Positions 1 through 64,000 of a stretch of DNA of 64,000 nucleotides are shown here, piece after piece. Numbering within the stretch: position 1 is the stretch's first letter; each line of letters opens with the position of its first letter. The notes below the pieces were generated by a model that did not search any database, was not told the DNA's origin, and saw only the letters and a program-made list of their open reading frames with translations. Where the stretch lies: assembly GCA_000002445.1 (NCBI GenBank), contig CP000070.1, positions 672,001 to 736,000 on the forward strand, written 5' to 3'. The position numbers were made by a program, and so were the translations under genes. Origin of the DNA: Trypanosoma brucei (lineage: Eukaryota).

Positions 1-311
1 TTTCGGCCATCAGCGCAGGCGCTGGCGTACGCTGAAAGAATAAGTTGTTGCTGCTGGTAAAGTGTCAGATCCTCCACGCATGGGTTTACTCGTACGCGTT
101 TGAGGTAACCAGCAGGGGTTGTGACAACTTCTACGCGGCCACCCCACTCGCGCCCCACGACCTCCATGCGATCAAATCGTATCTGGTACTCATACTTGTT
201 ATTGTATACAAAGGCCAATATTCGATGGAACTGACGTTCCGACATGAGTCTACCATGGTGCGCCCAAAGCGCGCCACGCACCCGCTCAGTGATACGACGG
301 TACACTTCCAT
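1..311 (-). CDS. Hypothetical protein, 5' (N-terminal) part only; gene runs off the window start
   Basis: Reverse-strand reading frame opens with ATG at 309-311 (stop just upstream at 378-380) and stays open to position 1 for about 103 codons with an ordinary amino-acid composition (MEVYRRITERVRGALW...). Same strand as the surrounding transcription unit. Absent from the ORF track because it has no stop inside the window. No family recognised. Confidence 0.3.
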   Translation of the reverse strand, partial: MEVYRRITERVRGALWAHHGRLMSERQFHRILAFVYNNKYEYQIRFDRMEVVGREWGGRVEVVTTPAGYLKRVRVNPCVEDLTLYQQQQLILSAYASACADGR

Positions 312-682
312 ACGATATGAAGTGTACTTCAAACTGGTTTCCCTCGTTTATTTACTAACTCACTCAACGGTTCACTTTAGCTGACGCTATTATTTGGTTG
401 GGCAGGGAACCTGCCACGGTGGTATCAGTGCACTCGCAGCAGATTAACAAATAAATGACTACCTGCAGAGGCACCAGATGCGTACGCGGCCGACTTCCAA
501 GGTTGTACGAGAAGATAATAACAGTAACAATATAAAATATCAGGGAGCTAATTAAATGATTAGAGAGCATAGAAAAAAATATGTGAACACAGAGGAGGGA
601 TGTGGGCGACGGGGAAGAAGAGAATAATCGAAGGCGACGGTATACACGGCAAAAACGTTACAACATGCACCAATAAAGCCAA

Positions 683-3448
683 CTACCGACCCTTGACTCG
701 AGGAGTTGGCCAGTACGTCTCACGCTCGCCGTAGTGCTTCCACAACCCCACTGGCATGGAGCGGTACGATATTTTAGATGTGCTGTTGAGATGCATTTGC
801 TGCTGGGAGCGAAGAGTTTTCGTGTGGCGGGTCTCATTCATATACTTTGCAGCTGTTACCTCACCTTCAAATTCCTCAAACTTCTCCGTCACACGCCCAC
901 AGTTGCGGAGATATGCTTCACACTCTTTCTTGGTCATCCCCCTCATCGCTGCATCCTGCTTCACACGCTCAGTCCTTCTCTTTAGCACTTCCAAAGCTGC
1001 CCAGGGTGCGGTGGGTCGCGCAGCAACCGCCTGGCGCATGTACGTGTGCGCTTCCCATTGTGCACGGCGGCCCGCCACGTCGTCACATGCGGCAGAAATC
1101 AGCGATGGGCCGAACTTCTTCCCCGCCTTGTACTCAGCAACTCGGCCGTCTGACTCCTCAGCAAAAAACTTGGTCCCTGATCCTTTTTGAAGGCGCGCGC
1201 GCCAGCGTGCTTCCTTCGCCTGTTCGCGTTTGCTCCTCGGTTTTTGCGTCTCGCGTTGCGCGTACTGGTCAATAAGGTTCAGGAAGCGAGACACACCACC
1301 TTTTGATGAAGCAGGTAGCGTGCGATTTCCACCACCGTTCGTGTTCCCCGCGCCAATTACCGCCGACAGTTCAGTTGTCCTACCCGGAGCTGCACCACCA
1401 TCACCATTGCCTGGCCCATGCCCAACTCCCAACTGTGCACCATGGTTAGCCACATCCACAGGGCCTCCAACATAACTCGTGCCCCCTACTTCTAGATCGA
1501 TTACCTTTCCTTTCAGAGCTGAATCACGATCGAATTCTCGAAGTTGGGCATCAGTTTGATCCGGAGTGCCGTCAACGTAGGTTAACTCAAGTGTTGAAGT
1601 GTCAGGTCGCTCCAAACCGGTGTTTAGTCGGAAGACGCCGTAGGCGCTTGCGTGTCGTTGAAGTGGATGCGCGCGCCGCCATGCAAGGAACCTTTCTCGC
1701 CGCTTTAATTTGGAGTCCCCTCTAGATTTACCAATATGAGGTGCATCATCATCGTTTTGAAAGGTCAGAAGGGGCTCATCGGCCATTGAATCCGATACAG
1801 GAGTCGGTACCGCCTCAACGGTGCCTTCCTCATCACAGTCTAACGAAAGAACGAACTTCCGCTCCTTTGCAGATGGTTTTGTATGAAGTGGAGGCTGAGG
1901 TGGGGGATGCGGGGATGCAGTCGAGGGCACTAAACTAAGCCCTGGTGCCTTAGCGTCCTTTCCAGCCACTTCCCTCGCGCTTCTGGTAGATTCAAAATAA
2001 GCCTTCGCCATCCGCGCCTCTAAGCATCGAGCTTCACGAATTCTCTCCTCCTCCTTTTCGAGTCCTAGCCGCATCTCAGCATCCGCTTTGGCTTTAAGAA
2101 TTTTTCGAAGTCTGTCACCAGGAATAAGTCCAGAAGTTTCAGCAATAAGTCCTCGCAGCATTTCAATATTAGTCCCATCATTTGCAGAGGTAGGAATAAT
2201 AAACGGAAACACCTTGCGATACTTTCGGCGATTCTTGGTGATGACACTGTAAATCTGCCGCATGACAGAGCACACGCGCGAATGGGGCACGGAATCGCAT
2301 TTCGTTAACACGACAAAAAACACTCCATGAAGATTTTCCAACCATGTAAAGTAACGCAAATCCACCTTAGTAAGTCCTCGTTCGCAGTCAATGCAGAGCA
2401 GAAGCGTATTCACCGAACGTCTCACACCGAGATACGCATCTGTCAACTCAATTGCCTTATCACGCCACTGCTCAGACATCCCCTCCAGACCAAACCCCGG
2501 AACATCAACAAAAGTGAGTTGAAGGCCTCCACCCGGTAACTTCACGAGACCGTTACCCTTCACGTTTAGATACCGCTGCATCTGCTCTGGGGAAACGCTC
2601 TGATAGAAGGAAAGTTTCCGCGTCGTGTTGGGTGTGCTGCTTGTCTTCGCTACTTGTTGACCGAGGAGCGCATTCAACAGGCTCGACTTCCCAGCGCAAG
2701 CCTTGCCAACAAGGACAATTTCCTGATACAAGTCGTTGATCTCAAAGAAAAAGGTATGCTGATCGTAAAGAGTGGTCCGGCGTCGCCCACACCTCCGCTG
2801 CTCCACAGAGGTAGCTGTCGAATGCCCTGCGGAACCGCCTTCTTCATCGTCGCGATACATACCTGCCTGCTTAACCAAAGAATAATGTTGCCCCAACATC
2901 ACCTTATTCCCTAGGCTTATAGCCTCTTCTGTTATCCTCCCGAAACTAAGAGGCGGAGCCGGTACTAATTTGCCGTTGTATGTGTAGTCCGAAGGATCCG
3001 GGTGAGTCACTTGATAAAGTACACGTCGCCGCTTCTCAACAAGCCGTTCCCGGGCCTCCTTAAAGGCGTCAGTCACCAAATCGATAACGTCAGTGCCTAT
3101 ACCCCGAGTTGCCGGGTGATGCTCACCAAACTTCATACGTTTACCAGCGGCAGACACTTCTTGCAATTGTCGTCCGTGAGAAGGATCCAAAACAATGTCG
3201 TCGTCTGTGGTGTCTGGAACAGTGCAAAGTACATCGCTGGCGCAGCCACTATCGGCATCCATAAGAGCAAGTCGTGCGCCATTCGGATCCCTTCGTTTGG
3301 AGGATGCCAGAAGCGCGTCACCATCCATCACCTTCCTTGTGTCTGACTGCTGTTGCGTGTAGCGAGGTCGGCTGCGCAGCGGCATTCGGCCTAAGAGATC
3401 GAATGCAGCGGATGGACCGCACCGCCGTAGTGGAGTTAGCCATGGCAT
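683..3448 (-). CDS. Large GTP-binding protein with an EngB/YihA-type G domain (921 aa) and long N- and C-terminal extensions
   Basis: ATG start confirmed (cat at 3446-3448). G1 P-loop VLVGKACAGKSSLLNAL, G3 FVDVPGFG, G4 LTKCDS and a G5-like SAND follow in canonical order around residues 235-400. The C-terminal half is Gly/charge-rich low complexity. Confidence 0.75.
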   Translation of the reverse strand: MPWLTPLRRCGPSAAFDLLGRMPLRSRPRYTQQQSDTRKVMDGDALLASSKRRDPNGARLALMDADSGCASDVLCTVPDTTDDDIVLDPSHGRQLQEVSAAGKRMKFGEHHPATRGIGTDVIDLVTDAFKEARERLVEKRRRVLYQVTHPDPSDYTYNGKLVPAPPLSFGRITEEAISLGNKVMLGQHYSLVKQAGMYRDDEEGGSAGHSTATSVEQRRCGRRRTTLYDQHTFFFEINDLYQEIVLVGKACAGKSSLLNALLGQQVAKTSSTPNTTRKLSFYQSVSPEQMQRYLNVKGNGLVKLPGGGLQLTFVDVPGFGLEGMSEQWRDKAIELTDAYLGVRRSVNTLLLCIDCERGLTKVDLRYFTWLENLHGVFFVVLTKCDSVPHSRVCSVMRQIYSVITKNRRKYRKVFPFIIPTSANDGTNIEMLRGLIAETSGLIPGDRLRKILKAKADAEMRLGLEKEEERIREARCLEARMAKAYFESTRSAREVAGKDAKAPGLSLVPSTASPHPPPQPPLHTKPSAKERKFVLSLDCDEEGTVEAVPTPVSDSMADEPLLTFQNDDDAPHIGKSRGDSKLKRRERFLAWRRAHPLQRHASAYGVFRLNTGLERPDTSTLELTYVDGTPDQTDAQLREFDRDSALKGKVIDLEVGGTSYVGGPVDVANHGAQLGVGHGPGNGDGGAAPGRTTELSAVIGAGNTNGGGNRTLPASSKGGVSRFLNLIDQYAQRETQKPRSKREQAKEARWRARLQKGSGTKFFAEESDGRVAEYKAGKKFGPSLISAACDDVAGRRAQWEAHTYMRQAVAARPTAPWAALEVLKRRTERVKQDAAMRGMTKKECEAYLRNCGRVTEKFEEFEGEVTAAKYMNETRHTKTLRSQQQMHLNSTSKISYRSMPVGLWKHYGERETYWPTPRVKGR

Positions 3449-4176
3449 GCAACTTTACGTTTGTGCAAAAGTGCAATTGTAGGGAGGAGAGAGAAGGCAA
3501 AACGAAAAGAAAGTGCGCAATAACAATGAATGAAGCGACTCGACACTGCAAAATGGGGTTGTCCCTGCTATAAACAAGCAACCACACATGTCATGAGGTC
3601 AATTTAACAACCAAGGCGAAAAGAGCAGCAAAAACCTTCTTCCTCTCCTTTCTGCATTTGACGGCTTTTTCAAATGAAAATAAATGCGTTAAAAAAACAA
3701 CAAATCGGTTTACTAAAGCCCTACACATACAACATCTTTTGATTTGGCGAATCTTTATTTCCTCTTATTCCTTTCTTTGACTTTCCCTACAACAAATAAC
3801 AAACATATCGATAGTAGTAAAACAGCTTTTCATAATCTTTAAAATGTACTAGATCCTCCCTCCAACAGGTACAAACATCATTTACTTTTTTTCTGCTTCT
3901 TTCTTAATCAAGATGAACCTCCGGGTTTCTACACCCGCCGGAATCGAAAAAAAAAATGACAATAATAGTCAGTGCATGACACTGAGAGTCACAATAAGCC
4001 TGTTCGTTCGCTTTCGATTCCCCTCACGCCCTCAACACTTCCACAGTTTTGCTCTTCCGTCGCCGTCTCACACAATAGTGGGAAAAGGAGCGTGATACTG
4101 AAATGGTCAAGAATAATACAGGTAAACAAATAATATAGATACCGTGCGTTCGATCAACACACACACAAAAAAAAAA

Positions 4177-4196
4177 TATATATATATATATATATA
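4177..4196. repeat. (TA)n microsatellite following an A-run
   Basis: aaaaaaaaaatatatatatatatatatata seen directly. Typical of trypanosome intergenic DNA. Confidence 0.8.
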
Positions 4197-4955
4197 ACCT
4201 GTGGCAAAAAAAAAATAATAATAAGCGGCTGCAGCGTAGCATCCGTTGGGACCACAACCTTGCACCTACCTTTCGAATGGAATGGCAGCGGGGTGGCCAC
4301 ACTAACTTTCACCTGAGGTTGTAGAAAAAGGGAATGAAGGAGAGTGGGGACAGTTAGGGAAGCCCCCATAATCCCTCATGATAGATTGAAATTACTTGTG
4401 ACGCGACCAGGGGACTAGAGTGACACGGACGTACAAGTATAGAGATCCCCAAACAACACCTCTCAAAATCCCACTGCATATCTCCTCTGGTTGAGTGAAG
4501 AGCTTTTCAACCCCCTCTACCTCAACCATCACGTGACACCGCTTTTCACAGCGGGAGCGGCACTCTCATCCGTATAACATTGATGCCTTCCCCCCACGTA
4601 GTGCATCTGCACTTCTTTGACCGTAACTACGCGGCACGACAGCAGTGCCAAATTACATATGGTTTCAAGCACATGCCACAAAGTAAATAACAAAATCATC
4701 GACGCGTGTTTTGCCTGTATCGTCGCCGTGGTTATCGTAAACTCACGCCCTCCACCTCCGTAAATACATGATCCCATTCTCATCTCAGTTATTTATGTCT
4801 CCCCCGCCCTCAATAACATGTTGGTTCTTCAATTAAGAGACAAAAACAAAAAGTTCATCACATGAAATACACCCTCCTTAACGTAATTAACCTCATACAT
4901 AAAACGAAAGGATATATTTGGCGATGAAAAACTGAACATGGAGCGTAATACGATC

Positions 4956-6317
4956 CTATTTGTCGGCCTCCCGCGCACGGACCCTGATATAGTGAAGAAC
5001 GGTCTGCAGGTCATGCTTCAGCAGCATCAACTCCGAATTTTCGCGTTCGTACTTCTCGCGAGCCTCCGATAGTTCTCCTCTGCTGCTATCGACAGCCACA
5101 TGCTGCTTCTTCAGCGTTTCCAATGTCTCCCGAGAAGCGTGCTTTTGATCAGTCAACAAACGCTTTAACCCTTCAATGTCTCCATTCAACTCCTTCATCT
5201 CATTATTTAAGGCATACCGCTGTTGCACCAACTTACTTTCCATGTCAGCCACGCGTGCCTCACGAATGTCTCTTTCCTTCGTCGTGGTCAACAACTGATC
5301 CTTCACGTGAGTACCACGGCGTAAATGGAACAACTGATCCTTCTGCAGTTGCCGTAGACGTTCACGTTCTCCCTTCGTAGCCTCAATTTCAGCCTTCATC
5401 CCATTAAATATTTCAGCTTTTGCCTTGTCACGAGAGTCGGTGGTAGCGTTCACCTTCACCTCGTGGGCACGATATAAGTCTTGGGCAACACGATTACTTG
5501 AATCAAATGATGCTCTGGCATCCTTCAGACGAGATGGCAAGTCTTTGACATTTACACGCCACCACTCAGGAAGGTCCGTCTCGTTCCTTGCGATGTATCG
5601 TTGGCGCTCTTTCGTCCAGCAGGCTTGTAAATATGAATTCTCCACTGCTGCCTCCAGCTCCTCCACCTCCCGTTCCACATCACCGTCGTAGTAAGAGGAT
5701 ATATCACCAAGATCAATCTGAAGCAATGCGCGCTTCCTGTCATCCTCCAGTTGCTCAGCTTCTCGTCGGAGTTCGATGATATCTTCGTATATGTTCAGGT
5801 TTGGCTGCATCTCTTTCTCATATGCTTCGAATTCCCTCAGCTCCTTCTGCAGCCGAATAATAATCTGCTCCTCGGTTTCTTCCACTTCTTCTTGGGGCAG
5901 CGACTCAGCCGCACTCGAGCACCCCACATTATTGACGTCACCTTCATCCGTTCGCGGGGCCTCCTCCCCCAAAAGTTCACCATTAAGATCCCTTTCCCCT
6001 TCGATTTCATTGCACTGGGGGATGACTTCGACTAACTTCTCAGAAAAGAAATTTGCCTGGTCCTCAGATGCGGCATCACCCAACTCATCGGCGGCAGCTT
6101 CAGTCGCCGTTTCCGCTAGTCCTGACATAGCTCCTGCTGCCAATCCTTCAGCGTCTCCTCCTGCCAGTCCTCCGAGAGCAGCACTTTCCGCCTCATCCTT
6201 CGCCACACCCGTTGATGCGCCCTCACGCAGGCTCGCCAACTTACTCCCAGGTGAGACGGCGGCGTTGGAGCCCGGGCTCCGTGCATTCTTTGCGGAAGAC
6301 AGTGCAGTGGTGCTCAT
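4956..6317 (-). CDS. Coiled-coil protein, paralog 1 of a tandemly duplicated pair (453 aa from the first ATG)
   Basis: Track ORF 4956..6338 starts on GTG; the first ATG is at 6315-6317 (MSTTALSSAKN...). The central block EETEEQIIIRLQKELREFEAYE...NRVAQDLYRAHEVKVNATTDSRDKAKAE and a charged heptad-like C-terminus are shared with the gene at 8735..10348. Confidence 0.7.
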   Translation of the reverse strand: MSTTALSSAKNARSPGSNAAVSPGSKLASLREGASTGVAKDEAESAALGGLAGGDAEGLAAGAMSGLAETATEAAADELGDAASEDQANFFSEKLVEVIPQCNEIEGERDLNGELLGEEAPRTDEGDVNNVGCSSAAESLPQEEVEETEEQIIIRLQKELREFEAYEKEMQPNLNIYEDIIELRREAEQLEDDRKRALLQIDLGDISSYYDGDVEREVEELEAAVENSYLQACWTKERQRYIARNETDLPEWWRVNVKDLPSRLKDARASFDSSNRVAQDLYRAHEVKVNATTDSRDKAKAEIFNGMKAEIEATKGERERLRQLQKDQLFHLRRGTHVKDQLLTTTKERDIREARVADMESKLVQQRYALNNEMKELNGDIEGLKRLLTDQKHASRETLETLKKQHVAVDSSRGELSEAREKYERENSELMLLKHDLQTVLHYIRVRAREADK

Positions 6318-6976
6318 TGCCTCAGACTTTCTTCCCACTTCCTTTAAACACAGTCTATTGCCTTTGCGCTACACCAGTCTTAGTTAGGTATGTGCAATGA
6401 TATCGTAGCCCCCAGTGCGTATCTGGTTTTGCAGTTGAGGGGTCGTTCTCGCTTAGTTGTATTGTTCGCTTGTTAATTGGTCACTTATCACTTTCTAACA
6501 TTGATAAATGGAACCCCAATGGTGAAGCAGTGTGGTACCAGTAAACAAACAACAGAAAAGAGTTGAAAGAAAAGAGGTAACGGAAATTAAAGGGGGAAAA
6601 ACAGAAACATAGAAGGAGACCCCCAAAAAGGGAAGCAGCAAATAACTGCAGCAAACGGACAGGCAGGTGCTAGACAGGCAAGCACCTCCCTCCTCTGGAG
6701 ACGGTTCAACATGGATCACTTACACACATTTTTCCTCTTCGACTTTATCACGCTCAATTCGTTTTGTGCTTTTTCCAGGGGTATAAAGGAAAGGAAAACA
6801 CAAGAAGTGCAGTGTCATCTGAAATTGTCAATATGAAATGAAATCAAAACAACAAAACAAAAAAGAAAGGTAAAGTAAAAGGCAAAGTAAGAAAAAAGAA
6901 AAAAGAAAGAAAAGTGAAGAGAGAGAGAGAAAACGGAACCTTTTTCTTTTTCATTCGGCACTACTCGTAATTCCAA
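4956..6976. repeat. Segmental duplication, copy 1 (gene plus about 640 bp of 5' flank)
   Basis: 6339-6976 is near-identical to 10370-11006. The N-terminal coding region and 5425-5900 are near-identical to 9204-9680. The 3' coding part and the 3' flank have diverged. Period 4031 bp. Confidence 0.9.
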
Positions 6977-8734
6977 GTTCAGCTCCGTTTCCCGCCTAAC
7001 CTCGCTCCACTTGAGCACACTAATAAGCCTTTCCCCTCCTTTTACTTTTCCTTGTTGCTGTTGCTTTTTCGTAGTACATTTGTTAACGTTGTTGCTAACC
7101 TCAATCCCTTTTTTCAAAAGTTTTTTCTGTATAATTTTATTCTTTCGCTATTTTACTTATTTCTTCTTGTTTTCATTGAGTTTTCTGTTATTATGGTTTT
7201 CAGCTCGCTTGTTTGCGCCATCCATCCTCAGTTAGTTACTATTTCTTCACCTTTTATTTTCCCTTCCAGAGACGCAAACAGAAAAAAAACCTCACCCGCA
7301 ATTGCAACTACTGGAGTTGGGATGATTCTTAGTGGTGACAACGGTGGCAGTAACAGAAACCAAGGTAAAAATTTAAAAAGTTTTAATGCACCAGGGAGAA
7401 AACTGTCGGGAATTTCCCCTTGCATTCCTCCTCACTCTTCCCCTACGCAAGCAACAAGAGGAAGAAAAGGGGCAATAATAAAAAAAAGAGAAAGCAGGAC
7501 ATGTGGATAATGATCGAATTCAAAGGAGGGGGAAAGAGAGGAAAAAAGAGGAAAAAAAGAGAGGCAGAGAAAATAGATAACGAAACAAATGGGCAAGACG
7601 GAGTTTGCGGATCCAATTGTAATTCGTTATTTTTTCCCATATTATCTCTTGCCGCAGCCTTAACACTAAACTGCGTATCTGCGTATGCGACGGCACATCT
7701 TATGTTCCCTTTCTTTTTCACACACCCCACACACACACACACGCATGCATACGCGTCTCATTCCACCATAGTTCCGCCTTCCCATACGCGTACACAACCC
7801 AGCGACAGCTCCAAATAGGCAACCTCAAACCTCTCATTACAAACTCGGATTACAAAAGAAAAAAAACAGCGAAAGCAGTCACAAGGACGGTTTCCCGCTT
7901 CCTTTAGCCTCTGTTTGCTTTCTTTCATTCATTCACTTCAAGTCTGCATTTGTCGTACTTTAGTATTGAGTTCGTTCGGTTCCTCTGCTTCGTTGTACAT
8001 GTGAAGAAAGGAACCTACACAAGAACAGGGTTGGAGCCGGTGAAGTAGAAAATTTTTGACAGCAACGGGGGCAAAAAAAAGACGAAAAGGGGGGGAAAAA
8101 GTACAACGACACGCTCCTCAACCACACGTAAGCGGCAGGAACGGGGCAATAACGAGTAAAAAGAAAAAAAGAAAATTGAAACGCCGCACCGCAACGGCCC
8201 TCACACAGAAAAACAATATTTGCCTGTAACCGGTAACCCCCTCACATCTTCACTTACCTCCTTCCATCACCTCCTCCCCTCCATCAGCCAACCACACGCA
8301 TGCCCCACGTAGAGGCGAGAAGAGAGGGACTGAAAGTCCCAACAGTAACAATAATAATGATGGAGAGAAAGGAGAGTAAACAGAAGCGTAATATAACAAA
8401 ACGACAAAAGGGCGATTGTGCACTCCATATGGGGTTCACTTAAGCAATTACGTACACAAGACTTATGTACAAATCATACACTTTTATTTACTGCTTTCAC
8501 AGACCTCATACACCTCCCCCCCCCCCTTCCTCTTCGAGTGCCTTCCTTGACAAAACAGTCTCACTACCCACAAACTTTAAATACATAAACCTTAAAATAT
8601 TAATGCGGTTAGCATAAAGACATGGCCCTTCGCCCCCCACAACACTTGCAATGAAGAAAGGTCCGCATCCATACACACACACACATATATATACGTACAT
8701 AAAGATACCCGTTGCAGGTGTGAGCGGGCGTACC

Positions 8735-10348
8735 TCAGTAGTTGGCTTCACGAGCACGGACACGGATGTAGTGAAGAACGCACTGCAGCTCGTGCTTGAG
8801 CGACATCAAGTCTGAATTCTCCTCCTCGTAATCTTGTCGCGCTTTTCGAACCTCTTCTCCACTTCTTGTGACATCCAACAAATGCTTCCGTAGCTCTTGA
8901 ACGATACTCTCGCCACTGACTTTCGCATCCTTCAGCTCGCGCCGCAACTGAATGAGTTCCATCTCAAGGTCTTTGACTGTACGTTTCAGCTCCACAGAAG
9001 CACCAAAGTGCCTATTCTCCTCACCCACAACTCGGGCCTCCAGAGCATCCTGACGCCTTTTCGACGTCACCTGCAGCTCCTTCACGTGAGTACCACGGCG
9101 TAAGTGGAAACGTTGTTCCTTGTCTATAACCAACAGACGTTCCCGCCGCTGACGCAGCTCGTTCAACTCCGCAGCGATCTCTTGCCGCAGTTCAGCTTTT
9201 GCCTTGTCACGAGAGTCGGTGGTAGCGTTCACCTTCACCTCGTGGGCACGATATAAGTCTTGGGCAACACGATTACTTGAATCAAATGACCTTTTGGCCT
9301 CCCTCAAACGAAATCCCAACTTCATGATATCCACACGCCACCACTCAGGAAGGTCCGTCTCGTTCCTTGCGATGTATCGTTGGCGCTCTTTCGTCCAGCA
9401 GGCTTGTAAATATGAATTCTCCACTGCTGCCTCCAGCTCCTCCACCTCCCGTTCCACATCACCGTCGTAGTAAGAGGATATATCACCAAGATCAATCTGA
9501 AGCAATGCGCGCTTCCTGTCATCCTCCAGTTGCTCAGCTTCTCGTCGGAGTTCGATGACCTCTTCGTACATGTTCAGGTTTGGCTGCATCTCCTCCTCAT
9601 ATGCTTCGAATTCCCTCAGCTCCTCCCGCAGCCGAATAATAATCTGCTCCTCGGTTTCTTCCTCTTCTTCTGGAGCACCCGACGATGGCTGGCGGTCTGA
9701 CCTCCTGCTGCTGTCAAAAAAGTTCTCCCCATGCGCATCAACATCACTCTCACTGAGTTCAAATTCATCGGCACCCCCCTGCCTCCGCTCACTCCTTCTT
9801 CCGCTTTTTGCTTTACTCCTCAATTCACTTGTTACCTCACTTCCCAATTCGCTCCATTCTCCATCACCATCGTCCCGCACACCATACCTCGCCTCGACGC
9901 TTCGCCCACTTTTCCCCGCACTCCTCATCTCGCTGTCGCGCACGCTTTTCCTGTCACTTTTGAGTTCACTTTGTGGTGAAAGCTCGCGAGTGCTTTTCCG
10001 GTCACTTTTGAGTTCGCTGTGTGATATTTCGCGCATACTCTTCCGATCACTTTTGAGTTCACTTTGTGGTGAAACTCCACTCATGCTTTTCCGATCACTT
10101 TTGAGTTCACTTTGTGGTGAAAGCTCGCGAGTGCTTTTCCGGTCACTTTTGAGTTCGCTGTGTGATATTTCGCGCATACTCTTCCGATCACTTTTGAGTT
10201 CACTTTGTGGTGAAAGCTCGCGAGTGCTTTTCCGGTCACTCCTTAATGCGCCCTCACGCAGGCTCACCGACTTACTCCCAGGTGAGACGGCGGCGTTGGA
10301 GCCCGGGCTCCGTGCATTCTTTGCGGAAGACAGTGCAGTGGTGCTCAT
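8735..10348 (-). CDS. Coiled-coil protein, paralog 2, with an internal 15/16-aa tandem repeat array (537 aa from the first ATG)
   Basis: Same N-terminus and central domain as paralog 1. Residues about 40-140 carry at least 6 tandem units SELKSDRKS(T/M)RE(L/I)S(PQ/H). C-terminus LKHELQCVLHYIRVRAREANY versus LKHDLQTVLHYIRVRAREADK in paralog 1. Confidence 0.7.
   Translation of the reverse strand: MSTTALSSAKNARSPGSNAAVSPGSKSVSLREGALRSDRKSTRELSPQSELKSDRKSMREISHSELKSDRKSTRELSPQSELKSDRKSMSGVSPQSELKSDRKSMREISHSELKSDRKSTRELSPQSELKSDRKSVRDSEMRSAGKSGRSVEARYGVRDDGDGEWSELGSEVTSELRSKAKSGRRSERRQGGADEFELSESDVDAHGENFFDSSRRSDRQPSSGAPEEEEETEEQIIIRLREELREFEAYEEEMQPNLNMYEEVIELRREAEQLEDDRKRALLQIDLGDISSYYDGDVEREVEELEAAVENSYLQACWTKERQRYIARNETDLPEWWRVDIMKLGFRLREAKRSFDSSNRVAQDLYRAHEVKVNATTDSRDKAKAELRQEIAAELNELRQRRERLLVIDKEQRFHLRRGTHVKELQVTSKRRQDALEARVVGEENRHFGASVELKRTVKDLEMELIQLRRELKDAKVSGESIVQELRKHLLDVTRSGEEVRKARQDYEEENSDLMSLKHELQCVLHYIRVRAREANY
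9950..10245 (-). repeat. In-frame tandem repeat of 45-48 nt units (about 6.5 copies) inside paralog 2
   Basis: Plus strand shows repeated cacttttgagttcactttgtggtgaaagctcgcgagtgcttttccggt / cacttttgagttcgctgtgtgatatttcgcgcatactcttccgat units, alternating two subtypes. Confidence 0.85.
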
Positions 10349-12063
10349 TGCCTCAGACTTTCTTCCCACTTCCTTTAAACACAGTCTATTGCCTTTGCGC
10401 TACACCAGTCTTAGTTAGGTATGTGCAATGATATCGTAGCCCCCAGTGCGTATCTGGTTTTGCAGTTGAGGGGTCGTTCTCGCTTAGTTGTATTGTTCGC
10501 TTGTTAATTGGTCACTTATCACTTTCTAACATTGATAAATGGAACCCCAATGGTGAAGCAGTGTGGTACCAGTAAACAAACAACAGAAAAGAGTTGAAAG
10601 AAAAGAGGTAACGGAAATTAAAGGGGGAAAAACAGAAACATAGAAGGAGACCCCCAAAAAGGGAAGCAGCAAATAACTGCAGCAAACGGACAGGCAGGTG
10701 CTAGACAGGCAAGCACCTCCCTCCTCTGGAGACGGTTCAACATGGATCACTTACACACATTTTTCCTCTTCGACTTTATCACGCTCAATTCGTTTTGTGC
10801 TTTTTCCAGGGGTATAAAGGAAAGGAAAACACAAGAAGTGCAGTGTCATCTGAAATTGTCAATATGAAATGAAATCAAAACAACAAAACAAAAAAGAAAG
10901 GTAAAGTAAAAGGCAAAGTAAGAAAAAAGAAAAAAGAAAGAAAAGTGAAGAGAGAGAGAGAAAACGGAACCTTTTTCTTTTTCATTCGGCACTACTCGTA
11001 ATTCCTCTTTACATTTTTTCTCCCATGTGGTTCTTTGTTTTCCTCTCTGTTGTCATTATTACCGCCGTCCACCGCGTGTATGAGTGCGTTTCTCGTTGTC
11101 ACCCTTTTTTTTTTCTCTCCTATGCCCTCTCAACTTCACCTTTACTTTATTCATTCACATAAATCATTCTTCCATTGAGTCATCGCCACTTCCCTCATTA
11201 TTAACGTGCATCAATTGCTCATTCCCATCCTCCTTGATTGAAGCGTGATAAGCAGGGAAAAGAAGAGACATGGTAGTTTTTTTATGACGGCATTAACAAC
11301 AACGGCGGTGGACAGGGGTGGAGGGATAAAACGACAAAAAAGTGTCAGTTAAAAAAAAAATCCTTATTCCTAGCATGTTTTTTTTTCTCTTTTTCTTATT
11401 TTCTCTCTCCTTTCGTTTTCTTTTTCCTCAGTCATTTTACTACCGTATGTCCGAGTATATATATGTGTGTGTGTGTGTGAAGGAGTGAAGGGGTGAAGGG
11501 ATGAGGGGGTGAAGGAGTGAAGGGGCGAAGGGAACCAAGGTTTTCATTTCATTTTTTCCCCTCCCCCTTAGAAGTTTCAAAGGAAGCAAATGAAAGAAAA
11601 GAAAGGGGGGAAATGAGGGACTGCAGAGGGAGGAAAATGCATTACTATAGTCGCGTCCTCTCATTCTCTTTTCCCACAATTTCCCCCCTCCCCTCTTCCT
11701 TAAGAACTCCTTGTACTCCTCTTATCATCATTGTTAGTGCACACGTGCGTTTGCGTGTGAATATATATATATATATATATTCATTTATTTATTTATTTAT
11801 TCTTTCATTTCTTTCACACACACACACACAAGCACAAGCACAAGCACATTTATACTCATACATACACAATTTTATTATTTACCTTACCACTTCCACAACA
11901 GAAAGCCATACGTAGTGACAGACGATCTTTTCTCCTTTTTCCCTTCTCTCGCATCTCTTCCTTAGTAAACAAAACAATATTTTCTCCTAATTCCACGCGT
12001 ATGCGCATATGTTATTGTTGTTGCTCGCATTCATCTTTTATCTTTTATCTTTTATCTTTTATT

Positions 12064-12087
12064 ATATATATATATATATATATATAT
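12064..12087. repeat. (TA)12 microsatellite
   Basis: attatatatatatatatatatatatatttc seen directly. Confidence 0.8.
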
Positions 12088-15000
12088 TTCCTCATTGTAC
12101 TTTATTCAACTCTGAGGTGTTCTGCATCGTTTGTTATCCCTTTTTGCGCCCTTTCATTTATTTATTAGCTGTTTTTTTCATTTTTTTTTTCTTTTCGTTT
12201 TCCCCCTTGTTATTCCTTCCTCAGCACAACCTTAACGTTCTGTAACAATTTCGGCTAAAGAAGGGGGAAAAAAAACAGGGGGCCCTCAACCACACATTAC
12301 GGGATGATAATCAAATCAGCAAAAGTGTTAATGGAGTGTGGTGGGGGTGGTAAAAGCGCTGTAGCGGCTGAGAAACGGAAGTTATGAAAACAACCAATAA
12401 AAAAAGGGGGAAAAGGAAGATAGCCGTAGAGAACGGGCTGCTTCAACTGTTTTACATTTCCTTCAAAAATATGTCATCCATCCTCTGCCTCAGCATTTTA
12501 AAAAAAAAAAACGATATCATTACATATTTTTTTTTAAATACCTTTCGTTGCCTTGCATTTGCATTAGTGCCGTCCACTCAATTTATTTTCCTTTTTCCTT
12601 CCGGTGCGCCTTTGTTTTCATCTCCTTTAAGTTTTTTTTCTTTTCCTTTGGTTCCTTCAGATTCAACCCTTTATTTTTATTTTTATTCCTATTTTCTTTC
12701 CCCTCCACGGTGGCGCAAAAGATATATCATTAATTAAATTTATTTATTTACTTATTTTCGTCTTCCCTTTGCATCAGCATAAAAATATATTTAGTCAGCA
12801 CAAACAAAAGTGGTAGGAACATATCAAATTAAACGAAACAAAAGAAGGAGAAGGGGAAACCACACACAAACACACACAAAAATACGCAACAAAACAAAAC
12901 ATAATAAAACATAATAAAACAAAAGCAAAATTCCTCAAAAACCGCATAAACAAAAATAACAACAAGAATAAGTGATATTGCATGTATTTCCCCTTTTGTG
13001 TTTATTTCTCTCTTCTTGTTTTTGTTTCCTTTACTTTTTTCCCTGCATTTACTCCCATACACGTACACACGTATACGCATACGTATTCATGGAAATATAA
13101 TATAATATAATATATATATATATATAAACACATTCATACATTCGTGTGTGGCGATGATGATTGGTACCCATAACAATAATACTAACATAAATAGGTAAGC
13201 AAAAATAAAAAGGCGTTGCGTGTCTAACGCCGTAAGGAATATAAAAAAAAAAAGAAAGAAAGAGAATGAAAAGGGGGAAAGGGGGAAAGGGGGAAAGGAA
13301 GGGGGAAAACAAAAAAGACATTTTTTTCCCCCTCCTCCTCCCGTCCCTCCCTCTTTTCAAGAAGGAATACATTTATAAACACACGGAAGGTAAACAAAAC
13401 AAAGAAGAGGGAAAAAGAAAAATAGCATCAATAAAGTAATTAGATGAGAAGGTGTTCGGAGGTTGTTGTTTTTTTCTTGTTAAAGGGAGAAATAACAAAA
13501 ATAGTTAAAATAGTTAAAATGATTAAAATAATAAAGATAATAAAGATAATAAAAATAACAACTGAAATATAAATTAAAACAATTCATAATAACAATAATG
13601 GTAATAAAATCACCACATTCATACTCATATTCATGACAGTTAACTTTCCCTTCCGTTTTCTTATTCATTCTTTTTTTTTTCAATTATCTCATTCCTTTTC
13701 CAGTCCTTTTTGTTCATACTCTCCCTTCCGTCGCTCATGTAACAAACTACTGACAATAATAACAATAATAATGATAATAATAACCTCCAAAAAGAAAAAA
13801 AACAACTCATAATAATGAAAAAAATGATAACAATTCATACAACGAATTAAATATTTCAAGTGATAAATCGAGAATGCTACAAAATATATAAATAAAGTCC
13901 CCATCGTAGAAAAAAAAACGAAAAAGAGGGGGTGAAAGCACACATTGGGATATAGAATAATGTAACAATTACAATCGTAACAAAAATAAAGATAATAATA
14001 ACAATAACAATAACAACAAAAATAATAAAATAACCGGTAAAAAAAAAAACACACACACACACATAAAATAAAGATAAAAAAATGAATAACAATTCCGAAA
14101 TACTTCAAAAGTTCTTCTTGTTCCCGTTTTTCTTTTTTTTTCTTGACAAACACCGCTTACCTTCACCTTTACCGCAACGAAAACATCAACTAAAATAAAA
14201 ATAAACTAAAAACTAAAAAACGCACCTTCATATAAATTTATCCATACCAGATGTACATTAACCATAACACAAATAAAAATAAAAAGCAAAACTAAGAGAG
14301 TGAGTTAGCAAGTAAATAAAACAATAAAAACAAAAATAATGATAATAACAATAAATTTAAGTGAAGTTGAGGGGAGAACGAAAGCACAAATAAAAAACAA
14401 AAACGAAGAAGCAAAAGGAAAAAAGGTAAAAAGAAAAATAAAAGGAAGGTAAGAGGAGAAGCGTGAAGGAAAGGAGAAAAGGGAAAAGGAAAAGGGGGGT
14501 GCAAAAACGGCGAAAATGCACCTCTTTTTATTTTATTTTTCCCCCCCCCCTTAAAAAACAGCTTAAAATAAAACTATCACCGCAATGACAGTATGTTGTG
14601 TTTTTGTTTTTGTTTCGTTTTGTTTTTTCCCCCTCCTTTCTTTTTTTTTGTATTTTTATCACTTTTTTTTTTTGGTCTTCCCTGATCCTTTTCAAAGCTC
14701 TAAGACATTTACCGGAAGGAAGATGATGCAAAGCAGTAAAATAAAATAAGAGATGACTCCAAATGAAAATAACACCAAGCAAACAAAAAACAAAACAAAA
14801 GGGTAAACAAGAGGAGAGAGCATTCTGATTGGGAAGGTGATCATAAAAACGAAACACAAAAAAATATATACGAGAGGTGGAAATAAATAAAACTAAACAA
14901 AAAAAAAAGCAAAAGTAAAAATAAAATAACTTTCATTTTGGGGATGGGGGGAAGTGCATTATAACAAAAATAGAAAATAAAAAAAGAAAAAAAATATTTT

Positions 15001-15887
15001 CAATAATAATAATGAGAGAAAGAGAAGAGAAGAAAAGAAAAGAAAAGAAAAGAGAGAGAGGAGAAAAAAAAACCTTCAGTCCCTCCCCTCTTCATCTTCT
15101 TTCCTTCTCCCAATTGTCTCCTCTTGATAAATCCCATTTTATAACCTCTCACCACCCTTTCCTTTTCTCTCACCCTCTCATTTATTTGTTTCCCTTTTAT
15201 TATTTTGTTTTGTCTCTTGTCTTATCACTGTTATTATCATTATTATTATTATTTATTTTTGGCTCTGTGCCGCCCCTATCCCTTTTTCATTTCAAAGAAA
15301 AATGTTATAATTAATGACGTAAGGTAATATGAACATGTAAGCTAAAAGAAAAAAAATCCGCCTCACAAACGGTTACACTGCTTCTTGCTTTTTTTCTTTT
15401 TTTTTTCTTATCTCGCCTTCCTTCATTACCACGAACAATAAAATAGATTTCAGTCCATTTTCCTTTAATTTTTTCCTGTCACGCTTAGGGCGCCAAAGGT
15501 GCATTTTCTTTCTTTCACTGTTCTGTCCCTCCCTTTTTCTTTCCTTTTTTTATTTGCTCAGAACGCAGTCTGTGTTACTCCTTTTCCTTCAGCACATGTA
15601 TCGAATTTTCCACTTGATCCGTTACATTCTGTTTCACTTCGTTTCCTCACCTTACTTCTCTTTTCCTCCTTTCTTCTTCGCTCCCTTTCTTTTTTTTAAA
15701 AAAAAGGGTTATTTCACCCTTCTCCGCGTTAGTTAAACTCTGTTACGCTACTGTTTATCGCACAGTTCCAGTAATTATCTTCACATTTTCCCTTGTTTTC
15801 CTCTGCGATGTAGCTCCGCACGCTAAATCATAATACAAGCTCCCTACTGCTTGCGTGTGCGCGTACACATACACATACAAATACAAA

Positions 15888-17105
15888 TTAATTCCTGCCC
15901 CTCCCTTCCCCTTTTTCAATACCACGATCGGTACCATTGGTTCCATAAGGGTTGTAATGCCAGCGCTCCCGACCACCTTTACCGTTTCGAGTCACCACCA
16001 CAATGTTTGGTGTCATGCCGCAACCCTGCTCAGCCAAGCAATCACCAGATGTGCTGGGATCGACGTCGAGCGATAAGTTGTCCGAAGGAAAGAACGTACT
16101 CGAGACCTGGCGCATGTGAATGTCACTTACCTGCCGTGAAAGCGAAAAAGGGATATGCGCCTGTCCACAGTCCACAACGGAATGAGCTTCGGTGCAGGAG
16201 CTGGGATCGCAGCATCTCACAACTGCGGGTTGAGTAGTAACGGAGGCATCTCCAAGTGTCACGCTGCGATTGGCCCCAAACAGCGAACCTGTTGGGCTTC
16301 CGGGACACGTCCAGCCACCCGAGACGGGAGTCGGTGCATCGCAGGCAGCCGCTGCTGCAGGTGGAGGTGGCATAGAGGTACCGGAGGCAGTCACGACAAA
16401 ACAACCGCCGGAAGGTGAGGAGGAAGGAGGTTTCTTCCATGAACGCGGGCGCTGACCCAGTGTGAGGCCCCGATCACACCTCGCCACTTCCTTGCAGATG
16501 TGGAGGTAATTGCACTCCTCCGCGTAGCGGCAGCGATCCTGCACGTGTAGGCGGCAGAGCGTAATATCACCAGCCTCCAGCACAAGGCACGATGGGGGAG
16601 TGCCGAATGCACGACTTTCCCACTGAGCCCCATCTTGTCCCTCCGCTTGGGGTGTGGAATGAAAAAGAGCGTCCAGCAACCGCGAAATGGGAGTGGTGTA
16701 ACTGAAACGGGCGAGTGGAATGTAGCCGCCTCCGTAGGTCGCATCCGGGACGTGAACCACAACGCGCGACATCCATGATCGGTTATCCAGGGCATTGACG
16801 TAATCACGGTCCCCATGCAGCGCACAGCATATGGGTAGATAGTCCACTTGACTTCGAAGCGCAGCCACAACATTCAGCGCAGCATGCACCTGATGGCACT
16901 GTGTACCCTGCCGGCAGCGCCCATCCAGGAACAGCAAGCAAAGGCTCGGGATTGTCGTGCGTTGGTGCGCCCGGGTGGGGTACACGCAACTGAGTGGGAT
17001 CCGTAATTTGCGCGTGGCGGGATCCACAACGACCATGCACTCAACACCTTTTTCAAAACACATGATATCCCTCCTGGTTTCGAGTGGCGAGGCTACGAGC
17101 TGCAT
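15888..17105 (-). CDS. CCCH zinc-finger protein, paralog A (405 aa from the first ATG; ZC3H20/ZC3H21-like)
   Basis: Track ORF starts on GTG; the first ATG is at 17103-17105 ([20 protein letters not shown]...). Two canonical C-x7-C-x5-C-x3-H fingers: [21 protein letters not shown] and [19 protein letters not shown]. The C-terminus is Pro/Ser/Ala-rich. Confidence 0.75.
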
Positions 17106-20100
17106 AATTGTACCTTCGGTTGTATCTAAGGTCACCTTCACAGTCTTATTCGTTGCTCTTTGCACCTTTTTGGTGCTGGTTGGTGCTTATTGCTGTTTCG
17201 GTCTTTCTCAGGACAACCTACAGTCGGTGGTTCAACCCTATGCTATCCGACGAACTTATGTATTCTTTTTCTTTAGCTTGATTATTTTGGTTGTTCTCTG
17301 CTGTTGGGCTCTTTACTTTTGTAAATTCAAGCGCGTACGCGGCGGAAGCTGTGATTAATCACAACGAGATGGAGATAACGACAATAATAGTGATAATAAC
17401 AAGAGGACGAGAGAAGAAGTGAAATGGGAGCAAGAAGTGTGGCAGTTAAAAGGGGGGAAAGGGGGTAACCAAGACAAATAGAGCTCCAGCGGGTTAGGAA
17501 TCCAGCACCCAACACCTACACAACCCATCGCACAGCTCATTTCACGGATGATGAGGAAAGAAGAAGAAGAGGGAAACAGATAATGAAGAGAAAGTGGGGA
17601 CAAGGCGGCACAAATAACAATGATAAAAAGGCAAAGAGTAAAACATTTGAAACGCCACAAATACATAAATATATGTATAAAGAAATACACATAGTTTAAT
17701 AATAATAATATAAGGAGGTCATAGTACCTAGTCTATCACCACTTCACCAGCAACAGCCACCCACGCGAAATGTTTCAGGAAAACTGTGCACAAAGATCCG
17801 AACACACACATGCATCTGAATGAAGCTGCACACAGTAATATATATATACTTATTTTTTTTCGAAAAAAAAAGGGGAAACGCGCACCTATAAGTATTTGTG
17901 GTGGCGTTTGTGTGTGTTTACTTACCTTTTACCATCGTAACCTCCTCAGAATTCTATTACTCACCTTTCTGTTACCCCACGGGCACCGCGCAACCACTTG
18001 GTGATTATTCTCTCGTAGTCAGTAAGTCATCATTACTTCCGTTACCGCGCAAGAGCGTAAGAAAAAAAGAAAAGGACTTTCCCTCACACTTCCATTCCTT
18101 TCCTTTCCTTTTGGTTCCCTAACATTTCTTCCTTTCTTAATCTCTATTTCGCTTACGCAGATACATAATGCCTTAAATTTCCTTCAAAGCAACCCGATGC
18201 TACAACCAAGTCAAAGTAAGATGTAAAAGAACCAAAAGGCGGTAGACGGGGGACGGGAACTAAGATAGAGAAAGGAAATGAAAATGAAAATGAAAACGGG
18301 AATGGGAATGGGAAGAAAAAAACAAAAAGGGCAGCACAAACAAATAAATAAAAATAAAAAAGATAAAAATAAAGAAACAACCGGTTAAAGAGAGTCGGGT
18401 TTTACCTCCTTTCCTCATTTCTTTTTCAATCGACACGTATGCAAATGCAAGAATGTGCGAATGAAATTGGCCCAAAAGTGCTATCAGAAGCAATATGAAA
18501 ACGAAAAACGGTCCCCGAGTAGAGATAAAACGGAATTACGAACAGGTGGGGAAAAGAGTGCAGAAAAAAAAAATGAACGCGTGTTCATGTGTGTGGATTG
18601 TCCAAAAAAAAAATGACGAAAACACTTCGGCTGGGTTGAGGGAAACAAAAAAGATATATATATATATATATATATAACAATTATAACTATAGTAACTATA
18701 ATGATAGATCATTAATACCTCCGACTGCTGCTGTAATAAAAATAATAACAATAATTATATTGAAATGAAGGCAGCAACGAAGTTGGGCAGGAAGAAAGGG
18801 AAATGGAAGAATGAATTTGAGAGAGAGGAAAAGAAAAGAGAAAGGCAAGCGCAATAAAAGAGACCTGGTAAATATATACATACATTCATATATATATATA
18901 TATTAAAAAATAAAAAAATAACCGGTGCATTGTCGAAACAAATGCCCATTCACTAGTTAAAAAAAATTTAAAACAGCAACAACACGATAGGTACAAAATA
19001 AAACTTAAGAAAAAGATGAAAAAGGAAGAAGGTGTAATGGAGGAAGTCGTCGTAATGACTGAGTGAATGAATAACCGAGGTTTAGAAAAAAAAACATGAA
19101 TGAAACAAACACAACGCACCGACGACTCCCCTAACCGCACATACAAAAAAAACTACAAAGGTAAAGAAGAAGAAAAAAGCTGAAGTTGTACCTAATGAGG
19201 AAATTTTAAAAAATCAGTTAAAACATAATAACTGATAATATTTATATGGAAATCGAAATCCCCCACAAATGGTACATTAATATTACAGGGAAAGGGAATG
19301 GTTTTCAACAAAAAAAAAAAGAAAAAGAAACGCCTCTCTACCGTATTAAACAAGGAACGGGATAACATCACATATGCACACATGTAAAGGCATCTCACCA
19401 CTTTATTGTCACAGCCGACAAACTTATATCCATCTCACTCATTCACTCAGTCAGTCAGTCAGTCAGTTAGCCAATCATTCCTTTATTTACTCAACAGCTT
19501 CAAACAAACACGCGTAAAAACACGCGCCCACACATAGGAAATAAAGAAGAAAAAAAAGAAATTCAGTTCGTCCGGAAAAAAAAAACAGGAACACACACCG
19601 TGATCCTGTTACTTCCCATTTTTTCCCCGACTCCAATAGATATTTATTTTCTTTAATATCTCTTGATATCATTTATTTTTTATATTTAATTATCAAAAGG
19701 GTAAAAGAAAAACAAGGAGGAGAAACCATGCGCTACCTCACCCCTCTCCCTTTCCTTCAGTGCCTGGTGGCACTGTTTGACGTTATACAAAAAATATGTT
19801 TTTCACCTCTCTTTATTTTTTGTCCCGCCCCTTCCCAGCTCGCCATACGGGGTACAATTCGATCAATTCAGAAGCACACAGATGGGGAGAAAAAGATGAG
19901 CAGGTGCAAACAATAATAAATTAAACAAATAAAACCGCGCCCTCAAGTCCACAGATACCGAACGAGAAGATTAAAAGGCAAAGACACGCGTATGCTTGTC
20001 AGCCAATTCTTCTTCTTCACTTTTGCAGTAGTTTCGTTCTTATATTAAGATGCCTCACCTGAAGGGGAAACAGATAAACGACAGGATACAACACAATGGG

Positions 20101-21073
20101 GAAGAGCAAAATAAAATAAATAGAAATGCAGCACAGTTAAGCATCACACAACTCTAATAATAATAATAATAATAACCATTATACTGCTGTTTCTTCCCAC
20201 CTGTTTCTCCCTCACTCATTCCTATCAAATGTTAAGTTACCTACACATTCCTTTCTTACACATAGAAACAAATGACACATGCCCTTTCACACGTCAGTAA
20301 GTTTCTCCTTTTCTTATATATTTCTCTTCCATACCCTTTTATGTACAGTGAAACGCTTAAATACTTTCTTCTTTCCTTCACTTCTCTTTGCATCTCATTC
20401 ATATGTTTCGCTGCTTCTCTCCTCTCTTCTTTTCTTCGGTTCACTCCGATATCAACGAAGACATCTACCAAGTACAACCCCACAGGACCCGAAATGAGAG
20501 AAAGCACAAATGAAGCGATAGAAGAGGCAGAGTAGGAAGCACAAAAGGTGAGTTCACACCCGCTTCACAAAAATGAAACATTTCTTTTTTTCTTATTTCG
20601 TATTATTCTCTACGACAGTATCCTTTACCCAAAAATTAAAAAAATACATATATATATATATTATTGCATAATAACAATAATATAATCCAAACATAAAAAG
20701 GGAGATTTACGCTCCTTCAACACCCCTCCCCTCCCCTCCTCACCCCTTACCATCATCCAGTAATGTCAGCATATGTACAAATACAACAGTTGTATTAACA
20801 AAAAAAAAGATGACAGCGATGCTAACATAAGTTATTTGCCGCAAGAAGGGAGTAACGAACGCATATAGCCGAGTGACAACAAAAATAACAAAAAAAAAAT
20901 AGAAACAACGTGTTCCCACAAAAAAAAATGAGAAGGAAATATACAAGAGCTATAAGAGAAACATGGAAAAATTATAATAACAAAATAAAATAAAACGGAG
21001 AAAGATGCACTACAAAAGTTATAACCAAATAATAACGAAAGTGGTGGTATGGAAGGGAACTTCTTCACAATGC

Positions 21074-22459
21074 TCAATCGCTGATTCCTCCCGTTGGAGT
21101 CACACCGTATGGATTGTGTTGCCAGGCGCGTGCAGAGACAGACGCTGAAGACACCGACTCGACCGGCTGTGGAACTGATGACGAAGTCCCATTGGGGCAA
21201 AGGTGAGTGGAGGAGCACTCATCTCCGGGACAGAAATAACAATTAGGTCCGTCACTACCGTAACCGTTCCGGCTGCCGTACGCGTAACCGTTGCAACCGG
21301 AATAATTGTTGTTGTCGGCGTAATGGCAGTCGCTGCACGACCCAACGAATGCGCATGGTGCGCACCCAGACTCAGGTGAGCTCCAGCGATCCCAGCAGCC
21401 TCCGGCCCCATACATTGCTGCATCCTCCCTTGCTGCTGCTGTTGTTGTTGTTGAGGTTGTTGTGGAAGAATAGCAACGCGGAACTCCGGGGTGCCCTTGG
21501 ACAAATCGGGGGGCGAGGGACGGCAATGGTGCAGCATCCATGCGACTTTCCATGTAGGCACCGGTGGGGTACCGCCCAGAAACCCAAGAGCAGTCGCTGT
21601 TAATATCCGACACGGCGTTATAACTCATTGAGCCCTCGTACGATCGAAGGGGGAATGGCGTCTGGTATTCAACCGTGGGGTATGAAAGGGGCCTTCCACG
21701 TACACGTTGTTGACGGGAGACCGAAACGAATACAGAACCCTTCTTTGCTCCTCGTGGGCCGGGTTCTCCCCCATCACGCGCCTGTGACGTGAGCGAGTAA
21801 TCACCGCTGCCATTATTGACATCGACAACAATTTCTTTGCAGATATGAAGGAAGATGCACTCCTCCGCGTATCGGCAGCGGTCCAGCGTGTGAAGGCCAC
21901 ATATTTTAAAGTCACATGCGTTTAAGACCATCCGCTTTGGATGTCCCCCACCATCAACTGCCGCAACACTGACGCCACTCTCGAGGCGAGCGTTGACTTC
22001 CCTCAATATCCTGGAAATGGGAGTGGTGTAACTGAAACGGGCGAGTGGAATGTAGCCGCCTCCGTAGGTCGCATCCGGGACGTGAACCACAACGCGCGAC
22101 ATCCATGATCGGTTATCCAGGGCATTGACGTAATCACGGTCCCCATGCAGCGCACAGCATATGGGTAGATAGTCCACTTGACTTCGAAGCGCAGCCACAA
22201 CGTCCAGCGCAGCATGCACCTGATGGCACTGTGTACCCTGCCGGCAGCGTCCATTTAAAAACAACTGGCAAAGGCTCGGGATTGTCGTGCGTTGTTGCGC
22301 CTGGGTGGGGTACACGCAACTGAGTGGGATCAGTAATTTGCGGGTGGCGGGATCCACAACCGTCAAGCACAAAACGCCCTTTTCGTCGAGAGCAAGGTGC
22401 CTTTCACCACCAGCTGGTGCGTTTACCGAAAAGTAGCGATGAGATTGTGGATGGCTCAT
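21074..22459 (-). CDS. CCCH zinc-finger protein, paralog B (461 aa from the first ATG; ZC3H20/ZC3H21-like)
   Basis: Track ORF starts on GTG; the first ATG is at 22457-22459 ([10 protein letters not shown]...). Fingers [21 protein letters not shown] and [19 protein letters not shown]. Poly-Q/Thr-rich C-terminal tail. The central roughly 115 aa are near-identical to paralog A. Confidence 0.75.
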
Positions 22460-25400
22460 AATGGTGTCCCGGTACTGTAATGACCTCTCTTCCTGGCGTT
22501 CAGTTGAAACTCCTCTATGTTCTTTTTTCGATGGCTTTAGTACTCCTCGCGCGGTCTCTCCCACTCACTGATATATATATATATATATTGCCTTGCTGAG
22601 TGCGCTTTGCTTCCTTCAAATTATGAGCTCCAACTATACGTGCGCAAACCTTGTCTTCCGGACTATTTTTTATACGAATAAGTAGCCAGACAACGTAACT
22701 AACTCTGTCTTTGTTCTTACCTTTGTTATGATGACTTGTGAACTTCCGTTAGTTGTTCCATTAGTTGAGGGCAGGGGAGATGGAAAGTATTTGAAATAAT
22801 CTCGAGGCAACCAAGTGCAAAGTAATTTGTGACGACGACTCGAACAAGTGGAACTACACCGCTGCTCGCAGTGCTCTCGATTACACACCTATTTTCGCAT
22901 TGTCGTTTTGTCGTTGTTTCAAGCCCCTTTCCCCTCTTTATATAAATATATAAATAAATAAATATATATATATATATATCTGTCCTTTGTTTTGCTCTCC
23001 TTGAAGGATCCATTAGCTGAGTCGCTAGATGACATGCACAGACTTCAAATAAACAAGTAAAAATAAATAATGGGGAATCGGATTTGTTTTTTACAGCCCG
23101 GCGGGAAAAAAAAGCCAGGAGCCAAAGGGGCAAAAAAAAAAAAAAGACGAACAAACAACGCGAGCGGAGGGCGATAAGTGCAGAATTGGCATGCATGTGT
23201 TTGCGCATATATGAAACAAAAGAAGAGAGAAGTTGATTAGATGAAGAACGGCAATACGCAATGGCCACAAAAAGTTTAATATACCAAATATGCTGGCTTC
23301 ATGCATTCAATATATTCTTCACCATTCTACCGCTTCTCTTCGCGCAGTACATATAATTCCGTCGCATGCGTACACTTCCACACACGATGTTATTGATCTC
23401 GATATTACAAGTTAACCACAAAAATAAGGGGAAGGGAAAATAAAAGCACGCGTATGCAAACACATACACATATATGTATATATCGAAAAGTTATTTTCAA
23501 AAAAATCATCAAGGGACATTTGCTTCAGTGGTCTCACATACAGTCCCTTTGTTTTTTCCCTTTTCCGCAGTGATTCTGTTTCTCGCTTCGTCCCAACTCG
23601 TGTTATTATTTTTTTTATCTGTGTTTTTATTTGGTCGTCTCCTTTCACCTTCTATTTGGGCAAGCTGCTTTTATTGGTACATTTTTTAAATTTTTTTGAT
23701 TGTGGCTGCGGTGCCTTTTCTGTTTATTATTACTCTCTTTCCCTCACTCTTCACTCCCCTCTTCCTCATCCTCCTTAACGATTTATTTAATGCTCGCTGA
23801 TTGTGTTGAAGACTTAAAGATAATATAAAACAATAAAATATAATAAATAAAAAAATATCAAGTGAATGCTAAGGGGAAATGGTAATTTTTTTAAATTTTT
23901 TGCCTCTCCCTTCGGACTACACCACATCTGTAAAAATGCCGTAGTCCGCACCTTTCAAAGCCCAAAAACAAAAAACATATAATATATAAAAAGGAGAAAA
24001 TAGTGTCGGATTTTCCGAAAAAATAGTGCGAGAAAACACAAGTGATTGGTGGTCCCCTTGTCTTCCTTTCTGTTTCAACCATACGGATGATTTTCTCTCA
24101 CGTCGTTACTTCTGGTGTTTTTTTTTCATTTCTTTTTTTTTTTGTAAAGGAAAAAATAATGTGTGGGACTTTTCCATATTTTTTTCCATCCTTGTGAGTT
24201 TATCTTCACTTCATTACCTTCAAATCACTCTACTGGTTTTTTCCTTCAATCATTAAATAAAAACAAAAAAGAATTAAGGGGAGCCGAGGACGCAAAAACT
24301 TCACAAACGCATACAGTAATTTCTGAAAGAAATGTGCGCTCAGAGTGTGATACAAATGGCACGTTCCACACTGTCCTACATTCTCAAATGTAAAAAATAA
24401 AATAAAATAAAACGCGACGATGAGTTGAAGAAATGGTATGAATGAAAGGCAACGAAAAGAAAATGGAATTGAATAGAACGGGCGAGAGTGGAGCAAAACA
24501 AAAAAGAAAGTGTTCAAAAAGTAAGGACGCATATTTTATTATTTTTTTCCTCCCTCCTCCATCCCTCCGCAATATTCATCCCTCTTTTTACAGCACAATC
24601 CACTGTTGCGTACTTTCCGCATATAAAAGTCACGCATTTCCATCTTATGCTCCCTACTCCTCCTCATTATTTCATTGTGAACTTTCCATTTCACCTATCC
24701 TGTATGTTTCTCTCCACCACTTTTACTCACGCTGCAGGCCCGCACCCTCACACGCACACACATGTTCCTCTCCTCTTTTTTTTTTGTCTTATATTATGTT
24801 CGCTATTCATTGTTACACCGTTGTTTACTATTTGAAATAATAATAATAATAATGGTTAAAATGTACATATGTACGTATGTACATATTTTAAATATATTCA
24901 TTTATACTTATTTTTAATTCACATACGTGCTTGCATGTTTGATCTTCAGCGTTGGAGCCATATTTTTCCAATCCGCATTATCATCCGTTTCTTCCACTGA
25001 TGTTGTTTCCTTTTCTCCTCCTTTTTCGCTTTCCCTTTCGTTTCCTTTTTTTTTTCTTCTGTTACGCTCTGTTCTGTTCTGTACTTTGTTTGGCTGTTCT
25101 GCTTCACTCACCATCATGAAACCAAAGTTGCTCCACTTATTTCGTTTCACCTCTGCAAAATGTAAATAAATAAATAAATTTTCTTATTTGAGTTCAGTCA
25201 TACCAGATGAATTACTGATTTAAAACGAATTTGGCCAACAAATGCCTGCCCGTCTCCCACATACTCACGCACATATACGAACATACGCAGTTGCCTTAGT
25301 ATATATTTTGTCCACACACTCTTCTTCTTTCTTCTTTTTTTTGTTTTGTTTTTGCCATTTGCTTTACTTTTTTTTTTCAAAAAAAAACTATTTGCTCTCT

Positions 25401-25608
25401 TCATTGCATACACCCACCTATACACAATACATATATATATATATTAGTTTGCACCTGTATGTGGATTTAATTCGACACAATATAATTTATTACTTTCACT
25501 CTTCTCCCTGTCTGTACTCGTCACCAAATCGCTCGCTTCGCCGGATGCCGCTGTTGCCATTGAAATTAATATTTTATATCCTTTTCTTTCTTGTCTTATC
25601 CCCCCGTC

Positions 25609-25633
25609 CACACACACACACACACACACACAC
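25609..25633. repeat. (CA)12 microsatellite
   Basis: tccacacacacacacacacacacacacacc seen directly. Similar (CA)/(TG) tracts occur at about 7729, 11465 and 11813. Confidence 0.8.
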
Positions 25634-28600
25634 CACCCTGCCACAAAATGCATCCCACACACAAAAAAAAAACAAAAAAAAAAAGAAAACACGAAAAAAG
25701 AAAAAGGGAGAGAGCGACCCCGATAATTAAAGTTAAAATCATTTTTAAAAAAAAAGGAGTAAGACAGAAACACAAACATAAACATAATCCTGCATTATGC
25801 GCCTAAGGCCGTATTCGTCCATGATATGGAATATTATGGAGGAGGGAAGGAAAAACAAAGCAAAACAACATTCACAACAGACCAAAGCAGTTACGCACAG
25901 TAGCATGGAACCAGCGGGGAAAAGGAGGGTTTTAAAAAAACAAAAAAAAAGAAAAAGAAATACAAATGGAAAAATGAAAGAAAACAGGAAGAAACACAAA
26001 AAAAAAAAGGAACAAGAACAAGAACAGGGGAAAGGAGGGAAAGGATGGAAAGGAGGTGACTTATTCGGTCAATGACCGGGAAAAAAATAAAAAATAAGAA
26101 AAGCAAAAGAGAAAAATTAAAGAATAGCAAACAAAACAAAGAATGGAATGGAATGAGAAACGGGTAATGAGATTGGAGAGACACGAATATATTCGGTCAC
26201 TTGACACCAACACCCGTAGGGGGTAAGGGGAATTTGATGGAAATTTGATGACAAACAAACGTACGAATGACTCGCGGTCAAAATAAATAAAAACGTTAAA
26301 TGAAAAGAGGGTTAATAGACAAGAAAATAATTATAATCATAATTGTGCTAACAATAACACACCACCGATTTCATCACACCGGCCATTTCTCCCGTGCTCA
26401 CACTCATGGCTTTCAACGGCGTGGAAAAAAAAAAAGAAAATTTTAAAGTAGAAATAAAAGGAAAGGAAAATAAATGCACAGATTGCATCCACCATTTGAG
26501 AAGACATCACGTTGACTCTTTATCTCCTTGTTATTATCATCATTTCATTGTTCTTAATAATAATAATAATAAAAGGTAAAATATGAAGAAAAAAAGTGGA
26601 AAGTGGTCCTTTCGAGAGTTAATTATCTTACATCTAAGTGTTCAGACAGCATAAGTTAACCACGAATTCGATGACGAGAAAGAAAAAATAAATAATGAAA
26701 TGAAGTAGTTATTGCGTTCTTTCATAAATTTATGTATGCATATTCGATCTGACTTCATCTTCCTTAAATCTCTTTCTTCTTCTTTTTTCTTCCACCCGTA
26801 CGCTCCCGTTCACTCCGCAGGCCCCTCGACCTTTCCACTGGTGTTATCGTTGCGGTTATTTTATTATCGTTATCTTTTTGTTCCGCTCAAATGGCGAAAA
26901 GGTGGTGCGGCAAAGAACAGTCAAAGATACAAATATTTATATTGTGTTAATTTTCTTTTTGAAATATATGTATATATAATAAGGTGTGTAGAAATCGTTT
27001 GTCTTTCCTTACGTTCGCATCACGGTTTTATTCTACATGGACATCTGTCGAGGAAGCGAGATACTAACGTGGTGGGAAGGAAGAATAAAACAAGAAAAGG
27101 TGGAACAAACGCAGAACCAAACAAAAAAACAAAGAGAAAACTATCAACCAAAGAAAAATAAAGGGGGAAAGAAAAATCATTATCACGAAAAAGCTGCGCG
27201 ATCCGCGGCCCGATCCCTTTTCTTTAATTCTCCTCCCGCTCCTCCCGTTACGCCCACGGAAGGGTAAAATAAAAAATAACAAAACGCTGAGTGGCTGAGG
27301 GTGTCAAATGGGCGGGCTCATAATAATAATAATAAATAATATATATTTATATTTGATATTTGTAGAAGGGGCTTGGAAATTAATAAAAGGTTGGGAATGG
27401 AGATGGAAAAAGAGGAGAAGGAGAAGGAAAAATAAATGGTAACAAACAAGTCGAGGAAAAGAAGTAAAATAAAAGAGTTTGAAAACAAAATAAATAGGGG
27501 GAACGTGACAGAGAGGAGAACGGGAAGATTAAATAAAATAATATCCATACGCTCTCTGTTTCACCTTTCCCCCATGCACACACACACACATGCATATATA
27601 TCACTTTCTTTGCTTGCAAAATATATATCAATCCCACTGGGCAGGCCTCACAAACAACCACGTGGTAAATTTTTCTAGCATCTGTTTGGATAGCGGTTAT
27701 TATTTTTATTATTATTTGTGTGTGTGTGTGCATGTGTGTGTAAAACCCCCTCCTTCACCACCGATAATTCACCTCGAGTCTCTCCATCATCCCACTTCCA
27801 TTCCCCTCAGCCTCCTCCCACCCCCATGGCCTGGACGGCTGTTATGAAACATACCGATGATAGGAGTCCTCATCATATCATTTTCGAAGTGGGAGGAATG
27901 AGGAAATGAAAGGGAGGATGGAGGCGGCCAAAAATAAATTCAAAAAATAAACAAATAATCAATATTTATGGAGGAAGAATGCTTAAATGGAAAATAAAAC
28001 CAAACAAAAAATATACAAGTATGTAGTCAAGTAAATCATTGCTTAAAGGGGGTGACCAAAATTTGTAAACTGCACCCGTGGCAGCGAAGAGAGAAAAAAA
28101 GAGAGTAAGCTGCTTCTGGGTGTCCCTTCCTCCAAATTTTTAAAAGTTCGATCGCTCAATAGCTTTTACTTCGGTTTAAATAGCCTATGTTTCTCATTTT
28201 CCTCTTTTTTTTTTGTCGTACTTTCCTTTTGCCTTCTTTTGTTTCCGATTTTTTCTTTCAGCTTCTAAAAATTTAACCTTTGTTCAAGCGACGGAGTGCG
28301 CCTTTGAGCCTTCCGTTGCCATTTACAGCCACCAAAACCCTTCATTTCGCCGCTCATTTCTCATTCCCTTCTCCCTCACTAATCCAGCACAATTCCCACG
28401 CAAGCATCGCTGCATTTTATGTGGTGCAGCTTCTGATGAGCAAAAACAAGCCAGCAGAGAGGGGGAAACTTCATTATTCAGAACGGGCAATGGAGCCTCA
28501 ACCGTTATATATATGCGGAAACCATTAAGGGCTAAAGCTCAACGAAAGGACAACTCAATTAGCTATATTCCATTCACGGCCGCCCCCCCCCCCCCACAGG

Positions 28601-28737
28601 GTCAGTCGCGTTCACAAGCAAAAGAAATACAAAGGAAAAGGAAAACGAGAAGAGAAAAAGAAAGTACCGACAGCCCTGCGACGCAACCATCCCTATTCCA
28701 ATCGCCATTGTCTTGTTACTTTTTTTCTTTTCTTACC

Positions 28738-30864
28738 TCAAAAGGGTACGTGTAGGGGAACTTGTGAAGGCATATTCCCCTTGCCAGAGCCGTACATTGG
28801 CAAGCACAAGTTGCGAAAGCCGTCTTCCCGACCTGAGACGAAACAGAAGGGGCCGTACGTTTGCCCATCCGTTCCCATCTGCTGCTGCGCGCTAGCAACC
28901 GGTAGTCCCGTTGCAGAAATCATAGGATACATCACAGTTGTGGAAGGCACCAGAACTGTCGACGGCCAAACGGTATGTCCATTTTGCATTGGTTGTGGGC
29001 AAGGGGCTACTGATGACTGCTTCTGTGGAAAATACATTGCACAGCACGGCACAGACGGGGTGCTCACTTCCCTACCACTGATTGGGGTTACGCTCTGTCG
29101 ATCGTTTAAGCTGAACTGTGACGGTGATGGCACGCTTTTCTCCTCGCTTGGGTCGGTGACGGGGAAAGCCACACCGTGCAGCCTCATTGTTGTTGCGAGG
29201 CCGTGTCTGGTTTCGCCGAGAGGGCCATCTTCATAAACAGGTGGCCTCTGCTGAACCAACACATTCCGGCAGGTGGTACCGTCTGAAGTGATCTGTCCAA
29301 CCGTTGGCGACGCACGCGCCGAGAAGGTATTGGTGGAGGCAGAACCGTGTGAAGACAACTTCCCAGAATGAGTTCCATCCCTTTCGCTACTTACTATACT
29401 CCTTCCCTTATGCAAGTGGCTCATCGTGGGTGACTTTGAAGGGTGAAACGCCACAGTCGGATAGTTCTGCTGCTTTCTCCTATTCTGCTGCTGTGACAGT
29501 GCCCCCAAGAGGTCACCCGAAACAACTCTGTTTCCTGTGCTTTCAGTCTTTGTCGGAACCTTACACTGATCCTCACTGCCAGGGTCCTCCAAGTCTAGCT
29601 TTATAGTAGCGACCAGCTCCTTCAACACGTCTCGACAGATGTGCACATACCAACAGTCCGCTCCGTACCGGCAACCTCCCGGTTTACCGTGTAAGCGGCA
29701 GACAGCGCATGTGTTCAGTGAGCGGGACGCATTGTTCTTCAACACAAAGCGTTCCAACCCGTTGGTATATGCCACTCGACTCAGAGGTACCGCCGCGCCC
29801 TTTATTAAGATGGTACGATGGGCATTCGCTTCAGCGTCCCATTTGTTGGCGTTACACTCGCCATGAAAGGCACAACAGTAGGGAAGGCTTTCGTTTATTT
29901 GACGGAGTCGCTGCACCACCTGGGGGTCTATGTGCATTTGATAGCAGCTCGCTCCACGGAGGCAACGACCAGATTGGAAGAGAAGGCACAGACTCGGGAA
30001 GGAAACGCGGCCGCCAAGTGCTTTTGTAGGAATGATGGAGCTGAGCGGCACGTGTAGCTTGGACCGCTGCGGATCAACCACTGGAATTCTCTGCTCTTCG
30101 GTGGGCTGTTGGGGGCCTACTGTTCTACAGTCATTCAATCCATCAGGCGCAACTTTCACCTTGTCGATGGCGGATTCCATCGCTTCTGTAATTGGCGAAA
30201 ACAAGCTCGGCGTAATCTGAGACATTCCAACCTTAACGGCGTCGTGGATCAAGGAACTCTGCACATCTTTCCCCTCCACCTCCCAGATGTTCGGGTTACA
30301 CGTAACCGACCGCGTTTGCATAATGGTAAAGGGATCTTCGCTCTCTGCAGAAAAATCTTTAAAAGGTGATTCAGGCCGCGAAAAAACATGGGCAAGACAG
30401 TCATCTTGAAACTCCATATTATTCTTCTCCTGGTTCGGTAACGCCGAGTTCACCAAAGAAATGGGGAGGTCAATCGTACTGTTCACGTCACCACTTGGAA
30501 AGACAGAGGAAGTTAGACTTCCATCCACTCCCTCCCTGTTTCCAATACTCCTGGCGGCGGGCACTTCAGCTGCGTTATCTGATATCTCCCTCGTCGACAC
30601 CGTTGCGTCACCCCAATCCGTAAGATGGATGAAGGGTGCAGACACACTCACTGCAACACTCCCACCTCGAGGCAATTGACTTGCGCAAACCCCTTTGGAA
30701 GCAGTGCGCCACGCACACCCACCGTCAATGGCATCCAGCTCAGAGGGCACCCCCATACACTCTCCGCCCTGATATTGTTGGGTTGTGCTACTGGATGGTA
30801 TGCCAGCTGCGCGCGAGACATACGTGACGCTACCGGGAATGTTCGATTGTTCGGGAAGGAACAT
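28738..30864 (-). CDS. CCCH zinc-finger protein, larger paralog C (708 aa; ZC3H22-like)
   Basis: ATG confirmed at 30862-30864. Fingers SLCLLFQSGRCLRGASCYQMH (C-x7-C-x5-C-x3-H) and CRLHGKPGGCRYGADCWYVH (C-x8-C-x5-C-x3-H). Conserved context with A and B (KLHVPLSSIIPTKA..., YCCAFHGE versus ICCALHGD). Confidence 0.7.
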   Translation of the reverse strand: MFLPEQSNIPGSVTYVSRAAGIPSSSTTQQYQGGECMGVPSELDAIDGGCAWRTASKGVCASQLPRGGSVAVSVSAPFIHLTDWGDATVSTREISDNAAEVPAARSIGNREGVDGSLTSSVFPSGDVNSTIDLPISLVNSALPNQEKNNMEFQDDCLAHVFSRPESPFKDFSAESEDPFTIMQTRSVTCNPNIWEVEGKDVQSSLIHDAVKVGMSQITPSLFSPITEAMESAIDKVKVAPDGLNDCRTVGPQQPTEEQRIPVVDPQRSKLHVPLSSIIPTKALGGRVSFPSLCLLFQSGRCLRGASCYQMHIDPQVVQRLRQINESLPYCCAFHGECNANKWDAEANAHRTILIKGAAVPLSRVAYTNGLERFVLKNNASRSLNTCAVCRLHGKPGGCRYGADCWYVHICRDVLKELVATIKLDLEDPGSEDQCKVPTKTESTGNRVVSGDLLGALSQQQNRRKQQNYPTVAFHPSKSPTMSHLHKGRSIVSSERDGTHSGKLSSHGSASTNTFSARASPTVGQITSDGTTCRNVLVQQRPPVYEDGPLGETRHGLATTMRLHGVAFPVTDPSEEKSVPSPSQFSLNDRQSVTPISGREVSTPSVPCCAMYFPQKQSSVAPCPQPMQNGHTVWPSTVLVPSTTVMYPMISATGLPVASAQQQMGTDGQTYGPFCFVSGREDGFRNLCLPMYGSGKGNMPSQVPLHVPF

Positions 30865-31787
30865 ATCCGTGAAAATTCAAAAGTACTGGCTGGCAAACCA
30901 CTGAATGCTTTAACACTCACAGGTTCTTGTCTTCTTGTTTTGGCCGCTTCAATAGGTATATAAACGTGTATAATATCTTTCTTTCCTTTCTTCTCCCTCA
31001 AACTTTAGCCTGGCTTCGACGACTATAAGCGCGTGGTAATCGTAGGTCTCTGCAGCGGTTTATACCCAGTGGGAAGTTAAAAGAGGAGGAAATGGAGGGA
31101 AAGGGGTGTAACAACAGAAAAGCTTTCCGTCGACATGGCAAAAGAAATAAGGCGGGGAAGAGGCAGAAGAACGGATGGGGTGTTCGACGTGCAGTTACAA
31201 AACACCACTCACAAAACGCTAGAAGTTGAAGGTGAGCCTTTCAAAATTGGCAAAACGGTGAGAACAAAACCTACGATCGGTTTAACGTCCTCCAAGCGGG
31301 ATGACGGAACCAGCATATACACTTCAAAAAAAAAAAAAAAGCGGCAATGCAAACGTAGAATGCGCACGTTAGCGGATACCAGTGGCCCCACACTCTGCAC
31401 CAAGTTACCCTTCCACACAGAAAAATATTGCGAACGACAGGGAAGTCGCGCACAACGCCTGCCGGTGACGAGAAGGAAGGAGCGGTCACAATCCACACCG
31501 AACCGCAGGCAGAATTCCCACGGAGGTGCAAGAAGAGGTTACGAAAAACAACAATTACAAGAAAATGCACAAATCGTGTAAGGGGGATCGGACACCTTAA
31601 GCAGTCAGTTGCACTTCCGCACACACGCAAAAAAGGCGGTAGTGCTTTTGAGTGTACCATATATCACGCAACGTGTGAAAATTAATCAGTAGTAACCATA
31701 ACAGCTCCCTTCACCATAGCACTGTCACTTCCAGAAAATTTGCCATCTGCAAACACAAGCCAAAAAGCAAACACATAAATATGGACA

Positions 31788-32150
31788 TCACCGTACCAGC
31801 GTATTGTGATTAAACTGTCGTGAGCACCACTCCACCTCCTCCTCAGCAGCACGGAGGTCCTCGACATCCGCAGTCTCACTTAGGTTCTTGTCATCGTTTA
31901 ATAGTCTGTTCGAGGATGCACCGGAAGCTGCACAGCCATCGCTAATATCTTCAAGACCGTACGTCTCCCTGTACCACTCGTCATAGCGTTCTGCATTAGG
32001 AGTATACATATCCTGCACTTCCTTGTTGGTCTCGAAGCACCTGCGCCACGCCGTACGCTGAGCTGTGGGGGCTGGCTGCGGAAGTTGTGCCACGTAACCC
32101 TGAGTTAATGGTTTGCTAAACAGGAAAAGAAAGAATGTCCTTCGGTGCAT
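31788..32150 (-). CDS. Candidate small acidic protein (120 aa) in the long spacer between the ZC3H22-like and b5-reductase genes
   Basis: ATG confirmed at 32148-32150. Coding-strand orientation. Acidic C-terminal half (DEWYRETYGLEDISDG...EDLRAAEEEVEW). No homology recognised. It could equally be a chance ORF in UTR sequence. Confidence 0.2.
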   Translation of the reverse strand: MHRRTFFLFLFSKPLTQGYVAQLPQPAPTAQRTAWRRCFETNKEVQDMYTPNAERYDEWYRETYGLEDISDGCAASGASSNRLLNDDKNLSETADVEDLRAAEEEVEWCSRQFNHNTLVR

Positions 32151-33593
32151 ATCGTCTGGAATCGCGATATCACCACCCCTTCTGTATGACCAATCTATTC
32201 TGTTCCTTCCTCGTTTTCTTTTCGTAACAAGTTAAAAAATAGCAAGTGAGAAAACGGGGTCGCAGGGAAACGTAACTTTACGCTGTGAGACGGCAATATA
32301 TAGGATGGAACTAGCAACTCAAACTCTCTCCCCACAAACCAACCTGTTGGGACCTAATCAACGACACTCTCAGTGTCGTGTAGGTTAACTACAAGAAAAC
32401 AGCAAAGAGGGGAAAAAGCGAAGACCCGATACTATACAACTTGGACAAATACTTTGGCGTACTGCCCCCCCCGTTCTCATTTCCACGCACAAACACGTAC
32501 ATACCGTCCATAGGGGGAAATGTGAAATAGCGAACGAATTTTCATAAACGGTCCCGTGAGAATACATCACCCACAAGCCTCACGAGGCAAGAGGGACAGC
32601 AACCACTATGAGATCGTGGCAACCTTACGTAGGCGCTGCTTGCAACACACACATTACATAAGCAGGAACTCAGTTGATGGCATGCTTACCAGATCACCGA
32701 GGAATAAATTTATATAACATCGCGGGGGCACTTTAAAGAACGAATCCACTACAATGAACGATATCAAACGTCGTGCTGCCTCACCCACTCCGTCGGCGGC
32801 ACCGATGCGGAGTAAAGGGGTTAACTATAATCCCACAGGTGGAGAGAGTAGACGCCGACCGAGCGCCACACCTTGTACAAGTATGTGGAGTATAACAGTC
32901 CTACCAACAGCCCACATGCTGGCAACTTGTAATCGTTATCACTGGGGCGTCAGAAACGATCAAAGCTCCTGGGACTCACCGAGTTGCCGAATGTGTTAAT
33001 CCTTCCTGTCAAACGAGGCATAAAGTACATGTCGTCCGGACACCCAAAGGACCTTGTAGAAAACAAAGAAGCGCATCAGCCACCGACTGGAGAGTTAGCC
33101 CCCTCCCCCCCCCCCAGCGCGGTGTCACCTTCGTGTGGACGATCTAACGCCTTCAAAAAAAAAAAATAGATGATATAATGAAACGTAGTAAAGTATCAGT
33201 GGACGAGTCTCACCCATTTTCAAATATAGTCGTCCATTGCACTTCATAATAAAACATCCCCAAGGTAAATTTAAAGGGAAAAAGCACCGATATACGCGAA
33301 TGTTTTATTCCATCAATACGGGAAAAATAAATAAGGGGTGCACAAGACAAAAGAGAAATACATTTGGTAACGATAACAAAGAAAAAGTTATGATGAAAAA
33401 CCACTCGCGCGCCCACAGCCAACCTTAAAACAAGCCACTAACGCGGATCAAAAGGCGGCATTTCATACAACATTAAGTATGTCATACAAAACAATTATTG
33501 ATTTGGTAAAGGTATGTCTTCCTCCGTGCACTCAAGCTTGTCGAAGTTTTCGGCAGCACTCGTAGAAATGTCAAGCTCAATTTCTGTCACATC

Positions 33594-34457
33594 TCAAAAC
33601 TTGTAAACCATAGCCTCTGGGTAGCCCAATTCCTTCAGATACCCACTAAGAGGACCTTGTGAACGCCCTTGCTTCTCTCCGCTGATTGTTTTCATAAAAC
33701 CTGGTGGACCACTAACAAGCAATATCGCCTTGTCAACGCAGTTAGGACTGGGCATCGTCTCTTCGATAACTTTTTTCGTTATATGACCCCTGTAACCTCT
33801 CCAATACCAAGGTGGTGACGTCAGCGAATGAAACACAAACAGCTTACCAGGGTTATCGTTGGCCAACTGACCGAAGCGATCCGCCAACAACATTTCCGCC
33901 TTCGAGTGGTTGGAACAAACCAATGAGAACTTTGTCGTATTAGAGGGCCTTCCGAGGAAGTTACGGGCAATTTGATACATTGGAGTAACACCAGTACCCC
34001 CAGCCAGCATACCAATGTGCTCATACTGACCAGACTTAATATCCATTGTCTTCCATGGGCCCTGAACTTCAATCGAGTCACCGACCTTCATGTTGTGAAG
34101 GTGCGATCCCATCCTCGAGTTGGGATATGACTTCACCAGTAACTCAAAACTTCCCTTGTCGGATTCCAGGTTCAAAGGGGTGTATGGCCGCACAACTTCC
34201 TTCCCCTTGTCGTCCACATACCGCAGAGTTATACATGATGGCGCTTCGAAATTAAGCTCCATATCCTTTTCAGGAAGGGCGAAAGTGAAAATCTTCGTGT
34301 CATGTGATTCATCCTGTACACAAACCAGCTTATACGAGTGATATACTGACTGGGAAAAGGGACTTTTTGCTGCAGCCTTGGCCTCAACCGCTCGATCAAC
34401 TTTAAAATATCCAGAGGCAACCATCCCAGTAACAGCAGCAGCTGCAAATACCTTCAT
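33594..34457 (-). CDS. NADH-cytochrome b5 reductase (287 aa)
   Basis: ATG confirmed. FAD-binding RPYTPLN, NADH-binding MLAGGTGVTPMYQ, C-terminal LLVSGPPGFM. Overall layout matches the ferredoxin-NADP reductase / b5R family. Confidence 0.85.
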   Translation of the reverse strand: MKVFAAAAVTGMVASGYFKVDRAVEAKAAAKSPFSQSVYHSYKLVCVQDESHDTKIFTFALPEKDMELNFEAPSCITLRYVDDKGKEVVRPYTPLNLESDKGSFELLVKSYPNSRMGSHLHNMKVGDSIEVQGPWKTMDIKSGQYEHIGMLAGGTGVTPMYQIARNFLGRPSNTTKFSLVCSNHSKAEMLLADRFGQLANDNPGKLFVFHSLTSPPWYWRGYRGHITKKVIEETMPSPNCVDKAILLVSGPPGFMKTISGEKQGRSQGPLSGYLKELGYPEAMVYKF

Positions 34458-34913
34458 CTTGAACCCTTTGCTTTACCGATTACAAGCAACAAAAAAGTGC
34501 TGATGAGAGTTGTGAGGAGAAAAAAAGTTGACTGCGATTTTCCGCAATATAAAAATATATAGGTTTCAACCCACACTATGAGAATCTAAAAGAAACTTCC
34601 GGTATTCCTAAGTGTATATTACAGCGACAACACACCTTTCCCTGTAACCGTCGTTGATCCTTCACCAACTATTTTTAGTGACGTACCCACAAATCGCTCA
34701 CTCCTTTCTCCTGCCACGATAAGTCAGAAAAAACAACGGGTGGATTACCAACCCAGCCCACTATATTTCTTTCTTTTTTTTCTTTTCACATGAAGTACTA
34801 GTTGAAGTACCCCCTTAAAGTCACCGGCATGGTGGTAAGTGGTAGATCTGTGAGAAGAATGCCATATATAATTTGGAAGATCCTGACTACCTACTGCAGT
34901 ATGAAAGACAAAA

Positions 34914-35777
34914 CTAAATTTTAAACACCATTTTCTGTATGTAACCAAGTTCACTTAATACACCTTTGAGGTCACCCTGCTCGGCCGGGCTGGTACCATT
35001 CTCTTTATTCCCCGATATTGAATCCAAGAATGGAGGCGGCCCAGAGACAAGTATGATAGAATCCCCGACACGGTTTGGCGCTGGCATCAGCGCTTTGACC
35101 ATTTCCTTGGTAATGTGTCCGACCCCACCCATCCAGTCCGAAGGCGCCTTGGATAAAACAAAGTATGGCGAAAAAAGTGGGTATGTCTGCATTAGCTCAT
35201 TCAGTTCATTTCCCAAAAGAACGTCCTCTTTGCGAGTATTTTCATAAATCAGTGAAATTTCTGTTTTGTTATTCGGTGCCCGTAATACATTCCTGGCGAC
35301 CTGATAAACGGGGGCGATACCAGTATCACTCGCTAATATGCCAATCTTTTTATATCGATTGGATTTTATTGGTACTCGCACGAACGGTCCCTTGAACTCC
35401 GCAGCGTCCCCTTTCTTAAGGGAAAAAAGATAATTTCCCACTTTCGAATTCTGGTAATTTTTCACTAATATTTCAAAGTAACCACGCTGATTACTACTGT
35501 TGATGGGCGCAAAAGGACGCACAAGAACACTACCATCTTTACCGACGTGCCGCAGTTCCACGAATGACAATACCTCAAGGTTCAAAGACATGTCGGCCTC
35601 CGGTAACGCGAAACGAAATACTCTCGTATCGTGTGACTCATCATAAAAGTTCATCAGTGTATATTGACGGAAATCCACATGTGAAAACGGACTTTTCGAA
35701 GCTGCACAGTTCACTGAACTAAAGTTATACCAACTTGATGCAAAAGCACCCACTGCGGAGGCAAACAGAGCTTTCAT
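34914..35777 (-). CDS. Cytochrome b5 reductase-like divergent paralog (287 aa from the first ATG)
   Basis: Track ORF starts on TTG; the first ATG is at 35775-35777 (MKALFASAVGAF...). Colinear with the neighbouring b5R, but its motifs read RPFAPIN, ILASDTGIAPVYQ and ILVSGPPPFL. Confidence 0.7.
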   Translation of the reverse strand: MKALFASAVGAFASSWYNFSSVNCAASKSPFSHVDFRQYTLMNFYDESHDTRVFRFALPEADMSLNLEVLSFVELRHVGKDGSVLVRPFAPINSSNQRGYFEILVKNYQNSKVGNYLFSLKKGDAAEFKGPFVRVPIKSNRYKKIGILASDTGIAPVYQVARNVLRAPNNKTEISLIYENTRKEDVLLGNELNELMQTYPLFSPYFVLSKAPSDWMGGVGHITKEMVKALMPAPNRVGDSIILVSGPPPFLDSISGNKENGTSPAEQGDLKGVLSELGYIQKMVFKI

Positions 35778-35997
35778 GGCACCTTGCTTAAGGAAAAGTG
35801 AGGAGATATGGGGAAAGTGAAACAAAATGAGGTGGACCAAAAAACACAAAGCGCTGCAGTGTAACAAAGCAAATTGACAATGAATTCACAGCCCTCTGCT
35901 ACCCGCACAAAATTCAACGGCATTTTCACCACCAATTTTTCTTCGAGTTACGTCGTCCTTGTATGCTAAAACAAAAAAGCTGGCTCAATCGGTTACC

Positions 35998-37989
35998 TCA
36001 TGCACAGCGTTCAGCTATTAAATGATGGGGGAAACCTAACTCAACTTCCAGAAGCTTTTTTAGTTTTACCAGCCAGTTGCCTCCAAGGTGAACCTCCAAG
36101 GCTATTTTTGTCCCTGGTTTCAAATTTTGCATTCCTTTGGACGGGTCAAAAATACTACAAGAAGTAGAAAACTGATGTTTCCACTTATTTGAAAGAGAAA
36201 AAAGATCAAAACCAAAATCGTCAAGGTGTTTAACTGCAGTTACTATCTTGTTTCCAGAGCGTTTTTCGGTGTATATTAAGACCTTGGGTAGTGTACCTCT
36301 CTTAGTAAGCTGAGTAACTGTAGGGGCTGACGACGATCCGCCAGTGATAACCGCACTCGTCTCAAGAGTTATTTTATGAACAGGCACGAAGAGTTTCTGC
36401 AAAATTAGCTCTTCCAGCTCAGTAATCGGAATTTCTTTGACAGAGCCCCTAACCAAAGGTCCAAGAAACTCATCTAGCAACACACAAGGAATCCCTGATC
36501 GATCCCCCGAGATGTTTAAAATATTTTTAGATGAAATGTAACTTCTCAGCATATCGCATAACTGTTTCTTCGAGTACAAGTCATCTAGATATTCATCATC
36601 ATCACCGCTACCTTTATGATTATCAAATTTATCCGACGATCCATTGACTGTTCCGGAAACAACACCACCTTGTTCAAGAAGGATCCCAGTGCACAAGAAA
36701 AGTTGTATGTTCAACAAACTTCTTCCCCTCGGAGAATAAAGAGCTTCTACCGATTTGATACGACGCTGAAGCCCCTTCTTTACGCCACCTCTAAGCGCTT
36801 GTTGTTCCAGCACTAGACGTTCCTCCTCCTTCAACGGTATATGAAAAAGTTTCAAAAAATCAGCATAACTTCGTCTGTGGGTTCGATAGAGATCACTCTT
36901 TTTATTTACGGAAACGATAAAATGTTCTCCCTTCTTCTCTTCGGAAATTATCAAGGTTTCATCTCTCACTGTTAAATAAGACAGTGCTTTCCTGTATTTT
37001 GTCCCTTTAAAGTCGAAACGCATTTGCACATTCGGAAATCTTGGATAGTTCGAGAGCAACAGGGGCACAAACTCGCCAACGGGCAGGGGAAGCGCTGACA
37101 CGTTGAGCTCCCTTATCGCCTCACAAAGTGCAAAATCTAGTACATTATCCTCATCCTCCAGTAAACTCAAAGCAGCTTTCATTACACGCTCATCCTCACA
37201 GGAAGCGCCCGCTGCGTCATCTGTCAAGTCGGCCTCTCCGTTGAGACTGGTTTCCCCTCTAGTTCTCTCACAGACAGGGTGCATTTGAGAAGATACGATT
37301 TCAACCACCTCAGAATCACGAAATGTTGAAGGAACAACAGATATTGAAGAAGAGCAATACTCATGAAATGCATCGAAGCACAAATTCCACAAGCCATCCT
37401 TGTATGAGTGAATAACGTACACACCCTTTCCTCGTTGATTAGAGCCTGCCAGACCATCCGTTGCCAATCCAACAGCGTATGGAAAGAGGTTGCCAAGAGA
37501 ATAAATAAATACAAGATCACCTTTGCGGACAGGTGTATCGGTCTGGGTTCTCCTTTCAATAATTCCTGGTAACATCAAATGCGCCCCAGAAAGTATAAAT
37601 CTGGACGTTGGTCCGTGACAGAAAACCCGCGCACCAAAGAGGGAACCAAAGTCGGTGTCTTCTTTTTTGTAATAACACCTCATCAACGACAGCATGAACA
37701 GTGTAGGTACGATAGTAAATTGATTTTCCAAACAAACGCTATCCGCATCCTCAGACAAACGATTTACCGATATCACCAACGGTACCTTGTTAATCGAGTA
37801 GAGTACTGCGGAACCGCCACCTGAAAACTCCCAGAGGGTGCGGACGACGGAGTCATTCCTCCTCCAAAAAGAATCAAGACAACTTAAGTTATCTTCCCCG
37901 ACAATGCCATAGATATTATCCCATAAACATTTGGACTCTTTCTTACTTACAGAAACTTGCCCTTTCACGACATATTTCTTGTGAAACAT
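35998..37989 (-). CDS. Translation initiation factor eIF2D / ligatin homologue (663 aa from the first ATG)
   Basis: Track ORF starts on TTG; the first ATG is at 37987-37989 (MFHKKYVVKG...). N-terminal block SGAHLMLPGI...KGDLVFIYSLGNLFPYAVGLA...GKGVYVIHSYKDGLW is colinear with human eIF2D GGADLMLPGL...KGDLCAISLVGNRAPVAIGVA...GRGFSVLHTYQDHLW (recalled from memory). Confidence 0.65.
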   Translation of the reverse strand: MFHKKYVVKGQVSVSKKESKCLWDNIYGIVGEDNLSCLDSFWRRNDSVVRTLWEFSGGGSAVLYSINKVPLVISVNRLSEDADSVCLENQFTIVPTLFMLSLMRCYYKKEDTDFGSLFGARVFCHGPTSRFILSGAHLMLPGIIERRTQTDTPVRKGDLVFIYSLGNLFPYAVGLATDGLAGSNQRGKGVYVIHSYKDGLWNLCFDAFHEYCSSSISVVPSTFRDSEVVEIVSSQMHPVCERTRGETSLNGEADLTDDAAGASCEDERVMKAALSLLEDEDNVLDFALCEAIRELNVSALPLPVGEFVPLLLSNYPRFPNVQMRFDFKGTKYRKALSYLTVRDETLIISEEKKGEHFIVSVNKKSDLYRTHRRSYADFLKLFHIPLKEEERLVLEQQALRGGVKKGLQRRIKSVEALYSPRGRSLLNIQLFLCTGILLEQGGVVSGTVNGSSDKFDNHKGSGDDDEYLDDLYSKKQLCDMLRSYISSKNILNISGDRSGIPCVLLDEFLGPLVRGSVKEIPITELEELILQKLFVPVHKITLETSAVITGGSSSAPTVTQLTKRGTLPKVLIYTEKRSGNKIVTAVKHLDDFGFDLFSLSNKWKHQFSTSCSIFDPSKGMQNLKPGTKIALEVHLGGNWLVKLKKLLEVELGFPHHLIAERCA

Positions 37990-38232
37990 AACTTTTAACA
38001 GAAAAAAAATAAAAATAGGTGACGAATACAAGCAAATAGCAAAATGTCAATGAATCTATCGCGGAAAATATCAAAAATAATTCACTTCTATGATAGTTAC
38101 AATGAGCTAAATACACACAGGCAAAACACCTTCGCATTCCTGCAAGACAATATTTCCTACCACGAAATTCCCGTAATCAAGCGATGTACGGGACGGTGGA
38201 AATAAGTTTTATATGCCACATCAGATGGAAAG

Positions 38233-39156
38233 CTACGAAGCGTTCTTTTTCCTGGAATTTCTCCCTTTTTTCATCACACCTTTTGGCGGTTGAGGCACCC
38301 TTTTCTCAAGTATTTTGTCAAGAACTCTAAAAAGTTCCTCGGGGATATCATCGTTTTGCCGAAGCCAGAGAGTGTGTAAACTGGTATTGAACTCTTTCAC
38401 ATCGCTCTCACTTTCTTGTAAACCTTCCATGATGTGGCCAAAAGAACTTTGGCGCTCCTTTTCGCTGCTCTCCGACTTTGCCGAAGTAAACTCCTTCAAG
38501 GAAGACTCTAAACCCTTTTCAGAACCAGTGTACAGCGTAGTTCCTGCAGAAACAGCATCGCGAAGCTCAGGTGAGAGCAAGTCCACAACATGTTCAAGTG
38601 CAGAAACTAGTTTGTAAGCACCAAGGAACGTCAGTCGGTTTCCACGTAAGTTTAATGTTTTAATCTTTGATGAGCTTGGAAGCGAAGAAGCGAGCGCCAC
38701 CGCACCAGCATCATGTATACCGTTACAAGAAGCATGCAGAGACTCCAAATTCCCAATACATTTAGAGGCAGCAACCGCTCCCCTATCACCAATGTAGTTC
38801 CCATTGACATTCAAGTGTTTCAAACACCTGTTACGTTTGATACACGAAAAGAATCTAACGGCCCCTTCCTCTTGCATATCACACATAGACAAATCTAGGG
38901 AAGTAACGGTGTGGTTCAGTATCAACATTCGGCCAATATTAACGCATTTTTCGGGCCCCCAAAATGTTGAGGAGCAGCACAATTTTATTCCCCATGGCTC
39001 TGGGGGGTTCAAGTATCGGTTGCAAGCTATGGCAGCCTCCTCGCTGGGTCTCAGACGCCATTTGAAACTGTTTGGAGCATCAGGGTCTGGGGGTGCTGTG
39101 CTTCCCTCAATCGTTTCAATCGCCCTCTTGTACACAGATTCAACTTCTTCTATCAT
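38233..39156 (-). CDS. Leucine-rich repeat protein, ribonuclease-inhibitor-like (307 aa)
   Basis: ATG confirmed. Repeated LxxLxLxxNxIgdxGaxaLa units (LKHLNVNGNYIGDRGAVAAS, LESLHASCNGIHDAGAVALAS, IKTLNLRGNRL). First gene of the minus-strand unit. Confidence 0.7.
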   Translation of the reverse strand: MIEEVESVYKRAIETIEGSTAPPDPDAPNSFKWRLRPSEEAAIACNRYLNPPEPWGIKLCCSSTFWGPEKCVNIGRMLILNHTVTSLDLSMCDMQEEGAVRFFSCIKRNRCLKHLNVNGNYIGDRGAVAASKCIGNLESLHASCNGIHDAGAVALASSLPSSSKIKTLNLRGNRLTFLGAYKLVSALEHVVDLLSPELRDAVSAGTTLYTGSEKGLESSLKEFTSAKSESSEKERQSSFGHIMEGLQESESDVKEFNTSLHTLWLRQNDDIPEELFRVLDKILEKRVPQPPKGVMKKGRNSRKKNAS

Positions 39157-42100
39157 TCACCTAAAACAAGTAAACAAGGAACAGAAAGAATAAATTGTTA
39201 TCTTCATGAGCAATAATAATAATAACAACAAAAGGTGGTACCCTAAGCGTAAACCTCGTTGCTCTCCACCACACATACACAGAGAAGAAAATGGCGATGG
39301 CGGGAAGCAATCACAAGATGATCTGCCTGTGGCTGACACCATTTCTTAGACCCAAGTAACGGATACGCTAAATCGACAGTAACAACAGCAAAAAGGGAAA
39401 GAAAAAGAGAGAGATCTTGTTGAGCACAACGCATCTTTTACCACTTATCAGGAGGCTCTCCCGCACCACCAAAATCCCACGACCTTACATTCCCGGCCCG
39501 ATCCGGGGGACTGGACAAGGACGAGCACGGGAGCCTCAATCATCCACTTTCCCTTCAGCGGAGACAGAGTTGTGAATATTCAAAATGAAAAACGAATCTC
39601 AAACTTGATATACAGATGCGGTCACATGCGCATGTGAGCATGAACGTCTGCACATATATGCAGGAAATGTAGACAAATATTTTGACGAAAACAAGGGGCG
39701 CTGACAGCGATTCGAGGCCACCAAACCTCACAACAAACGACTGTCGATGCGCGGAAAACGGCAAGAACCAGTGCGAACACACGCGAAACACGCCACCCGC
39801 GCCACAAGGCCAAATAGGCACCCATCCCCGGAGAGGCACGACTCGCCCAACGGATCACGGACCACACACCCTCAGGGGAAACCGCAGTTAACTAGCCGTT
39901 CCGGCCAGGTGCCAACCACAGCCGCGCCACTCAACTACCAGCGAGGATGCGAGCAGAAGAGGTCACACAAGGGGAAGGCTGTACTAACGCAGCAAGGGGG
40001 CGTGGAACGCACTTGCAATCGGGAAAGCGTCTGCATCAGCAGGTCCCCGAATGTATGCGCGCGGGTACCCAGTAACTGCTAACGTTGAACCTGTCCCTCC
40101 CCCTCCTTCCGACTGAAAATCGAAGGGAAAGGGGGTAGCGATCTCTGGTAAATGAATCGGGATACTCGAGAAACGGTCTTAAAGTGGCCAACGAAGCATC
40201 GCAGCCAGGTATGACAAAAAAGATTGAGCTCAGTCTCTCGCAAGCGCGGTCTCCCCATCAAACTTTCCGCGTACTCCACTGACAGTGGTCAGAGAACATC
40301 CACCGAGAAAGGGGCTAAGTAAACACGGTTGTGAACCCGAAACCGTATGAGAAACCATCCACAAAAATGCCGCAAATATCAAAGACAGAATTTCCAGGGG
40401 TGAGGAGCCGTGAACCCCGAGCCGCTTACAACAAGGAAACCGAAGTTGGCATCAAGCCGATTGCCCACACGAGCTGCGCCAGCAAGAGAAAATGTATATG
40501 AATGGGGATTGCAGAACCACAGTACACTGGTAATTCCAGCCGCTTCCACGTGAATCCTGGGTCCGGTTCGCTGCCTGTGTGGAGAGAGCCAAGGATTAGC
40601 GGTGCTTCCCACCTGGGGGGAAATGGTCTCCTCCCCCCTCGGCATCACACGGTGCAGGGGCCTGCCACGCCTTCGTGCGACACCGTTTGGTCATTGGCCC
40701 CTGGGTACGTGCCAGCTTGCATCCAGAAGAAACTCTGTAGCAAAAAGGAAGAAACGCTTTCTGGGCTGCATAACTGCCGCATGGGGCACGGCATAATACC
40801 TAAAATATTTTGAGAGGGGCGATAAAATACCATTGTTGGGGGTGGGGAGCAAGCAAGCTCGCAGAGGTGACACCATTCCGAACAGCAACCGTGAGAAGTA
40901 CCCTCTGTGAGTCGGTCAAAGCTGATTTCCAGGAGAATAGAAGATAACATGGAGTAGTTGCTTCCATTAAGGCGATTGTGGTTCATACCAGAGCAGCAAG
41001 CGGCAGGCGCACAGGCTTAGACGTTTGGAAAAGCAAGCTGGAGGAATTAGAAAGCAGCGGCTGCCTTCATAGATCATGAAAGAACGGCCGGTTTAATGGA
41101 TCATGGGCGCAGAATTGCAGTCCCGAATTGCCTCAAAGGGCGTCCCTACTTCACAGGATATATAGAACAGTTTCCACATAATCGAAAATTGGAAATGAAG
41201 ATGGGAAATGTGTAGCCAGGAGACTTCTTCGATCTTTGCGGTGCGACACAAATTTGTCCTCGGATCACTTCTGCTCACTGTGATAATGGACGAACCAGAA
41301 GGGGTGCCGACCGGAGCGCCGGGTATATAGGCATAGCTTCTTTGCAAGCAATCTAATCATCATTCGCCTTGGCGCAGGTATAAAAAGATAATTTCGGCAA
41401 AAAAAAAAGGGCGGCGGAGGATCCACAAAAGAAGTTGCCAAAGTGAGGGCCATCCCATGCTCTGTGTAGAGATTGAAGATGAAACCGCTAAGATCAATTC
41501 ACACCACTCTTCGACCACACAAAGAAACTTATGCTGCAGCGTATGTTTCTGGTAAATTTTTGCCTCACCTTTGTGTGAGAAGATTCAATAACGCACAAGT
41601 GTGAGAACTGCATACACGAAAACTAGTTTATAAAGCCAACGAGTGGGGAAGACGTACCAAAAGAAGTTAGTCTCATTCCAATGGCAGATCATTTATTCAA
41701 AAGGGTGCCAGGCCCCTGTATATATATATATATATATCCGGAGGAGGAGAGGCAACTTCGAGTGTCCGCAAAAACAACTTTACTCGTAAGAACGATAGGT
41801 GTTAAAGTAGATTCAAGGGGGAAAGAGCAGATGCCGCAGAAGATTAAAAGTATAAACAAGCAAAGAGGAGAGTGAGGAACCTTGGATGATACGCCTACCA
41901 GGGTTGGAAGCACTGGATGGCAACGCCAGACAATTCTTCGGGAGCTGCGAGGCCACATTGTAGAGAAACGAAGGACGAAAATACGCGAAAAGGCGTGTTC
42001 CGTGGACGCTTCGATGGCGACACCGCCATACAAGATTGCGGAACCAGCAGTCCCTCACCTCCCCCATAAAATCTAACATAAGCGCGTTCATTAGACGGTG

Positions 42101-44952
42101 TGGCGGAGTTGCCGGCAGGGGGCTTATTGTAGGGAGTCCATGCACATCCGCTACAGTGGTCACCTGTGAGGGTACTAGGCGAAGCATGTGAGCCGAAAGC
42201 GCTGTGGAAGGGGATCCGGCGCTTTGTGGAGGCCTACCGCGTTTCCCCCGCCACGTTTTTGAAGTTTAATTTCACAGGTATGGAAGAAGAAAAGCCGCAA
42301 ACCCTTTCCAAGGTTTGAACAAATACAGGTTGGAGGGGCTGAGAATCACCATTAGCTGGAAAAGTAATGTCTGAGACTTCCGCTGAAGCAGAAGTTGCTG
42401 TAGACGCCATCACTCCGGGTACAAATCGGCTTGGCAAAGGAGTTTGTGTAACACCAACGTCCCAGAATATAGCGTTGCTAAGGAAGTACAAAGCAAAAAA
42501 AAACCGGTTTTGGGTGGGGCTGAGTTGTAAGGCGGAGAGTGCTCTTCGCTTTCAGCGAATAGTAGACGGAGTGCTCACAATGGGACATGTGAAGATGGAA
42601 GGTGTGTTGAAGAAAAAGCAAAGGAAGACGGGGAAACCATCGAGGGTAGTTTCGGAAAGGACTGTAAAGACATGTGGAAATTCTGTATCCGACAAGATTG
42701 GAGGACGGAAACTGAGAACAATACGCCATTTCTTTAAACACGAGTAGGTGACACCAACCTAACTGAACTGAGGCACCGCTTCCCCTTCGCGCTTCAGTGA
42801 CTAGCAACCTACCCCTGTACATTTCGCTTGCGGGTGAATGGTGCCTCTCTTCCTCTCCTAAAAAGAAGAAAATGCTCAACGCCTGTTTGCAACTTTTGGT
42901 GGCGGTTCACGACCATTGAAAGGGTTTGCTAAAGTTTACTCCGCACTACTAGAAACCTTTTTAAGTGTTTTTTCATTCCTCCGAAACTATTTTTGTTTCT
43001 TGAGCTTACAGTATGGAAGGTACAATCCATTTTTTTCCAGCATTCACCAAGTTTGGCCGCTGTTGCAACCTATGCGACGCCGTTTCTGACAACTGTTTTG
43101 GGAGGTAGTATGTTCGCAGAAAATGTTCCTCTTTCCCCGTTGACGCCGATTGTTTCAATACAGCGGTGACTGTCACCGTGTCCTAAGTGTAACCTAAGCA
43201 GTGGCGTTGTCCTTTGCAAGCCTTAGTGGAGTTGGTTATTGAGTTGAGCCCCGGAAGCCAGTGGTGTATGTGCCGTTAACGGGCCTCTTGATTGAAGTGC
43301 TGCCGCGCGTCGTCCTTACGGTCGCCACACTGGTATGCCTTAGGTCTCCAGCTTGCTTGCGTAGTGGCTAGGGGGGCTCTGACGGTTTGAGCTCTGAATA
43401 TTGTTGGAAATTGGGTAGCTTCTCTCCCTTCCCCCGCCCCCCTCCGAGTGAGGTCGCTGCAGTTGAGCCGGCTCCCCCCAGAGAACTTGAGGTCGGCCAC
43501 GGACCCCGCCGAAGCCGATTAAAAGCCTTTCCCAGAAGGTGCGTCAGCCACATCGCGAGCGGGCGGGGCTAGCGGCAAGGTGAAAAGCAAAAAGGGAGAC
43601 GGCACAGCCAAACTTTGCGTAACACGGATAGAGACCCGGCGTGCTAGGCATCTCCCTCGGACATTTGAGGCAGAAGTATTTTTTTAGAGGTGCGGACCGT
43701 TGGTTTCCGACGAAACAGGTTGGTCTTTATATCCTCTCGCGGATGGTTAGTAACTCCTCCCAGTTGTGTGTAGCTGGTTTTGCGTCCTTGATCACTGTTT
43801 TGTGTTTTTGGTGCGCTCGGTACGCCGATCAGGAAGCCCGGAGGCGGCGGTGGTGGCAGTTTTTTCTGGGGTTGATCACCCCTTTGAAGGTTCGGGGGCA
43901 GTCTCGCTGCAACAACTGTGTCCTCAGAAAAAACGGGGTCCGGCGGAGGTTGACCCTGGCGGCAGCCTCTATACTGCTTCCCGGCCGACAGGGTGCTGCG
44001 TCATTATTGCTCGCTTTTTTTTTTTTGGGGGGGGGAATGACGTTTCTGTTTTGTCTCTCTCTTTTTTTTTTTCGGATTTAGCAGCGGTGCGTTGTGCCGC
44101 CTTGGGGTGGTTTGCCGCGTTCACCGCTTTCAGGGCCGTGACAGAGTTTAGATTGAGGTTGGGTTGCGCGCGCGTACCTCACTCTCCACTGCCCCTGCGA
44201 CGCAGCTGCCTTGCTAGTTCCTTTCCTTTTCGTTTTTGTTTACAAAAATGACGTCGCCACAACTCGGGTGAAATCAGGCTCCAGCCGACAGCCCCGCGCT
44301 GCGGGAGATGGACTCTCCGCCCCCTTTCTTTGTCTAAGGGGCGGCGGAGGCGTAGTGCCTGTCGTTGGCAGGTTGACGCGTGCAAGGGGAAAGCCGGGCG
44401 GTCTCGTTGATGTGCGCTGACGTGCGTTCTCTGGGCGCTATCCGCTCTCTGGCAGTAGGGCGCGCACCTTTCGCTCCTGCAGGAATTTTCTGTTGCTTTA
44501 AGTTTTCAACACCCTCCTCACTTCTCACTGCTTACCCACGCGTTTCTTGTGGGTTATGGATGAAAGGAAGCGGTGGGAGAACTGTAGTTATTTTATATCT
44601 GTGTGCTGCGTTTCCTATATTCTGTACCTGCAGGGCGGCGGAGGGATGTTTGAGGACGCCGATTCTCCTTCTCTTTGCCGCTACCTTGTACACTTTCAAC
44701 TATTCGCCCTTTCTGGATGGAAAGACGTAGGAAACCCCATTTCATCTGTTATGTTTTGGTGTGGTCTTTTTTTGTTCAGCACCCGTTTAGTAATTGTTCC
44801 GAATCCTTGTTTCTTCGTAGGGTGCGTCCGGACGTTTTACACTTTATATTTGTAGCCCTTCATAATTACTTGTCTGTTTCCTCGCCTCGTAGCGTAATTT
44901 GTGTGTAGTGTGCCCTCGCCGATTTGACATGCTCTCCTTCTCGAAATAGAAG
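39157..44952. promoter_or_regulatory. Divergent strand-switch region (probable bidirectional RNA pol II initiation zone)
   Basis: Every confident gene below 39156 is on the minus strand and every one above 44953 is on the plus strand. The 5.8-kb gap holds no convincing long ORF and includes a GC/GT-rich segment with G and C runs (43.3-44.5 kb; ggggggggg at about 44025). Confidence 0.6.
42367..42747 (+). CDS. Candidate small basic protein (126 aa); speculative first gene of the plus-strand unit
   Basis: ATG start at 42367, preceded by a pyrimidine tract and AG (tttcccccgccacgtttttgaagtttaatttcacag). Lys/Arg-rich product. No recognisable domain. Confidence 0.2.
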   Translation: MSETSAEAEVAVDAITPGTNRLGKGVCVTPTSQNIALLRKYKAKKNRFWVGLSCKAESALRFQRIVDGVLTMGHVKMEGVLKKKQRKTGKPSRVVSERTVKTCGNSVSDKIGGRKLRTIRHFFKHE

Positions 44953-45495
44953 ATGGAATACCAAGGTTCTCCACAGCAAGAGGAAGGCGACGCTGCGCTT
45001 GCTAAGCGCCTCCACGAAGAGTTAAACCGTTCCGAAGCCTCCGGTCATCAAGAGCCAAGTGACCAAACTGGAGGCAGGCGACAGGTGGAATGCCCTATGT
45101 GCTCATCGGTAAGTGTTGTTGTTGGTGCCGCTGATGGGGTTCAGCAGGTTTGTGAGCGCTGTAAAGCCACTACTCACGGTGGTTTTGCAAGTGGTGAGGA
45201 TAACGAAAATTATAGTATGCAAAAGCTGTTGTTGTGCAATATTTGTCAATCCTACAACAGGGTTCCAAAGGGTACATTTGATGCCATCCTCTGCGGAGCA
45301 TGCGGTAATCAATTGAAAGCTGGGGGATCGGTGACTGAGAATTTGTCACCCGAAGATACACGGGTTCGGACGCAGGAAATTCGTGTGCGGTGCCCTAAGT
45401 GTTCTAGTATTAACACGGTAGAGGCCAACACTGATGCACTTAGTGTTCGCTTTGAATGTGGTTCGTGCCGATATGCTAATGAAGTTTTTTTTTAG
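44953..45495 (+). CDS. Hypothetical protein with three CxxC...CxxC zinc-ribbon-like modules (180 aa)
   Basis: ATG confirmed. Pairs CPMCSS/CERCKA, CNICQS/CGACGN and CPKCSS/CGSCRY with 17-20 residue spacers. Confidence 0.6.
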   Translation: MEYQGSPQQEEGDAALAKRLHEELNRSEASGHQEPSDQTGGRRQVECPMCSSVSVVVGAADGVQQVCERCKATTHGGFASGEDNENYSMQKLLLCNICQSYNRVPKGTFDAILCGACGNQLKAGGSVTENLSPEDTRVRTQEIRVRCPKCSSINTVEANTDALSVRFECGSCRYANEVFF

Positions 45496-45762
45496 TGATT
45501 AGGTAAGGGAAGATGTAGCGTTTGTCTTCTAGATACTCCTGTGCTTGCGTAGGTGTTTTAAACGAAAACACACAGAACGGGGGTTCATTGCATCAAATTT
45601 ACCTCAATATTGTGTAACCACAACGGTACTTGTGAGTGTACGCTGACCACCTTAAAACCTTATCGTTTGTTGGAAATCTGTTTAAATATTTGTAGTGTAG
45701 AAGGTGGAATCTCGCCTGGGGCACTTTTTGACGCTTGTAACGCTGTAGAAGCTGCGCATTCC

Positions 45763-46683
45763 ATGGGAATAGTAGGAGAGTATGAAATATTAGAAACTCT
45801 AGGAACTGGTGCATTTAGCAAGGTAAAGTTGGTGCGGCACCTACCCACGAATGTGTATTTTGTTGCCAAGATCATCCAGAAGAGCAATCAACAGGTAGAA
45901 ACGGATGTCAGACTGGAAATATCGATCCTTCGGAGGTTGAGACATCGCAACATTGTGCAACTAATAGAAATTTTGGAAAGTTCTAATAACTATTACATCA
46001 TACTGGAACCCGTCCTTGGTGGCGATGTTTGCAGTCTTGTATTGTCCCAAGAGGGCGGCCTTGCCGAAGATTTTGTTGCCAACCTTTTCTTCCAGCTCGT
46101 GGCAGGGTTGCGTGCATGCCACCAAAATGGAGTTGCTCATCGAGACTTAAAGCCGGAAAATTTGCTGTTAACTGGAGAAAAAGTACTGAAGATATCAGAT
46201 TTTGGGTTAAGCCGCCTGCACAAACAAAGTAATTTCCATGCGGAAGCGGAAGAATATGCTCATACTCTTACAGGCACTTTAGCGTACGTTGCGCCTGAAG
46301 TCCTTGATGGAAATTATGATGCATTTAAAGCAGATATATGGTCAATTGGATGTATACTTTATGTTATGCTTACGGGTCAGTTCCCCTTCGGCCCCACAAC
46401 CGATGCTTGTGAGCTCGGTGAGCGAATAAAAGATGGCAGGGTCTGTGAAATGCCCAAGTCAGTTAGTGAAAATGCACGGGAGTTGACAATGTGGCTATTG
46501 TCCCGTGATCCGGCCAGTAGGCCTTCACTGGATGAGGTGGCAACTCACGCATTTCTTAGACAACATGTCCCTGCGAAGAACATTATGGCACTTACACGTA
46601 GTAGACAAGCGAAAATATTGGCGCCCGACCCCTCAGAATTTAGTAGCGCAATACCGGAGGAGAAACAAGTTGCAAACAGCTAA
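45763..46683 (+). CDS. Serine/threonine protein kinase, CAMK/AMPK-related type (306 aa from the first ATG)
   Basis: Track ORF begins on TTG at 45610; the first ATG is at 45763 (MGIVGEYEILETLGTGAFSKV). Glycine loop GTGAFSKV, VAIK-like VAKII, HRDLKPENLLL, DFGLS, GTLAYVAPE, DIWSIGCILY. Confidence 0.85.
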   Translation: MGIVGEYEILETLGTGAFSKVKLVRHLPTNVYFVAKIIQKSNQQVETDVRLEISILRRLRHRNIVQLIEILESSNNYYIILEPVLGGDVCSLVLSQEGGLAEDFVANLFFQLVAGLRACHQNGVAHRDLKPENLLLTGEKVLKISDFGLSRLHKQSNFHAEAEEYAHTLTGTLAYVAPEVLDGNYDAFKADIWSIGCILYVMLTGQFPFGPTTDACELGERIKDGRVCEMPKSVSENARELTMWLLSRDPASRPSLDEVATHAFLRQHVPAKNIMALTRSRQAKILAPDPSEFSSAIPEEKQVANS

Positions 46684-47443
46684 CTACCTTGGGTGCATAA
46701 GGTCAACTAAGAGTACTTTTTGTGGCAAGTGCTTTCGAGAACTGCCGGAAAGGGGTTTGACATTCTCATATGACAATTTTAAGAAGCTGATTACCCGTGG
46801 TATTTTTTAAAGGCACAACCCTTATATGAGAATACTGAAACAATGCGGTCCTGTTTACTACGCAATTCTGTTAACGCGCCTGGTGCACGGGGAAGGGGAG
46901 CGAACGTCTGAGGAATGTTGGATGCATGCATGAAGTTGGACCATTAAAATTGAGTCTGATGCAAACATGCATGCACAAATGTGGTGAAATTAAGAAGAAA
47001 ATCGTTGAGAAACCTTTTGTTCGTTCCTTGCGCCCCAACGCTGGTGGAAAATGGAGTCTCGACGAAGGTGCTTCATTTTCTTAATAAAACTCTAGAAGTG
47101 TTGCGGGGGTACACTTTCCTCGGGAAAGCTGTACCGGAACCACTTGACTTTGACCGCATACATCGAGAAGGAATGAACCGCTGTGTGAGCAAGGCTTTTT
47201 ATATTTCTTTTTTGATCGAATTATCTTTAACCGTTGTGTTGTTTAATGCTTTTATGCTTATTTGATTTACGCCTGCTGATGACTATTGGCTGTCTCTAAC
47301 CGTATGCTACGCACTGATTCGGGCAGTATTTCACTTTTATCCTTCCTGATTCCTTTTTTTGAAACTAACCTAACCCTTTTTTATTGAAGGCCGAAGGGGG
47401 CAGTTTTTAAGCGTTAACTACCCGAGAAAGGGGGAAAAATACA

Positions 47444-48280
47444 ATGCCAAGACCTGCCCCACGTTTCGCGATGGGGCACATGCTTCCTCATCGAAGTAAT
47501 GTTGGTTCCCAATTTTTGCATACCCAAAGGCACGGATCCCGGAGCACTTGGTACAAAAAACACTATTTTTCCCTGCGTCCGTTTGCAATCCAACGCCATC
47601 ACGGGACTACTCCCCGTATTTTACTTGATCGCAGTTTATGGAAATCTCTCTGGATTACCAAATTGCAACTACCAGATATTAACAGGTGGGAACGTGTTGT
47701 AAACAGCCAAAGGGTCACCGAAGATCGTTATGCTTTCGTGGAGGAAGAGGGTGTGATGCACAAGGTGAACTGGGGTCTTTATTGTGAACGGCTCGAAACA
47801 GAGTTGACTGTCACACAAGAGAGGCTTCCGCAACACACACTACTGATGAAAGCAGCGCCTTCTAGTTGGAAAAAATTGGATATCGATATTAGTGTTATTC
47901 GTGGCCTATCCTTACGTGAAGCAATGGCACAGTGCAAACTTTCGTTGCGCAAAGGACACCAGATTGTCTTCCGTGCTCTGGAGATGGCGCAACAGGGAGC
48001 AGAGGCAAAGGGCCTTGACAAGGAGCATCTACGCGTAGCTCACATTTCATGTTACCCTGGCCCAACTGACAAACAGATTGATATTCGTAGCAAAGGCTAT
48101 TACGCCTGGAAGACAAAAAAGTCGTCTCATTTGGTTCTTACTTTAGCTGAGGATCCTGAGATGGTGCTTCCTGACCGTACATGCCTTCCGTATTCTTCGC
48201 TAATGTCAATGAAGCGTGCCGGGCTTTCCGCCCAACCTACGGTAATTGACGTACCCGCTATTACTGCTGAGGGCATTTAG
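47444..48280 (+). CDS. Ribosomal protein L22 family protein, probably mitochondrial uL22m (278 aa)
   Basis: ATG confirmed. The Arg-rich N-terminus resembles a mitochondrial presequence. C-terminal block SVIRGLSLREAMAQCKLSLRKGHQIVFRALEMAQQGAEAKGLDKEHLRVAHISCYPGPTDKQIDIRSKGYYAWKTKKSSHLVLTLAE is colinear with bacterial L22 (...LIRGKKVSQALDIL...KKVLESAIANAE...GP..KR...RA.GRA..I.KRTSHITVVV). Confidence 0.65.
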   Translation: MPRPAPRFAMGHMLPHRSNVGSQFLHTQRHGSRSTWYKKHYFSLRPFAIQRHHGTTPRILLDRSLWKSLWITKLQLPDINRWERVVNSQRVTEDRYAFVEEEGVMHKVNWGLYCERLETELTVTQERLPQHTLLMKAAPSSWKKLDIDISVIRGLSLREAMAQCKLSLRKGHQIVFRALEMAQQGAEAKGLDKEHLRVAHISCYPGPTDKQIDIRSKGYYAWKTKKSSHLVLTLAEDPEMVLPDRTCLPYSSLMSMKRAGLSAQPTVIDVPAITAEGI

Positions 48281-48552
48281 CTAGTTTAAGTAGCAGCACA
48301 TTACTTGTGGGGTAAAAAAAAAAGCCTGGCTGAACAGTTGGAGAGATGTGCCAGTGACTTAGTTGCGTACTACTTGGTGACCGTTGTTGAAAGAATATTG
48401 GGTGTTTTCTCCTATCGAAATAACTTATATACGGGTCTTCACTCATTACCCCGGTTCGTGTGAAAGCTTTCTGTAATAACGCTCGTTCCCTTCGTTTTTT
48501 ATTATTGAAACTTCGGCAACCATGCGGGAGAACGGTATGGTTTACAGGTGTA

Positions 48553-49779
48553 ATGTTTAGGAAACGTTACAGACCCCTTGACCCTGCGGAGGAACGCTCT
48601 GTGGGTGTCGAGCAGGCGCTTCATGTTGGTTTTCTGAGGGATGAACAGTCGTATTGCTTCAGGTGGCCGGATGCCCCGCTTACGGCGATGCTGCGGCGGT
48701 CGGACGATTCCCTAGTTCTAGGCATGCAGAGTGGCTCCGGTTCCGGCACTCAGAACGCCGTTGTACTTCCTCCTGTACCAAGGTTGAGTGCCGTGTTAGC
48801 TGAACACGACAAAGCTGAATTGTTTAGTTCCCTCTCTACCAACAATACAGCTATTTCGTTTTCAGCCGATTCCTCTTCGGCAAGTGGCATCGTGCTAAAT
48901 CGAGGGAAGCGGCAGTTCTCGGCACCGGCGTCGACTTGTGTCGACGATAGCGTGTTCTCTTTCAGTTCTTTCCAAATGAAAGAGTTGGAATCATCGGGTG
49001 CTTTAAAGGCTTTCTATGAAGCTCATGCATTCTCAACAGTTTCCGCTACGGGTGATGGATGTGACAAGGTGCTAAAGGTTCTGGCAAGACGGAGAATGGA
49101 GGAGGAAATAGTACGTTTGGAGTGGCGTGCGTATTATGAAACGGAAAAGGTATCTCCCGCAATACAACGAATTTTGCTTCTAACAGTGGCGGTGCCCTTC
49201 CTTGATAACTTCGAAAGCAGCGTACTAGCCTCTACCGAAGGTGAGGCAAAGTGGCAGCGGATTATTTACGAACTATGGGTAAAATGGCGGATTGGATCCG
49301 TGAAGGCCGGAGAAGTAGCAACTGCATCTGATGGTACCCCGTGGGGGGCGCCATTGTTACCCGGCTCTTTTGTATCCTCCCTTTCAAGAGAGTACTTCAC
49401 AACTGTGGGCCCGGACCGCAGTGGTGCACTTAGGGGAGTTAGGGCTAACGATGCTAAGGGTGCTGATGGCGAAGGCTGTCAAGTGCTCTCTTCGGCAGCA
49501 GTGGGACGCCGAGGTGCGTACGGATATCTTAGATGGCGCATTGATCTCTACGAACCTCGACTGCGCGCGGTGCCTAAAGAGGGCGATGATGAGTATGGGT
49601 TGAGTAGTTCCACCAAACTTGTGGGGGCTGCCGAAGTGAATAATATTGTTGAAGAAAAAGTTCCATCAGTCCTGTGTGATGTGAGGCTTGGTGGGCGTGT
49701 TGACCCTCTCGACGCGCTGGCATTAACCGACATCCGCAGCGATGTGGGGACTTGGAGACAGTGGCTTGCTCATGTGTGA
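48553..49779 (+). CDS. Hypothetical protein (408 aa from the first ATG)
   Basis: Track ORF starts on GTG at 48460; the first ATG is at 48553 (MFRKRYRPLD...). Long open frame in the coding strand with ordinary composition. No motif recognised. Confidence 0.5.
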   Translation: MFRKRYRPLDPAEERSVGVEQALHVGFLRDEQSYCFRWPDAPLTAMLRRSDDSLVLGMQSGSGSGTQNAVVLPPVPRLSAVLAEHDKAELFSSLSTNNTAISFSADSSSASGIVLNRGKRQFSAPASTCVDDSVFSFSSFQMKELESSGALKAFYEAHAFSTVSATGDGCDKVLKVLARRRMEEEIVRLEWRAYYETEKVSPAIQRILLLTVAVPFLDNFESSVLASTEGEAKWQRIIYELWVKWRIGSVKAGEVATASDGTPWGAPLLPGSFVSSLSREYFTTVGPDRSGALRGVRANDAKGADGEGCQVLSSAAVGRRGAYGYLRWRIDLYEPRLRAVPKEGDDEYGLSSSTKLVGAAEVNNIVEEKVPSVLCDVRLGGRVDPLDALALTDIRSDVGTWRQWLAHV

Positions 49780-50306
49780 GTTGTGTGACCCTTTGTCGCC
49801 GAAGTAACTACTCATTTGTTAATGGCACGGTCGTCCTCGCGGGTTAATGTACGCACACCCTCCAATAAACGTTGGAGAAGCTGTGAAATACCTTCTGATG
49901 TATAGCACATAAAGTGGCGTCTCATATGTCACCACAAAGTGGTGTTGTTATGTATGCGCTACACGCGGGGAAGGTAAAGAATGGAGGGGATGGCATGTAC
50001 GATGCTAAACCGGGCTACGTCATTTTTTGAGTTTTTTCCCCATACGTCACGCAGTTGGTGGGCACGCGACCAATGTTTTCGTTCGCAGAGCGGTTTCTCT
50101 TAGTTCTTCGAGTTCACCACTTACTACTATCAACGCTTATTTCATCCATTCCTTTGTTCCCCCTCAGCAAAGCGAAGGCTAGTGAGACCGACCAAAAGCG
50201 AAAACCTAACAAGAAACGGTAATATAGAACTGACACGGGTGGTAAAGTGGTGACATTGAGGAGTGAATAAAAAGTGGCCAAATCATATAGAGGCAAAGAC
50301 AGCCAA

Positions 50307-50660
50307 ATGTCTAAAGCTCCTTCGCAACCAGCCAAGAAGTGGATGAGCGCTCGCACCCTTGCGAAGTCGGAAGATGCGACTAACCGTAAAAGTAATACGG
50401 CGGCCCCAGCGTCTCAACCTTCACAACAGCCGGCGTCGGTTATGCATGAGCGACCTACGCCGCCTCCTCCGGCCCCAGTTCAACTGCCTCAATCCGTTTT
50501 CTTTGAGCGACAGGAAGCGGTTGATACGTTAAGTAACCTTTATCGCAATGCGCAGAGTGTTAAAAAGATCGAAACCGGTCCAGCTGCGTTTGAAGCACGG
50601 GATATCTCCAAGGTTCATGAGGAGTTAATGGATTGTCTCAGGCCGGCAGCGGCGGCATAG
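50307..50660 (+). CDS. Hypothetical small Pro/Ala/Ser-rich protein (117 aa from the first ATG)
   Basis: Track ORF starts on GTG at 50274; the first ATG is at 50307 (MSKAPSQPAKKW...). Same strand as its neighbours. Confidence 0.4.
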   Translation: MSKAPSQPAKKWMSARTLAKSEDATNRKSNTAAPASQPSQQPASVMHERPTPPPPAPVQLPQSVFFERQEAVDTLSNLYRNAQSVKKIETGPAAFEARDISKVHEELMDCLRPAAAA

Positions 50661-51557
50661 CACGACCAATGGCTGCACATGGGATGTTCTTGTCGTCCAG
50701 ACGAGCTTTTCGTGGTGTTTTCACTATTGTGACCGGGTTTGATGCTCCACCTTAAGAGGAATAAAAGAGAAGATGAGGAAAAGAAAGTGTACAGGAAATG
50801 AGTCATGAGGATTTTGGGGGAAGGTAGAAGAGAGAGCACACATCAGGTGTTGTAATGAAACCTACTTTTATTGTTCCCCACGTCGCTTCAACTTTCTGTA
50901 GCCATCACTATTTTTCGGTGAAGCCTTGCTAGTGAGGGACGATTTGAACTGTTTGTAGTGCTTATTGTAGTGTCTTCTTCGTGACTCTCACTCTGTTCCC
51001 TTTATTTTTTTCATTCTTTTCGTTGCCTGTTTAACGTTTTCCTTATTATAGTTTGCTGGTGGCTCAGGGTGCAGAGTAGAAAGAAAAAGACTTTGGCGTT
51101 AACCATCAGGCGGTCCACTCCATCGCGAGAGTGCATATACTTGAGGGTACAAGACTCACTCACTTGTTCGACAGTGGCTCGTGGTAAGGTTCGTTTCGAG
51201 CGAACTGATCTTAAGAAAGGGGGATAAGTTTGTTTGAAACACTGCTCTTTGTCCAGGCATAAAGTTAGAGGGGGTGTCGGAGCCTTTGGACGGTGGCAGG
51301 TACCAAACTAGCTGCGGAGTTTGTCGTGCGCTGTTGAAGACAGGGCTGAAAAAAAAAGTGGTGGATTGAGCTCCAACTCGTGGGGTTTACATGTTATATT
51401 TTCCAGAACAATGCTTCTTTTTTTTTTTTTGCTTTTGTGCCGCATGTGGTTGCTTTCTTTATATATATGAACAGTTTGGAACTGAAAATCATATGACAGT
51501 GAAGTTTTTAACCCACTTTTTTGTAAAAATAAAAAAAGGAAGAAAAACGTGGAGCGA

Positions 51558-53663
51558 ATGGACGGGGATGATGGCATGCCGCCGTCAGAACATTCTGGGA
51601 CGCCGTTTTCGCAGTTTGAAGAGGACCAAGAACAGGAGGACCTCCTACGGGAAGAGATACCGGAGGAGGCAGGGGAATCGGAGTTGCCCGAAGGTGACGA
51701 TCAGACAGACATTGCCTTGCTGCCGAATGACTCGGAATATGCCGCTAACACCAGTGAGCTGGAAGGCTTCGGAACTGAGGTAAGGACTACCGATATGGAG
51801 CTGGAGGATTCGGTTGATCCTGAGCTTGACATGGTCGGGGCGGAGGTTGCTCCGGTCACGAAACCAAGTGAATCTGTCGAGGAGCTTCCGCTTACGGCGC
51901 AGGCTGTGGACAGTGAATTGGCGGATGTGATGCCGGAACGTGAACAGCCCTCTTATGGTGTACAGACTCAACTGGATGTCGAGGACATTACAGAGGAGTC
52001 TTCACAACAACCGACAGCCGAGAGTTCAGAAGTAGAAGCACACCAGTTGTCTCCAAATGAATATATAGTGTCCGCTGATATTGAAGTCAGTGTTTTCGTT
52101 ACAGTGCAGCCAATGGGGTTTCAAGTCACCGTGAAAGCACCTGGGGGGAGTAGAGGCGATGTTTATTCAGGATTTTTGTATGAGTGCATTGCCTCGCGGT
52201 TTGGTGTACATCCGGAGTCATTGCGGCTTCGATGGCGTGGAGAACGACTTCGGTTTGGTGTTACAGTTCCTTATGAAGCAGGTCCAGGTCCGCGGGAGGG
52301 GCGGCTATGGATTGATGCCTTCTTCAATGAAGGGATGATACCAGAACATCTAATGTCGATTGAGAAGGACAACCACTACGTGCGTTGTGTAACGGTGCGT
52401 GCGCGTTTGGAGCAAATCGGACCTTCAGACCTCATTTCTGCCCGTCGTCGCGGTTTAACTTTTGACGAGGCCATTAATGAGGTGCGGGAAAGTACTAAGC
52501 CTCAAAACTATATGACCATATCTATTGTGCATGATCCAATGGGGATTCGGCTGCCTTTCCTGGGTGGTTATCGCCTAAAGAAGGATCATTCCCGAATATT
52601 TCGTCATGCTGCCACACAACTTTCTTCTCCTGGGGACACAACTTTGGCTGATTTGCAGTATGGCCCTATTGTACGGAATAGGGTGTCAAGAAAAACTCAG
52701 ACTTACGGGGTCTCCCGAAGCACTCAGACGCTTCGAGAGGGCCGAACACAGACGGCGCGTCCGGATTACGAGGTGGACGAGAAATTTGACGAGGCGATAA
52801 CAGCAAAACCTTACTTCTCCTCCCAAGAGCTTCTCGCTTTACAGTCGACAATGATTGTTGTGATACAGAAAATGTACCGGAAGTGGAAGGCGCGAAGGGT
52901 CTTCCGCGAGGTTGCTGCCTTGCGTCAGGACTTCCTAAACAAGGCTGCACAGCAGGCTGCCGAAGAAGAAGCCGAGAAACGCCGCCGTGAGGAGTTTGAA
53001 CTAAGGCGACGAGCGGTTCCCCGGACGGCGGATGATTTCAAGACACTCCGGAAGGAATTAGAGGCGTGGCGCGCGGCCGAAGCGGAGCGTATTTTGGCTG
53101 ATACTAGTCTTAGCGAGGCGCAGAAACGCACCGCGCTCACCCATCTCACGAACAAGGAAGTCAAATTACTCAGAGAGCTGGAGACACTTCGCGGCACCGT
53201 GCTCAACAACCGGCGCATGCACCGTTTCGAAACTATCTTACAAGCGATGACGTGTGCCAAGGATTGTGGGCCCGTGTCTGTCACCACCCAGGCTGCTGAG
53301 CGGGCATGCGAACTGCGTCAACTCTACGCTTCTTTCACTGAACCACCAAAAACGGTCGAGGGGCGTCTTGATATCCTTCTTCACGTTAAATGGACTGTGA
53401 AGGAGTTCGATGTGCCCCTTACTCGCCAGATAGTAGAACTTATTGACCGTGAAGCCGATCTCCTGCAAAGGGGTCGCACTATGTGCTCACTAAAAGGGCT
53501 TCATACACGTCTAGAGAATTTATTGAAGCGTTTCATTGCCACCCCAGAATATAACCCCGCCGTCGAGGAGGTGGTAAGAGGTCCAAAATTTGGTGTCGCC
53601 GACGGCCTCGACGCTCCGAAAATTTCGTCCTCTCGACGTTTGAAGCCGTCAAACGTGCTGTGA
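51558..53663 (+). CDS. Hypothetical protein with an acidic N-terminus and an IQ calmodulin-binding-like motif (701 aa from the first ATG)
   Basis: Track ORF starts on GTG; the first ATG is at 51558 (MDGDDGMPPSEHSG...). IQ-like motif VIQKMYRKWKARRVFREV, followed by a charged coiled-coil segment. Confidence 0.6.
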   Translation: MDGDDGMPPSEHSGTPFSQFEEDQEQEDLLREEIPEEAGESELPEGDDQTDIALLPNDSEYAANTSELEGFGTEVRTTDMELEDSVDPELDMVGAEVAPVTKPSESVEELPLTAQAVDSELADVMPEREQPSYGVQTQLDVEDITEESSQQPTAESSEVEAHQLSPNEYIVSADIEVSVFVTVQPMGFQVTVKAPGGSRGDVYSGFLYECIASRFGVHPESLRLRWRGERLRFGVTVPYEAGPGPREGRLWIDAFFNEGMIPEHLMSIEKDNHYVRCVTVRARLEQIGPSDLISARRRGLTFDEAINEVRESTKPQNYMTISIVHDPMGIRLPFLGGYRLKKDHSRIFRHAATQLSSPGDTTLADLQYGPIVRNRVSRKTQTYGVSRSTQTLREGRTQTARPDYEVDEKFDEAITAKPYFSSQELLALQSTMIVVIQKMYRKWKARRVFREVAALRQDFLNKAAQQAAEEEAEKRRREEFELRRRAVPRTADDFKTLRKELEAWRAAEAERILADTSLSEAQKRTALTHLTNKEVKLLRELETLRGTVLNNRRMHRFETILQAMTCAKDCGPVSVTTQAAERACELRQLYASFTEPPKTVEGRLDILLHVKWTVKEFDVPLTRQIVELIDREADLLQRGRTMCSLKGLHTRLENLLKRFIATPEYNPAVEEVVRGPKFGVADGLDAPKISSSRRLKPSNVL

Positions 53664-54180
53664 TTGGTGAAGAATTGATGTTGGTAGGACTTTACAGGAG
53701 TATGGAAATACACATTGTGGACGAAGAGAGGGTAGAATGGAGTGTTTGCAATCTTCTCTACTTGCACAGTGCACATTACTGGTGTGAGTGAGAAATCATG
53801 CTTCCTTTCTGCGGAAATGGATGTTGTTGGGCGTCTTTACTCTTCCCTTATTAGACAGATATGTAAACAAAGATGTTATGTACATTTTACCATTTTTTTT
53901 TTTTTTGGAAGGAGCAAACGGTGCAACTTAGTCGGATACTTCTCTCTAAGTGGAGCCGGCTTCCCCTATCTTCTTTGTTCCATGCTTTCCGTCGTCGTAC
54001 CACTAAAGCTTAGATATTCCCTCATTTACAATAGGTGAACACACTTCTTCGTCCGGCGGTGACTCTTTCCGGTGCGAGGGGACTAAGGGAGAAATCTACA
54101 GCTGGGCTCTTGATAATAAAACAACTTGTCAGACCTGCCAGGATAGCAATAGCGGCCCACTTACGGTTTTAGGCGTGTGA

Positions 54181-55473
54181 ATGAGTTTTGATGGCCTTCG
54201 GGGACGCTTGAAGAAAAAAACGTCAGCCCCTACAACAGACGGATTAGGGGTCTCGGGGAATTCAATAGATCTTTCAGATTCCGTCTACGCGGCAGCCGTG
54301 CAAGAGGCTTGTACCAACCACCGAAGTCGTAAACGGCAGCGCTCTCCGATTAGTGATGTGCTAACAGAACAACTGGTTGGGGAAGGTAATGCGGGAGGAA
54401 CAACCTCCACCCCTGCCGTAGCTGAGGTTTCTATCACTCCGGTCGCACGTCCAAGACATCTCACGGAGGAAGAATTTCTCGAAAGATGTGTGGTGTCTGA
54501 AAAGGCATTGGGAAGGTGTGTTGAAAGGATGTCTCGCGCGCTGGTGGAACCAGCCGTTTTCGGCAGTCTGGAGATAAGGGACCAAGACATCGCTGGCGAC
54601 GACGTTGTGTTGTTGGGGTCTCGTGTGAGTGCGTTGCCCCTCCCACTCTGTCGTTTCCTTGTCCAGAGGCTACAGTGCGTGTCTACTTCTTCAGTTGTTT
54701 CAGATGCGGCATACCAGGAAGAGGAGTACAACTTGTTGTTTGCACTTGGAGAGGTGGAGGCATGCCAACGGCAGGCGTGCGTGTCCATCCCCGAACAACT
54801 TGAAGGACTTATCGCAGTGCTACAAACTTACTGGCTTGCGCTATGCCTATATTGGCGAGCTGCTCTCTGTGGTTCCGTATCAGGAAACCCCTCTCACCAG
54901 GGCGGTTGGTCGTATGACGTCTATTTGCTCCAACATCACGCTTTGCCTGATACGGTGCGACACACGCATGGGAGGCAGGTGGCCCTTGGGCTGGAAGCGT
55001 GGCGGAAGGCAACCCGTGTCCGGCAGGATGCCTTTGACTTTCTGGCACTGGTGCTGCATGACATGTTAGTTCTTACGCGTCGCCTGTTGAGGGGAGGAGT
55101 TTCAGGGGTTAGTGATGAGGAGTCGTGCGCGATTCCCGTGGATATGGCGAAGAATCTCTTTCTGCTGCAAAAGCTCCTGCGTAGTCGTGATTTTCCAGGT
55201 TGCCGACAGCTGTATGTCGACCTTACTCTGGGAACAGCGAATTGGAAGCTGGGTCTATTTTCAGGTGGAGAAGTGCACATGCGGCGCTCGATGGAACGCA
55301 TTGAGCGCCGACGCATTGCCCATTTGCTCCACAACGAGAACGCACTACGGCTTTTGCATGCTGTGCGCGAGTTAATGGACTTCGTGCAGCAGCACGAGGC
55401 AGTGTTACAGGACTGTTTTTTTTTTACCTTCAATTCTGATGAAAATGGGCCGAACAAGGAAACAGCGGGATAA
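54181..55473 (+). CDS. Hypothetical protein (430 aa)
   Basis: ATG at 54181. Long open frame in the coding strand. No motif recognised. Confidence 0.55.
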   Translation: MSFDGLRGRLKKKTSAPTTDGLGVSGNSIDLSDSVYAAAVQEACTNHRSRKRQRSPISDVLTEQLVGEGNAGGTTSTPAVAEVSITPVARPRHLTEEEFLERCVVSEKALGRCVERMSRALVEPAVFGSLEIRDQDIAGDDVVLLGSRVSALPLPLCRFLVQRLQCVSTSSVVSDAAYQEEEYNLLFALGEVEACQRQACVSIPEQLEGLIAVLQTYWLALCLYWRAALCGSVSGNPSHQGGWSYDVYLLQHHALPDTVRHTHGRQVALGLEAWRKATRVRQDAFDFLALVLHDMLVLTRRLLRGGVSGVSDEESCAIPVDMAKNLFLLQKLLRSRDFPGCRQLYVDLTLGTANWKLGLFSGGEVHMRRSMERIERRRIAHLLHNENALRLLHAVRELMDFVQQHEAVLQDCFFFTFNSDENGPNKETAG

Positions 55474-55683
55474 CTACTAGCAGTCAGTTGCCACCTTCCT
55501 GCTGGTACTGCCAAATAAACATTTCTTTTTATTCCCTTTTATATTCTTGCTTCCCCCTTGCGATGTCTATGTTATCGTGTCGCCACCTCTTTAACTTGAC
55601 CCTTCTTCACTTCCGTTAAGATTTCCTCACTGCGACCGTGGTCCTGACCACCGCAACAAAATCAATTTAAAGGGTTTGAGAGG

Positions 55684-56724
55684 ATGCGCGACTCGGGTGT
55701 GGCAACCGCCACCACTTATGTGGCACCTGTTGGGGGCCATGTGCATCCCAGTCTACAACGGTACATGCCCGGGCAACTTCCAAAGCGGATGAAACGGCTG
55801 TGTACCGGAGAAACAAACTTAAAAGTCCACAACCGAATGCACATGGATTCAATTCGAACTGAGATAGCGCCTATTTTACCGTCTTCAGAACACCTGCGAC
55901 AAACCCTGCTGCCCTCTATCACGGTACAGAGGGCCGCTGGAAGAAGCAATGTAACGCCACGCGCTGGCCCGAAGGAAAAGCAACCTTCAGGCGTGAATGA
56001 GTCTTCGGAGGCCAACAACAAGAAAAACGAGGCGGTTATGGGCGTCTGGTGTAGACTTCCCCACGAGGACGAGGTTGTGGTAAGATCACTCGTTGAGTCC
56101 AATAACAAGGGGAAGCACAATGCATTTTCCAACGAAGCATTTTACTTCGGCAGCCACCATACAGGGGGTGCGGGCCAACTTGAATACGCTCATCATAACA
56201 TGACGCACAACAACAACCACTCCGTCTCAGCATGGAAACAGCGGCAGCACTACCATCCGGATATTTGGCACACTAGAGCCCAACAACATCCACCACCAAA
56301 AAAAGAAGCGAACACCACAGAAGAAATGCAAAAACATTCAATCCACGGCACACAAAACGATGAAATACGCGGTGAAAGCACGCACTCTGTACACCCAAAA
56401 GAAAAATGTGGAAACGTCGAAAAAGAAATGACAAAAAAGGCGATGGATTACAATGCTGCCAAAAATAAAAAATATGAAAACCTTAGCTGGATACAAAAAA
56501 GTACAACATTCGACACTAGCAAAATGACAGCGCCGAAGCTACGTTTCGAGCTAACTGATTACCACAACACAATGCCAATAACACAAACAGCGCCATCTAC
56601 ATCTCAATACATCGAAGAAAGCAGAAGATTCGAAACAATAAACGGTAAACCACTTACAACAGACAACGACAAAAAGAACATCAAATACGCTCGAAGAAGA
56701 TACGACACCACCACCAAGCATTAA
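55684..56724 (+). CDS. Hypothetical protein with an Asn/His/Lys/Gln-rich low-complexity C-terminus (346 aa)
   Basis: ATG at 55684. Long open frame in the coding strand immediately upstream of the H2A array. Confidence 0.45.
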   Translation: MRDSGVATATTYVAPVGGHVHPSLQRYMPGQLPKRMKRLCTGETNLKVHNRMHMDSIRTEIAPILPSSEHLRQTLLPSITVQRAAGRSNVTPRAGPKEKQPSGVNESSEANNKKNEAVMGVWCRLPHEDEVVVRSLVESNNKGKHNAFSNEAFYFGSHHTGGAGQLEYAHHNMTHNNNHSVSAWKQRQHYHPDIWHTRAQQHPPPKKEANTTEEMQKHSIHGTQNDEIRGESTHSVHPKEKCGNVEKEMTKKAMDYNAAKNKKYENLSWIQKSTTFDTSKMTAPKLRFELTDYHNTMPITQTAPSTSQYIEESRRFETINGKPLTTDNDKKNIKYARRRYDTTTKH

Positions 56725-56822
56725 TCAGCCATCAAAAAGAAGGGAAAATAAATCAGAAATGTACAAATTACTACTCTAGAAAAAAAGAAACAAAAGTAAT
56801 TACAAAAAAAAATTAAAATTAA

Positions 56823-57386
<564 letters not shown>

Positions 57387-57720
57387 ATAGAGTAACTCAC
57401 AGTCGGTCTGGTGAATATCCCGCGACCTGGAAATAGTTAGATGCCTATGCGGATCCCTCACTGCATCCCTTACGGGATTGTTGCGAGTGAGCCCGCAAAC
57501 TGTTTACTTCACTCCCTTTTTTTTCTTGTTTTTTCTTGATTGTGTGTGTTGTTGGCACTTTTGTCCACAAATCACATTCACCATTTTCTCAATAATTGTT
57601 GTGTGGCTCGGTTGTATTTATCGACAATGTGTGCCTCCATTTGTGTGAGGTGGTGCGGACTTGCCGTGTGCACACACAATGTGGTTGTTGTGCATGTGCA
57701 CGTGTCTGTGCTTCCTTTAG

Positions 57721-58296
<576 letters not shown>

Positions 58297-58629
58297 ATAG
58301 AGTAACTCACAGTCGGTCTGGTGAATATCCCGCGACCTGGAAATAGTTAGATGCCTATGCGGATCCCTCACTGCATCCCTTACGGGATTGTTGCGAGTGA
58401 GCCCGCAAACTGTTTACTTCACTCCCTTTTTTTCTTGTTTTTTCTTGATTGTGTGTGTTGTTGGCACTTTTGTCCACAAATCACATTCACCATTTTCTCA
58501 ATAATTGTTGTGTGGCTCGGTTGTATTTATCGACAATGTGTGCCTCCATTTGTGTGAGGTGGTGCGGACTTGCCGTGTGCACACACAATGTGGTTGTTGT
58601 GCATGTGCACGTGTCTGTGCTTCCTTTAG

Positions 58630-59205
<576 letters not shown>

Positions 59206-59539
59206 ATAGAGTAACTCACAGTCGGTCTGGTGAATATCCCGCGACCTGGAAATAGTTAGATGCCTATGCGGATCCCTCACTGCATCCCTTACGGGATTGT
59301 TGCGAGTGAGCCCGCAAACTGTTTACTTCACTCCCTTTTTTTTCTTGTTTTTTCTTGATTGTATGTGTTGTTGGCACTTTTGTCCACAAATCACATTCAC
59401 CATTTTCTCAATAATTGTTGTGTGGCTCGGTTGTATTTATCGACAATGTGTGCCTCCATTTGTGTGAGGTGGTGCGGACTTGCCGTGTGCACACACAATG
59501 TGGTTGTTGTGCATGTGCACGTATCTGTGCTTCCTTTAG

Positions 59540-60115
<576 letters not shown>

Positions 60116-60448
60116 ATAGAGTAACTCACAGTCGGTCTGGTGAATATCCCGCGACCTGGAAATAGTTAGATGCCTATGCGGATCCCTCACTGCATCCCTT
60201 ACGGGATTGTTGCGAGTGAGCCCGCAAACTGTTTACTTCACTCCCTTTTTTTTTGTTTTTTTCTTGATTGTGTGTGTTGTTGGCACTTTTGTCCACAAAT
60301 CACATTCACCATTTTCTCAATAATTGTTGTGTGGCTCGGTTGTATTTATCGACAATGTGTGCCTCCATTTGTGTGAGGTGGTGCGGACTTGCCGTGTGCA
60401 CACACAATGTGGTTGTTGTGCATGTGCACGTGTCTGTGCTTCCTTTAG

Positions 60449-61024
<576 letters not shown>

Positions 61025-61358
61025 ATAGAGTAACTCACAGTCGGTCTGGTGAATATCCCGCGACCTGGAAATAGTTAGATGCCTATGCGGATCCCTCACT
61101 GCATCCCTTACGGGATTGTTGCGAGTGAGCCCGCAAACTGTTTACTTCACTCCCTTTTTTTTCTTGTTTTTTCTTGATTGTATGTGTTGTTGGCACTTTT
61201 GTCCACAAATCACATTCACCATTTTCTCAATAATTGTTGTGTGGCTCGGTTGTATTTATCGACAATGTGTGCCTCCATTTGTGTGAGGTGGTGCGGACTT
61301 GCCGTGTGCACACACAATGTGGTTGTTGTGCATGTGCACGTATCTGTGCTTCCTTTAG

Positions 61359-61934
<576 letters not shown>

Positions 61935-62267
61935 ATAGAGTAACTCACAGTCGGTCTGGTGAATATCCCGCGACCTGGAAATAGTTAGATGCCTATGCGG
62001 ATCCCTCACTGCATCCCTTACGGGATTGTTGCGAGTGAGCCCGCAAACTGTTTACTTCACTCCCTTTTTTTCTTGTTTTTTCTTGATTGTGTGTGTTGTT
62101 GGCACTTTTGTCCACAAATCACATTCACCATTTTCTCAATAATTGTTGTGTGGCTCGGTTGTATTTATCGACAATGTGTGCCTCCATTTGTGTGAGGTGG
62201 TGCGGACTTGCCGTGTGCACACACAATGTGGTTGTTGTGCATGTGCACGTGTCTGTGCTTCCTTTAG

Positions 62268-62843
<576 letters not shown>

Positions 62844-63176
62844 ATAGAGTAACTCACAGTCGGTCTGGTGAATATCCCGCGACCTGGAAATAGTTAGATG
62901 CCTATGCGGATCCCTCACTGCATCCCTTACGGGATTGTTGCGAGTGAGCCCGCAAACTGTTTACTTCACTCCCTTTTTTTCTTGTTTTTTCTTGATTGTA
63001 TGTGTTGTTGGCACTTTTGTCCACAAATCACATTCACCATTTTCTCAATAATTGTTGTGTGGCTCGGTTGTATTTATCGACAATGTGTGCCTCCATTTGT
63101 GTGAGGTGGTGCGGACTTGCCGTGTGCACACACAATGTGGTTGTTGTGCATGTGCACGTGTCTGTGCTTCCTTTAG

Positions 63177-63752
<576 letters not shown>

Positions 63753-64000
63753 ATAGAGTAACTCACAGTCGGTCTGGTGAATATCCCGCGACCTGGAAAT
63801 AGTTAGATGCCTATGCGGATCCCTCACTGCATCCCTTACGGGATTGTTGCGAGTGAGCCCGCAAACTGTTTACTTCACTCCCTTTTTTTTCTTGTTTTTT
63901 CTTGATTGTATGTGTTGTTGGCACTTTTGTCCACAAATCACATTCACCATTTTCTCAATAATTGTTGTGTGGCTCGGTTGTATTTATCGACAATGTGTGC

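What the first reader, a model, noticed from the sequence alone, without database searches (positions are those of the whole stretch)
9950..10245. Paralog-specific expansion of a Ser/Arg/Lys-rich 15/16-aa tandem repeat
Only paralog 2 contains about 6.5 in-frame copies of SELKSDRKS(T/M)RE(L/I)S(PQ/H), with two alternating unit subtypes of 45 and 48 nt. Paralog 1 has an Ala/Gly-rich linker at the same position. The repeats are dense in Ser/Thr next to basic residues (RKS, RELS), which makes plausible phospho-acceptor arrays. Short charged tandem repeats are also a hallmark of immunodominant trypanosomatid repeat antigens. Repeat number is likely polymorphic between strains.
Basis: partly seen in the sequence, partly recalled or inferred. 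Interest (0 to 1): 0.5.

Follow-up and report, generated by a model that had tools for sequence, protein, structure and literature searches.

The report
CAP51V serine-rich repeat, already described

Summary
On the minus strand, window 10252-9911 encodes seven in-frame 15/16-aa units. They lie in the 537-aa ORF 10348-8735, which is 100% identical to T. brucei TREU927 Tb927.7.2650 (CAP51V). The downstream paralog (6317-4956, CAP51, Tb927.7.2640) has an acidic Ala/Gly-rich linker at the same position.

This is not new. Portman & Gull 2014 (PMC4152294) named both proteins, noted CAP51V's "complex lysine rich repetitive element", and showed three things: stage-specific expression, localisation to the subpellicular microtubule corset, and mutual rescue of the paralogs in culture.

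- The unit order is A-B-A-C-B-A-D, built on a 141-nt higher-order repeat, not a simple alternation.
- The SELKSDRKS core carries five synonymous and no non-synonymous differences between unit types.
- Published phosphoproteomes already place phosphates on S93 and S135 inside the array.
- A long-read T. b. equiperdum assembly has six units in a different order.
- AlphaFold gives residues 1-230 low confidence and no secondary structure.

The phospho-acceptor and polymorphism ideas are supported. The antigen idea is untested. Best reading: a disordered, multi-site phospho-regulated linker that is dispensable in culture. Interest is low because the feature is already known.

The parts
8735..10348 (-). 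CAP51V coding sequence (Tb927.7.2650, 537 aa from the ATG at 10348; stop codon included)
   Evidence: The ORF appears. It is 100% identical over 537/537 residues to TREU927 XP_845888.1 / Q57XK9. The length and strand match Tb927_07_v5.1:678884-680497(-) as quoted in the PMC7136023 supplement.
9911..10252 (-). Tandem array of seven 15/16-aa units (aa 33-146), order A-B-A-C-B-A-D, built on a duplicated 141-nt block
   Evidence: TRF result; unit-by-unit parse; units 2+3 are identical to units 5+6 (93 nt).
9662..10246 (-). CAP51V-specific variable region (aa 35-229): Ser 23%, net charge +1, predicted disordered
   Evidence: No nucleotide similarity to CAP51 in this stretch; composition; AlphaFold pLDDT below 50 and no secondary structure for residues 1-230.
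9788..9829 (-). Probable decayed repeat unit SELRSKAKSGRRSE (aa 174-187). It contains the published phosphosite S178; T173 lies immediately upstream.
   Evidence: Best BLOSUM62 match to the unit consensus scores 27; 0.9% of 2000 composition-preserving shuffles reach that score. Phosphosites come from the PMC11408851 supplement.
10070..10072 (-). Codon of Ser93 (unit 4, GVS*PQ), a published phosphosite
   Evidence: PMC6907760 supplement files 4 and 6; coordinate checked.
9944..9946 (-). Codon of Ser135 (unit 7, DRKS*VR), a published phosphosite that is reduced in the TbDYRK null
   Evidence: PMC7136023 supplement file 2; coordinate checked.
10237..11005 (-). 5' flank plus the first 112 nt of the CAP51V CDS, 99.35% identical to 6206-6974 upstream of CAP51 (a probable gene-conversion tract). 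Identity ends where the array begins.
4956..6317 (-). CAP51 coding sequence (Tb927.7.2640, 453 aa), the repeat-less procyclic-stage paralog
   Evidence: Its exact sequence is TREU927 XP_845887.1 / Q57XL0; aligned with CAP51V.
5883..6215 (-). CAP51 variable region (aa 35-145): acidic, Ala/Gly/Glu-rich linker, net charge -23, with no R-x-x-S motif

Best explanation
The array is the 'lysine-rich repetitive element' of CAP51V. CAP51V is the bloodstream-form paralog of a kinetoplastid-specific protein of the subpellicular microtubule corset.

The array forms most of an intrinsically disordered N-terminal linker. That linker sits between a short conserved, phosphorylated N-terminus and the helical, coiled-coil-like body that the two paralogs share.

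The most likely role is a multi-site, phosphorylation-tunable linker. Unphosphorylated it is mildly basic (+9 over 114 aa). It carries 29 Ser and 3 Thr in repeated basophilic (R-K-S, R-K-S-T, R-x-x-S) and proline-directed (R-E-L-S-P, V-S-P) contexts. Kinases could therefore shift it towards the acidic state that the procyclic paralog CAP51 has permanently (-23). This could modulate how CAP51V sits on, or leaves, the corset during the cell cycle and during differentiation.

The array evolves by unequal recombination among units, while selection keeps the SELKSDRKS core.

Shown: the repeat itself, its frame, that the protein is made, phosphorylation at S93 and S135, strain variation, and that the array is dispensable for growth in culture. 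Inferred: disorder, the charge-switch mechanism, and any role in differentiation.
For: - Identity with Tb927.7.2650 and the published characterisation (PMC4152294).
- AlphaFold gives pLDDT below 50 and no secondary structure for residues 1-230, and five long helices for 233-536.
- Charge and composition contrast between the paralogs.
- pS93 and pS135 lie inside the array; pT173 and pS178 lie in or next to a decayed unit.
- CAP51V is listed as a candidate TbDYRK substrate (PMC10998879). The reported TbDYRK motif is R-P/R-x-S/T-P (PMC7136023). Three array sites are R-E-L-S-P, so they match at R(-3) and P(+1) only.
- All five variable nucleotide positions in the 27-nt SELKSDRKS core are synonymous, although only 17% of core sites are synonymous. 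This gives P of about 1.5e-4 under random placement. Codons 10-14 vary freely.
- Single-copy orthologues in L. major, T. theileri and Leptomonas have Ser/Arg-rich N-terminal regions with 6-7 R-x-x-S motifs; CAP51 has none.
- CAP51V shows a mobility shift of about 10 kDa while still on the cytoskeleton, before it is removed during differentiation (PMC4152294).
Against: - Repeat-less CAP51 localises to the corset and fully rescues CAP51V RNAi in bloodstream forms (PMC4152294). The array is therefore not needed for the essential function in culture.
- Only two sites in the array proper are documented, and only in the stored (truncated) parts of the supplementary tables.
- S135 is an R-K-S site, not a DYRK-type S-P site, so its dependence on TbDYRK may be indirect.
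- The array is absent from T. vivax and from the single-copy orthologues examined in more distant kinetoplastids. Unit number also varies between strains, so the exact copy number is not tightly constrained.
- No experiment has yet addressed the array itself.
Confidence: 0.45

Rival explanations
1. The array is a selectively neutral expansion. It arose by slippage or unequal crossing-over in a disordered linker that tolerates any hydrophilic sequence. Its phosphorylation is incidental, as is common in Ser-rich low-complexity regions.
For: - CAP51 without the array rescues CAP51V loss (PMC4152294).
- Unit number and order differ among three Trypanozoon assemblies.
- No orthologue outside Trypanozoon has the repeat.
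- Low-complexity regions in T. brucei are generally over-phosphorylated (PMC7682498).
- Comparable short repeats in CAP50 are dispensable for cytoskeletal binding (PMC8625193).
Against: - The SELKSDRKS core shows 5 synonymous and 0 non-synonymous differences (P about 1.5e-4), while the unit tail varies freely. This points to peptide-level constraint.
- All length variants stay in frame.
- In both T. brucei and T. vivax the N-terminal cassette stays different between paralogs, although the sequence on its 5' side is 99% identical in both species and the sequence on its 3' side is 98.5% identical in T. vivax and 88% in T. brucei. This suggests the difference is maintained.
Confidence: 0.3
2. The array is a microtubule- or tubulin-binding repeat. 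It would be analogous to the MARP-1 38-aa repeats or the tau/MAP2 repeats, adding extra microtubule contacts in bloodstream forms.
For: - CAP51V decorates the whole subpellicular corset (PMC4152294).
- Repeats of T. brucei MARP-1 are a proven microtubule-binding motif (PMC2289396 abstract).
- The array is net basic (+9), while tubulin tails are acidic (the tubulin point is general knowledge).
Against: - CAP51, with a strongly acidic repeat-less linker, localises to the same corset and substitutes functionally, so the array is not required for binding.
- No Pfam match to any tubulin-binding repeat.
- The 15/16-aa unit is half the length of the MARP and tau motifs.
- The charge is only about +1 per unit.
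Confidence: 0.1
3. The array mainly matters as an immunodominant B-cell repeat epitope, as in GM6, MARP, I2/I17 or K39.
For: Tandem repeats in intracellular cytoskeletal proteins of trypanosomatids are often strongly antigenic. This is general knowledge, and examples appear. CAP51V is expressed in the mammalian-infective stage.
Against: - None of the papers that mention Tb927.7.2650 or CAP51V reports seroreactivity.
- The array has only about 6.5 short copies and makes up 21% of the protein, which looks modest beside classical repeat antigens (a comparison from general knowledge, not checked here).
- Antigenicity would be a by-product, not a cellular mechanism.
Confidence: 0.1

Closest known systems
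CAP51V (Tb927.7.2650) and CAP51 (Tb927.7.2640), Portman & Gull 2014, PLoS One 9:e106777 (PMC4152294)
   Same: This is the same gene pair; both protein sequences are 100% identical. [quoted passage not shown]
   Different: Nothing differs in the object itself. The paper does not dissect the units, their order or the higher-order repeat. It does not cover selection on the core, strain polymorphism, phosphosites in the array, or the T. vivax pair. It interprets the 10-kDa shift as possible ubiquitination.
Other stage-specific cytoskeletal paralog pairs of T. brucei that differ by an insert (CAP5.5/CAP5.5V, FLA1/FLA2, FLA3 and its paralog, CAP15/CAP17)
   Same: One paralog is made in procyclic forms and one in bloodstream forms. 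For FLA1/FLA2 and for FLA3 and its paralog, the bloodstream protein carries an extra 30-44-residue insert (PMC4152294 discussion).
   Different: The CAP51V insert is a tandem array of Ser/Lys/Arg-rich units, not a single proline-rich or unique insert. These are different protein families.
Short disordered repeats in corset proteins CAP50 and the TbAIR9-like protein (12-aa units), and the repeats of I/6, MARP1/2, Gb4 and WCB
   Same: All are short tandem repeats in predicted unstructured parts of subpellicular cytoskeleton proteins. The CAP50 repeats are dispensable for cytoskeletal binding (PMC8625193), as inferred here for CAP51V.
   Different: Those repeats are strongly acidic (pI 4.2-4.6), whereas the CAP51V array is net basic and Ser-rich. 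There is no sequence similarity. The MARP repeats are 38 aa long and bind microtubules directly.
Multi-site phosphorylated disordered regions of microtubule-associated proteins such as tau and MAP2 (general knowledge; tau/MARK2 is mentioned in PMC7682498)
   Same: A disordered, Ser-rich region of a microtubule-associated protein carries phosphorylation sites in basic and proline-directed contexts, so phosphorylation changes its net charge.
   Different: There is no homology. In tau the repeats are themselves the microtubule-binding elements, while the CAP51V array is not required for corset association.

Membership tests
CAP51/CAP51V family (kinetoplastid-specific corset proteins) | Sequence identity with Tb927.7.2650 / Q57XK9 | tested here: met
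   537/537 residues identical; same length and strand as the TriTrypDB coordinates quoted.
CAP51/CAP51V family (kinetoplastid-specific corset proteins) | Tandem arrangement next to CAP51 on chromosome 7, with near-identical 5' flanks and unrelated 3' flanks | tested here: met
   CAP51 lies at 6317-4956 and CAP51V at 10348-8735. The 5' tract is 99.35% identical over 769 nt, and no similarity is detected in the 3' flanks. The neighbouring GTPase is identical to TREU927.
CAP51/CAP51V family (kinetoplastid-specific corset proteins) | Conserved helical, coiled-coil-like C-terminal body shared with kinetoplastid orthologues | tested here: met
   AlphaFold predicts helices at 233-285, 296-329, 335-373, 380-474 and 479-536. 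Orthologues from T. congolense, T. vivax, T. theileri, Leptomonas and L. major were recovered with E-values from 1e-18 to 1e-76.
CAP51/CAP51V family (kinetoplastid-specific corset proteins) | Localisation to the subpellicular corset and bloodstream-form-specific expression | not testable with these tools
   Published for this exact gene (PMC4152294).
Trypanosomatid immunodominant tandem-repeat antigens (GM6, MARP, I2/I17, K39 type) | Tandem amino-acid repeats in a protein of the mammalian stage | tested here: met
   Seven units; bloodstream-form expression is published.
Trypanosomatid immunodominant tandem-repeat antigens (GM6, MARP, I2/I17, K39 type) | Recognition by sera of infected hosts | not testable with these tools
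   No paper that mentions the gene reports serology.
Microtubule-binding repeat motifs (MARP-1 38-aa repeat; tau/MAP2 tubulin-binding repeat) | Sequence match to a known tubulin-binding repeat, with a unit length of about 31-38 aa | tested here: not met
   No Pfam hit above noise for the whole protein; the unit is 15/16 aa.
Microtubule-binding repeat motifs (MARP-1 38-aa repeat; tau/MAP2 tubulin-binding repeat) | The repeat is needed for, or sufficient for, microtubule association | not testable with these tools
   The published indirect evidence points the other way: repeat-less CAP51 localises to the corset and rescues.
RS (Arg/Ser dipeptide) domains of SR proteins | Runs of RS/SR dipeptides | tested here: not met
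   Only 2 RS/SR dipeptides among the 113 dipeptide positions of the array.

The most novel reading that the evidence does not exclude
The ~10-kDa upshift of cytoskeleton-bound CAP51V early in bloodstream-to-procyclic differentiation was tentatively attributed to ubiquitin by Portman & Gull. It could instead be hyperphosphorylation of the repeat array. On this reading the array is a stage-specific 'release switch': multi-site phosphorylation of the repeated RKS / RKST / RELSP sites changes the linker from basic to CAP51-like acidic and marks CAP51V for removal from the corset.

The parallel layout in T. vivax would then mean that keeping two alternative N-terminal linkers is the selected purpose of the duplication. 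There, a divergent N-terminal cassette is flanked by 98.5-99% identical sequence.
Probability: 0.2. Interest if true: 0.45.

Novelty: already known. Interest (0 to 1): 0.2.

Why it matters
The finding does not open a new question. The gene pair, its stage specificity and the repetitive insert were published in 2014.

The modest value added here is a testable explanation for an open point in that paper: why the parasite keeps two corset proteins that can replace each other in culture.

- The only region kept different between the paralogs, in both T. brucei and T. vivax, is the N-terminal linker.
- In CAP51V that linker is a phosphorylated, selection-constrained Ser/Lys/Arg array.
- That makes the array a specific target for deletion or phospho-mutant experiments in differentiation-competent lines.
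- Trypsin cuts the array into very small pieces, so standard phosphoproteomics probably under-reports its sites.

Tried and rejected
- Pfam scan of both paralogs: only sub-threshold noise, no domain.
- First word-based homology search: only three hits. It missed the exact TREU927 entry, because that entry sits in a cluster represented by a 196-aa fragment.
- Second search with aa 1-240 only: no extra strain variants.
- Exact-sequence look-ups of the window's CAP51V, and of the TREU927 CAP51 and GTPase entries: nothing on record.
- HMMER hits to the array from P0014 (3578 aa) and P0026 (713 aa): rejected as unrelated acidic or Thr-rich repeat proteins matching on periodicity alone.
- Apparent absence of CAP51V from T. 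b. gambiense DAL972: rejected as evidence. The assembly has a 100-N gap exactly there, with non-syntenic sequence beyond it.
- T. equiperdum OVI 312-aa 'protein' P0001: a chimera of scaffold pieces separated by 10-N gaps, not a real recombinant.
- Plus-strand ORF 9555-10418 (287 aa) across the array: rejected as a by-product of stop-free repeats. The published S93 entry matches the minus-strand frame.
- Pseudogene reading: rejected on published MS, tagging and RNAi data.
- The supplement of the differentiation phosphoproteome PMC4621835 is not held. The large phosphosite tables of PMC6907760 and PMC11408851 are truncated, so the list of array phosphosites is incomplete.

Full report
**What is in the sequence**

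Tandem Repeats Finder reports a single strong array at 9936-10240. It has period 48 with 6.5 copies, and also period 141 with 2.1 copies at 94% matches.

The array lies on the minus strand inside ORF 10369-8735, whose first ATG is at 10348 (537 aa). Read in that frame it consists of seven units:
- Unit 1: GALRSDRKSTRELSPQ, type A, its start replaced by the conserved N-terminus.
- Unit 2: SELKSDRKSMREISH, type B, 45 nt.
- Unit 3: SELKSDRKSTRELSPQ, type A, 48 nt.
- Unit 4: SELKSDRKSMSGVSPQ, type C, 48 nt.
- Unit 5: type B.
- Unit 6: type A.
- Unit 7: SELKSDRKSVRDSEMRSAGK, type D, degenerate.

Units 2+3 and 5+6 are the same 93 nt, so the array is a recently duplicated 141-nt block, not a simple alternation of two subtypes. 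A further decayed unit, SELRSKAKSGRRSE (aa 174-187), is probable; 0.9% of composition-preserving shuffles score as well.

A second ORF, 6317-4956 (453 aa), is the paralog. The two proteins share the first 34 residues, apart from two substitutions at positions 27-28. They are 89% identical in the N-terminal half of the core and only 43% identical in the C-terminal half.

Between residue 35 and the core, the downstream paralog has 111 residues rich in Ala, Gly and Glu, with net charge -23. The repeat-bearing paralog has 195 residues with 23% Ser and net charge +1. The array alone carries +9 over 114 aa.

**What it is**

Both proteins and the neighbouring GTPase are 100% identical to T. brucei brucei TREU927 entries XP_845887, XP_845888 and XP_845886. 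The context fits chromosome 7 near 0.67-0.73 Mb: CCCH zinc-finger genes lie upstream and a histone H2A array lies at the end of the window.

The pair is Tb927.7.2640 and Tb927.7.2650, named CAP51 and CAP51V by Portman & Gull 2014 (PMC4152294). That paper already reports the following:
- CAP51 is made in procyclic forms and CAP51V in bloodstream forms.
- Both decorate the subpellicular microtubule corset.
- RNAi of each protein in its own stage disorganises the corset and blocks cytokinesis.
- Each protein rescues loss of the other.
- During differentiation, cytoskeleton-bound CAP51V shifts up by about 10 kDa before it disappears.

The finding is therefore real but already described. The pseudogene and assembly-artefact alternatives are excluded by published protein-level data.

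**New detail obtained here**

1. *Selection on the core.* Across the four unit types, the 27-nt SELKSDRKS core has five variable positions, and all five are synonymous. Only 17% of core sites are synonymous, which gives P of about 1.5e-4 under random placement. Codons 10-14 of the unit vary freely. The peptide core is conserved by selection, not only by DNA homogenisation.

2. *Disorder.* A single-sequence AlphaFold model gives pLDDT below 50 and no secondary structure for residues 1-230, and five long helices for 233-536. This is a weak but consistent indicator of disorder.

3. *Phosphorylation.* Published bloodstream-form data contain pS93 (unit 4, GVS*PQ) in the cell-cycle phosphoproteome tables, with localisation probability 0.999 (PMC6907760 supplement). 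They also contain pS135 (unit 7, RKS*V), which is lower in the TbDYRK null (PMC7136023 supplement). pT173 and pS178 lie in or next to the decayed unit and rise after DNA damage (PMC11408851).
   - CAP51V is cited as a candidate TbDYRK substrate (PMC10998879).
   - Three array sites are R-E-L-S-P. They match the reported TbDYRK motif R-P/R-x-S/T-P only at R(-3) and P(+1).
   - Trypsin cuts the array into SDR, K, STR, SMR, ELSPQSELK (3 copies), EISHSELK (2 copies) and SMSGVSPQSELK (1 copy). Most RKS/RKST sites are therefore practically invisible to standard workflows, and the one long unique peptide is the one that was observed.

4. *Strain variation.* The T. b. equiperdum assembly CM010678.1 (2.1-Mb contig, no gaps, but with frameshift errors elsewhere in both genes) carries both paralogs. 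Its array has six units in the order A-A-B-A-C-D. It is 45 nt shorter than in TREU927, in frame, and has extra synonymous and conservative changes.
   - The T. equiperdum OVI scaffold begins A-C-B and then breaks inside the array.
   - T. b. gambiense DAL972 has a 100-N gap where CAP51V should be, so it is uninformative.

5. *Mosaic similarity between the paralogs.* The two loci are 99.35% identical for 769 nt, covering the upstream flank and the first 112 nt of the CDS. Similarity is then undetectable across the variable cassette. It is 88% in the first half of the core, weak after that, and absent in the 3' flank. The break in identity coincides with the start of the array.

6. *Other species.* An exhaustive HMMER search found orthologues only in kinetoplastids, and none has the 15/16-aa repeat.
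   - Single-copy orthologues from L. major, T. theileri and Leptomonas have Ser/Arg-rich N-termini with 6-7 R-x-x-S motifs. CAP51V has 6 and CAP51 has 0. CAP51V may therefore keep, and have amplified, an ancestral basophilic phospho-region, while CAP51's acidic linker may be derived. This is an inference from low-complexity sequence.
   - T. vivax has a syntenic tandem pair built the same way.

**How it most likely works**

The array is best read as a disordered, multi-site phospho-regulated linker specific to the bloodstream-stage protein. Phosphorylation could move its charge from basic towards the constitutively acidic state of CAP51. This could tune corset association or turnover through the cell cycle and during differentiation.

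Shown: the repeat, its frame and expression, two phosphosites in the array, variation between strains, and dispensability in culture. Inferred: disorder, the charge switch, and any link to the 10-kDa shift.

The main rival is a neutral expansion in a tolerant linker. It is favoured by the rescue experiment and by the polymorphism. It is disfavoured by the synonymous-only variation in the core and by the way the cassette stays distinct although the sequence on its 5' side is near-identical in two species. A microtubule-binding repeat and an antigenic decoy are less likely, for the reasons given under the rival explanations.

**Comparison and verdict**

The object is a member of the CAP51/CAP51V family by identity. 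It resembles other stage-specific cytoskeletal paralog pairs in which the bloodstream form carries an insert (FLA1/FLA2, FLA3 and its paralog). It also resembles the short disordered repeats of CAP50 and the TbAIR9-like protein, but with opposite charge and no sequence similarity. It is not an RS domain and not a known tubulin-binding repeat.

Novelty: already known. Interest is low (0.2). The residual value is a concrete, testable hypothesis for why two interchangeable corset proteins are kept.

Noticed in passing
L004 (T. vivax SOPI01000070.1) 5641-10840; genes 6001-7269 and 9256-10446: T. vivax has a syntenic tandem CAP51-like pair downstream of a CCCH gene. The two copies are 99.1% identical for 360 nt upstream plus the first 102 nt of the CDS. 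A cassette then cannot be aligned (262 vs 184 nt; one version acidic and Ala/Gly/Glu-rich, the other with a basic RRVVKRRPKK cluster and two S-P sites). Identity is 98.5% through the rest of the CDS and about 390 nt of 3' flank. This is the same 'conserved flanks, divergent N-terminal cassette' layout as in T. brucei. Portman & Gull mention only single-copy L. major and T. cruzi homologues.
   Followed up: partly
window 6206-6974 and 10237-11005: A 769-nt tract (5' flank plus the first 112 nt of the CDS) is 99.35% identical between the CAP51 and CAP51V loci, while the C-terminal halves of the proteins are only 43% identical. That C-terminal divergence is as large as between species. This points to an old duplication with localised gene conversion.
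   Followed up: partly
window 56853-64000: Histone H2A tandem array: eight copies in the window with a 909/910-bp period, running off the end. The 534-nt ORF stretches differ by 0-2 nt. Phosphosites on H2A (Tb927.7.2940) appear in the same DNA-damage dataset.
   Followed up: partly
window 15888-17165 and 28738-30864 (minus strand); also ORF 21074-22564: CCCH zinc-finger ORFs lie upstream of CAP51V, consistent with the ZC3H20-22 region (Tb927.7.2660 appears next to Tb927.7.2650 in the TbDYRK substrate list). They are separated by long AT-rich, microsatellite-dense intergenic stretches (11.4-15.4 kb and 18-26 kb). The middle ORF had no Pfam hit.
   Followed up: no
L002 (T. b. gambiense DAL972 FN554970.1) 9310-9409: A 100-N assembly gap lies exactly at the 5' edge of the duplicated CAP51 flank, and the sequence beyond it does not match the window. 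CAP51V is therefore missing from this assembly through a gap or misjoin, not necessarily from the genome.
   Followed up: partly
L001 (T. equiperdum OVI CZPT02000825.1) 3217-4311: The annotated 312-aa protein TEOVI_000556400 is a chimera of CAP51 and CAP51V pieces joined across three 10-N gaps. The short-read assembly broke inside the repeat and between the paralogs.
   Followed up: yes
window 9555-10418 (+): A 287-aa antisense ORF runs across the array, with a twin at 5776-6387 opposite CAP51. It is a stop-free by-product of the repeats and the shared flank, not a gene.
   Followed up: yes
window 683-3448 (-): The GTPase ORF (MMR_HSR1 / EngB-type) is 921 aa in the window and is annotated as 921 aa in T. 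equiperdum and DAL972. TREU927 annotates 900 aa from an internal Met. The sequences are otherwise identical, so the start codon is annotated inconsistently.
   Followed up: partly

Follow-up and report, generated by a model that had tools for sequence, protein, structure and literature searches.

Evidence for recurrent gene conversion of the finger-1 module of ZC3H20 and ZC3H21 at the Trypanosoma brucei ZC3H22/ZC3H21/ZC3H20 locus

We consider it likely that ZC3H20 and ZC3H21 of Trypanosoma brucei are ancient paralogues whose finger-1 module has been locked by recurrent gene conversion in Salivaria and the T. cruzi clade, with selection for an identical finger-1 surface and a possible third zinc site. 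The region that we analysed is almost certainly the chromosome-7 ZC3H22/ZC3H21/ZC3H20 locus of T. brucei TREU927, with UTR-rich spacers, control by RBP10 and gene conversion between ZC3H20 and ZC3H21. It lies in the window, the whole 64,000-nt stretch of DNA under analysis (contig CP000070.1, positions 672,001 to 736,000). The three coding sequences, called as open reading frames with ATG starts, follow one another on the minus strand in the order 22→21→20 (30864→28738, 22459→21074, 17105→15888):

28738..30864, minus strand: ZC3H22 CDS, 708 aa, Tb927.7.2680, exact match XP_845891/Q57Y78
21074..22459, minus strand: ZC3H21 CDS, 461 aa, Tb927.7.2670, exact match XP_845890/Q57Y77
15888..17105, minus strand: ZC3H20 CDS, 405 aa, Tb927.7.2660, exact match XP_845889/Q57XK8 ("RNA-binding protein ZC3H20")

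An exact-sequence look-up found the products to be identical, at every residue, to ZC3H20, ZC3H21 and ZC3H22 of T. brucei brucei TREU927, and identifies them as kinetoplastid CCCH proteins. The GenBank accessions of the three TREU927 proteins run consecutively (AAZ12330-32). ZC3H21 and ZC3H22 share 49% and 33% identity with ZC3H20, making the three proteins paralogues, and all of them carry the common context VVDP..KL.IPLS..PT..PSLC.LF..GRC..G..C.Q.H...LP.CCA.HG...C.LH...CRY..C...HIC. The preliminary description of three paralogous minus-strand CCCH genes of 405, 461 and 708 aa was thereby reproduced, including the quoted context, and its proposed assignment to the ZC3H20/21/22 cluster fits the exact protein matches, the finger spacings, the MKT1-binding motifs, the gene order and the presence of a histone H2A array. 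The gene identifiers come from bioRxiv 10.1101/646547, which also describes the genes as consecutive; so does PMC8312216, and the supposed developmental regulation is documented for procyclic and stumpy forms (10.1101/646547, PMC6597758). The cluster with its very long regulatory 3'-UTRs is already well studied, and the preliminary finding adds nothing new to it. It is established that ZC3H20 is a regulator of quorum sensing and differentiation, and that the expression programme of procyclic forms depends on ZC3H20 and ZC3H21 as its drivers. The T. brucei proteins are treated by Ling et al. 2011, by Liu, Kamanyi Marucha & Clayton 2020, reportedly by Erben et al. 2021, and in the Clayton 2019 review. 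Sequences, order, fingers, MKT1 motifs, long 3'-UTR spacers and RBP10 counts all match the published locus, to which the sole addition is the conserved gene-conversion tract.

The near-identical tract and the history of ZC3H20 and ZC3H21

The tract covers finger 1 and spans about 124 codons:

16684..17054, minus strand: conversion tract, ZC3H20 copy, CDS nt 52-422, codons 18-141; perfect run 16684-16871
22014..22384, minus strand: conversion tract, ZC3H21 copy, CDS nt 76-446, codons 26-149; perfect run 22014-22201

Between the two copies, blastn gave an ungapped alignment of 371 nt at 94.1% identity, and a repeat search recovered the same tract at 96% over 300 nt. All 23 differences between the TREU927 copies lie in the 5' half; the perfect run is 188 nt long, so RNAi fragments or short reads over it cannot separate ZC3H20 from ZC3H21. 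With the same boundaries, the tract is 94-98% identical at the nucleotide level between the paralogues in T. brucei, T. b. gambiense, T. vivax and T. cruzi (both T. cruzi assemblies have the same ZC3H20 and the same ZC3H21 sequence and so count as one), and it is only about 67% identical between species. The latter value contradicts a cross-species constraint on the tract nucleotides, for example by an embedded RNA element. At the protein level, the tract is also visible in T. rangeli, T. conorhini and T. c. marinkellei. T. theileri presents no recent conversion, its tract being 76.7% identical at the nucleotide level. Synonymous divergence between the paralogues is low within the tract (dS 0.03-0.17; 0.13 in TREU927), compared with pS of 0.48-0.74 in finger 2 of the same pairs (0.74 in T. 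brucei) and of 0.78-0.81 between orthologues in the tract. Tract site 204 is A in both TREU927 copies and C in both gambiense copies.

The two parts of the genes give different trees. In the tract tree, the paralogues group by species, with bootstrap values of 100 for T. brucei, 100 for T. vivax and 95.5 for T. rangeli. The post-tract tree contains a ZC3H20-type clade with a bootstrap of 90 and a 21-type grouping with a bootstrap of only 40, both following the species tree and marked by diagnostic motifs, LPLGRRSR/KWRHDPY for the 20-type and SVF.S.SRQQ/HWQHNPY for the 21-type. The gene order 22→21→20 and spacers of 3.4-6.9 kb are kept in T. cruzi, T. vivax and T. theileri. A tract that resembles the paralogue, joined to a remainder that falls into two ancient orthologue groups, points to one old duplication followed by concerted evolution. 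At the level of sequence comparison, these data show a single ZC3H20/21 duplication no later than the base of Trypanosoma, after which recurrent conversion in several lineages homogenised the N-terminal module; by the same comparison, divergence went on unhindered in finger 2 and in the C-terminal tails.

A full-length protein tree in a 2019 preprint (10.1101/646547, section 5) also groups the paralogues by species, and independent duplications were deduced from it. The N-terminal near-identity could accordingly stem from recent lineage-specific duplications, or else from very strong purifying selection, without any gene conversion; conservation within the protein is indeed highest in the tract, where many residues are invariant in 36 homologues. 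Independent duplications, however, cannot explain the cross-species post-tract groups (bootstrap 90 and 40) with their diagnostic motifs, or the constant 21→20 order in T. brucei, T. vivax, T. cruzi and T. theileri. Nor can purifying selection at the protein level remove synonymous differences; a tract dS of 0.03-0.13 stands against a pS of 0.74 in finger 2 of the same T. brucei pair and of about 0.8 between species, and T. theileri, at 76.7% nucleotide identity, exemplifies a tract that no recent conversion has touched. We therefore regard an origin without conversion as very improbable. Collapsed or cross-polished paralogous reads might be suspected in a tract as short as about 370 nt, with a gap and a misjoin nearby in the T. 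b. gambiense assembly, but the chance of such an artefact is negligible, because the tract recurs with the same boundaries in the separate assemblies of TREU927, DAL972, T. vivax (an 840-kb contig) and T. cruzi, is present at the protein level in T. rangeli, T. conorhini and T. c. marinkellei, and differs at 23 positions between the TREU927 copies. The gambiense locus departs from the window beyond L001 19064, where a 100-N assembly gap is followed by unrelated sequence; we rejected biological divergence there in favour of the assembly gap.

One old duplication with concerted evolution implies a correction of the independent duplications proposed in 10.1101/646547, and full-length trees of the ZC3H20/21 proteins mislead. 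We found no report of the recurrent-conversion tract in the searchable literature. The tract resembles interlocus gene conversion in mammalian gene pairs (PMC2720389) in its discreteness, its greater similarity to the paralogue than to the orthologue, its synonymous homogenisation and its sharp boundaries. Unlike in those pairs, it keeps within a single structural module of a regulator that binds RNA, and its boundaries recur from T. brucei to T. cruzi despite 4-6 kb of unrelated spacer between the copies. The recurrence would imply that selection favours the same finger-1 surface in two regulators active at consecutive stages of the life cycle. It suggests a division of labour in which the finger-1 module is common, and finger 2 and the tail give each paralogue its specificity. 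The practical and evolutionary value of this revised family history is modest.

Zinc fingers, MKT1-interaction motifs and predicted structure

As the preliminary description had it, each protein has two C-x7/8-C-x5-C-x3-H fingers, which a regular-expression search located, together with a motif search for MKT1 interaction, as follows:

16884..16940, minus strand: ZC3H20 finger 1, aa 56-74, C-x7-C-x5-C-x3-H
16500..16556, minus strand: ZC3H20 finger 2, aa 184-202, C-x7-C-x5-C-x3-H
22214..22270, minus strand: ZC3H21 finger 1, aa 64-82, C-x7-C-x5-C-x3-H
21845..21901, minus strand: ZC3H21 finger 2, aa 187-205, C-x7-C-x5-C-x3-H
29932..29988, minus strand: ZC3H22 finger 1, aa 293-311, C-x7 ([7,5,3])
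29641..29700, minus strand: ZC3H22 finger 2, aa 389-408, C-x8 ([8,5,3])
15945..15962, minus strand: ZC3H20 variant MKT1-interaction motif WHYNPY, aa 382-387
21107..21124, minus strand: ZC3H21 MKT1-interaction motif WQHNPY, aa 446-451

The same finger spacings, including the C-x8 second finger of ZC3H22, have been described (10.1101/646547, section 5), as has the T. brucei ZC3H20 variant WHYNPY of the C-terminal MKT1-binding motif (Y/W/T)(R/T/Q)H(N/D)PY. We found no MKT1-interaction motif in ZC3H22, in agreement with PMC8312216.

All three proteins fell short of the gathering thresholds of the Pfam CCCH families (PF18345 zf_CCCH_4, PF14608 and PF18044), the best PF18345 scores being 25.1, 17.4 and 20.9 bits against a cutoff of 29. 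Since the Cys and His residues of both fingers of ZC3H20 are present and invariant in the 36 homologues, these are CCCH proteins by motif that are divergent from the Pfam models. The structure model has pLDDT values mostly above 90 at residues ~20-150 and ~170-215, a linker of lower confidence between them and a disordered tail. The larger predicted fold that holds the fingers had no match in the PDB. The invariant residues C93, C94, H97 and C204 may form a putative, unrecognised third zinc site.

Tristetraprolin (TTP/TIS11) proteins have two C-x8-C-x5-C-x3-H fingers about 18 residues apart, each with an (R/K)YKTEL lead-in. ZC3H20/21/22 are similar in having two CCCH fingers, in binding mRNA 3'-UTRs and in controlling mRNA stability. 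Their fingers, however, are mostly C-x7, lie 109 (ZC3H20), 104 (ZC3H21) and 77 (ZC3H22) residues apart, lack the YKTEL lead-in and are embedded in the larger predicted fold; according to the literature, ZC3H20 and ZC3H21 stabilise their targets via MKT1 rather than recruiting decay factors. The single match in a PDB sequence search was 1m9o (tristetraprolin/TIS11), a weak one with E = 0.07. On finger spacing, finger distance, the missing YKTEL and this E value, we rejected membership in the TTP/TIS11 family.

Spacers, long 3'-UTRs and RBP10 motifs

Three spacers, the largest gaps between minus-strand open reading frames (the remaining gaps are 130-2396 nt), separate and flank the genes:

22460..28737, minus strand: ZC3H22-ZC3H21 spacer, 6278 nt; ZC3H22 3'-UTR and ZC3H21 5' region
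17106..21073, minus strand: ZC3H21-ZC3H20 spacer, 3968 nt; ZC3H21 3'-UTR and ZC3H20 5' region
10370..15887, minus strand: spacer 3' of ZC3H20, 5518 nt; ZC3H20 3'-UTR and processing signals/5'-UTR of the next gene

The bounds 17106-21073 and 22460-28737 agree exactly with the preliminary ones, whereas the lower bound of 11007 given there for the third spacer was arbitrary, the next open reading frame ending at 10369. The spacers were called AT-rich, low-complexity and pyrimidine-rich. Their GC content is indeed 0.33-0.37, against 0.53-0.57 in the coding sequences. Low complexity holds in that 10-27% of 64-nt windows exceed a DUST score of 2, a share that is 0% in the coding sequences and 0-6% in the remaining intergenic DNA, but Tandem Repeats Finder reported only two small arrays. 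The pyrimidine richness is local, in many sense-strand poly-pyrimidine tracts of 20-76 nt, with bulk pyrimidine at only 0.49-0.55. Different spacers had no repeats in common beyond AT-rich low complexity of 9-nt period, and, as far as their letters tell, the spacer UTRs are not detectably paralogous to each other.

It is unlikely that the spacers hold independent genes, for small proteins or for long or small non-coding RNAs, rather than mainly UTRs. Such genes might be suggested by the 100-180-aa open reading frames within the spacers, by those of 96-185 aa called in the equivalent spacers of T. b. gambiense DAL972, and by dozens of poly-pyrimidine tracts followed by AG as possible trans-splice signals; kinetoplastid snoRNAs and lncRNAs are, besides, poorly covered by Rfam. 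Ten of the longest spacer open reading frames, however, had no Pfam match and low-complexity translations, the gambiense calls are for the most part antisense and without Pfam matches, and Rfam at gathering thresholds and ARAGORN returned no RNA family and no tRNA in the whole window. Sub-threshold Rfam miRNA and snoRNA matches in the spacers (E ≤ 0.1) fell on poly-pyrimidine/poly-purine tracts and were discarded as compositional. The consecutive accessions AAZ12330-32 also speak against intervening genes, and published RNA-seq and Northern blot data assign the spacers to 3'-UTRs of more than 4 kb (PMC6597758, 10.1101/646547). No extra gene was thus detectable by Rfam, by ARAGORN or by Pfam on open reading frames. 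Because poly-pyrimidine/AG candidates are too abundant in the spacers to be informative, we dropped the prediction of splice and poly(A) sites and took mRNA boundaries from the literature only.

The long 3'-UTRs and heavy post-transcriptional regulation deduced earlier from spacer length match what is already published: under the heading "Regulating the regulators", Clayton (2019, PMC6597758, section 5.13) gives 3'-UTRs above 4 kb with 2, 5 and 9 RBP10 sites for the ZC3H20, ZC3H21 and ZC3H22 mRNAs, and PMC5568443 gives 5 sites for ZC3H21 and 7 for ZC3H22. On the sense strand, the RBP10 motif UAUUUUUU (UA(U)6) occurs 2, 5 and 10 times in the respective downstream spacers:

Minus (sense) strand, starts 14996, 14866: ZC3H20 spacer sites
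Minus (sense) strand, starts 20901, 20646, 19796, 18920, 18912: ZC3H21 spacer sites
Minus (sense) strand, starts 28013, 27949, 27278, 26690, 26096: ZC3H22 spacer sites 1-5
Minus (sense) strand, starts 26089, 24399, 24158, 24025, 23857: ZC3H22 spacer sites 6-10

Together, the spacers have 17 sites against 5.7 expected, a number that none of 500 dinucleotide shuffles reached. The ZC3H20 spacer is not enriched (2 observed, 2.2 expected), and the other two are significantly so: 1.6% of shuffles reach the five sites of the ZC3H21 spacer (1.6 expected), and 0 of 500 the ten of the ZC3H22 spacer (1.8 expected). The literature counts 7 or 9 sites for ZC3H22, and probably not all ten belong to the mature 3'-UTR. 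The excess is absent in T. vivax (0-1 sites per spacer), and the long spacers therefore predate, or are independent of, the UA(U)6 motif.

In these organisms, according to the literature, genes lack promoters of their own; trans-splicing and polyadenylation release each mRNA, whose level is set post-transcriptionally, and the 4-6 kb AT-rich spacers are mostly 3'-UTRs belonging to the upstream genes. RBP10 acts as a repressor in bloodstream forms, where it binds the UA(U)6 motifs in these 3'-UTRs; ZC3H20, with two sites, is the first to escape repression, in stumpy forms, and ZC3H21 (five sites) and ZC3H22 (~7-10) appear only once RBP10 is gone, in procyclic forms. ZC3H20 and ZC3H21 then bind overlapping groups of procyclic-specific mRNAs, which they stabilise by using the C-terminal (W)xHNPY motif to recruit the MKT1-PBP1 complex. 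ZC3H22, without that motif, behaves differently. The mRNAs of RBP10 and of protein kinases (Clayton 2019, section 5.13) have similarly long, AT-rich, low-complexity 3'-UTRs with multiple sites for RNA-binding proteins. ZC3H20/21/22 differ from these as three paralogous regulators in a row, with graded numbers of sites for a single repressor that match the order of appearance in differentiation (PMC6597758).

Transcription runs through ZC3H22, ZC3H21 and ZC3H20, in this order, within one minus-strand polycistronic unit starting at the strand switch at ~39-44 kb. The cluster had been placed upstream of an H2A array. The array is present, with eight copies of a 909/910-bp unit at 56830-64000, but the wording was loose, the array being ~26 kb away; it lies on the plus strand beyond this divergent strand switch and thus belongs to a different transcription unit.

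The three CCCH genes and their conserved order

The cluster of paralogous tandem CCCH zinc-finger genes that the preliminary description placed on the minus strand was recovered as three open reading frames (ORFs), each starting with ATG:

28738-30864, minus strand, ZC3H22, 708 aa
21074-22459, minus strand, ZC3H21, 461 aa
15888-17105, minus strand, ZC3H20, 405 aa

In an alignment of the three proteins, ZC3H21 is 49% and ZC3H22 33% identical to ZC3H20, and approximately 80 invariant columns cluster at the two CCCH fingers and an 'LP.CCA.HG' motif. Regular-expression searches found C-x7-C-x5-C-x3-H spacing in both fingers of ZC3H20 and ZC3H21, and one C-x7 and one C-x8 finger in ZC3H22. Judged by their sequences, the three are clearly paralogues. 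The Pfam CCCH models matched all three, each time below the gathering score (the best match reached 25.1 bits, the cutoff being 29), and the three are therefore divergent CCCH proteins. The names proposed for them in the preliminary description were confirmed by exact-sequence look-up in T. brucei brucei TREU927: the 405-aa product is XP_845889/Q57XK8 ('RNA-binding protein ZC3H20'), the 461-aa product XP_845890/Q57Y77 (ZC3H21), and the 708-aa product XP_845891/Q57Y78 (ZC3H22). Near-identical copies of all three are carried by T. b. gambiense and T. equiperdum, and the window aligns with the T. b. gambiense locus at 97.9% identity over 19 kb, spacers included.

The locus is a rediscovery, since it is already well characterised, and the preliminary interpretation is both correct and published. 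Liu et al. (bioRxiv 10.1101/646547) described the consecutive ZC3H22-ZC3H21-ZC3H20 genes and their finger spacings, reproduced here, an MKT1-binding motif close to the C-terminus of both ZC3H20 and ZC3H21, and the stabilisation of several hundred procyclic-specific mRNAs. We found this motif as WHYNPY in ZC3H20 and WQHNPY in ZC3H21, and found none in the ZC3H22 protein. In another study (PMC7136023) ZC3H20 is a TbDYRK substrate, and a figure legend there presents it as implicated in slender-to-stumpy differentiation.

The arrangement extends to other trypanosomes. T. cruzi has, in order, a cytochrome-b5-reductase-like gene, a 120-aa gene, the ZC3H22 homologue, a 4.8-kb spacer, a ZC3H21-type gene, a 5.7-kb spacer, and a ZC3H20-type gene. 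T. vivax has a 21-type gene, 3.4 kb, a 20-type gene, 5.0 kb, and the orthologue of the window ORF at 8735-10369, and T. theileri shows the same order with spacers of 3.6 and 6.9 kb, assembly Ns included. Long spacers in these three species imply that they are ancestral in the genus Trypanosoma.

Probable recurrent conversion between ZC3H20 and ZC3H21

A solid but modest addition to this known locus is a tract of concerted evolution common to ZC3H20 and ZC3H21, an ungapped 371-nt block corresponding to ZC3H20 nt 52-422:

16684-17054, minus strand, ZC3H20 copy of the tract
22014-22384, minus strand, ZC3H21 copy of the tract

The two copies are 94% identical over the 371 nt, the final 188 nt perfectly so, and directly 3' of the block the similarity falls sharply to approximately 30%. 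At finger 2 the protein is conserved, yet DNA identity is only 76-82%. Within the same boundaries, the paralogues are 98.1% identical in T. vivax and 97.8% in T. cruzi, and cross-species identity of the tract is only approximately 67% over most of its length. Synonymous divergence, estimated by the Nei-Gojobori method, shows the contrast clearly.

Synonymous divergence in the tract and finger 2
Tract, T. brucei TREU927 paralogues: dS 0.13
Tract, T. b. gambiense paralogues: dS 0.17
Tract, T. vivax paralogues: dS 0.03
Tract, T. cruzi paralogues: dS 0.08
Tract, T. brucei–T. vivax orthologues: pS 0.78-0.81
Finger 2, T. brucei paralogues: pS 0.74
Finger 2, T. vivax paralogues: pS 0.48

Neighbour-joining trees were built segment by segment, for the tract and for the remainder of the protein. 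In the tract tree, the paralogues of one species pair with each other (bootstrap support of 100 in T. brucei and in T. vivax, 95.5 in T. rangeli). The remainder yields a ZC3H20-type clade with a bootstrap of 90 and a 21-type group whose own bootstrap is 40, both recapitulating the species tree. The two types are also marked by their own motifs, VLEAGDIPICRLH, LPLGRRSR, and KWRHDPY in the ZC3H20 type and SVF.S.SRQQ.LRG and HWQHNPY in the ZC3H21 type. From a full-length tree, Liu et al. inferred that the genes had duplicated independently in T. brucei and in T. cruzi/T. rangeli (10.1101/646547). The contrast between tract and post-tract sequence and the shared 21→20 gene order indicate instead that the genes duplicated once, at or before the base of Trypanosoma, and that partial gene conversion then occurred repeatedly. 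One tract site, A in both TREU927 copies and C in both gambiense copies, is consistent with conversion after these two lineages split. In T. theileri, a natural control, the tract is only 76.7% identical at the nucleotide level, close to the value for finger 2 of the same genes, so conversion has lapsed, or is much older, in that lineage. Its ZC3H21-type and ZC3H20-type genes lie at 4811-6412 and 10001-11374 of the retrieved locus (L005). We found no mention of ZC3H20 gene conversion in the literature searched, including the 2010 CCCH survey, the 2011 ZC3H20 paper, and Liu et al. in its preprint form.

An AlphaFold2 model of ZC3H20, built on 36 homologues, has pLDDT mostly >90 at residues ~20-150 and ~170-215, with a lower-scoring linker between them and the remainder disordered; the first of the two high-scoring segments coincides with the tract (aa 18-141). 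Four residues besides the eight finger ligands are invariant in 36/36 homologues, ZC3H22 and the Leishmania proteins included: C93, C94, H97, and C204. These residues (window ~16829-16815 for C93/C94/H97 and 16496-16494 for C204) may form a putative third zinc site joining the N-terminal module to finger 2.

Long spacers and RBP10 motifs

The spacers are the three largest gaps among minus-strand ORFs, the remaining gaps being 130-2396 nt. Occurrences of UAUUUUUU, the DNA form of the RBP10-binding motif UA(U)6, were counted on their sense strand and compared with dinucleotide-preserving shuffles:

10370-15887, downstream of ZC3H20, 5518 nt (to the next ORF, ending at 10369): 2 observed, 2.2 expected, count reached in 0.65 of shuffles
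17106-21073, ZC3H21-ZC3H20 spacer, 3968 nt: 5 observed, 1.6 expected, reached in 0.016
22460-28737, ZC3H22-ZC3H21 spacer, 6278 nt: 10 observed, 1.8 expected, reached in 0/500

Together they contain 17 sites against 5.7 expected, a total reached in 0/500 shuffles. UA(U)6 is bound by RBP10, which has these mRNAs among its targets; 5 motifs were reported in ZC3H21 and 7 in ZC3H22 (Mugo & Clayton 2017, PMC5568443). The seven sites nearest the ZC3H22 stop codon all lie within approximately 4.4 kb downstream, which may account for the figure of 7 in that study. The earlier suggestion that long 3'-UTRs place these regulators under regulation themselves agrees with section 5.13, 'Regulating the regulators', of Clayton (2019, PMC6597758), which gives the three mRNAs 3'-UTRs >4 kb with 2, 5, and 9 RBP10 sites, a gradient matching the order of protein appearance in differentiation. 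The excess of UA(U)6 is not ancestral in the genus: each T. vivax spacer contains 0-1 sites.

The spacers had been described as long, AT/pyrimidine-rich, and of low complexity. Their length stands, as do their low GC content (0.33-0.37 vs 0.53-0.57 in coding sequences), their low-complexity 64-nt windows (10-27% vs 0% in coding sequence), and numerous local poly-pyrimidine tracts of 20-76 nt on the sense strand; their bulk pyrimidine content, however, is an unremarkable 0.49-0.55. The most repetitive portion of all spacers, at 13482-14042 downstream of ZC3H20, is AT-rich with a 9-nt periodicity of AATAATAAA-like units.

We found no sign of extra genes in the spacers at the sequence level: the window held no Rfam family at threshold and no tRNA, and ten of the longest spacer ORFs gave zero Pfam matches. 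Sub-threshold Rfam matches in the spacers were dismissed as compositional only. The T. b. gambiense annotation has ORFs of 96-185 aa in the spacers, mainly antisense and without Pfam matches, and the GenBank accession numbers of the three TREU927 proteins run consecutively.

Neighbouring genes and the strand switch

A histone H2A array does lie at 56830-64000, as the preliminary description proposed, but on the plus strand. It comprises 8 copies of a 909/910-bp unit (98-100% identity), each with an ORF matching Pfam Histone_H2A_C and Histone (PF16211/PF00125), and runs off the window end. All long ORFs are minus-strand below ~39200-43600 and plus-strand above, and cumulative GC skew is lowest within this interval, near 40 kb. 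Polymerase II transcription presumably starts in this divergent strand-switch region. The array, being past the switch, therefore belongs to a divergently transcribed neighbouring unit.

Other genes flank the cluster on the minus strand:

33594-34457 and 34914-35867, minus strand, tandem cytochrome-b5-reductase-like paralogues (FAD_binding_6 and NAD_binding_1)
31788-32150, minus strand, 120-aa ORF without Pfam match
8735-10369, minus strand, 544-aa ORF without Pfam match

The reductase-like pair lies upstream of ZC3H22, with the same neighbour in T. cruzi. The 120-aa ORF, between this pair and ZC3H22, has a counterpart of equal length annotated at the syntenic position in both T. cruzi (L003 2298-2660) and T. 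b. gambiense (L001 322-684), and so is probably a genuine small conserved gene. The 544-aa ORF lies downstream of ZC3H20 and carries a 48/93/141-nt tandem repeat (SELKSDRKS.RE..., at 9936-10240) in its N-terminal part; in T. vivax and T. theileri, an orthologue likewise comes after the ZC3H20-type gene. In T. b. gambiense DAL972, L001 19080-21386 consists of a 100-N gap and, after it, sequence that is not related to the window and contains a fragment of a nitroreductase-like gene; this break lies 2.4 kb downstream of ZC3H20 and probably reflects a misjoin in scaffolding.

Follow-up and report, generated by a model that had tools for sequence, protein, structure and literature searches.

Concerted evolution limited to the conserved segments of duplicated genes is part of standard theory. 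In Trypanosoma brucei, 21 of 47 tandem arrays were reported to show partial gene conversion (Jackson 2007, BMC Evol Biol 7:54, PMC1855330), and the middle copy of the phosphoglycerate kinase array was described as a conversion chimaera (Jackson 2007, PMC1855330). The tandem zinc-finger genes ZC3H20 and ZC3H21 of the same organism, presumably served by the same recombination machinery, resemble these arrays (PMC1855330) in being co-transcribed tandem paralogs in which one segment groups by species and the rest by orthology. Unlike the arrays, they form a pair of regulators with different functions instead of serving gene dosage, and a single module is converted between unalignable flanks and can be traced across the sampled Trypanosoma species. 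In the main text of Jackson (2007, PMC1855330), a term search returned neither “zinc finger” nor any identifier of the form Tb927.7.26xx.

Further afield, a report on mammals (PMC2720389) describes gene pairs that stayed similar for more than 100 My by ongoing conversion, and such long-lived concerted pairs differ from ZC3H20/ZC3H21 in the taxa concerned. The mosaic conversion of VSG genes is likewise a short-tract, homology-guided, non-reciprocal and non-allelic copying by homologous recombination; it makes diversity in the expression site, which is selected by host immunity. At ZC3H20/ZC3H21, unlike VSG, the module of a core-genome housekeeping regulator is homogenised, and nothing suggests a specialised mechanism. 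The N-terminal finger regions of the two proteins were described by Liu et al. as near-identical, with three differences as against eight in the second fingers (bioRxiv 10.1101/646547). The term “gene conversion” is absent from that paper (term search of bioRxiv 10.1101/646547), and a literature search found no paper connecting gene conversion with ZC3H20 or ZC3H21. The reading favoured here, to which a probability of about 0.9 is assigned, is that the first-finger modules of ZC3H20 and ZC3H21 have undergone recurrent interlocus gene conversion.

The window, meaning the whole 64,000-nt stretch of T. brucei DNA analysed (GenBank assembly GCA_000002445.1, contig CP000070.1, positions 672,001 to 736,000), carries two CCCH zinc-finger paralogs, A and B, which are transcribed in the same direction with B upstream of A (Table 1). 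The protein of paralog A differs at 2 residues from the T. b. gambiense DAL972 hypothetical protein P0001, and that of paralog B matches the TREU927 protein P0003 of T. brucei brucei with 100% identity; an exact-sequence look-up of the paralog A protein of the window found no record. A cluster of ZC3H22, ZC3H21 and ZC3H20, corresponding to Tb927.7.2680, Tb927.7.2670 and Tb927.7.2660, was described by Liu, Marucha and Clayton (bioRxiv 10.1101/646547), and since both the gene layout in the window and the protein matches agree with it, paralog A is identified by sequence as ZC3H20 and paralog B as ZC3H21. Their RNA binding is taken from the literature, in which the proteins of the cluster are reported to bind mRNA and to stabilise the bound mRNAs, probably via MKT1-PBP1, with stage-specific expression that differs among them (bioRxiv 10.1101/646547). 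Both genes encode regulators of life-cycle differentiation in trypanosomes that have been studied before, and ZC3H20 itself has been described in the literature as a key regulator of quorum sensing and stumpy formation.

Both proteins contain two fingers of the form C-x7-C-x5-C-x3-H, as located by regular expression at amino acids 56-74 and 184-202 of ZC3H20 and at 64-82 and 187-205 of ZC3H21; the Pfam CCCH matches are weak and fall on the same residues. The family definition of Liu et al. includes an MKT1-binding (Y/W/T)(R/T/Q)H(N/D)PY-like motif near the C-terminus (bioRxiv 10.1101/646547), to which the WQHNPY of ZC3H21 conforms, while the WHYNPY found near the C-terminus of ZC3H20 is a variant. 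A tRNA scan of the window found none.

Table 1. Position of the two paralogs, their shared block and neighbouring features in the window (partner positions are those in ZC3H21)
Feature	Position	Strand	Partner	Remarks
ZC3H20 (paralog A, Tb927.7.2660) CDS	15888..17105	minus		405 aa from first ATG; ORF 15888-17165
ZC3H21 (paralog B, Tb927.7.2670) CDS	21074..22459	minus		461 aa from first ATG; ORF 21074-22564
Homogenised block, ZC3H20	16684..17054	minus	22014-22384	371 nt, codons 18-141, in frame; self-BLAST
Partner block, ZC3H21	22014..22384	minus		Codons 26-149, in frame; self-BLAST
Perfect tract	16684..16871	minus	22014-22201	188 nt; encodes region downstream of finger 1, ending FSYTTPIS
Finger-containing half	16872..17054	minus	22202-22384	22 differences in 183 nt; 88-91% identity
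First CCCH finger, ZC3H20	16884..16940	minus	22214-22270	Regular expression
Second CCCH finger, ZC3H20 (unconverted)	16500..16556	minus	21845-21901	
Sole other significant match	16576-16488		21921-21833	74% identity over 89 nt
Shared strain variant	16902	minus	22232	Synonymous; A in both window paralogs, C in both paralogs of GCA_003543875.1 and DAL972
CCCH ORF	28738-30864			708 aa; upstream of ZC3H21
FAD/NAD oxidoreductase	33594-34457			Beyond the 708-aa CCCH ORF

Self-BLAST of the whole window aligned the blocks of the two genes over 371 nt with 94.07% identity (E=5e-163), the two copies being direct repeats separated by 5,330 bp. A preliminary description of this DNA had pointed to a pair of near-identical 347-nt tracts, perfectly matched over about 180 nt and about 90% identical thereafter, in genes of differing lengths and termini. 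These tracts, which self-BLAST lengthens by 24 nt, indeed align gap-free with 333 of 347 positions identical (14 variable columns), comprising 188 perfect nucleotides and a remaining 159 nt at 91%; the proteins, of 405 and 461 aa, have unrelated N- and C-termini. The block does contain the first finger, as had been proposed, but the perfect run lies downstream of it and the finger itself sits in the half with 88-91% identity. The sharpness of the identity block within otherwise diverged genes was borne out, its edges being resolved within 30 nt. In successive 30-nt steps across the 3' edge, identity falls from 30/30 through 18/30 to 5/30, with about 5-12/30 outside, and across the 5' edge it rises from 6/30 through 22/30 to 28/30, with about 6-10/30 outside. 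Only one other significant match was returned by a sensitive search using each gene with 1.5 kb of flank, and it falls at the second finger (Table 1). At the protein level, the paralogs are near-identical over approximately 124 residues and moderately identical in the second finger, while the remainder, including both termini, is unalignable. ZC3H22 was also considered as a conversion partner and rejected, since its first-finger region gave no nucleotide match to the block in self-BLAST.

A run of 188 identical nucleotides did not arise in any of 200,000 permutations when the 22 differences were shuffled inside the block, nor in any of 200,000 when 53 differences were shuffled over the block and the second finger together. 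The two halves of the block are heterogeneous (0 versus 22 differences, permutation P<5e-6). Nine amino-acid differences fall in the finger-containing half, and at 6 of these 9 the derived residue is found in ZC3H20; the ZC3H20 changes L35R, Q47H and Q57L (the last within the finger) affect residues that scarcely vary among trypanosomatids. The GC3 of the T. brucei block is 0.61 as against 0.54 elsewhere in the gene, and an excess of 0.06-0.09 is found in the blocks of T. brucei, T. vivax and T. cruzi, with T. theileri inconsistent; GC-biased conversion is not claimed on the basis of such a slight rise and in view of the T. theileri inconsistency.

Synonymous divergence between the T. brucei paralogs was estimated by the Nei-Gojobori method, with a sliding window of 20 codons, and collapses locally within the block, with sharp edges. 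In the perfect-tract half, Sd/S is 1.0/48.3, giving a dS of 0.02 and a dN of 0; the lone synonymous difference is the Ser codon straddling the 3' edge, so that dS is 0 in the perfect 188 nt itself. The corresponding values for the finger-containing half are 10.8/44.5, dS 0.29 and dN 0.085. Over the 33 codons of the second finger, which acts as a yardstick of old divergence inside the same genes, Sd/S reaches 13.5/19.8 (pS 0.68), with a saturated dS of about 1.8 and a dN of 0.22, even though amino-acid identity there is 80%. Third-position differences number 9 in the 123 codons of the block and 16 in the 33 of the second finger (Fisher P=3e-7). Sliding pS is 0.06-0.42 at codons 21-80, 0 at codons 81-140 and at least 0.58 elsewhere, the second finger included, and the profile that had been suggested as a check is thus strongly non-uniform. 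The earlier notion that the RNA-binding module had been homogenised is therefore accurate for the first-finger module only, the second finger having escaped with its dS of about 1.8.

Homology searches recovered a pair of proteins from each of T. vivax, T. cruzi marinkellei, T. conorhini and T. rangeli; T. congolense yielded one, and Leishmania and Leptomonas gave single proteins of greater length. Searches with ZC3H20 and ZC3H21 gave no 21-like protein of T. congolense, the genes of which are fragmented in the assembly according to Liu et al. (bioRxiv 10.1101/646547). Outside the block, two classes of sequence are readily told apart. The 20-like class carries the N-terminus MQLLAPLIEAKEG..., the second-finger context VLEAGDIPICRLH...LPLGRRSR and the tail WRHDPY; the 21-like class, to which the Leishmaniinae sequences conform in type, carries ...SRHL..., SVFxSxSRQQxLRGYPL after the second finger and the tail WQHNPY. 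Inside the block, where conservation of the protein is highest in the family, species-specific residues are common to both proteins of each species. The gene order of 22-like, 21-like and 20-like is kept in T. brucei and T. cruzi, with the oxidoreductase and the ZC3H22-like gene further upstream in T. cruzi as in the window, and the 21-like gene also lies upstream of the 20-like gene in T. vivax and T. theileri.

Comparison of the nucleotide sequences puts the identity of the block between the paralogs of one species at 93.8% in T. brucei, 97.0% in T. vivax and 95.7% in T. cruzi, as against 60-65% between the major species, orthologs included. Approximately 366 nt are homogenised in T. vivax, where a perfect run of 288 nt ends at a Ser codon shared with the T. 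brucei boundary. T. cruzi has a 386-nt block at 95% identity with its second finger at 70%, and T. conorhini has a perfect run of 225 nt that ends about 140 nt earlier. T. theileri is the exception and illustrates weak homogenisation, with block paralogs only 74.7% identical and a pS of 0.3-0.65. Homogenisation is therefore present in every sampled two-copy Trypanosoma lineage in which DNA was compared, except T. theileri, and is not uniform across the genus.

Trees were built by neighbour joining (NJ) on Kimura distances with 300 bootstraps. In the block tree, Tb20 and Tb21 pair at 100%, as do Tv20 and Tv21, while the four T. rangeli sequences group at 88% and the T. cruzi group at 81%. The tree of the rest of the protein, for which the C-terminal alignment is partly of low complexity, instead unites all 20-like sequences at 97%, Tb20 with Tco20 at 97%, these with Tv20 at 86%, and the stercorarian 21-like sequences at 100%, and its 20-like clade agrees with the species tree. 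A tree of the second finger only did not recover the 20-like clade at support of at least 60%. There is thus a phylogenetic conflict between segments, in which the block clusters by species and the remainder by ortholog, and the cross-species comparison that had been proposed came out as conversion would have it. The 20-like clade outside the block, along with the kept gene order, supports a single ZC3H20/ZC3H21 duplication older than the split of the sampled Trypanosoma species. Accordingly, of the recent ectopic gene conversion first suggested for this locus, the conversion is retained, while a single recent event gives way to recurrent concerted evolution in several lineages.

One transfer can be placed in the T. 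cruzi lineage by a four-way test of the 20-like and 21-like genes of T. cruzi and T. c. marinkellei. Over nt 1-210 of the block, the paralogs pair by species (99.5% and 96.2%, versus 92-93% across species). Over nt 211-300, the T. cruzi 21-like gene matches its paralog at 98.9% and the marinkellei 20-like gene at 92.2%, but its own ortholog at no more than 75.6%, and over nt 301-372 orthologs pair again at 97.2% and 95.8%, with paralogs at 78-83%. By this pattern, the transfer ran from the ZC3H20-like to the ZC3H21-like gene, over roughly at least 90 nt, in the T. cruzi lineage after the marinkellei split. In the same segment, the 21-like, outgroup-like HGDRDY occurs in both genes of the Salivaria, and the 20-type FHGDEDIA or FHGDDDIA in both genes of T. 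cruzi and T. rangeli. Given this distribution, the motifs suggest that transfers may have run in opposite directions in different lineages.

Within the T. brucei group, both genes were compared in three assemblies, namely the window, GCA_003543875.1 and T. b. gambiense DAL972. The perfect 188 nt is identical in all six sequences, and 21 of the 22 paralog differences in the finger-containing half are fixed in 3/3 assemblies, from which the block mosaic is older than the separation of these strains. Strain differences inside the block amount to about four per paralog, and the synonymous variant listed in Table 1 is the only variable block site at which the strain difference is common to both paralogs. 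The probability of a coincident identical change there is roughly estimated at 0.01-0.04, and this one site is suggestive of a conversion after strain divergence, in which a mutation was followed by transfer.

Other histories could leave a block of this kind and have been given due consideration. An event confined to T. brucei, whether a domain transfer or an unequal crossover, might account for a single block, with the 188-nt run as its one tract, yet the 0 and 22 differences of the block halves call for two events or more, or else for strong selection, the strain variant at 16902/22232 is common to both paralogs, and the blocks of T. vivax, T. cruzi, T. conorhini and T. rangeli have been homogenised independently with species-specific substitutions; a one-off event has only a very slim chance of being correct. 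Slimmer still is that of the history favoured by Liu, Marucha and Clayton, who inferred independent duplications from a full-length protein tree (bioRxiv 10.1101/646547). A ZC3H21-like gene would then have been duplicated separately in T. brucei and in T. cruzi/T. rangeli, with fast divergence outside the module. Their Clustal Omega full-length tree grouped the paralogs by lineage (bioRxiv 10.1101/646547) and the NJ tree of the block by itself agrees; however, the 20-like and 21-like motif sets outside the block are common across species, the 20-like clade has 97% bootstrap support with a conserved gene order, and the paralogs are neither sisters gene-wide nor uniformly low in dS. As the second-finger dS is saturated within each species, a recent duplication is incompatible with the data.

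The identity of the two blocks might also have been created during assembly, by collapse or consensus polishing of two similar regions, and Liu et al. indeed discarded reads from the 5' ends of the two coding regions as non-unique (bioRxiv 10.1101/646547). Very little credence is given to such an artefact, since the block measures just 371 nt between unique flanks, so that a collapse would need to be confined internally, the window, GCA_003543875.1 and DAL972 all give an identical block beside the same 21 fixed differences, two T. cruzi assemblies are concordant, and the pattern is found in five species. Selection acting on the nucleotide sequence without any transfer of DNA, through an embedded RNA element or extreme codon constraint, would be in keeping with the block being the most conserved protein segment in the family, but it is the hardest of all to credit. 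Constraint on the DNA sequence cannot explain paralogs that are 94-97% identical within species when orthologous blocks are 60-65% identical between major species; the second finger is similarly conserved in protein and yet saturated at synonymous sites, and an element of this sort would need parallel change in both genes of every species, which is what conversion produces.

Under recurrent interlocus gene conversion, a stretch of approximately 370 nt, which codes for the first finger and for the conserved region that follows it, would be repeatedly overwritten in one gene with the other gene as template; the route would be non-reciprocal conversion, in which direct repeats 5.3 kb apart undergo homologous recombination. 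Repair of a break or stalled fork in one block may draw on the other block, on the same or the sister chromatid, the enzymology presumably being RAD51-type repair limited by mismatches. Homologous recombination in T. brucei is strictly dependent on how long its substrates are and is hampered by mismatches (Barnes & McCulloch 2007, PMC1904282). The N-terminus, linker, second finger, C-terminus and UTRs appear to have diverged past the homology that recombination needs, so tracts would stop at the block edges; with recombination length-dependent and mismatch-sensitive (PMC1904282), they should be unable to reach the diverged flanks. Conversely, strong purifying selection on the module would maintain a similarity between the two copies that still permits recombination, rendering the process self-sustaining. 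The latest T. brucei transfer would have covered at least 188 nt at 16684-16871, and the finger-proximal half may either be older or have been kept distinct by selection or protected from conversion.

Whether homogenisation is itself favoured by selection, rather than being just a by-product of homology, such that the first-finger modules must co-evolve, is a more speculative proposition, and the answer is doubtful, leaning towards no. If it were true, both regulators would need a common RNA feature or partner through this module and would differ in finger 2, expression and effector tails, and conversion would be the route by which a change is passed from one paralog to the other in several Trypanosoma lineages. 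The 3' tract boundary at one Ser codon in both T. brucei and T. vivax would then fit selected homogenisation, and L35R, Q47H and Q57L could represent a recent selected escape from conversion, tied to the role of ZC3H20 in the stumpy form.

The mechanism envisaged is a textbook process, and the value of the locus is corrective and illustrative rather than conceptual. On the practical side, read mapping, the specificity of RNAi, and CRISPR or PCR design for ZC3H20 and ZC3H21 all have to reckon with the 188-371 nt of identity. As the first-finger module evolves in concert, full-length trees of the family mislead, and orthology should be assigned outside the block. The comparisons support a correction of the published history of independent duplications in favour of one old duplication plus concerted evolution, whereby a single duplication before the split of the sampled species would replace independent, vector-adapted ones. 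For the two regulators themselves, the source of any differences in mRNA targets would have to lie in finger 2 and the tails, or else among the small number of ZC3H20-specific changes close to finger 1.

The tandem CCCH paralogs ZC3H20 and ZC3H21 share a homogenised block of about 371 nt, the first-finger module, and their orthologs can be told apart by sequence outside it as 20-like and 21-like. Both T. theileri paralogs were found in the usual order (see table), with a block identity of just 74.7% and one short species-specific stretch in common (HADLTVVNELRNQV); the 21-like gene carries long poly-N/T low-complexity insertions. Homogenisation of the block appears to have mostly lapsed in the T. 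theileri lineage. The T. grayi gene was found to be of mixed character, being 21-like in its second CCCH finger and C-terminus and 20-like in its N-terminus (MQLLAPLIDAKEG...), which an N-terminal tree places among the 20-like sequences. The contig stops 1.5 kb past this gene, short of showing any partner gene. Its mixed character may stem from gene conversion that extended across the 5' end, from an unequal crossover or from mis-assembly.

Features of the T. brucei window and of the T. grayi (L004) and T. theileri (L007) loci
Feature	Coordinates	Description
Near-identical stretch, second paralog pair	6206-6974 vs 10237-11005	769 nt, 99.35% identity
Central stretch, second paralog pair	5299-5892 vs 9078-9671	594 nt, 88% identity
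Internal tandem repeat	9936-10240	within ORF 8735-10369; units of ~47 and ~93 nt, 75-93% identity
Tandem array	56837-64000	period ~910 bp, 99.6-99.8% identity; continues past window end
ZC3H20 residues R35, H47, L57	17002, 16965, 16936-16937	lineage-specific replacements in T. brucei
T. theileri ZC3H20/21 paralogs	L007:4811-6412 and 10001-11374	both found, usual order
T. grayi gene (GCA_000691245.1)	L004:10001-11272	ZC3H21 position, 3' of ZC3H22-like gene

Another tandem paralog pair with an identity mosaic was observed in the window, comprising the minus-strand ORFs 4956-6338 and 8735-10369. Its near-identical stretch spans the first ~33 codons together with ~640 nt upstream, and outside this and the central stretch the two ORFs are diverged; the pair probably represents a second conversion tract, non-coding sequence included. 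Their proteins, which end in ...VLHYIRVRAREA, gave no match in Pfam and are similar to the product of the T. theileri gene 3' of the ZC3H20-like gene (L007:18231-19625). The internal repeat codes for SDRKS(T/M)RE(L/I)S...SELK units in ORF 8735-10369 and is missing from its paralog.

All long ORFs within the window lie on the minus strand up to 39156 and on the plus strand from 44953 onwards, and the interval of ~39156-44953 looks like a divergent strand-switch region separating two polycistronic units. A tRNA scan of the whole 64-kb window found no tRNA genes. Each unit of the terminal array contains one ORF, the product of which, identified by eye, we take to be histone H2A. Whereas this is a dosage array homogenised throughout, homogenisation in ZC3H20/21 is limited to one module.

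Nearly all other trypanosomatid homologs, including ZC3H21, T. congolense ZC3H20 and those of the Leishmaniinae, carry L, Q and Q at ZC3H20 positions 35, 47 and 57, respectively. One of the three T. brucei replacements (L57) falls within the first CCCH finger. Taken together, R35, H47 and L57 may reflect a first finger of ZC3H20 that is functionally diverging and resistant to homogenisation.

What the first reader, a model, noticed from the sequence alone, without database searches (positions are those of the whole stretch)
39157..44952. Divergent strand-switch region: probable bidirectional pol II start zone, 5.8 kb with no confident gene
Coding strand flips from minus (all genes up to 39156) to plus (from 44953). 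In trypanosomes such divergent switches host transcription initiation, marked by H2A.Z/H2B.V and acetylated H4. G-tracts and GT-rich elements have been reported as the only sequence hallmarks of these start zones. This interval contains runs such as cccccgcccccc (about 43435), ggggggggg (about 44025) and ggggggg (about 40612), and a GT-rich stretch at 43640-44500.
Basis: partly seen in the sequence, partly recalled or inferred. Interest (0 to 1): 0.5.

Follow-up and report, generated by a model that had tools for sequence, protein, structure and literature searches.

The report
Known divergent transcription start region
This gene-free 5.8 kb gap is the already-mapped place on Trypanosoma brucei chromosome 7 where two long gene clusters start being transcribed in opposite directions; it is ordinary for this parasite, though it holds a decayed mobile-element fragment and is about ten times longer than the same gap in related species.

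Summary
All credible genes left of 39156 are on the minus strand and all from 44953 are on the plus strand. The 5796 bp between them has no gene, tRNA or Rfam RNA. The window is T. brucei TREU927 chr7 672,001-736,000, and the gap lies between Tb927.7.2730 (LRR protein) and Tb927.7.2740 (zinc-ribbon protein).

The cited sequence hallmarks are real but weak:
- GT content at 43640-44500 is 0.61, against 0.53 +/- 0.04 in gene clusters.
- G/C runs are not enriched over other non-coding DNA (P = 0.09).
- The G9 run is absent in T. b. gambiense.
- The gap diverges faster than any flanking sequence.

New details:
- The same divergent gene pair is found in T. cruzi (502 bp gap), T. theileri (688 bp) and Phytomonas (1308 bp).
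- The T. brucei gap holds a degenerate ingi/RIME 5' end (40525-40729, +) at the GC-skew switch.
- T. b. gambiense carries a fresh RIME insertion at 43150-43161.

Verdict: ordinary, low interest.

The parts
38233..39156 (-). Tb927.7.2730, a leucine-rich-repeat protein and first gene of the minus-strand polycistronic unit
   Evidence: Pfam LRR_6 at 2.7e-16. Identical in T. b. gambiense and T. equiperdum. Gene number follows from the coordinate mapping. Listed as first ORF of a 'Divergent' unit.
39157..44952 (.). Divergent strand-switch region, 5796 bp, gene-free (TREU927 chr7:711,157-716,952)
   Evidence: Coordinate mapping.
39200..40500 (-). Flank that is GT-rich on the minus (sense) strand, the presumed initiation zone and leader of the minus-strand unit. 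It contains the polypyrimidine tract upstream of Tb927.7.2730 (about 39390-39415, read on the minus strand).
   Evidence: GT on the minus strand is 0.596. A>T and C>G on the plus strand. The function is inferred.
40525..40729 (+). Degenerate 5' end of an ingi/RIME-family retroposon (matches RIME nt 1-208), including a decayed Pr77 hallmark that keeps CGTG at +25 to +28
   Evidence: Smith-Waterman score 111 against 28.5 +/- 3.1 for shuffled queries. 47/77 identity in the Pr77 part. The CGTG element and its position are as described in PMC4748587. Present in T. b. gambiense and T. equiperdum.
40730..42800 (.). Core that is purine-rich on the plus strand (G>C and A>T) and GT-neutral; origin unknown, possibly further retroposon debris
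   Evidence: GT is 0.489 for 40525-42800 (relic plus core); skews. No RIME-B match, poly(A) tail, reverse-transcriptase or endonuclease domain. The 126-aa ORF at 42367-42747 has no homologue outside T. brucei among 1.84 billion proteins.
43150..43161 (+). Empty target site (TTGTTTCAATAC) that carries a complete RIME of about 500 bp, in plus orientation with a poly(A) tail and a 12-bp target-site duplication, in T. b. gambiense DAL972
   Evidence: The insertion is absent in T. equiperdum.
42801..44952 (+).
   Evidence: The T/A skew flips at about 42.8 kb. GT is 0.575 overall and 0.607 for 43640-44500. Ten of the published TSR coding-strand 10-mers fall at 44.0-44.8 kb on the plus strand, with none on the minus strand.
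44015..44035 (+). T12 G9 tract, the most conspicuous G run
   Evidence: It matches four of the published enriched 10-mers. In T. b. gambiense it reads T12 AAAGGGG.
44339..44350 (+). One of three exact copies of GGGCGGCGGAGG (the others are at 41409-41420 and 44633-44644), all on the plus strand and all inside the gap
   Evidence: Three matches against 0.09 expected in the 64-kb window. Only 1 of 300 shuffles of the gap gives any 12-mer three times. Two of the three copies are mutated in T. b. gambiense.
44953..45495 (+). Tb927.7.2740, a zinc-ribbon protein and first gene of the plus-strand polycistronic unit
   Evidence: 100% identical to a TREU927 protein. Orthologues in T. cruzi, T. theileri and Leishmania. 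Listed as first ORF of a 'Divergent' unit.

Best explanation
The interval is the divergent strand-switch region between Tb927.7.2730 and Tb927.7.2740 on T. brucei chromosome 7. RNA polymerase II starts the two flanking polycistronic units here, in opposite directions.

Initiation most likely follows the dispersed model described for this organism. It would occur over broad zones on either side of a centre, helped by sense-strand T/G richness and open variant-histone chromatin rather than by one conserved motif. The likely zones are about 39.2-40.5 kb for the minus-strand unit and about 42.8-44.9 kb for the plus-strand unit. Each nascent RNA then runs into the first trans-splice acceptor upstream of its first gene.

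The position of the switch is ancient, because the same gene pair diverges in other trypanosomatids. The T. brucei DNA itself is young, fast-evolving filler, at least partly built by retroposon insertion.

Shown: strand switch, absence of genes, locus identity, published listing as divergent Pol II units, compositional polarity, synteny, retroposon relic.
Inferred: the exact initiation zones, the chromatin state, and the role of composition.
For: Gene layout and emptiness.

Locus identity and published status. Typical size of 5-10 kb.

Polarity:
- The T/A skew flips at about 42.8 kb and the GC skew at about 40.5 kb.
- Sense-strand GT is 0.60 on both flanks and 0.49 in the core.
- The published TSR 10-mers switch strand at about 42.6-43.0 kb.

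Orthologous gaps:
- In T. cruzi and T. theileri the gap has the same mirror design in miniature: sense GT 0.65-0.67 in each half around a GC-rich centre.
- The divergent gene pair is also present in Phytomonas.

No sequence constraint:
- 2.30% divergence from T. b. gambiense in the gap, against 1.27% in intergenic DNA within the units and 0.1-1.5% in coding sequence.
- This fits a dispersed, composition-driven promoter (PMC5579346).
Against: - No chromatin or nascent-RNA data for this locus could be read directly. The support rests on a published table and on general statements about all divergent regions.
- The two compositional switch points (40.5 and 42.8 kb) disagree by 2.3 kb, so the centre is not pinned down.
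- GT richness and the published 10-mers are far denser in ordinary AT-rich intergenic DNA at 12-15 kb of the same window, so they are not diagnostic.
- Focused, sequence-specific promoters have been reported for T. brucei. They could not be scanned for because that paper is not held.
Confidence: 0.9

Rival explanations
1. The decayed Pr77 hallmark at 40525-40601 is, or descends from, the working focused promoter of the plus-strand unit. Under this reading a retroposon internal Pol II promoter was co-opted, so plus-strand transcription starts at about 40.5 kb and the whole of 40.5-44.9 kb is a long leader.
For: - The relic points toward the plus-strand unit and sits where the GC skew changes sign.
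- It keeps the CGTG element at +25 to +28 in all three T. brucei-group genomes. That element is essential for L1Tc Pr77 activity (PMC4748587).
- The literature proposes that Pr77 elements accumulated in strand-switch regions help launch polycistronic transcription.
- Eight of the published 10-mers enriched on the coding strand at the 5' ends of start regions are exact sense-strand RIME substrings, so sense-oriented RIME/ingi copies recur there.
Against: - Only 47/77 positions match.
- The CCACC box at +16 to +20, whose mutation is listed among those compromising L1Tc Pr77 activity (mutant 3), reads CCGCT.
- A 4-nt motif surviving at 61-66% identity is not unlikely (roughly 0.2).
- The relic diverges at 3.4% from T. 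b. gambiense, as fast as or faster than the rest of the gap.
- The T/A skew and 10-mer polarity flip at 42.8 kb, not 40.5 kb.
- Pr77 activity has been shown for T. cruzi L1Tc, not for degenerate T. brucei copies.
Confidence: 0.08
2. The gap hides an unannotated functional gene: a small protein, such as the 126-aa ORF at 42367-42747 that is annotated as hypothetical in T. b. gambiense, or a structured non-coding RNA.
For: - T. b. gambiense annotation places five small ORFs in the gap.
- There is a weak period-3 bump at 42.0-42.6 kb and another at 43.5-44.1 kb.
- The 126-aa ORF is intact in both subspecies, with only 3 nucleotide differences.
Against: - The 126-aa ORF has no homologue beyond its own T. 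brucei copy among 1.84 billion representative proteins. The two marginal hits are to a repetitive phage tail-like protein.
- No Pfam domain is found in any frame.
- ORFs in the gap show 7 synonymous against 29 non-synonymous changes, and several carry stops or frameshifts in T. b. gambiense.
- T. equiperdum annotation and TREU927 gene numbering leave the gap empty.
- No Rfam match, and no novel transcript is listed there by Kolev et al..
Confidence: 0.04
3. Besides starting transcription, the gap is an ORC1/CDC6 binding site and possibly a replication origin. This is a co-function, not an alternative.
For: - The literature reports that T. brucei transcription start sites are also ORC1 binding sites (abstract of PMC6344857), and that ORC1/CDC6 sites accumulate at divergent strand-switch regions in Tb927.
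- The gap has the poly(dA)-then-poly(dT) layout on the plus strand that one study associates with origins: A10 at 41399-41408, then T12 at 44015-44026.
Against: - The same 2026 study found no enrichment of nascent-strand origins at strand-switch regions.
- No locus-specific data were available here.
- Only a subset of ORC1 sites fire as origins (general knowledge, not tested).
Confidence: 0.3

Closest known systems
Divergent strand-switch regions / Pol II transcription start regions of Trypanosoma brucei (Siegel 2009; Kolev 2010; Wedel 2017)
   Same: - Two polycistronic units diverge from a gene-free 5-10 kb interval.
- The sense strand is T/G-rich on each side.
- G and T runs lie on the coding strand.
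- This very locus is listed as a pair of 'Divergent' units.
   Different: Nothing essential differs. The G tracts are modest: the longest is G9, there is no G10 or longer run and no G4 motif. A 2.3-kb GT-neutral, purine-rich core separates the two flanks.
Orthologous strand-switch regions in T. cruzi, T. theileri and Phytomonas
   Same: The same flanking gene pair (LRR protein and zinc-ribbon protein) in divergent orientation. In T. cruzi and T. theileri the mirror-image sense-strand GT richness is the same too; in Phytomonas it is weak (sense GT 0.54-0.56).
   Different: - The gaps are 502, 688 and 1308 bp, against 5796 bp in T. brucei.
- No detectable DNA or translated similarity to the T. 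brucei gap.
- No retroposon relic was detected in them with the RIME query.
ingi/RIME/DIRE/SIDER retroposons carrying the Pr77 hallmark
   Same: Window 40525-40729 aligns to RIME nt 1-208 with CGTG at +25 to +28. T. b. gambiense has a canonical RIME with a target-site duplication 2.4 kb downstream, in the same orientation. Accumulation of such elements in strand-switch regions is a known pattern.
   Different: The relic is only a 5' fragment. It has no 3' half, poly(A) tail, target-site duplication or coding remnant. It is 61-66% identical, far more decayed than active copies.
Focused sequence-specific Pol II core promoters of T. brucei (Cordon-Obras et al. 2022) and SPARC-bound promoters (Staneva et al. 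2022)
   Same: The expected location is the same: two oppositely oriented promoters inside a divergent strand-switch region.
   Different: Not comparable here. The motif paper is not held. The SPARC authors themselves could not find those motifs under their peaks.

Membership tests
T. brucei divergent strand-switch region / Pol II transcription start region | Flanking polycistronic units run outward on opposite strands | tested here: met
   ORF strands plus Pfam and orthologue support. Kolev Table S14 lists both units as 'Divergent'.
T. brucei divergent strand-switch region / Pol II transcription start region | Primary (5'-triphosphate) transcripts start here on both strands | tested here: met
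   Literature only. Kolev et al. state that enrichment was seen at every divergent unit, and they list Tb927.7.2730 and Tb927.7.2740 as first ORFs. Read-level data were not inspected.
T. brucei divergent strand-switch region / Pol II transcription start region | Enrichment of H2A.Z, H2B.V, H4K10ac, BDF3 and Pol II | not testable with these tools
   No ChIP-seq tracks are available. Supplementary tables of two chromatin papers use Tb427v9 coordinates and do not name these genes.
T. brucei divergent strand-switch region / Pol II transcription start region | Sense-strand GT richness and G/T-run 10-mers near the 5' end of each start region | tested here: met
   - GT is 0.596 (minus flank) and 0.575-0.607 (plus flank), against 0.533 +/- 0.040 in the units.
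- 10-mer polarity switches at about 42.8 kb.
- The signal is weak: it is not higher than in AT-rich intergenic DNA, G/C runs give P = 0.094 against non-coding DNA, and the G9 run is not conserved.
T. brucei divergent strand-switch region / Pol II transcription start region | No protein-coding or Pol III genes between the two first genes | tested here: met
ingi/RIME-family retroposon (for the relic at 40525-40729) | Pr77 hallmark at the 5' end with CGTG at +25 to +28 | tested here: inconclusive
   47/77 identity to a T. b. gambiense RIME. CGTG is present at +25 to +28, but CCACC at +16 to +20 reads CCGCT.
ingi/RIME-family retroposon (for the relic at 40525-40729) | Sequence homology to the RIME/ingi 5' region beyond Pr77 | tested here: met
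   The alignment runs to RIME nt 208, score 111 against 28.5 +/- 3.1 for shuffles; BLAST E = 1e-7.
ingi/RIME-family retroposon (for the relic at 40525-40729) | 3' half (RIME-B or ingi ORF), poly(A) tail and target-site duplication | tested here: not met
   The best RIME-B score of 31 equals the shuffle level. No reverse-transcriptase, endonuclease or RNase H domain in stop-masked frames. It is therefore a 5' fragment or relic, not a complete element.
RIME insertion in T. b. gambiense at the site equal to window 43150-43161 | Complete element of about 500 bp with Pr77 5' end, poly(A) tail and 12-bp target-site duplication | tested here: met
   The element reads CCCTGGCG...A13GA8 and is flanked by TTGTTTCAATAC on both sides. 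The site is empty in the window and in T. equiperdum.
Sequence-specific T. brucei Pol II core promoter (Cordon-Obras 2022) | Defined promoter motifs driving unidirectional initiation | not tested
   The paper is not in the held library, so the motif definition was unavailable.

The most novel reading that the evidence does not exclude
The plus-strand polycistronic unit that begins with Tb927.7.2740 is launched from a co-opted retroposon promoter, the decayed Pr77 hallmark at 40525-40601. On this reading the tenfold expansion of this ancient strand-switch region in T. brucei records repeated retroposon insertions that supplied promoter activity. That would be a concrete case of the long-proposed link between Pr77 elements and the start of polycistronic transcription, a link the papers read here still present only as a suggestion.
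Probability: 0.08. Interest if true: 0.6.

Novelty: already known. Interest (0 to 1): 0.2.

Why it matters
As a start region, the locus adds nothing new. It is one of roughly 150 mapped Pol II start regions in T. brucei and was listed as such in 2010.

Its modest value is as a clean comparative case:
- The switch position has been kept across trypanosomatids, while the DNA in it ranges from 0.5 to 5.8 kb and evolves faster than any neighbouring sequence.
- This argues that composition, strand asymmetry and chromatin matter for these promoters, not a conserved motif.
- The retroposon relic, the fresh RIME in T. b. gambiense, and the RIME-derived words in a published list of start-region 10-mers show that these regions are retroposon landing pads. 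'GT-rich promoter' word lists are therefore partly contaminated by repeat sequence.

Tried and rejected
- **Hidden gene.** Tested with Pfam on all ORFs of at least 100 aa and on stop-masked six-frame translations, an exhaustive HMMER search with the 126-aa ORF, period-3 analysis and synonymous/non-synonymous counts. Rejected.
- **Structured RNA or tRNA.** ARAGORN and Rfam at gathering score and at E<=1 found nothing.
- **Dispersed repeat within the window.** Only (TA)n matches.
- **Cross-species conservation inside the gap.** blastn and tblastx against T. vivax, T. cruzi, T. theileri, Leishmania and Phytomonas loci found none.
- **A second Pr77-like site at about 43955 (CCCTGGCGGCAGCC...).** This was suspected by eye. 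In one search the second-best RIME-A alignment, at 43809-43886, scored only 30, which is shuffle level. Rejected.
- **Full DIRE or ingi remnant filling 40.7-42.8 kb.** No RIME-B, poly(A) tail or reverse-transcriptase/endonuclease signal. This is not excluded, because no ingi protein was available as a query.
- **G-quadruplex motifs.** None in the gap.
- **T. congolense and T. vivax orthologous gaps.** The T. congolense contigs are too short. T. vivax has neither the LRR nor the zinc-ribbon gene within 8.3 kb upstream of the kinase, so when the expansion happened within Salivaria is unresolved.
- **Failed look-ups.** Cordon-Obras 2022 is not held. The exact-sequence look-up of the zinc-ribbon protein found no record.

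Full report
**Observation**

ORFs of at least 150 aa that carry Pfam domains or have orthologues are all on the minus strand up to 39156. They include the LRR protein, eIF2D and two NADH-cytochrome b5 reductase copies. From 44953 they are all on the plus strand: zinc-ribbon protein, CAMK kinase, mitochondrial L22, an IQUB protein and a histone H2A array.

The 5796 bp between them contains no gene by any test run:
- No tRNA.
- No Rfam family at gathering score, and none at E<=1 other than one chance match.
- No Pfam domain in ORFs of at least 100 aa or in stop-masked translations of all six frames.
- No period-3 signal comparable with the flanking genes.

CCCCCGCCCCCC is at 43431-43442 and G9 is at 44027-44035, preceded by T12. 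The third run is G6 at 40615-40620, not G7. The stretch 43640-44500 has a plus-strand G+T fraction of 0.607, in the top 3.9% of sense-strand windows of that size in the two gene clusters (mean 0.533, sd 0.040).

**How far above chance**

The gap holds six G/C runs of at least 6, against 2.3 +/- 1.5 in shuffles. The excess is P = 0.022 against the whole window but only P = 0.094 against other non-coding DNA.

Longer G runs on the coding strand (10-13 nt) lie inside the minus-strand cluster at 8516, 14541, 28583 and 33105. No internal start is reported there. No canonical G-quadruplex motif lies in the gap.

I took the 157 10-mers that Wedel et al. 2017 found enriched on the coding strand of start regions (PMC5579346, Dataset EV1). 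They hit the plus strand ten times at 44.0-44.8 kb and never the minus strand there. Strand polarity switches at about 42.6-43.0 kb. The same words are several-fold denser in AT-rich intergenic DNA at 12-15 kb of this window. The hallmarks are therefore present but not diagnostic.

**Identity of the locus**

The LRR protein is identical in T. b. gambiense DAL972 chr7 and in T. equiperdum OVI. The zinc-ribbon protein is 100% identical to a TREU927 protein.

Poly(A)-site coordinates in Kolev et al. 2010 (PMC2936537, supplementary file 29), minus 672,000, equal stop codon plus 3'UTR length in the window for Tb927.7.2700.2710.2740.2750 and .2820. Tb927.7.2710 is named a cytochrome b5 reductase and Tb927.7.2750 a CAMK kinase in independent papers.

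The window is therefore TREU927 chr7 672,001-736,000. The gap is chr7:711,157-716,952, between Tb927.7.2730 and Tb927.7.2740.

**What is known about it**

Table S14 of Kolev et al. lists Tb927.7.2730->Tb927.7.2040 (-) and Tb927.7.2740->Tb927.7.3240 (+) as 'Divergent' putative Pol II transcription units. The text states that 5'-triphosphate RNA reads were enriched at every divergent unit, in both sense and antisense. Their list of novel transcripts has no entry inside the gap.

A 2024 paper summarises divergent strand-switch regions of T. brucei as 5-10 kb intervals holding two oppositely oriented core promoters (PMC11796357). I could not read chromatin tracks for the locus.

**Anatomy**

Fine-scale composition divides the gap into three parts:
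- From 39.2 to 40.5 kb the plus strand is A- and C-rich, so the minus (sense) strand has GT 0.596.
- From 40.5 to 42.8 kb a core is purine-rich on the plus strand and GT-neutral at 0.489.

The GC skew changes sign at about 40.5 kb and the T/A skew at about 42.8 kb.

One 12-mer, GGGCGGCGGAGG, occurs three times, at 41409, 44339 and 44633. All copies are on the plus strand and all are inside the gap, against 0.09 expected in the window. Only 1 of 300 shuffles of the gap gives any triple 12-mer. Two of the three copies are mutated in T. b. gambiense, so I treat this as unexplained, not as a promoter element.

**Retroposons**

Alignment with T. b. gambiense shows a 514-bp insertion at the site equal to window 43150-43161. 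It is a complete RIME, reading CCCTGGCGATGCCGGCCACC... and ending in a poly(A) tail. It lies in plus orientation and is flanked by a 12-bp target-site duplication, TTGTTTCAATAC. T. equiperdum lacks it.

With that RIME as query, window 40525-40729 (plus strand) aligns to RIME nt 1-208. The Smith-Waterman score is 111 against 28.5 +/- 3.1 for shuffled queries. Its first 77 nt match the Pr77 hallmark at 47/77 positions. They keep CGTG at +25 to +28, the downstream promoter element shown to be essential in T. cruzi L1Tc (PMC4748587). The CCACC box at +16 to +20, however, reads CCGCT.

No 3' half, poly(A) tail, target-site duplication or enzyme-domain remnant follows the relic. Accumulation of such elements in strand-switch regions, and the suggestion that Pr77 helps recruit Pol II there, are already in the literature.

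Eight of Wedel's coding-strand-enriched 10-mers are exact sense-strand substrings of RIME, for example TAGCATCTCA, GGTGATGGCT and TGGGCACGTG. Sense-oriented RIME/ingi copies must therefore recur at the 5' ends of start regions, and they contribute to that word list.

**Comparative evidence**

The LRR and zinc-ribbon genes are divergent neighbours in T. cruzi (gap 502 bp), T. theileri (688 bp) and Phytomonas (1308 bp). The switch position is therefore old, and the T. brucei gap is about 4-11 times longer.

The short T. cruzi and T. theileri gaps show the same design in miniature. Each half has sense-strand GT of 0.65-0.67, around a GC-rich centre. No nucleotide or translated similarity to the T. 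brucei gap is detectable. In T. vivax neither gene lies within 8.3 kb upstream of the kinase, and the T. congolense contigs were too short.

Within the T. brucei group the gap is 2.30% diverged between TREU927 and DAL972 (133/5785). Intergenic DNA within the units is 1.27% diverged, and coding sequence 0.1-1.5%. The rate is uniform across the gap's sub-regions, apart from the last 450 bp before the Tb927.7.2740 start codon, which is 1.1% diverged.

The G9 run reads AAAGGGG in T. b. gambiense, while a new G-rich insertion appears at 44339. ORFs in the gap show 7 synonymous against 29 non-synonymous changes, with stops or frameshifts in T. b. gambiense. Four flanking genes show 27 against 4. The 126-aa ORF annotated in T. 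b. gambiense has no homologue outside T. brucei among 1.84 billion proteins.

**Mechanism**

The best-supported account is the standard one. Pol II initiates divergently over broad zones on the two sense-strand T/G-rich flanks. The chromatin is presumably marked by variant and acetylated histones. Direction would be biased by strand-asymmetric composition, not by a conserved motif, and the first trans-splice acceptors define the first mRNAs.

Several findings fit a composition- and chromatin-driven dispersed promoter:
- There is no sequence constraint on the gap.
- G tracts turn over quickly between subspecies.
- The mirror composition is conserved in orthologous gaps that share no sequence with this one.

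The extra DNA in T. brucei is at least partly retroposon-derived.

The main rival is that the Pr77 relic is the working plus-strand promoter. It has the right orientation, the CGTG element and the GC-skew switch in its favour. Against it stand its decay, its neutral divergence and the 42.8-kb T/A and 10-mer switch. I give it about 8%.

A hidden gene is unlikely (about 4%). A parallel role as an ORC1 site or replication origin is possible but untested here, and the literature is divided.

**Verdict**

The feature is an ordinary, previously catalogued divergent Pol II start region, so interest is low. The retroposon relic, the polymorphic RIME, the tenfold expansion of an ancient switch point and the RIME content of the published 10-mer list are minor additions.

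Noticed in passing
window 56853-64000 (+): Tandem array of at least eight histone H2A genes with a 909-bp period, running off the window end. These are Tb927.7.2820 onward by the coordinate mapping. The bacterial-code ORF caller gives 177 aa from a TTG start.
   Followed up: partly
Wedel et al. 2017 Dataset EV1, compared with the T. b. gambiense RIME in L002: Eight of the 157 published 10-mers 'enriched on the coding strand at the 5' end of start regions' are exact sense-strand substrings of RIME, and six more match with one mismatch. Part of that GT-rich promoter word list therefore reflects sense-oriented RIME/ingi copies sitting in start regions.
   Followed up: partly
window 8516-8526, 14541-14550, 28583-28595, 33105-33115: C10-C13 runs on the plus strand, which are G runs on the coding strand of the minus-strand cluster. 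They are longer than any G run in the strand-switch region, yet Kolev Table S14 lists no internal start in Tb927.7.2040-2730. This shows that long G runs alone do not mark start sites.
   Followed up: partly
window 11000-15800, 17200-21000, 23300-28200: Unusually long AT-rich intergenic stretches (29-39% GC) inside the minus-strand cluster. They are very dense in T-rich 10-mers on the sense strand (up to 40 hits per kb) and in short tandem repeats.
   Followed up: no
window 33594-34457 and 34914-35867 (-): Tandem duplicate NADH-cytochrome b5 reductase genes (Tb927.7.2700 and Tb927.7.2710). The duplication is also present in T. theileri, but T. cruzi, T. vivax and Phytomonas have a single copy in the fetched loci.
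   Followed up: no
window 9936-10240: A 48-bp (also 93- and 141-bp) tandem repeat of about 6.5 copies inside the 544-aa minus-strand ORF at 8735-10369.
   Followed up: no
window 39157-44952 compared with L002: The strand-switch region diverges between TREU927 and DAL972 at 2.30%, about 1.8 times the rate of intergenic DNA inside the transcription units (1.27%). Only the last 450 bp before the Tb927.7.2740 ATG is slower, at 1.1%. This could reflect relaxed constraint or a locally higher mutation rate.
   Followed up: partly
window 41409-41420, 44339-44350, 44633-44644 (+): Three exact same-strand copies of GGGCGGCGGAGG, found only in the strand-switch region (0.09 expected). The two right-hand copies share further upstream similarity and lie 294 bp apart. 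The motif is not conserved in T. b. gambiense.
   Followed up: partly
L007 1-8360 (T. vivax, upstream of the kinase orthologue): T. vivax lacks both the zinc-ribbon and LRR genes within 8.3 kb upstream of the kinase. It has instead a GC-rich block (58-64% GC) with four annotated plus-strand ORFs of 109-259 aa without Pfam hits. This indicates local rearrangement or lineage-specific insertion at the orthologous boundary.
   Followed up: partly
window 32326-33150 (-) and 51052-51437 (+): By coordinate mapping these are the Kolev novel transcripts Tb7.NT.21 and Tb7.NT.24; the latter is listed as putatively non-coding, 385 nt. Numbers NT.22 and NT.23, which would fall between them and so possibly in or near the strand-switch region, are missing from the published list.
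   Followed up: no
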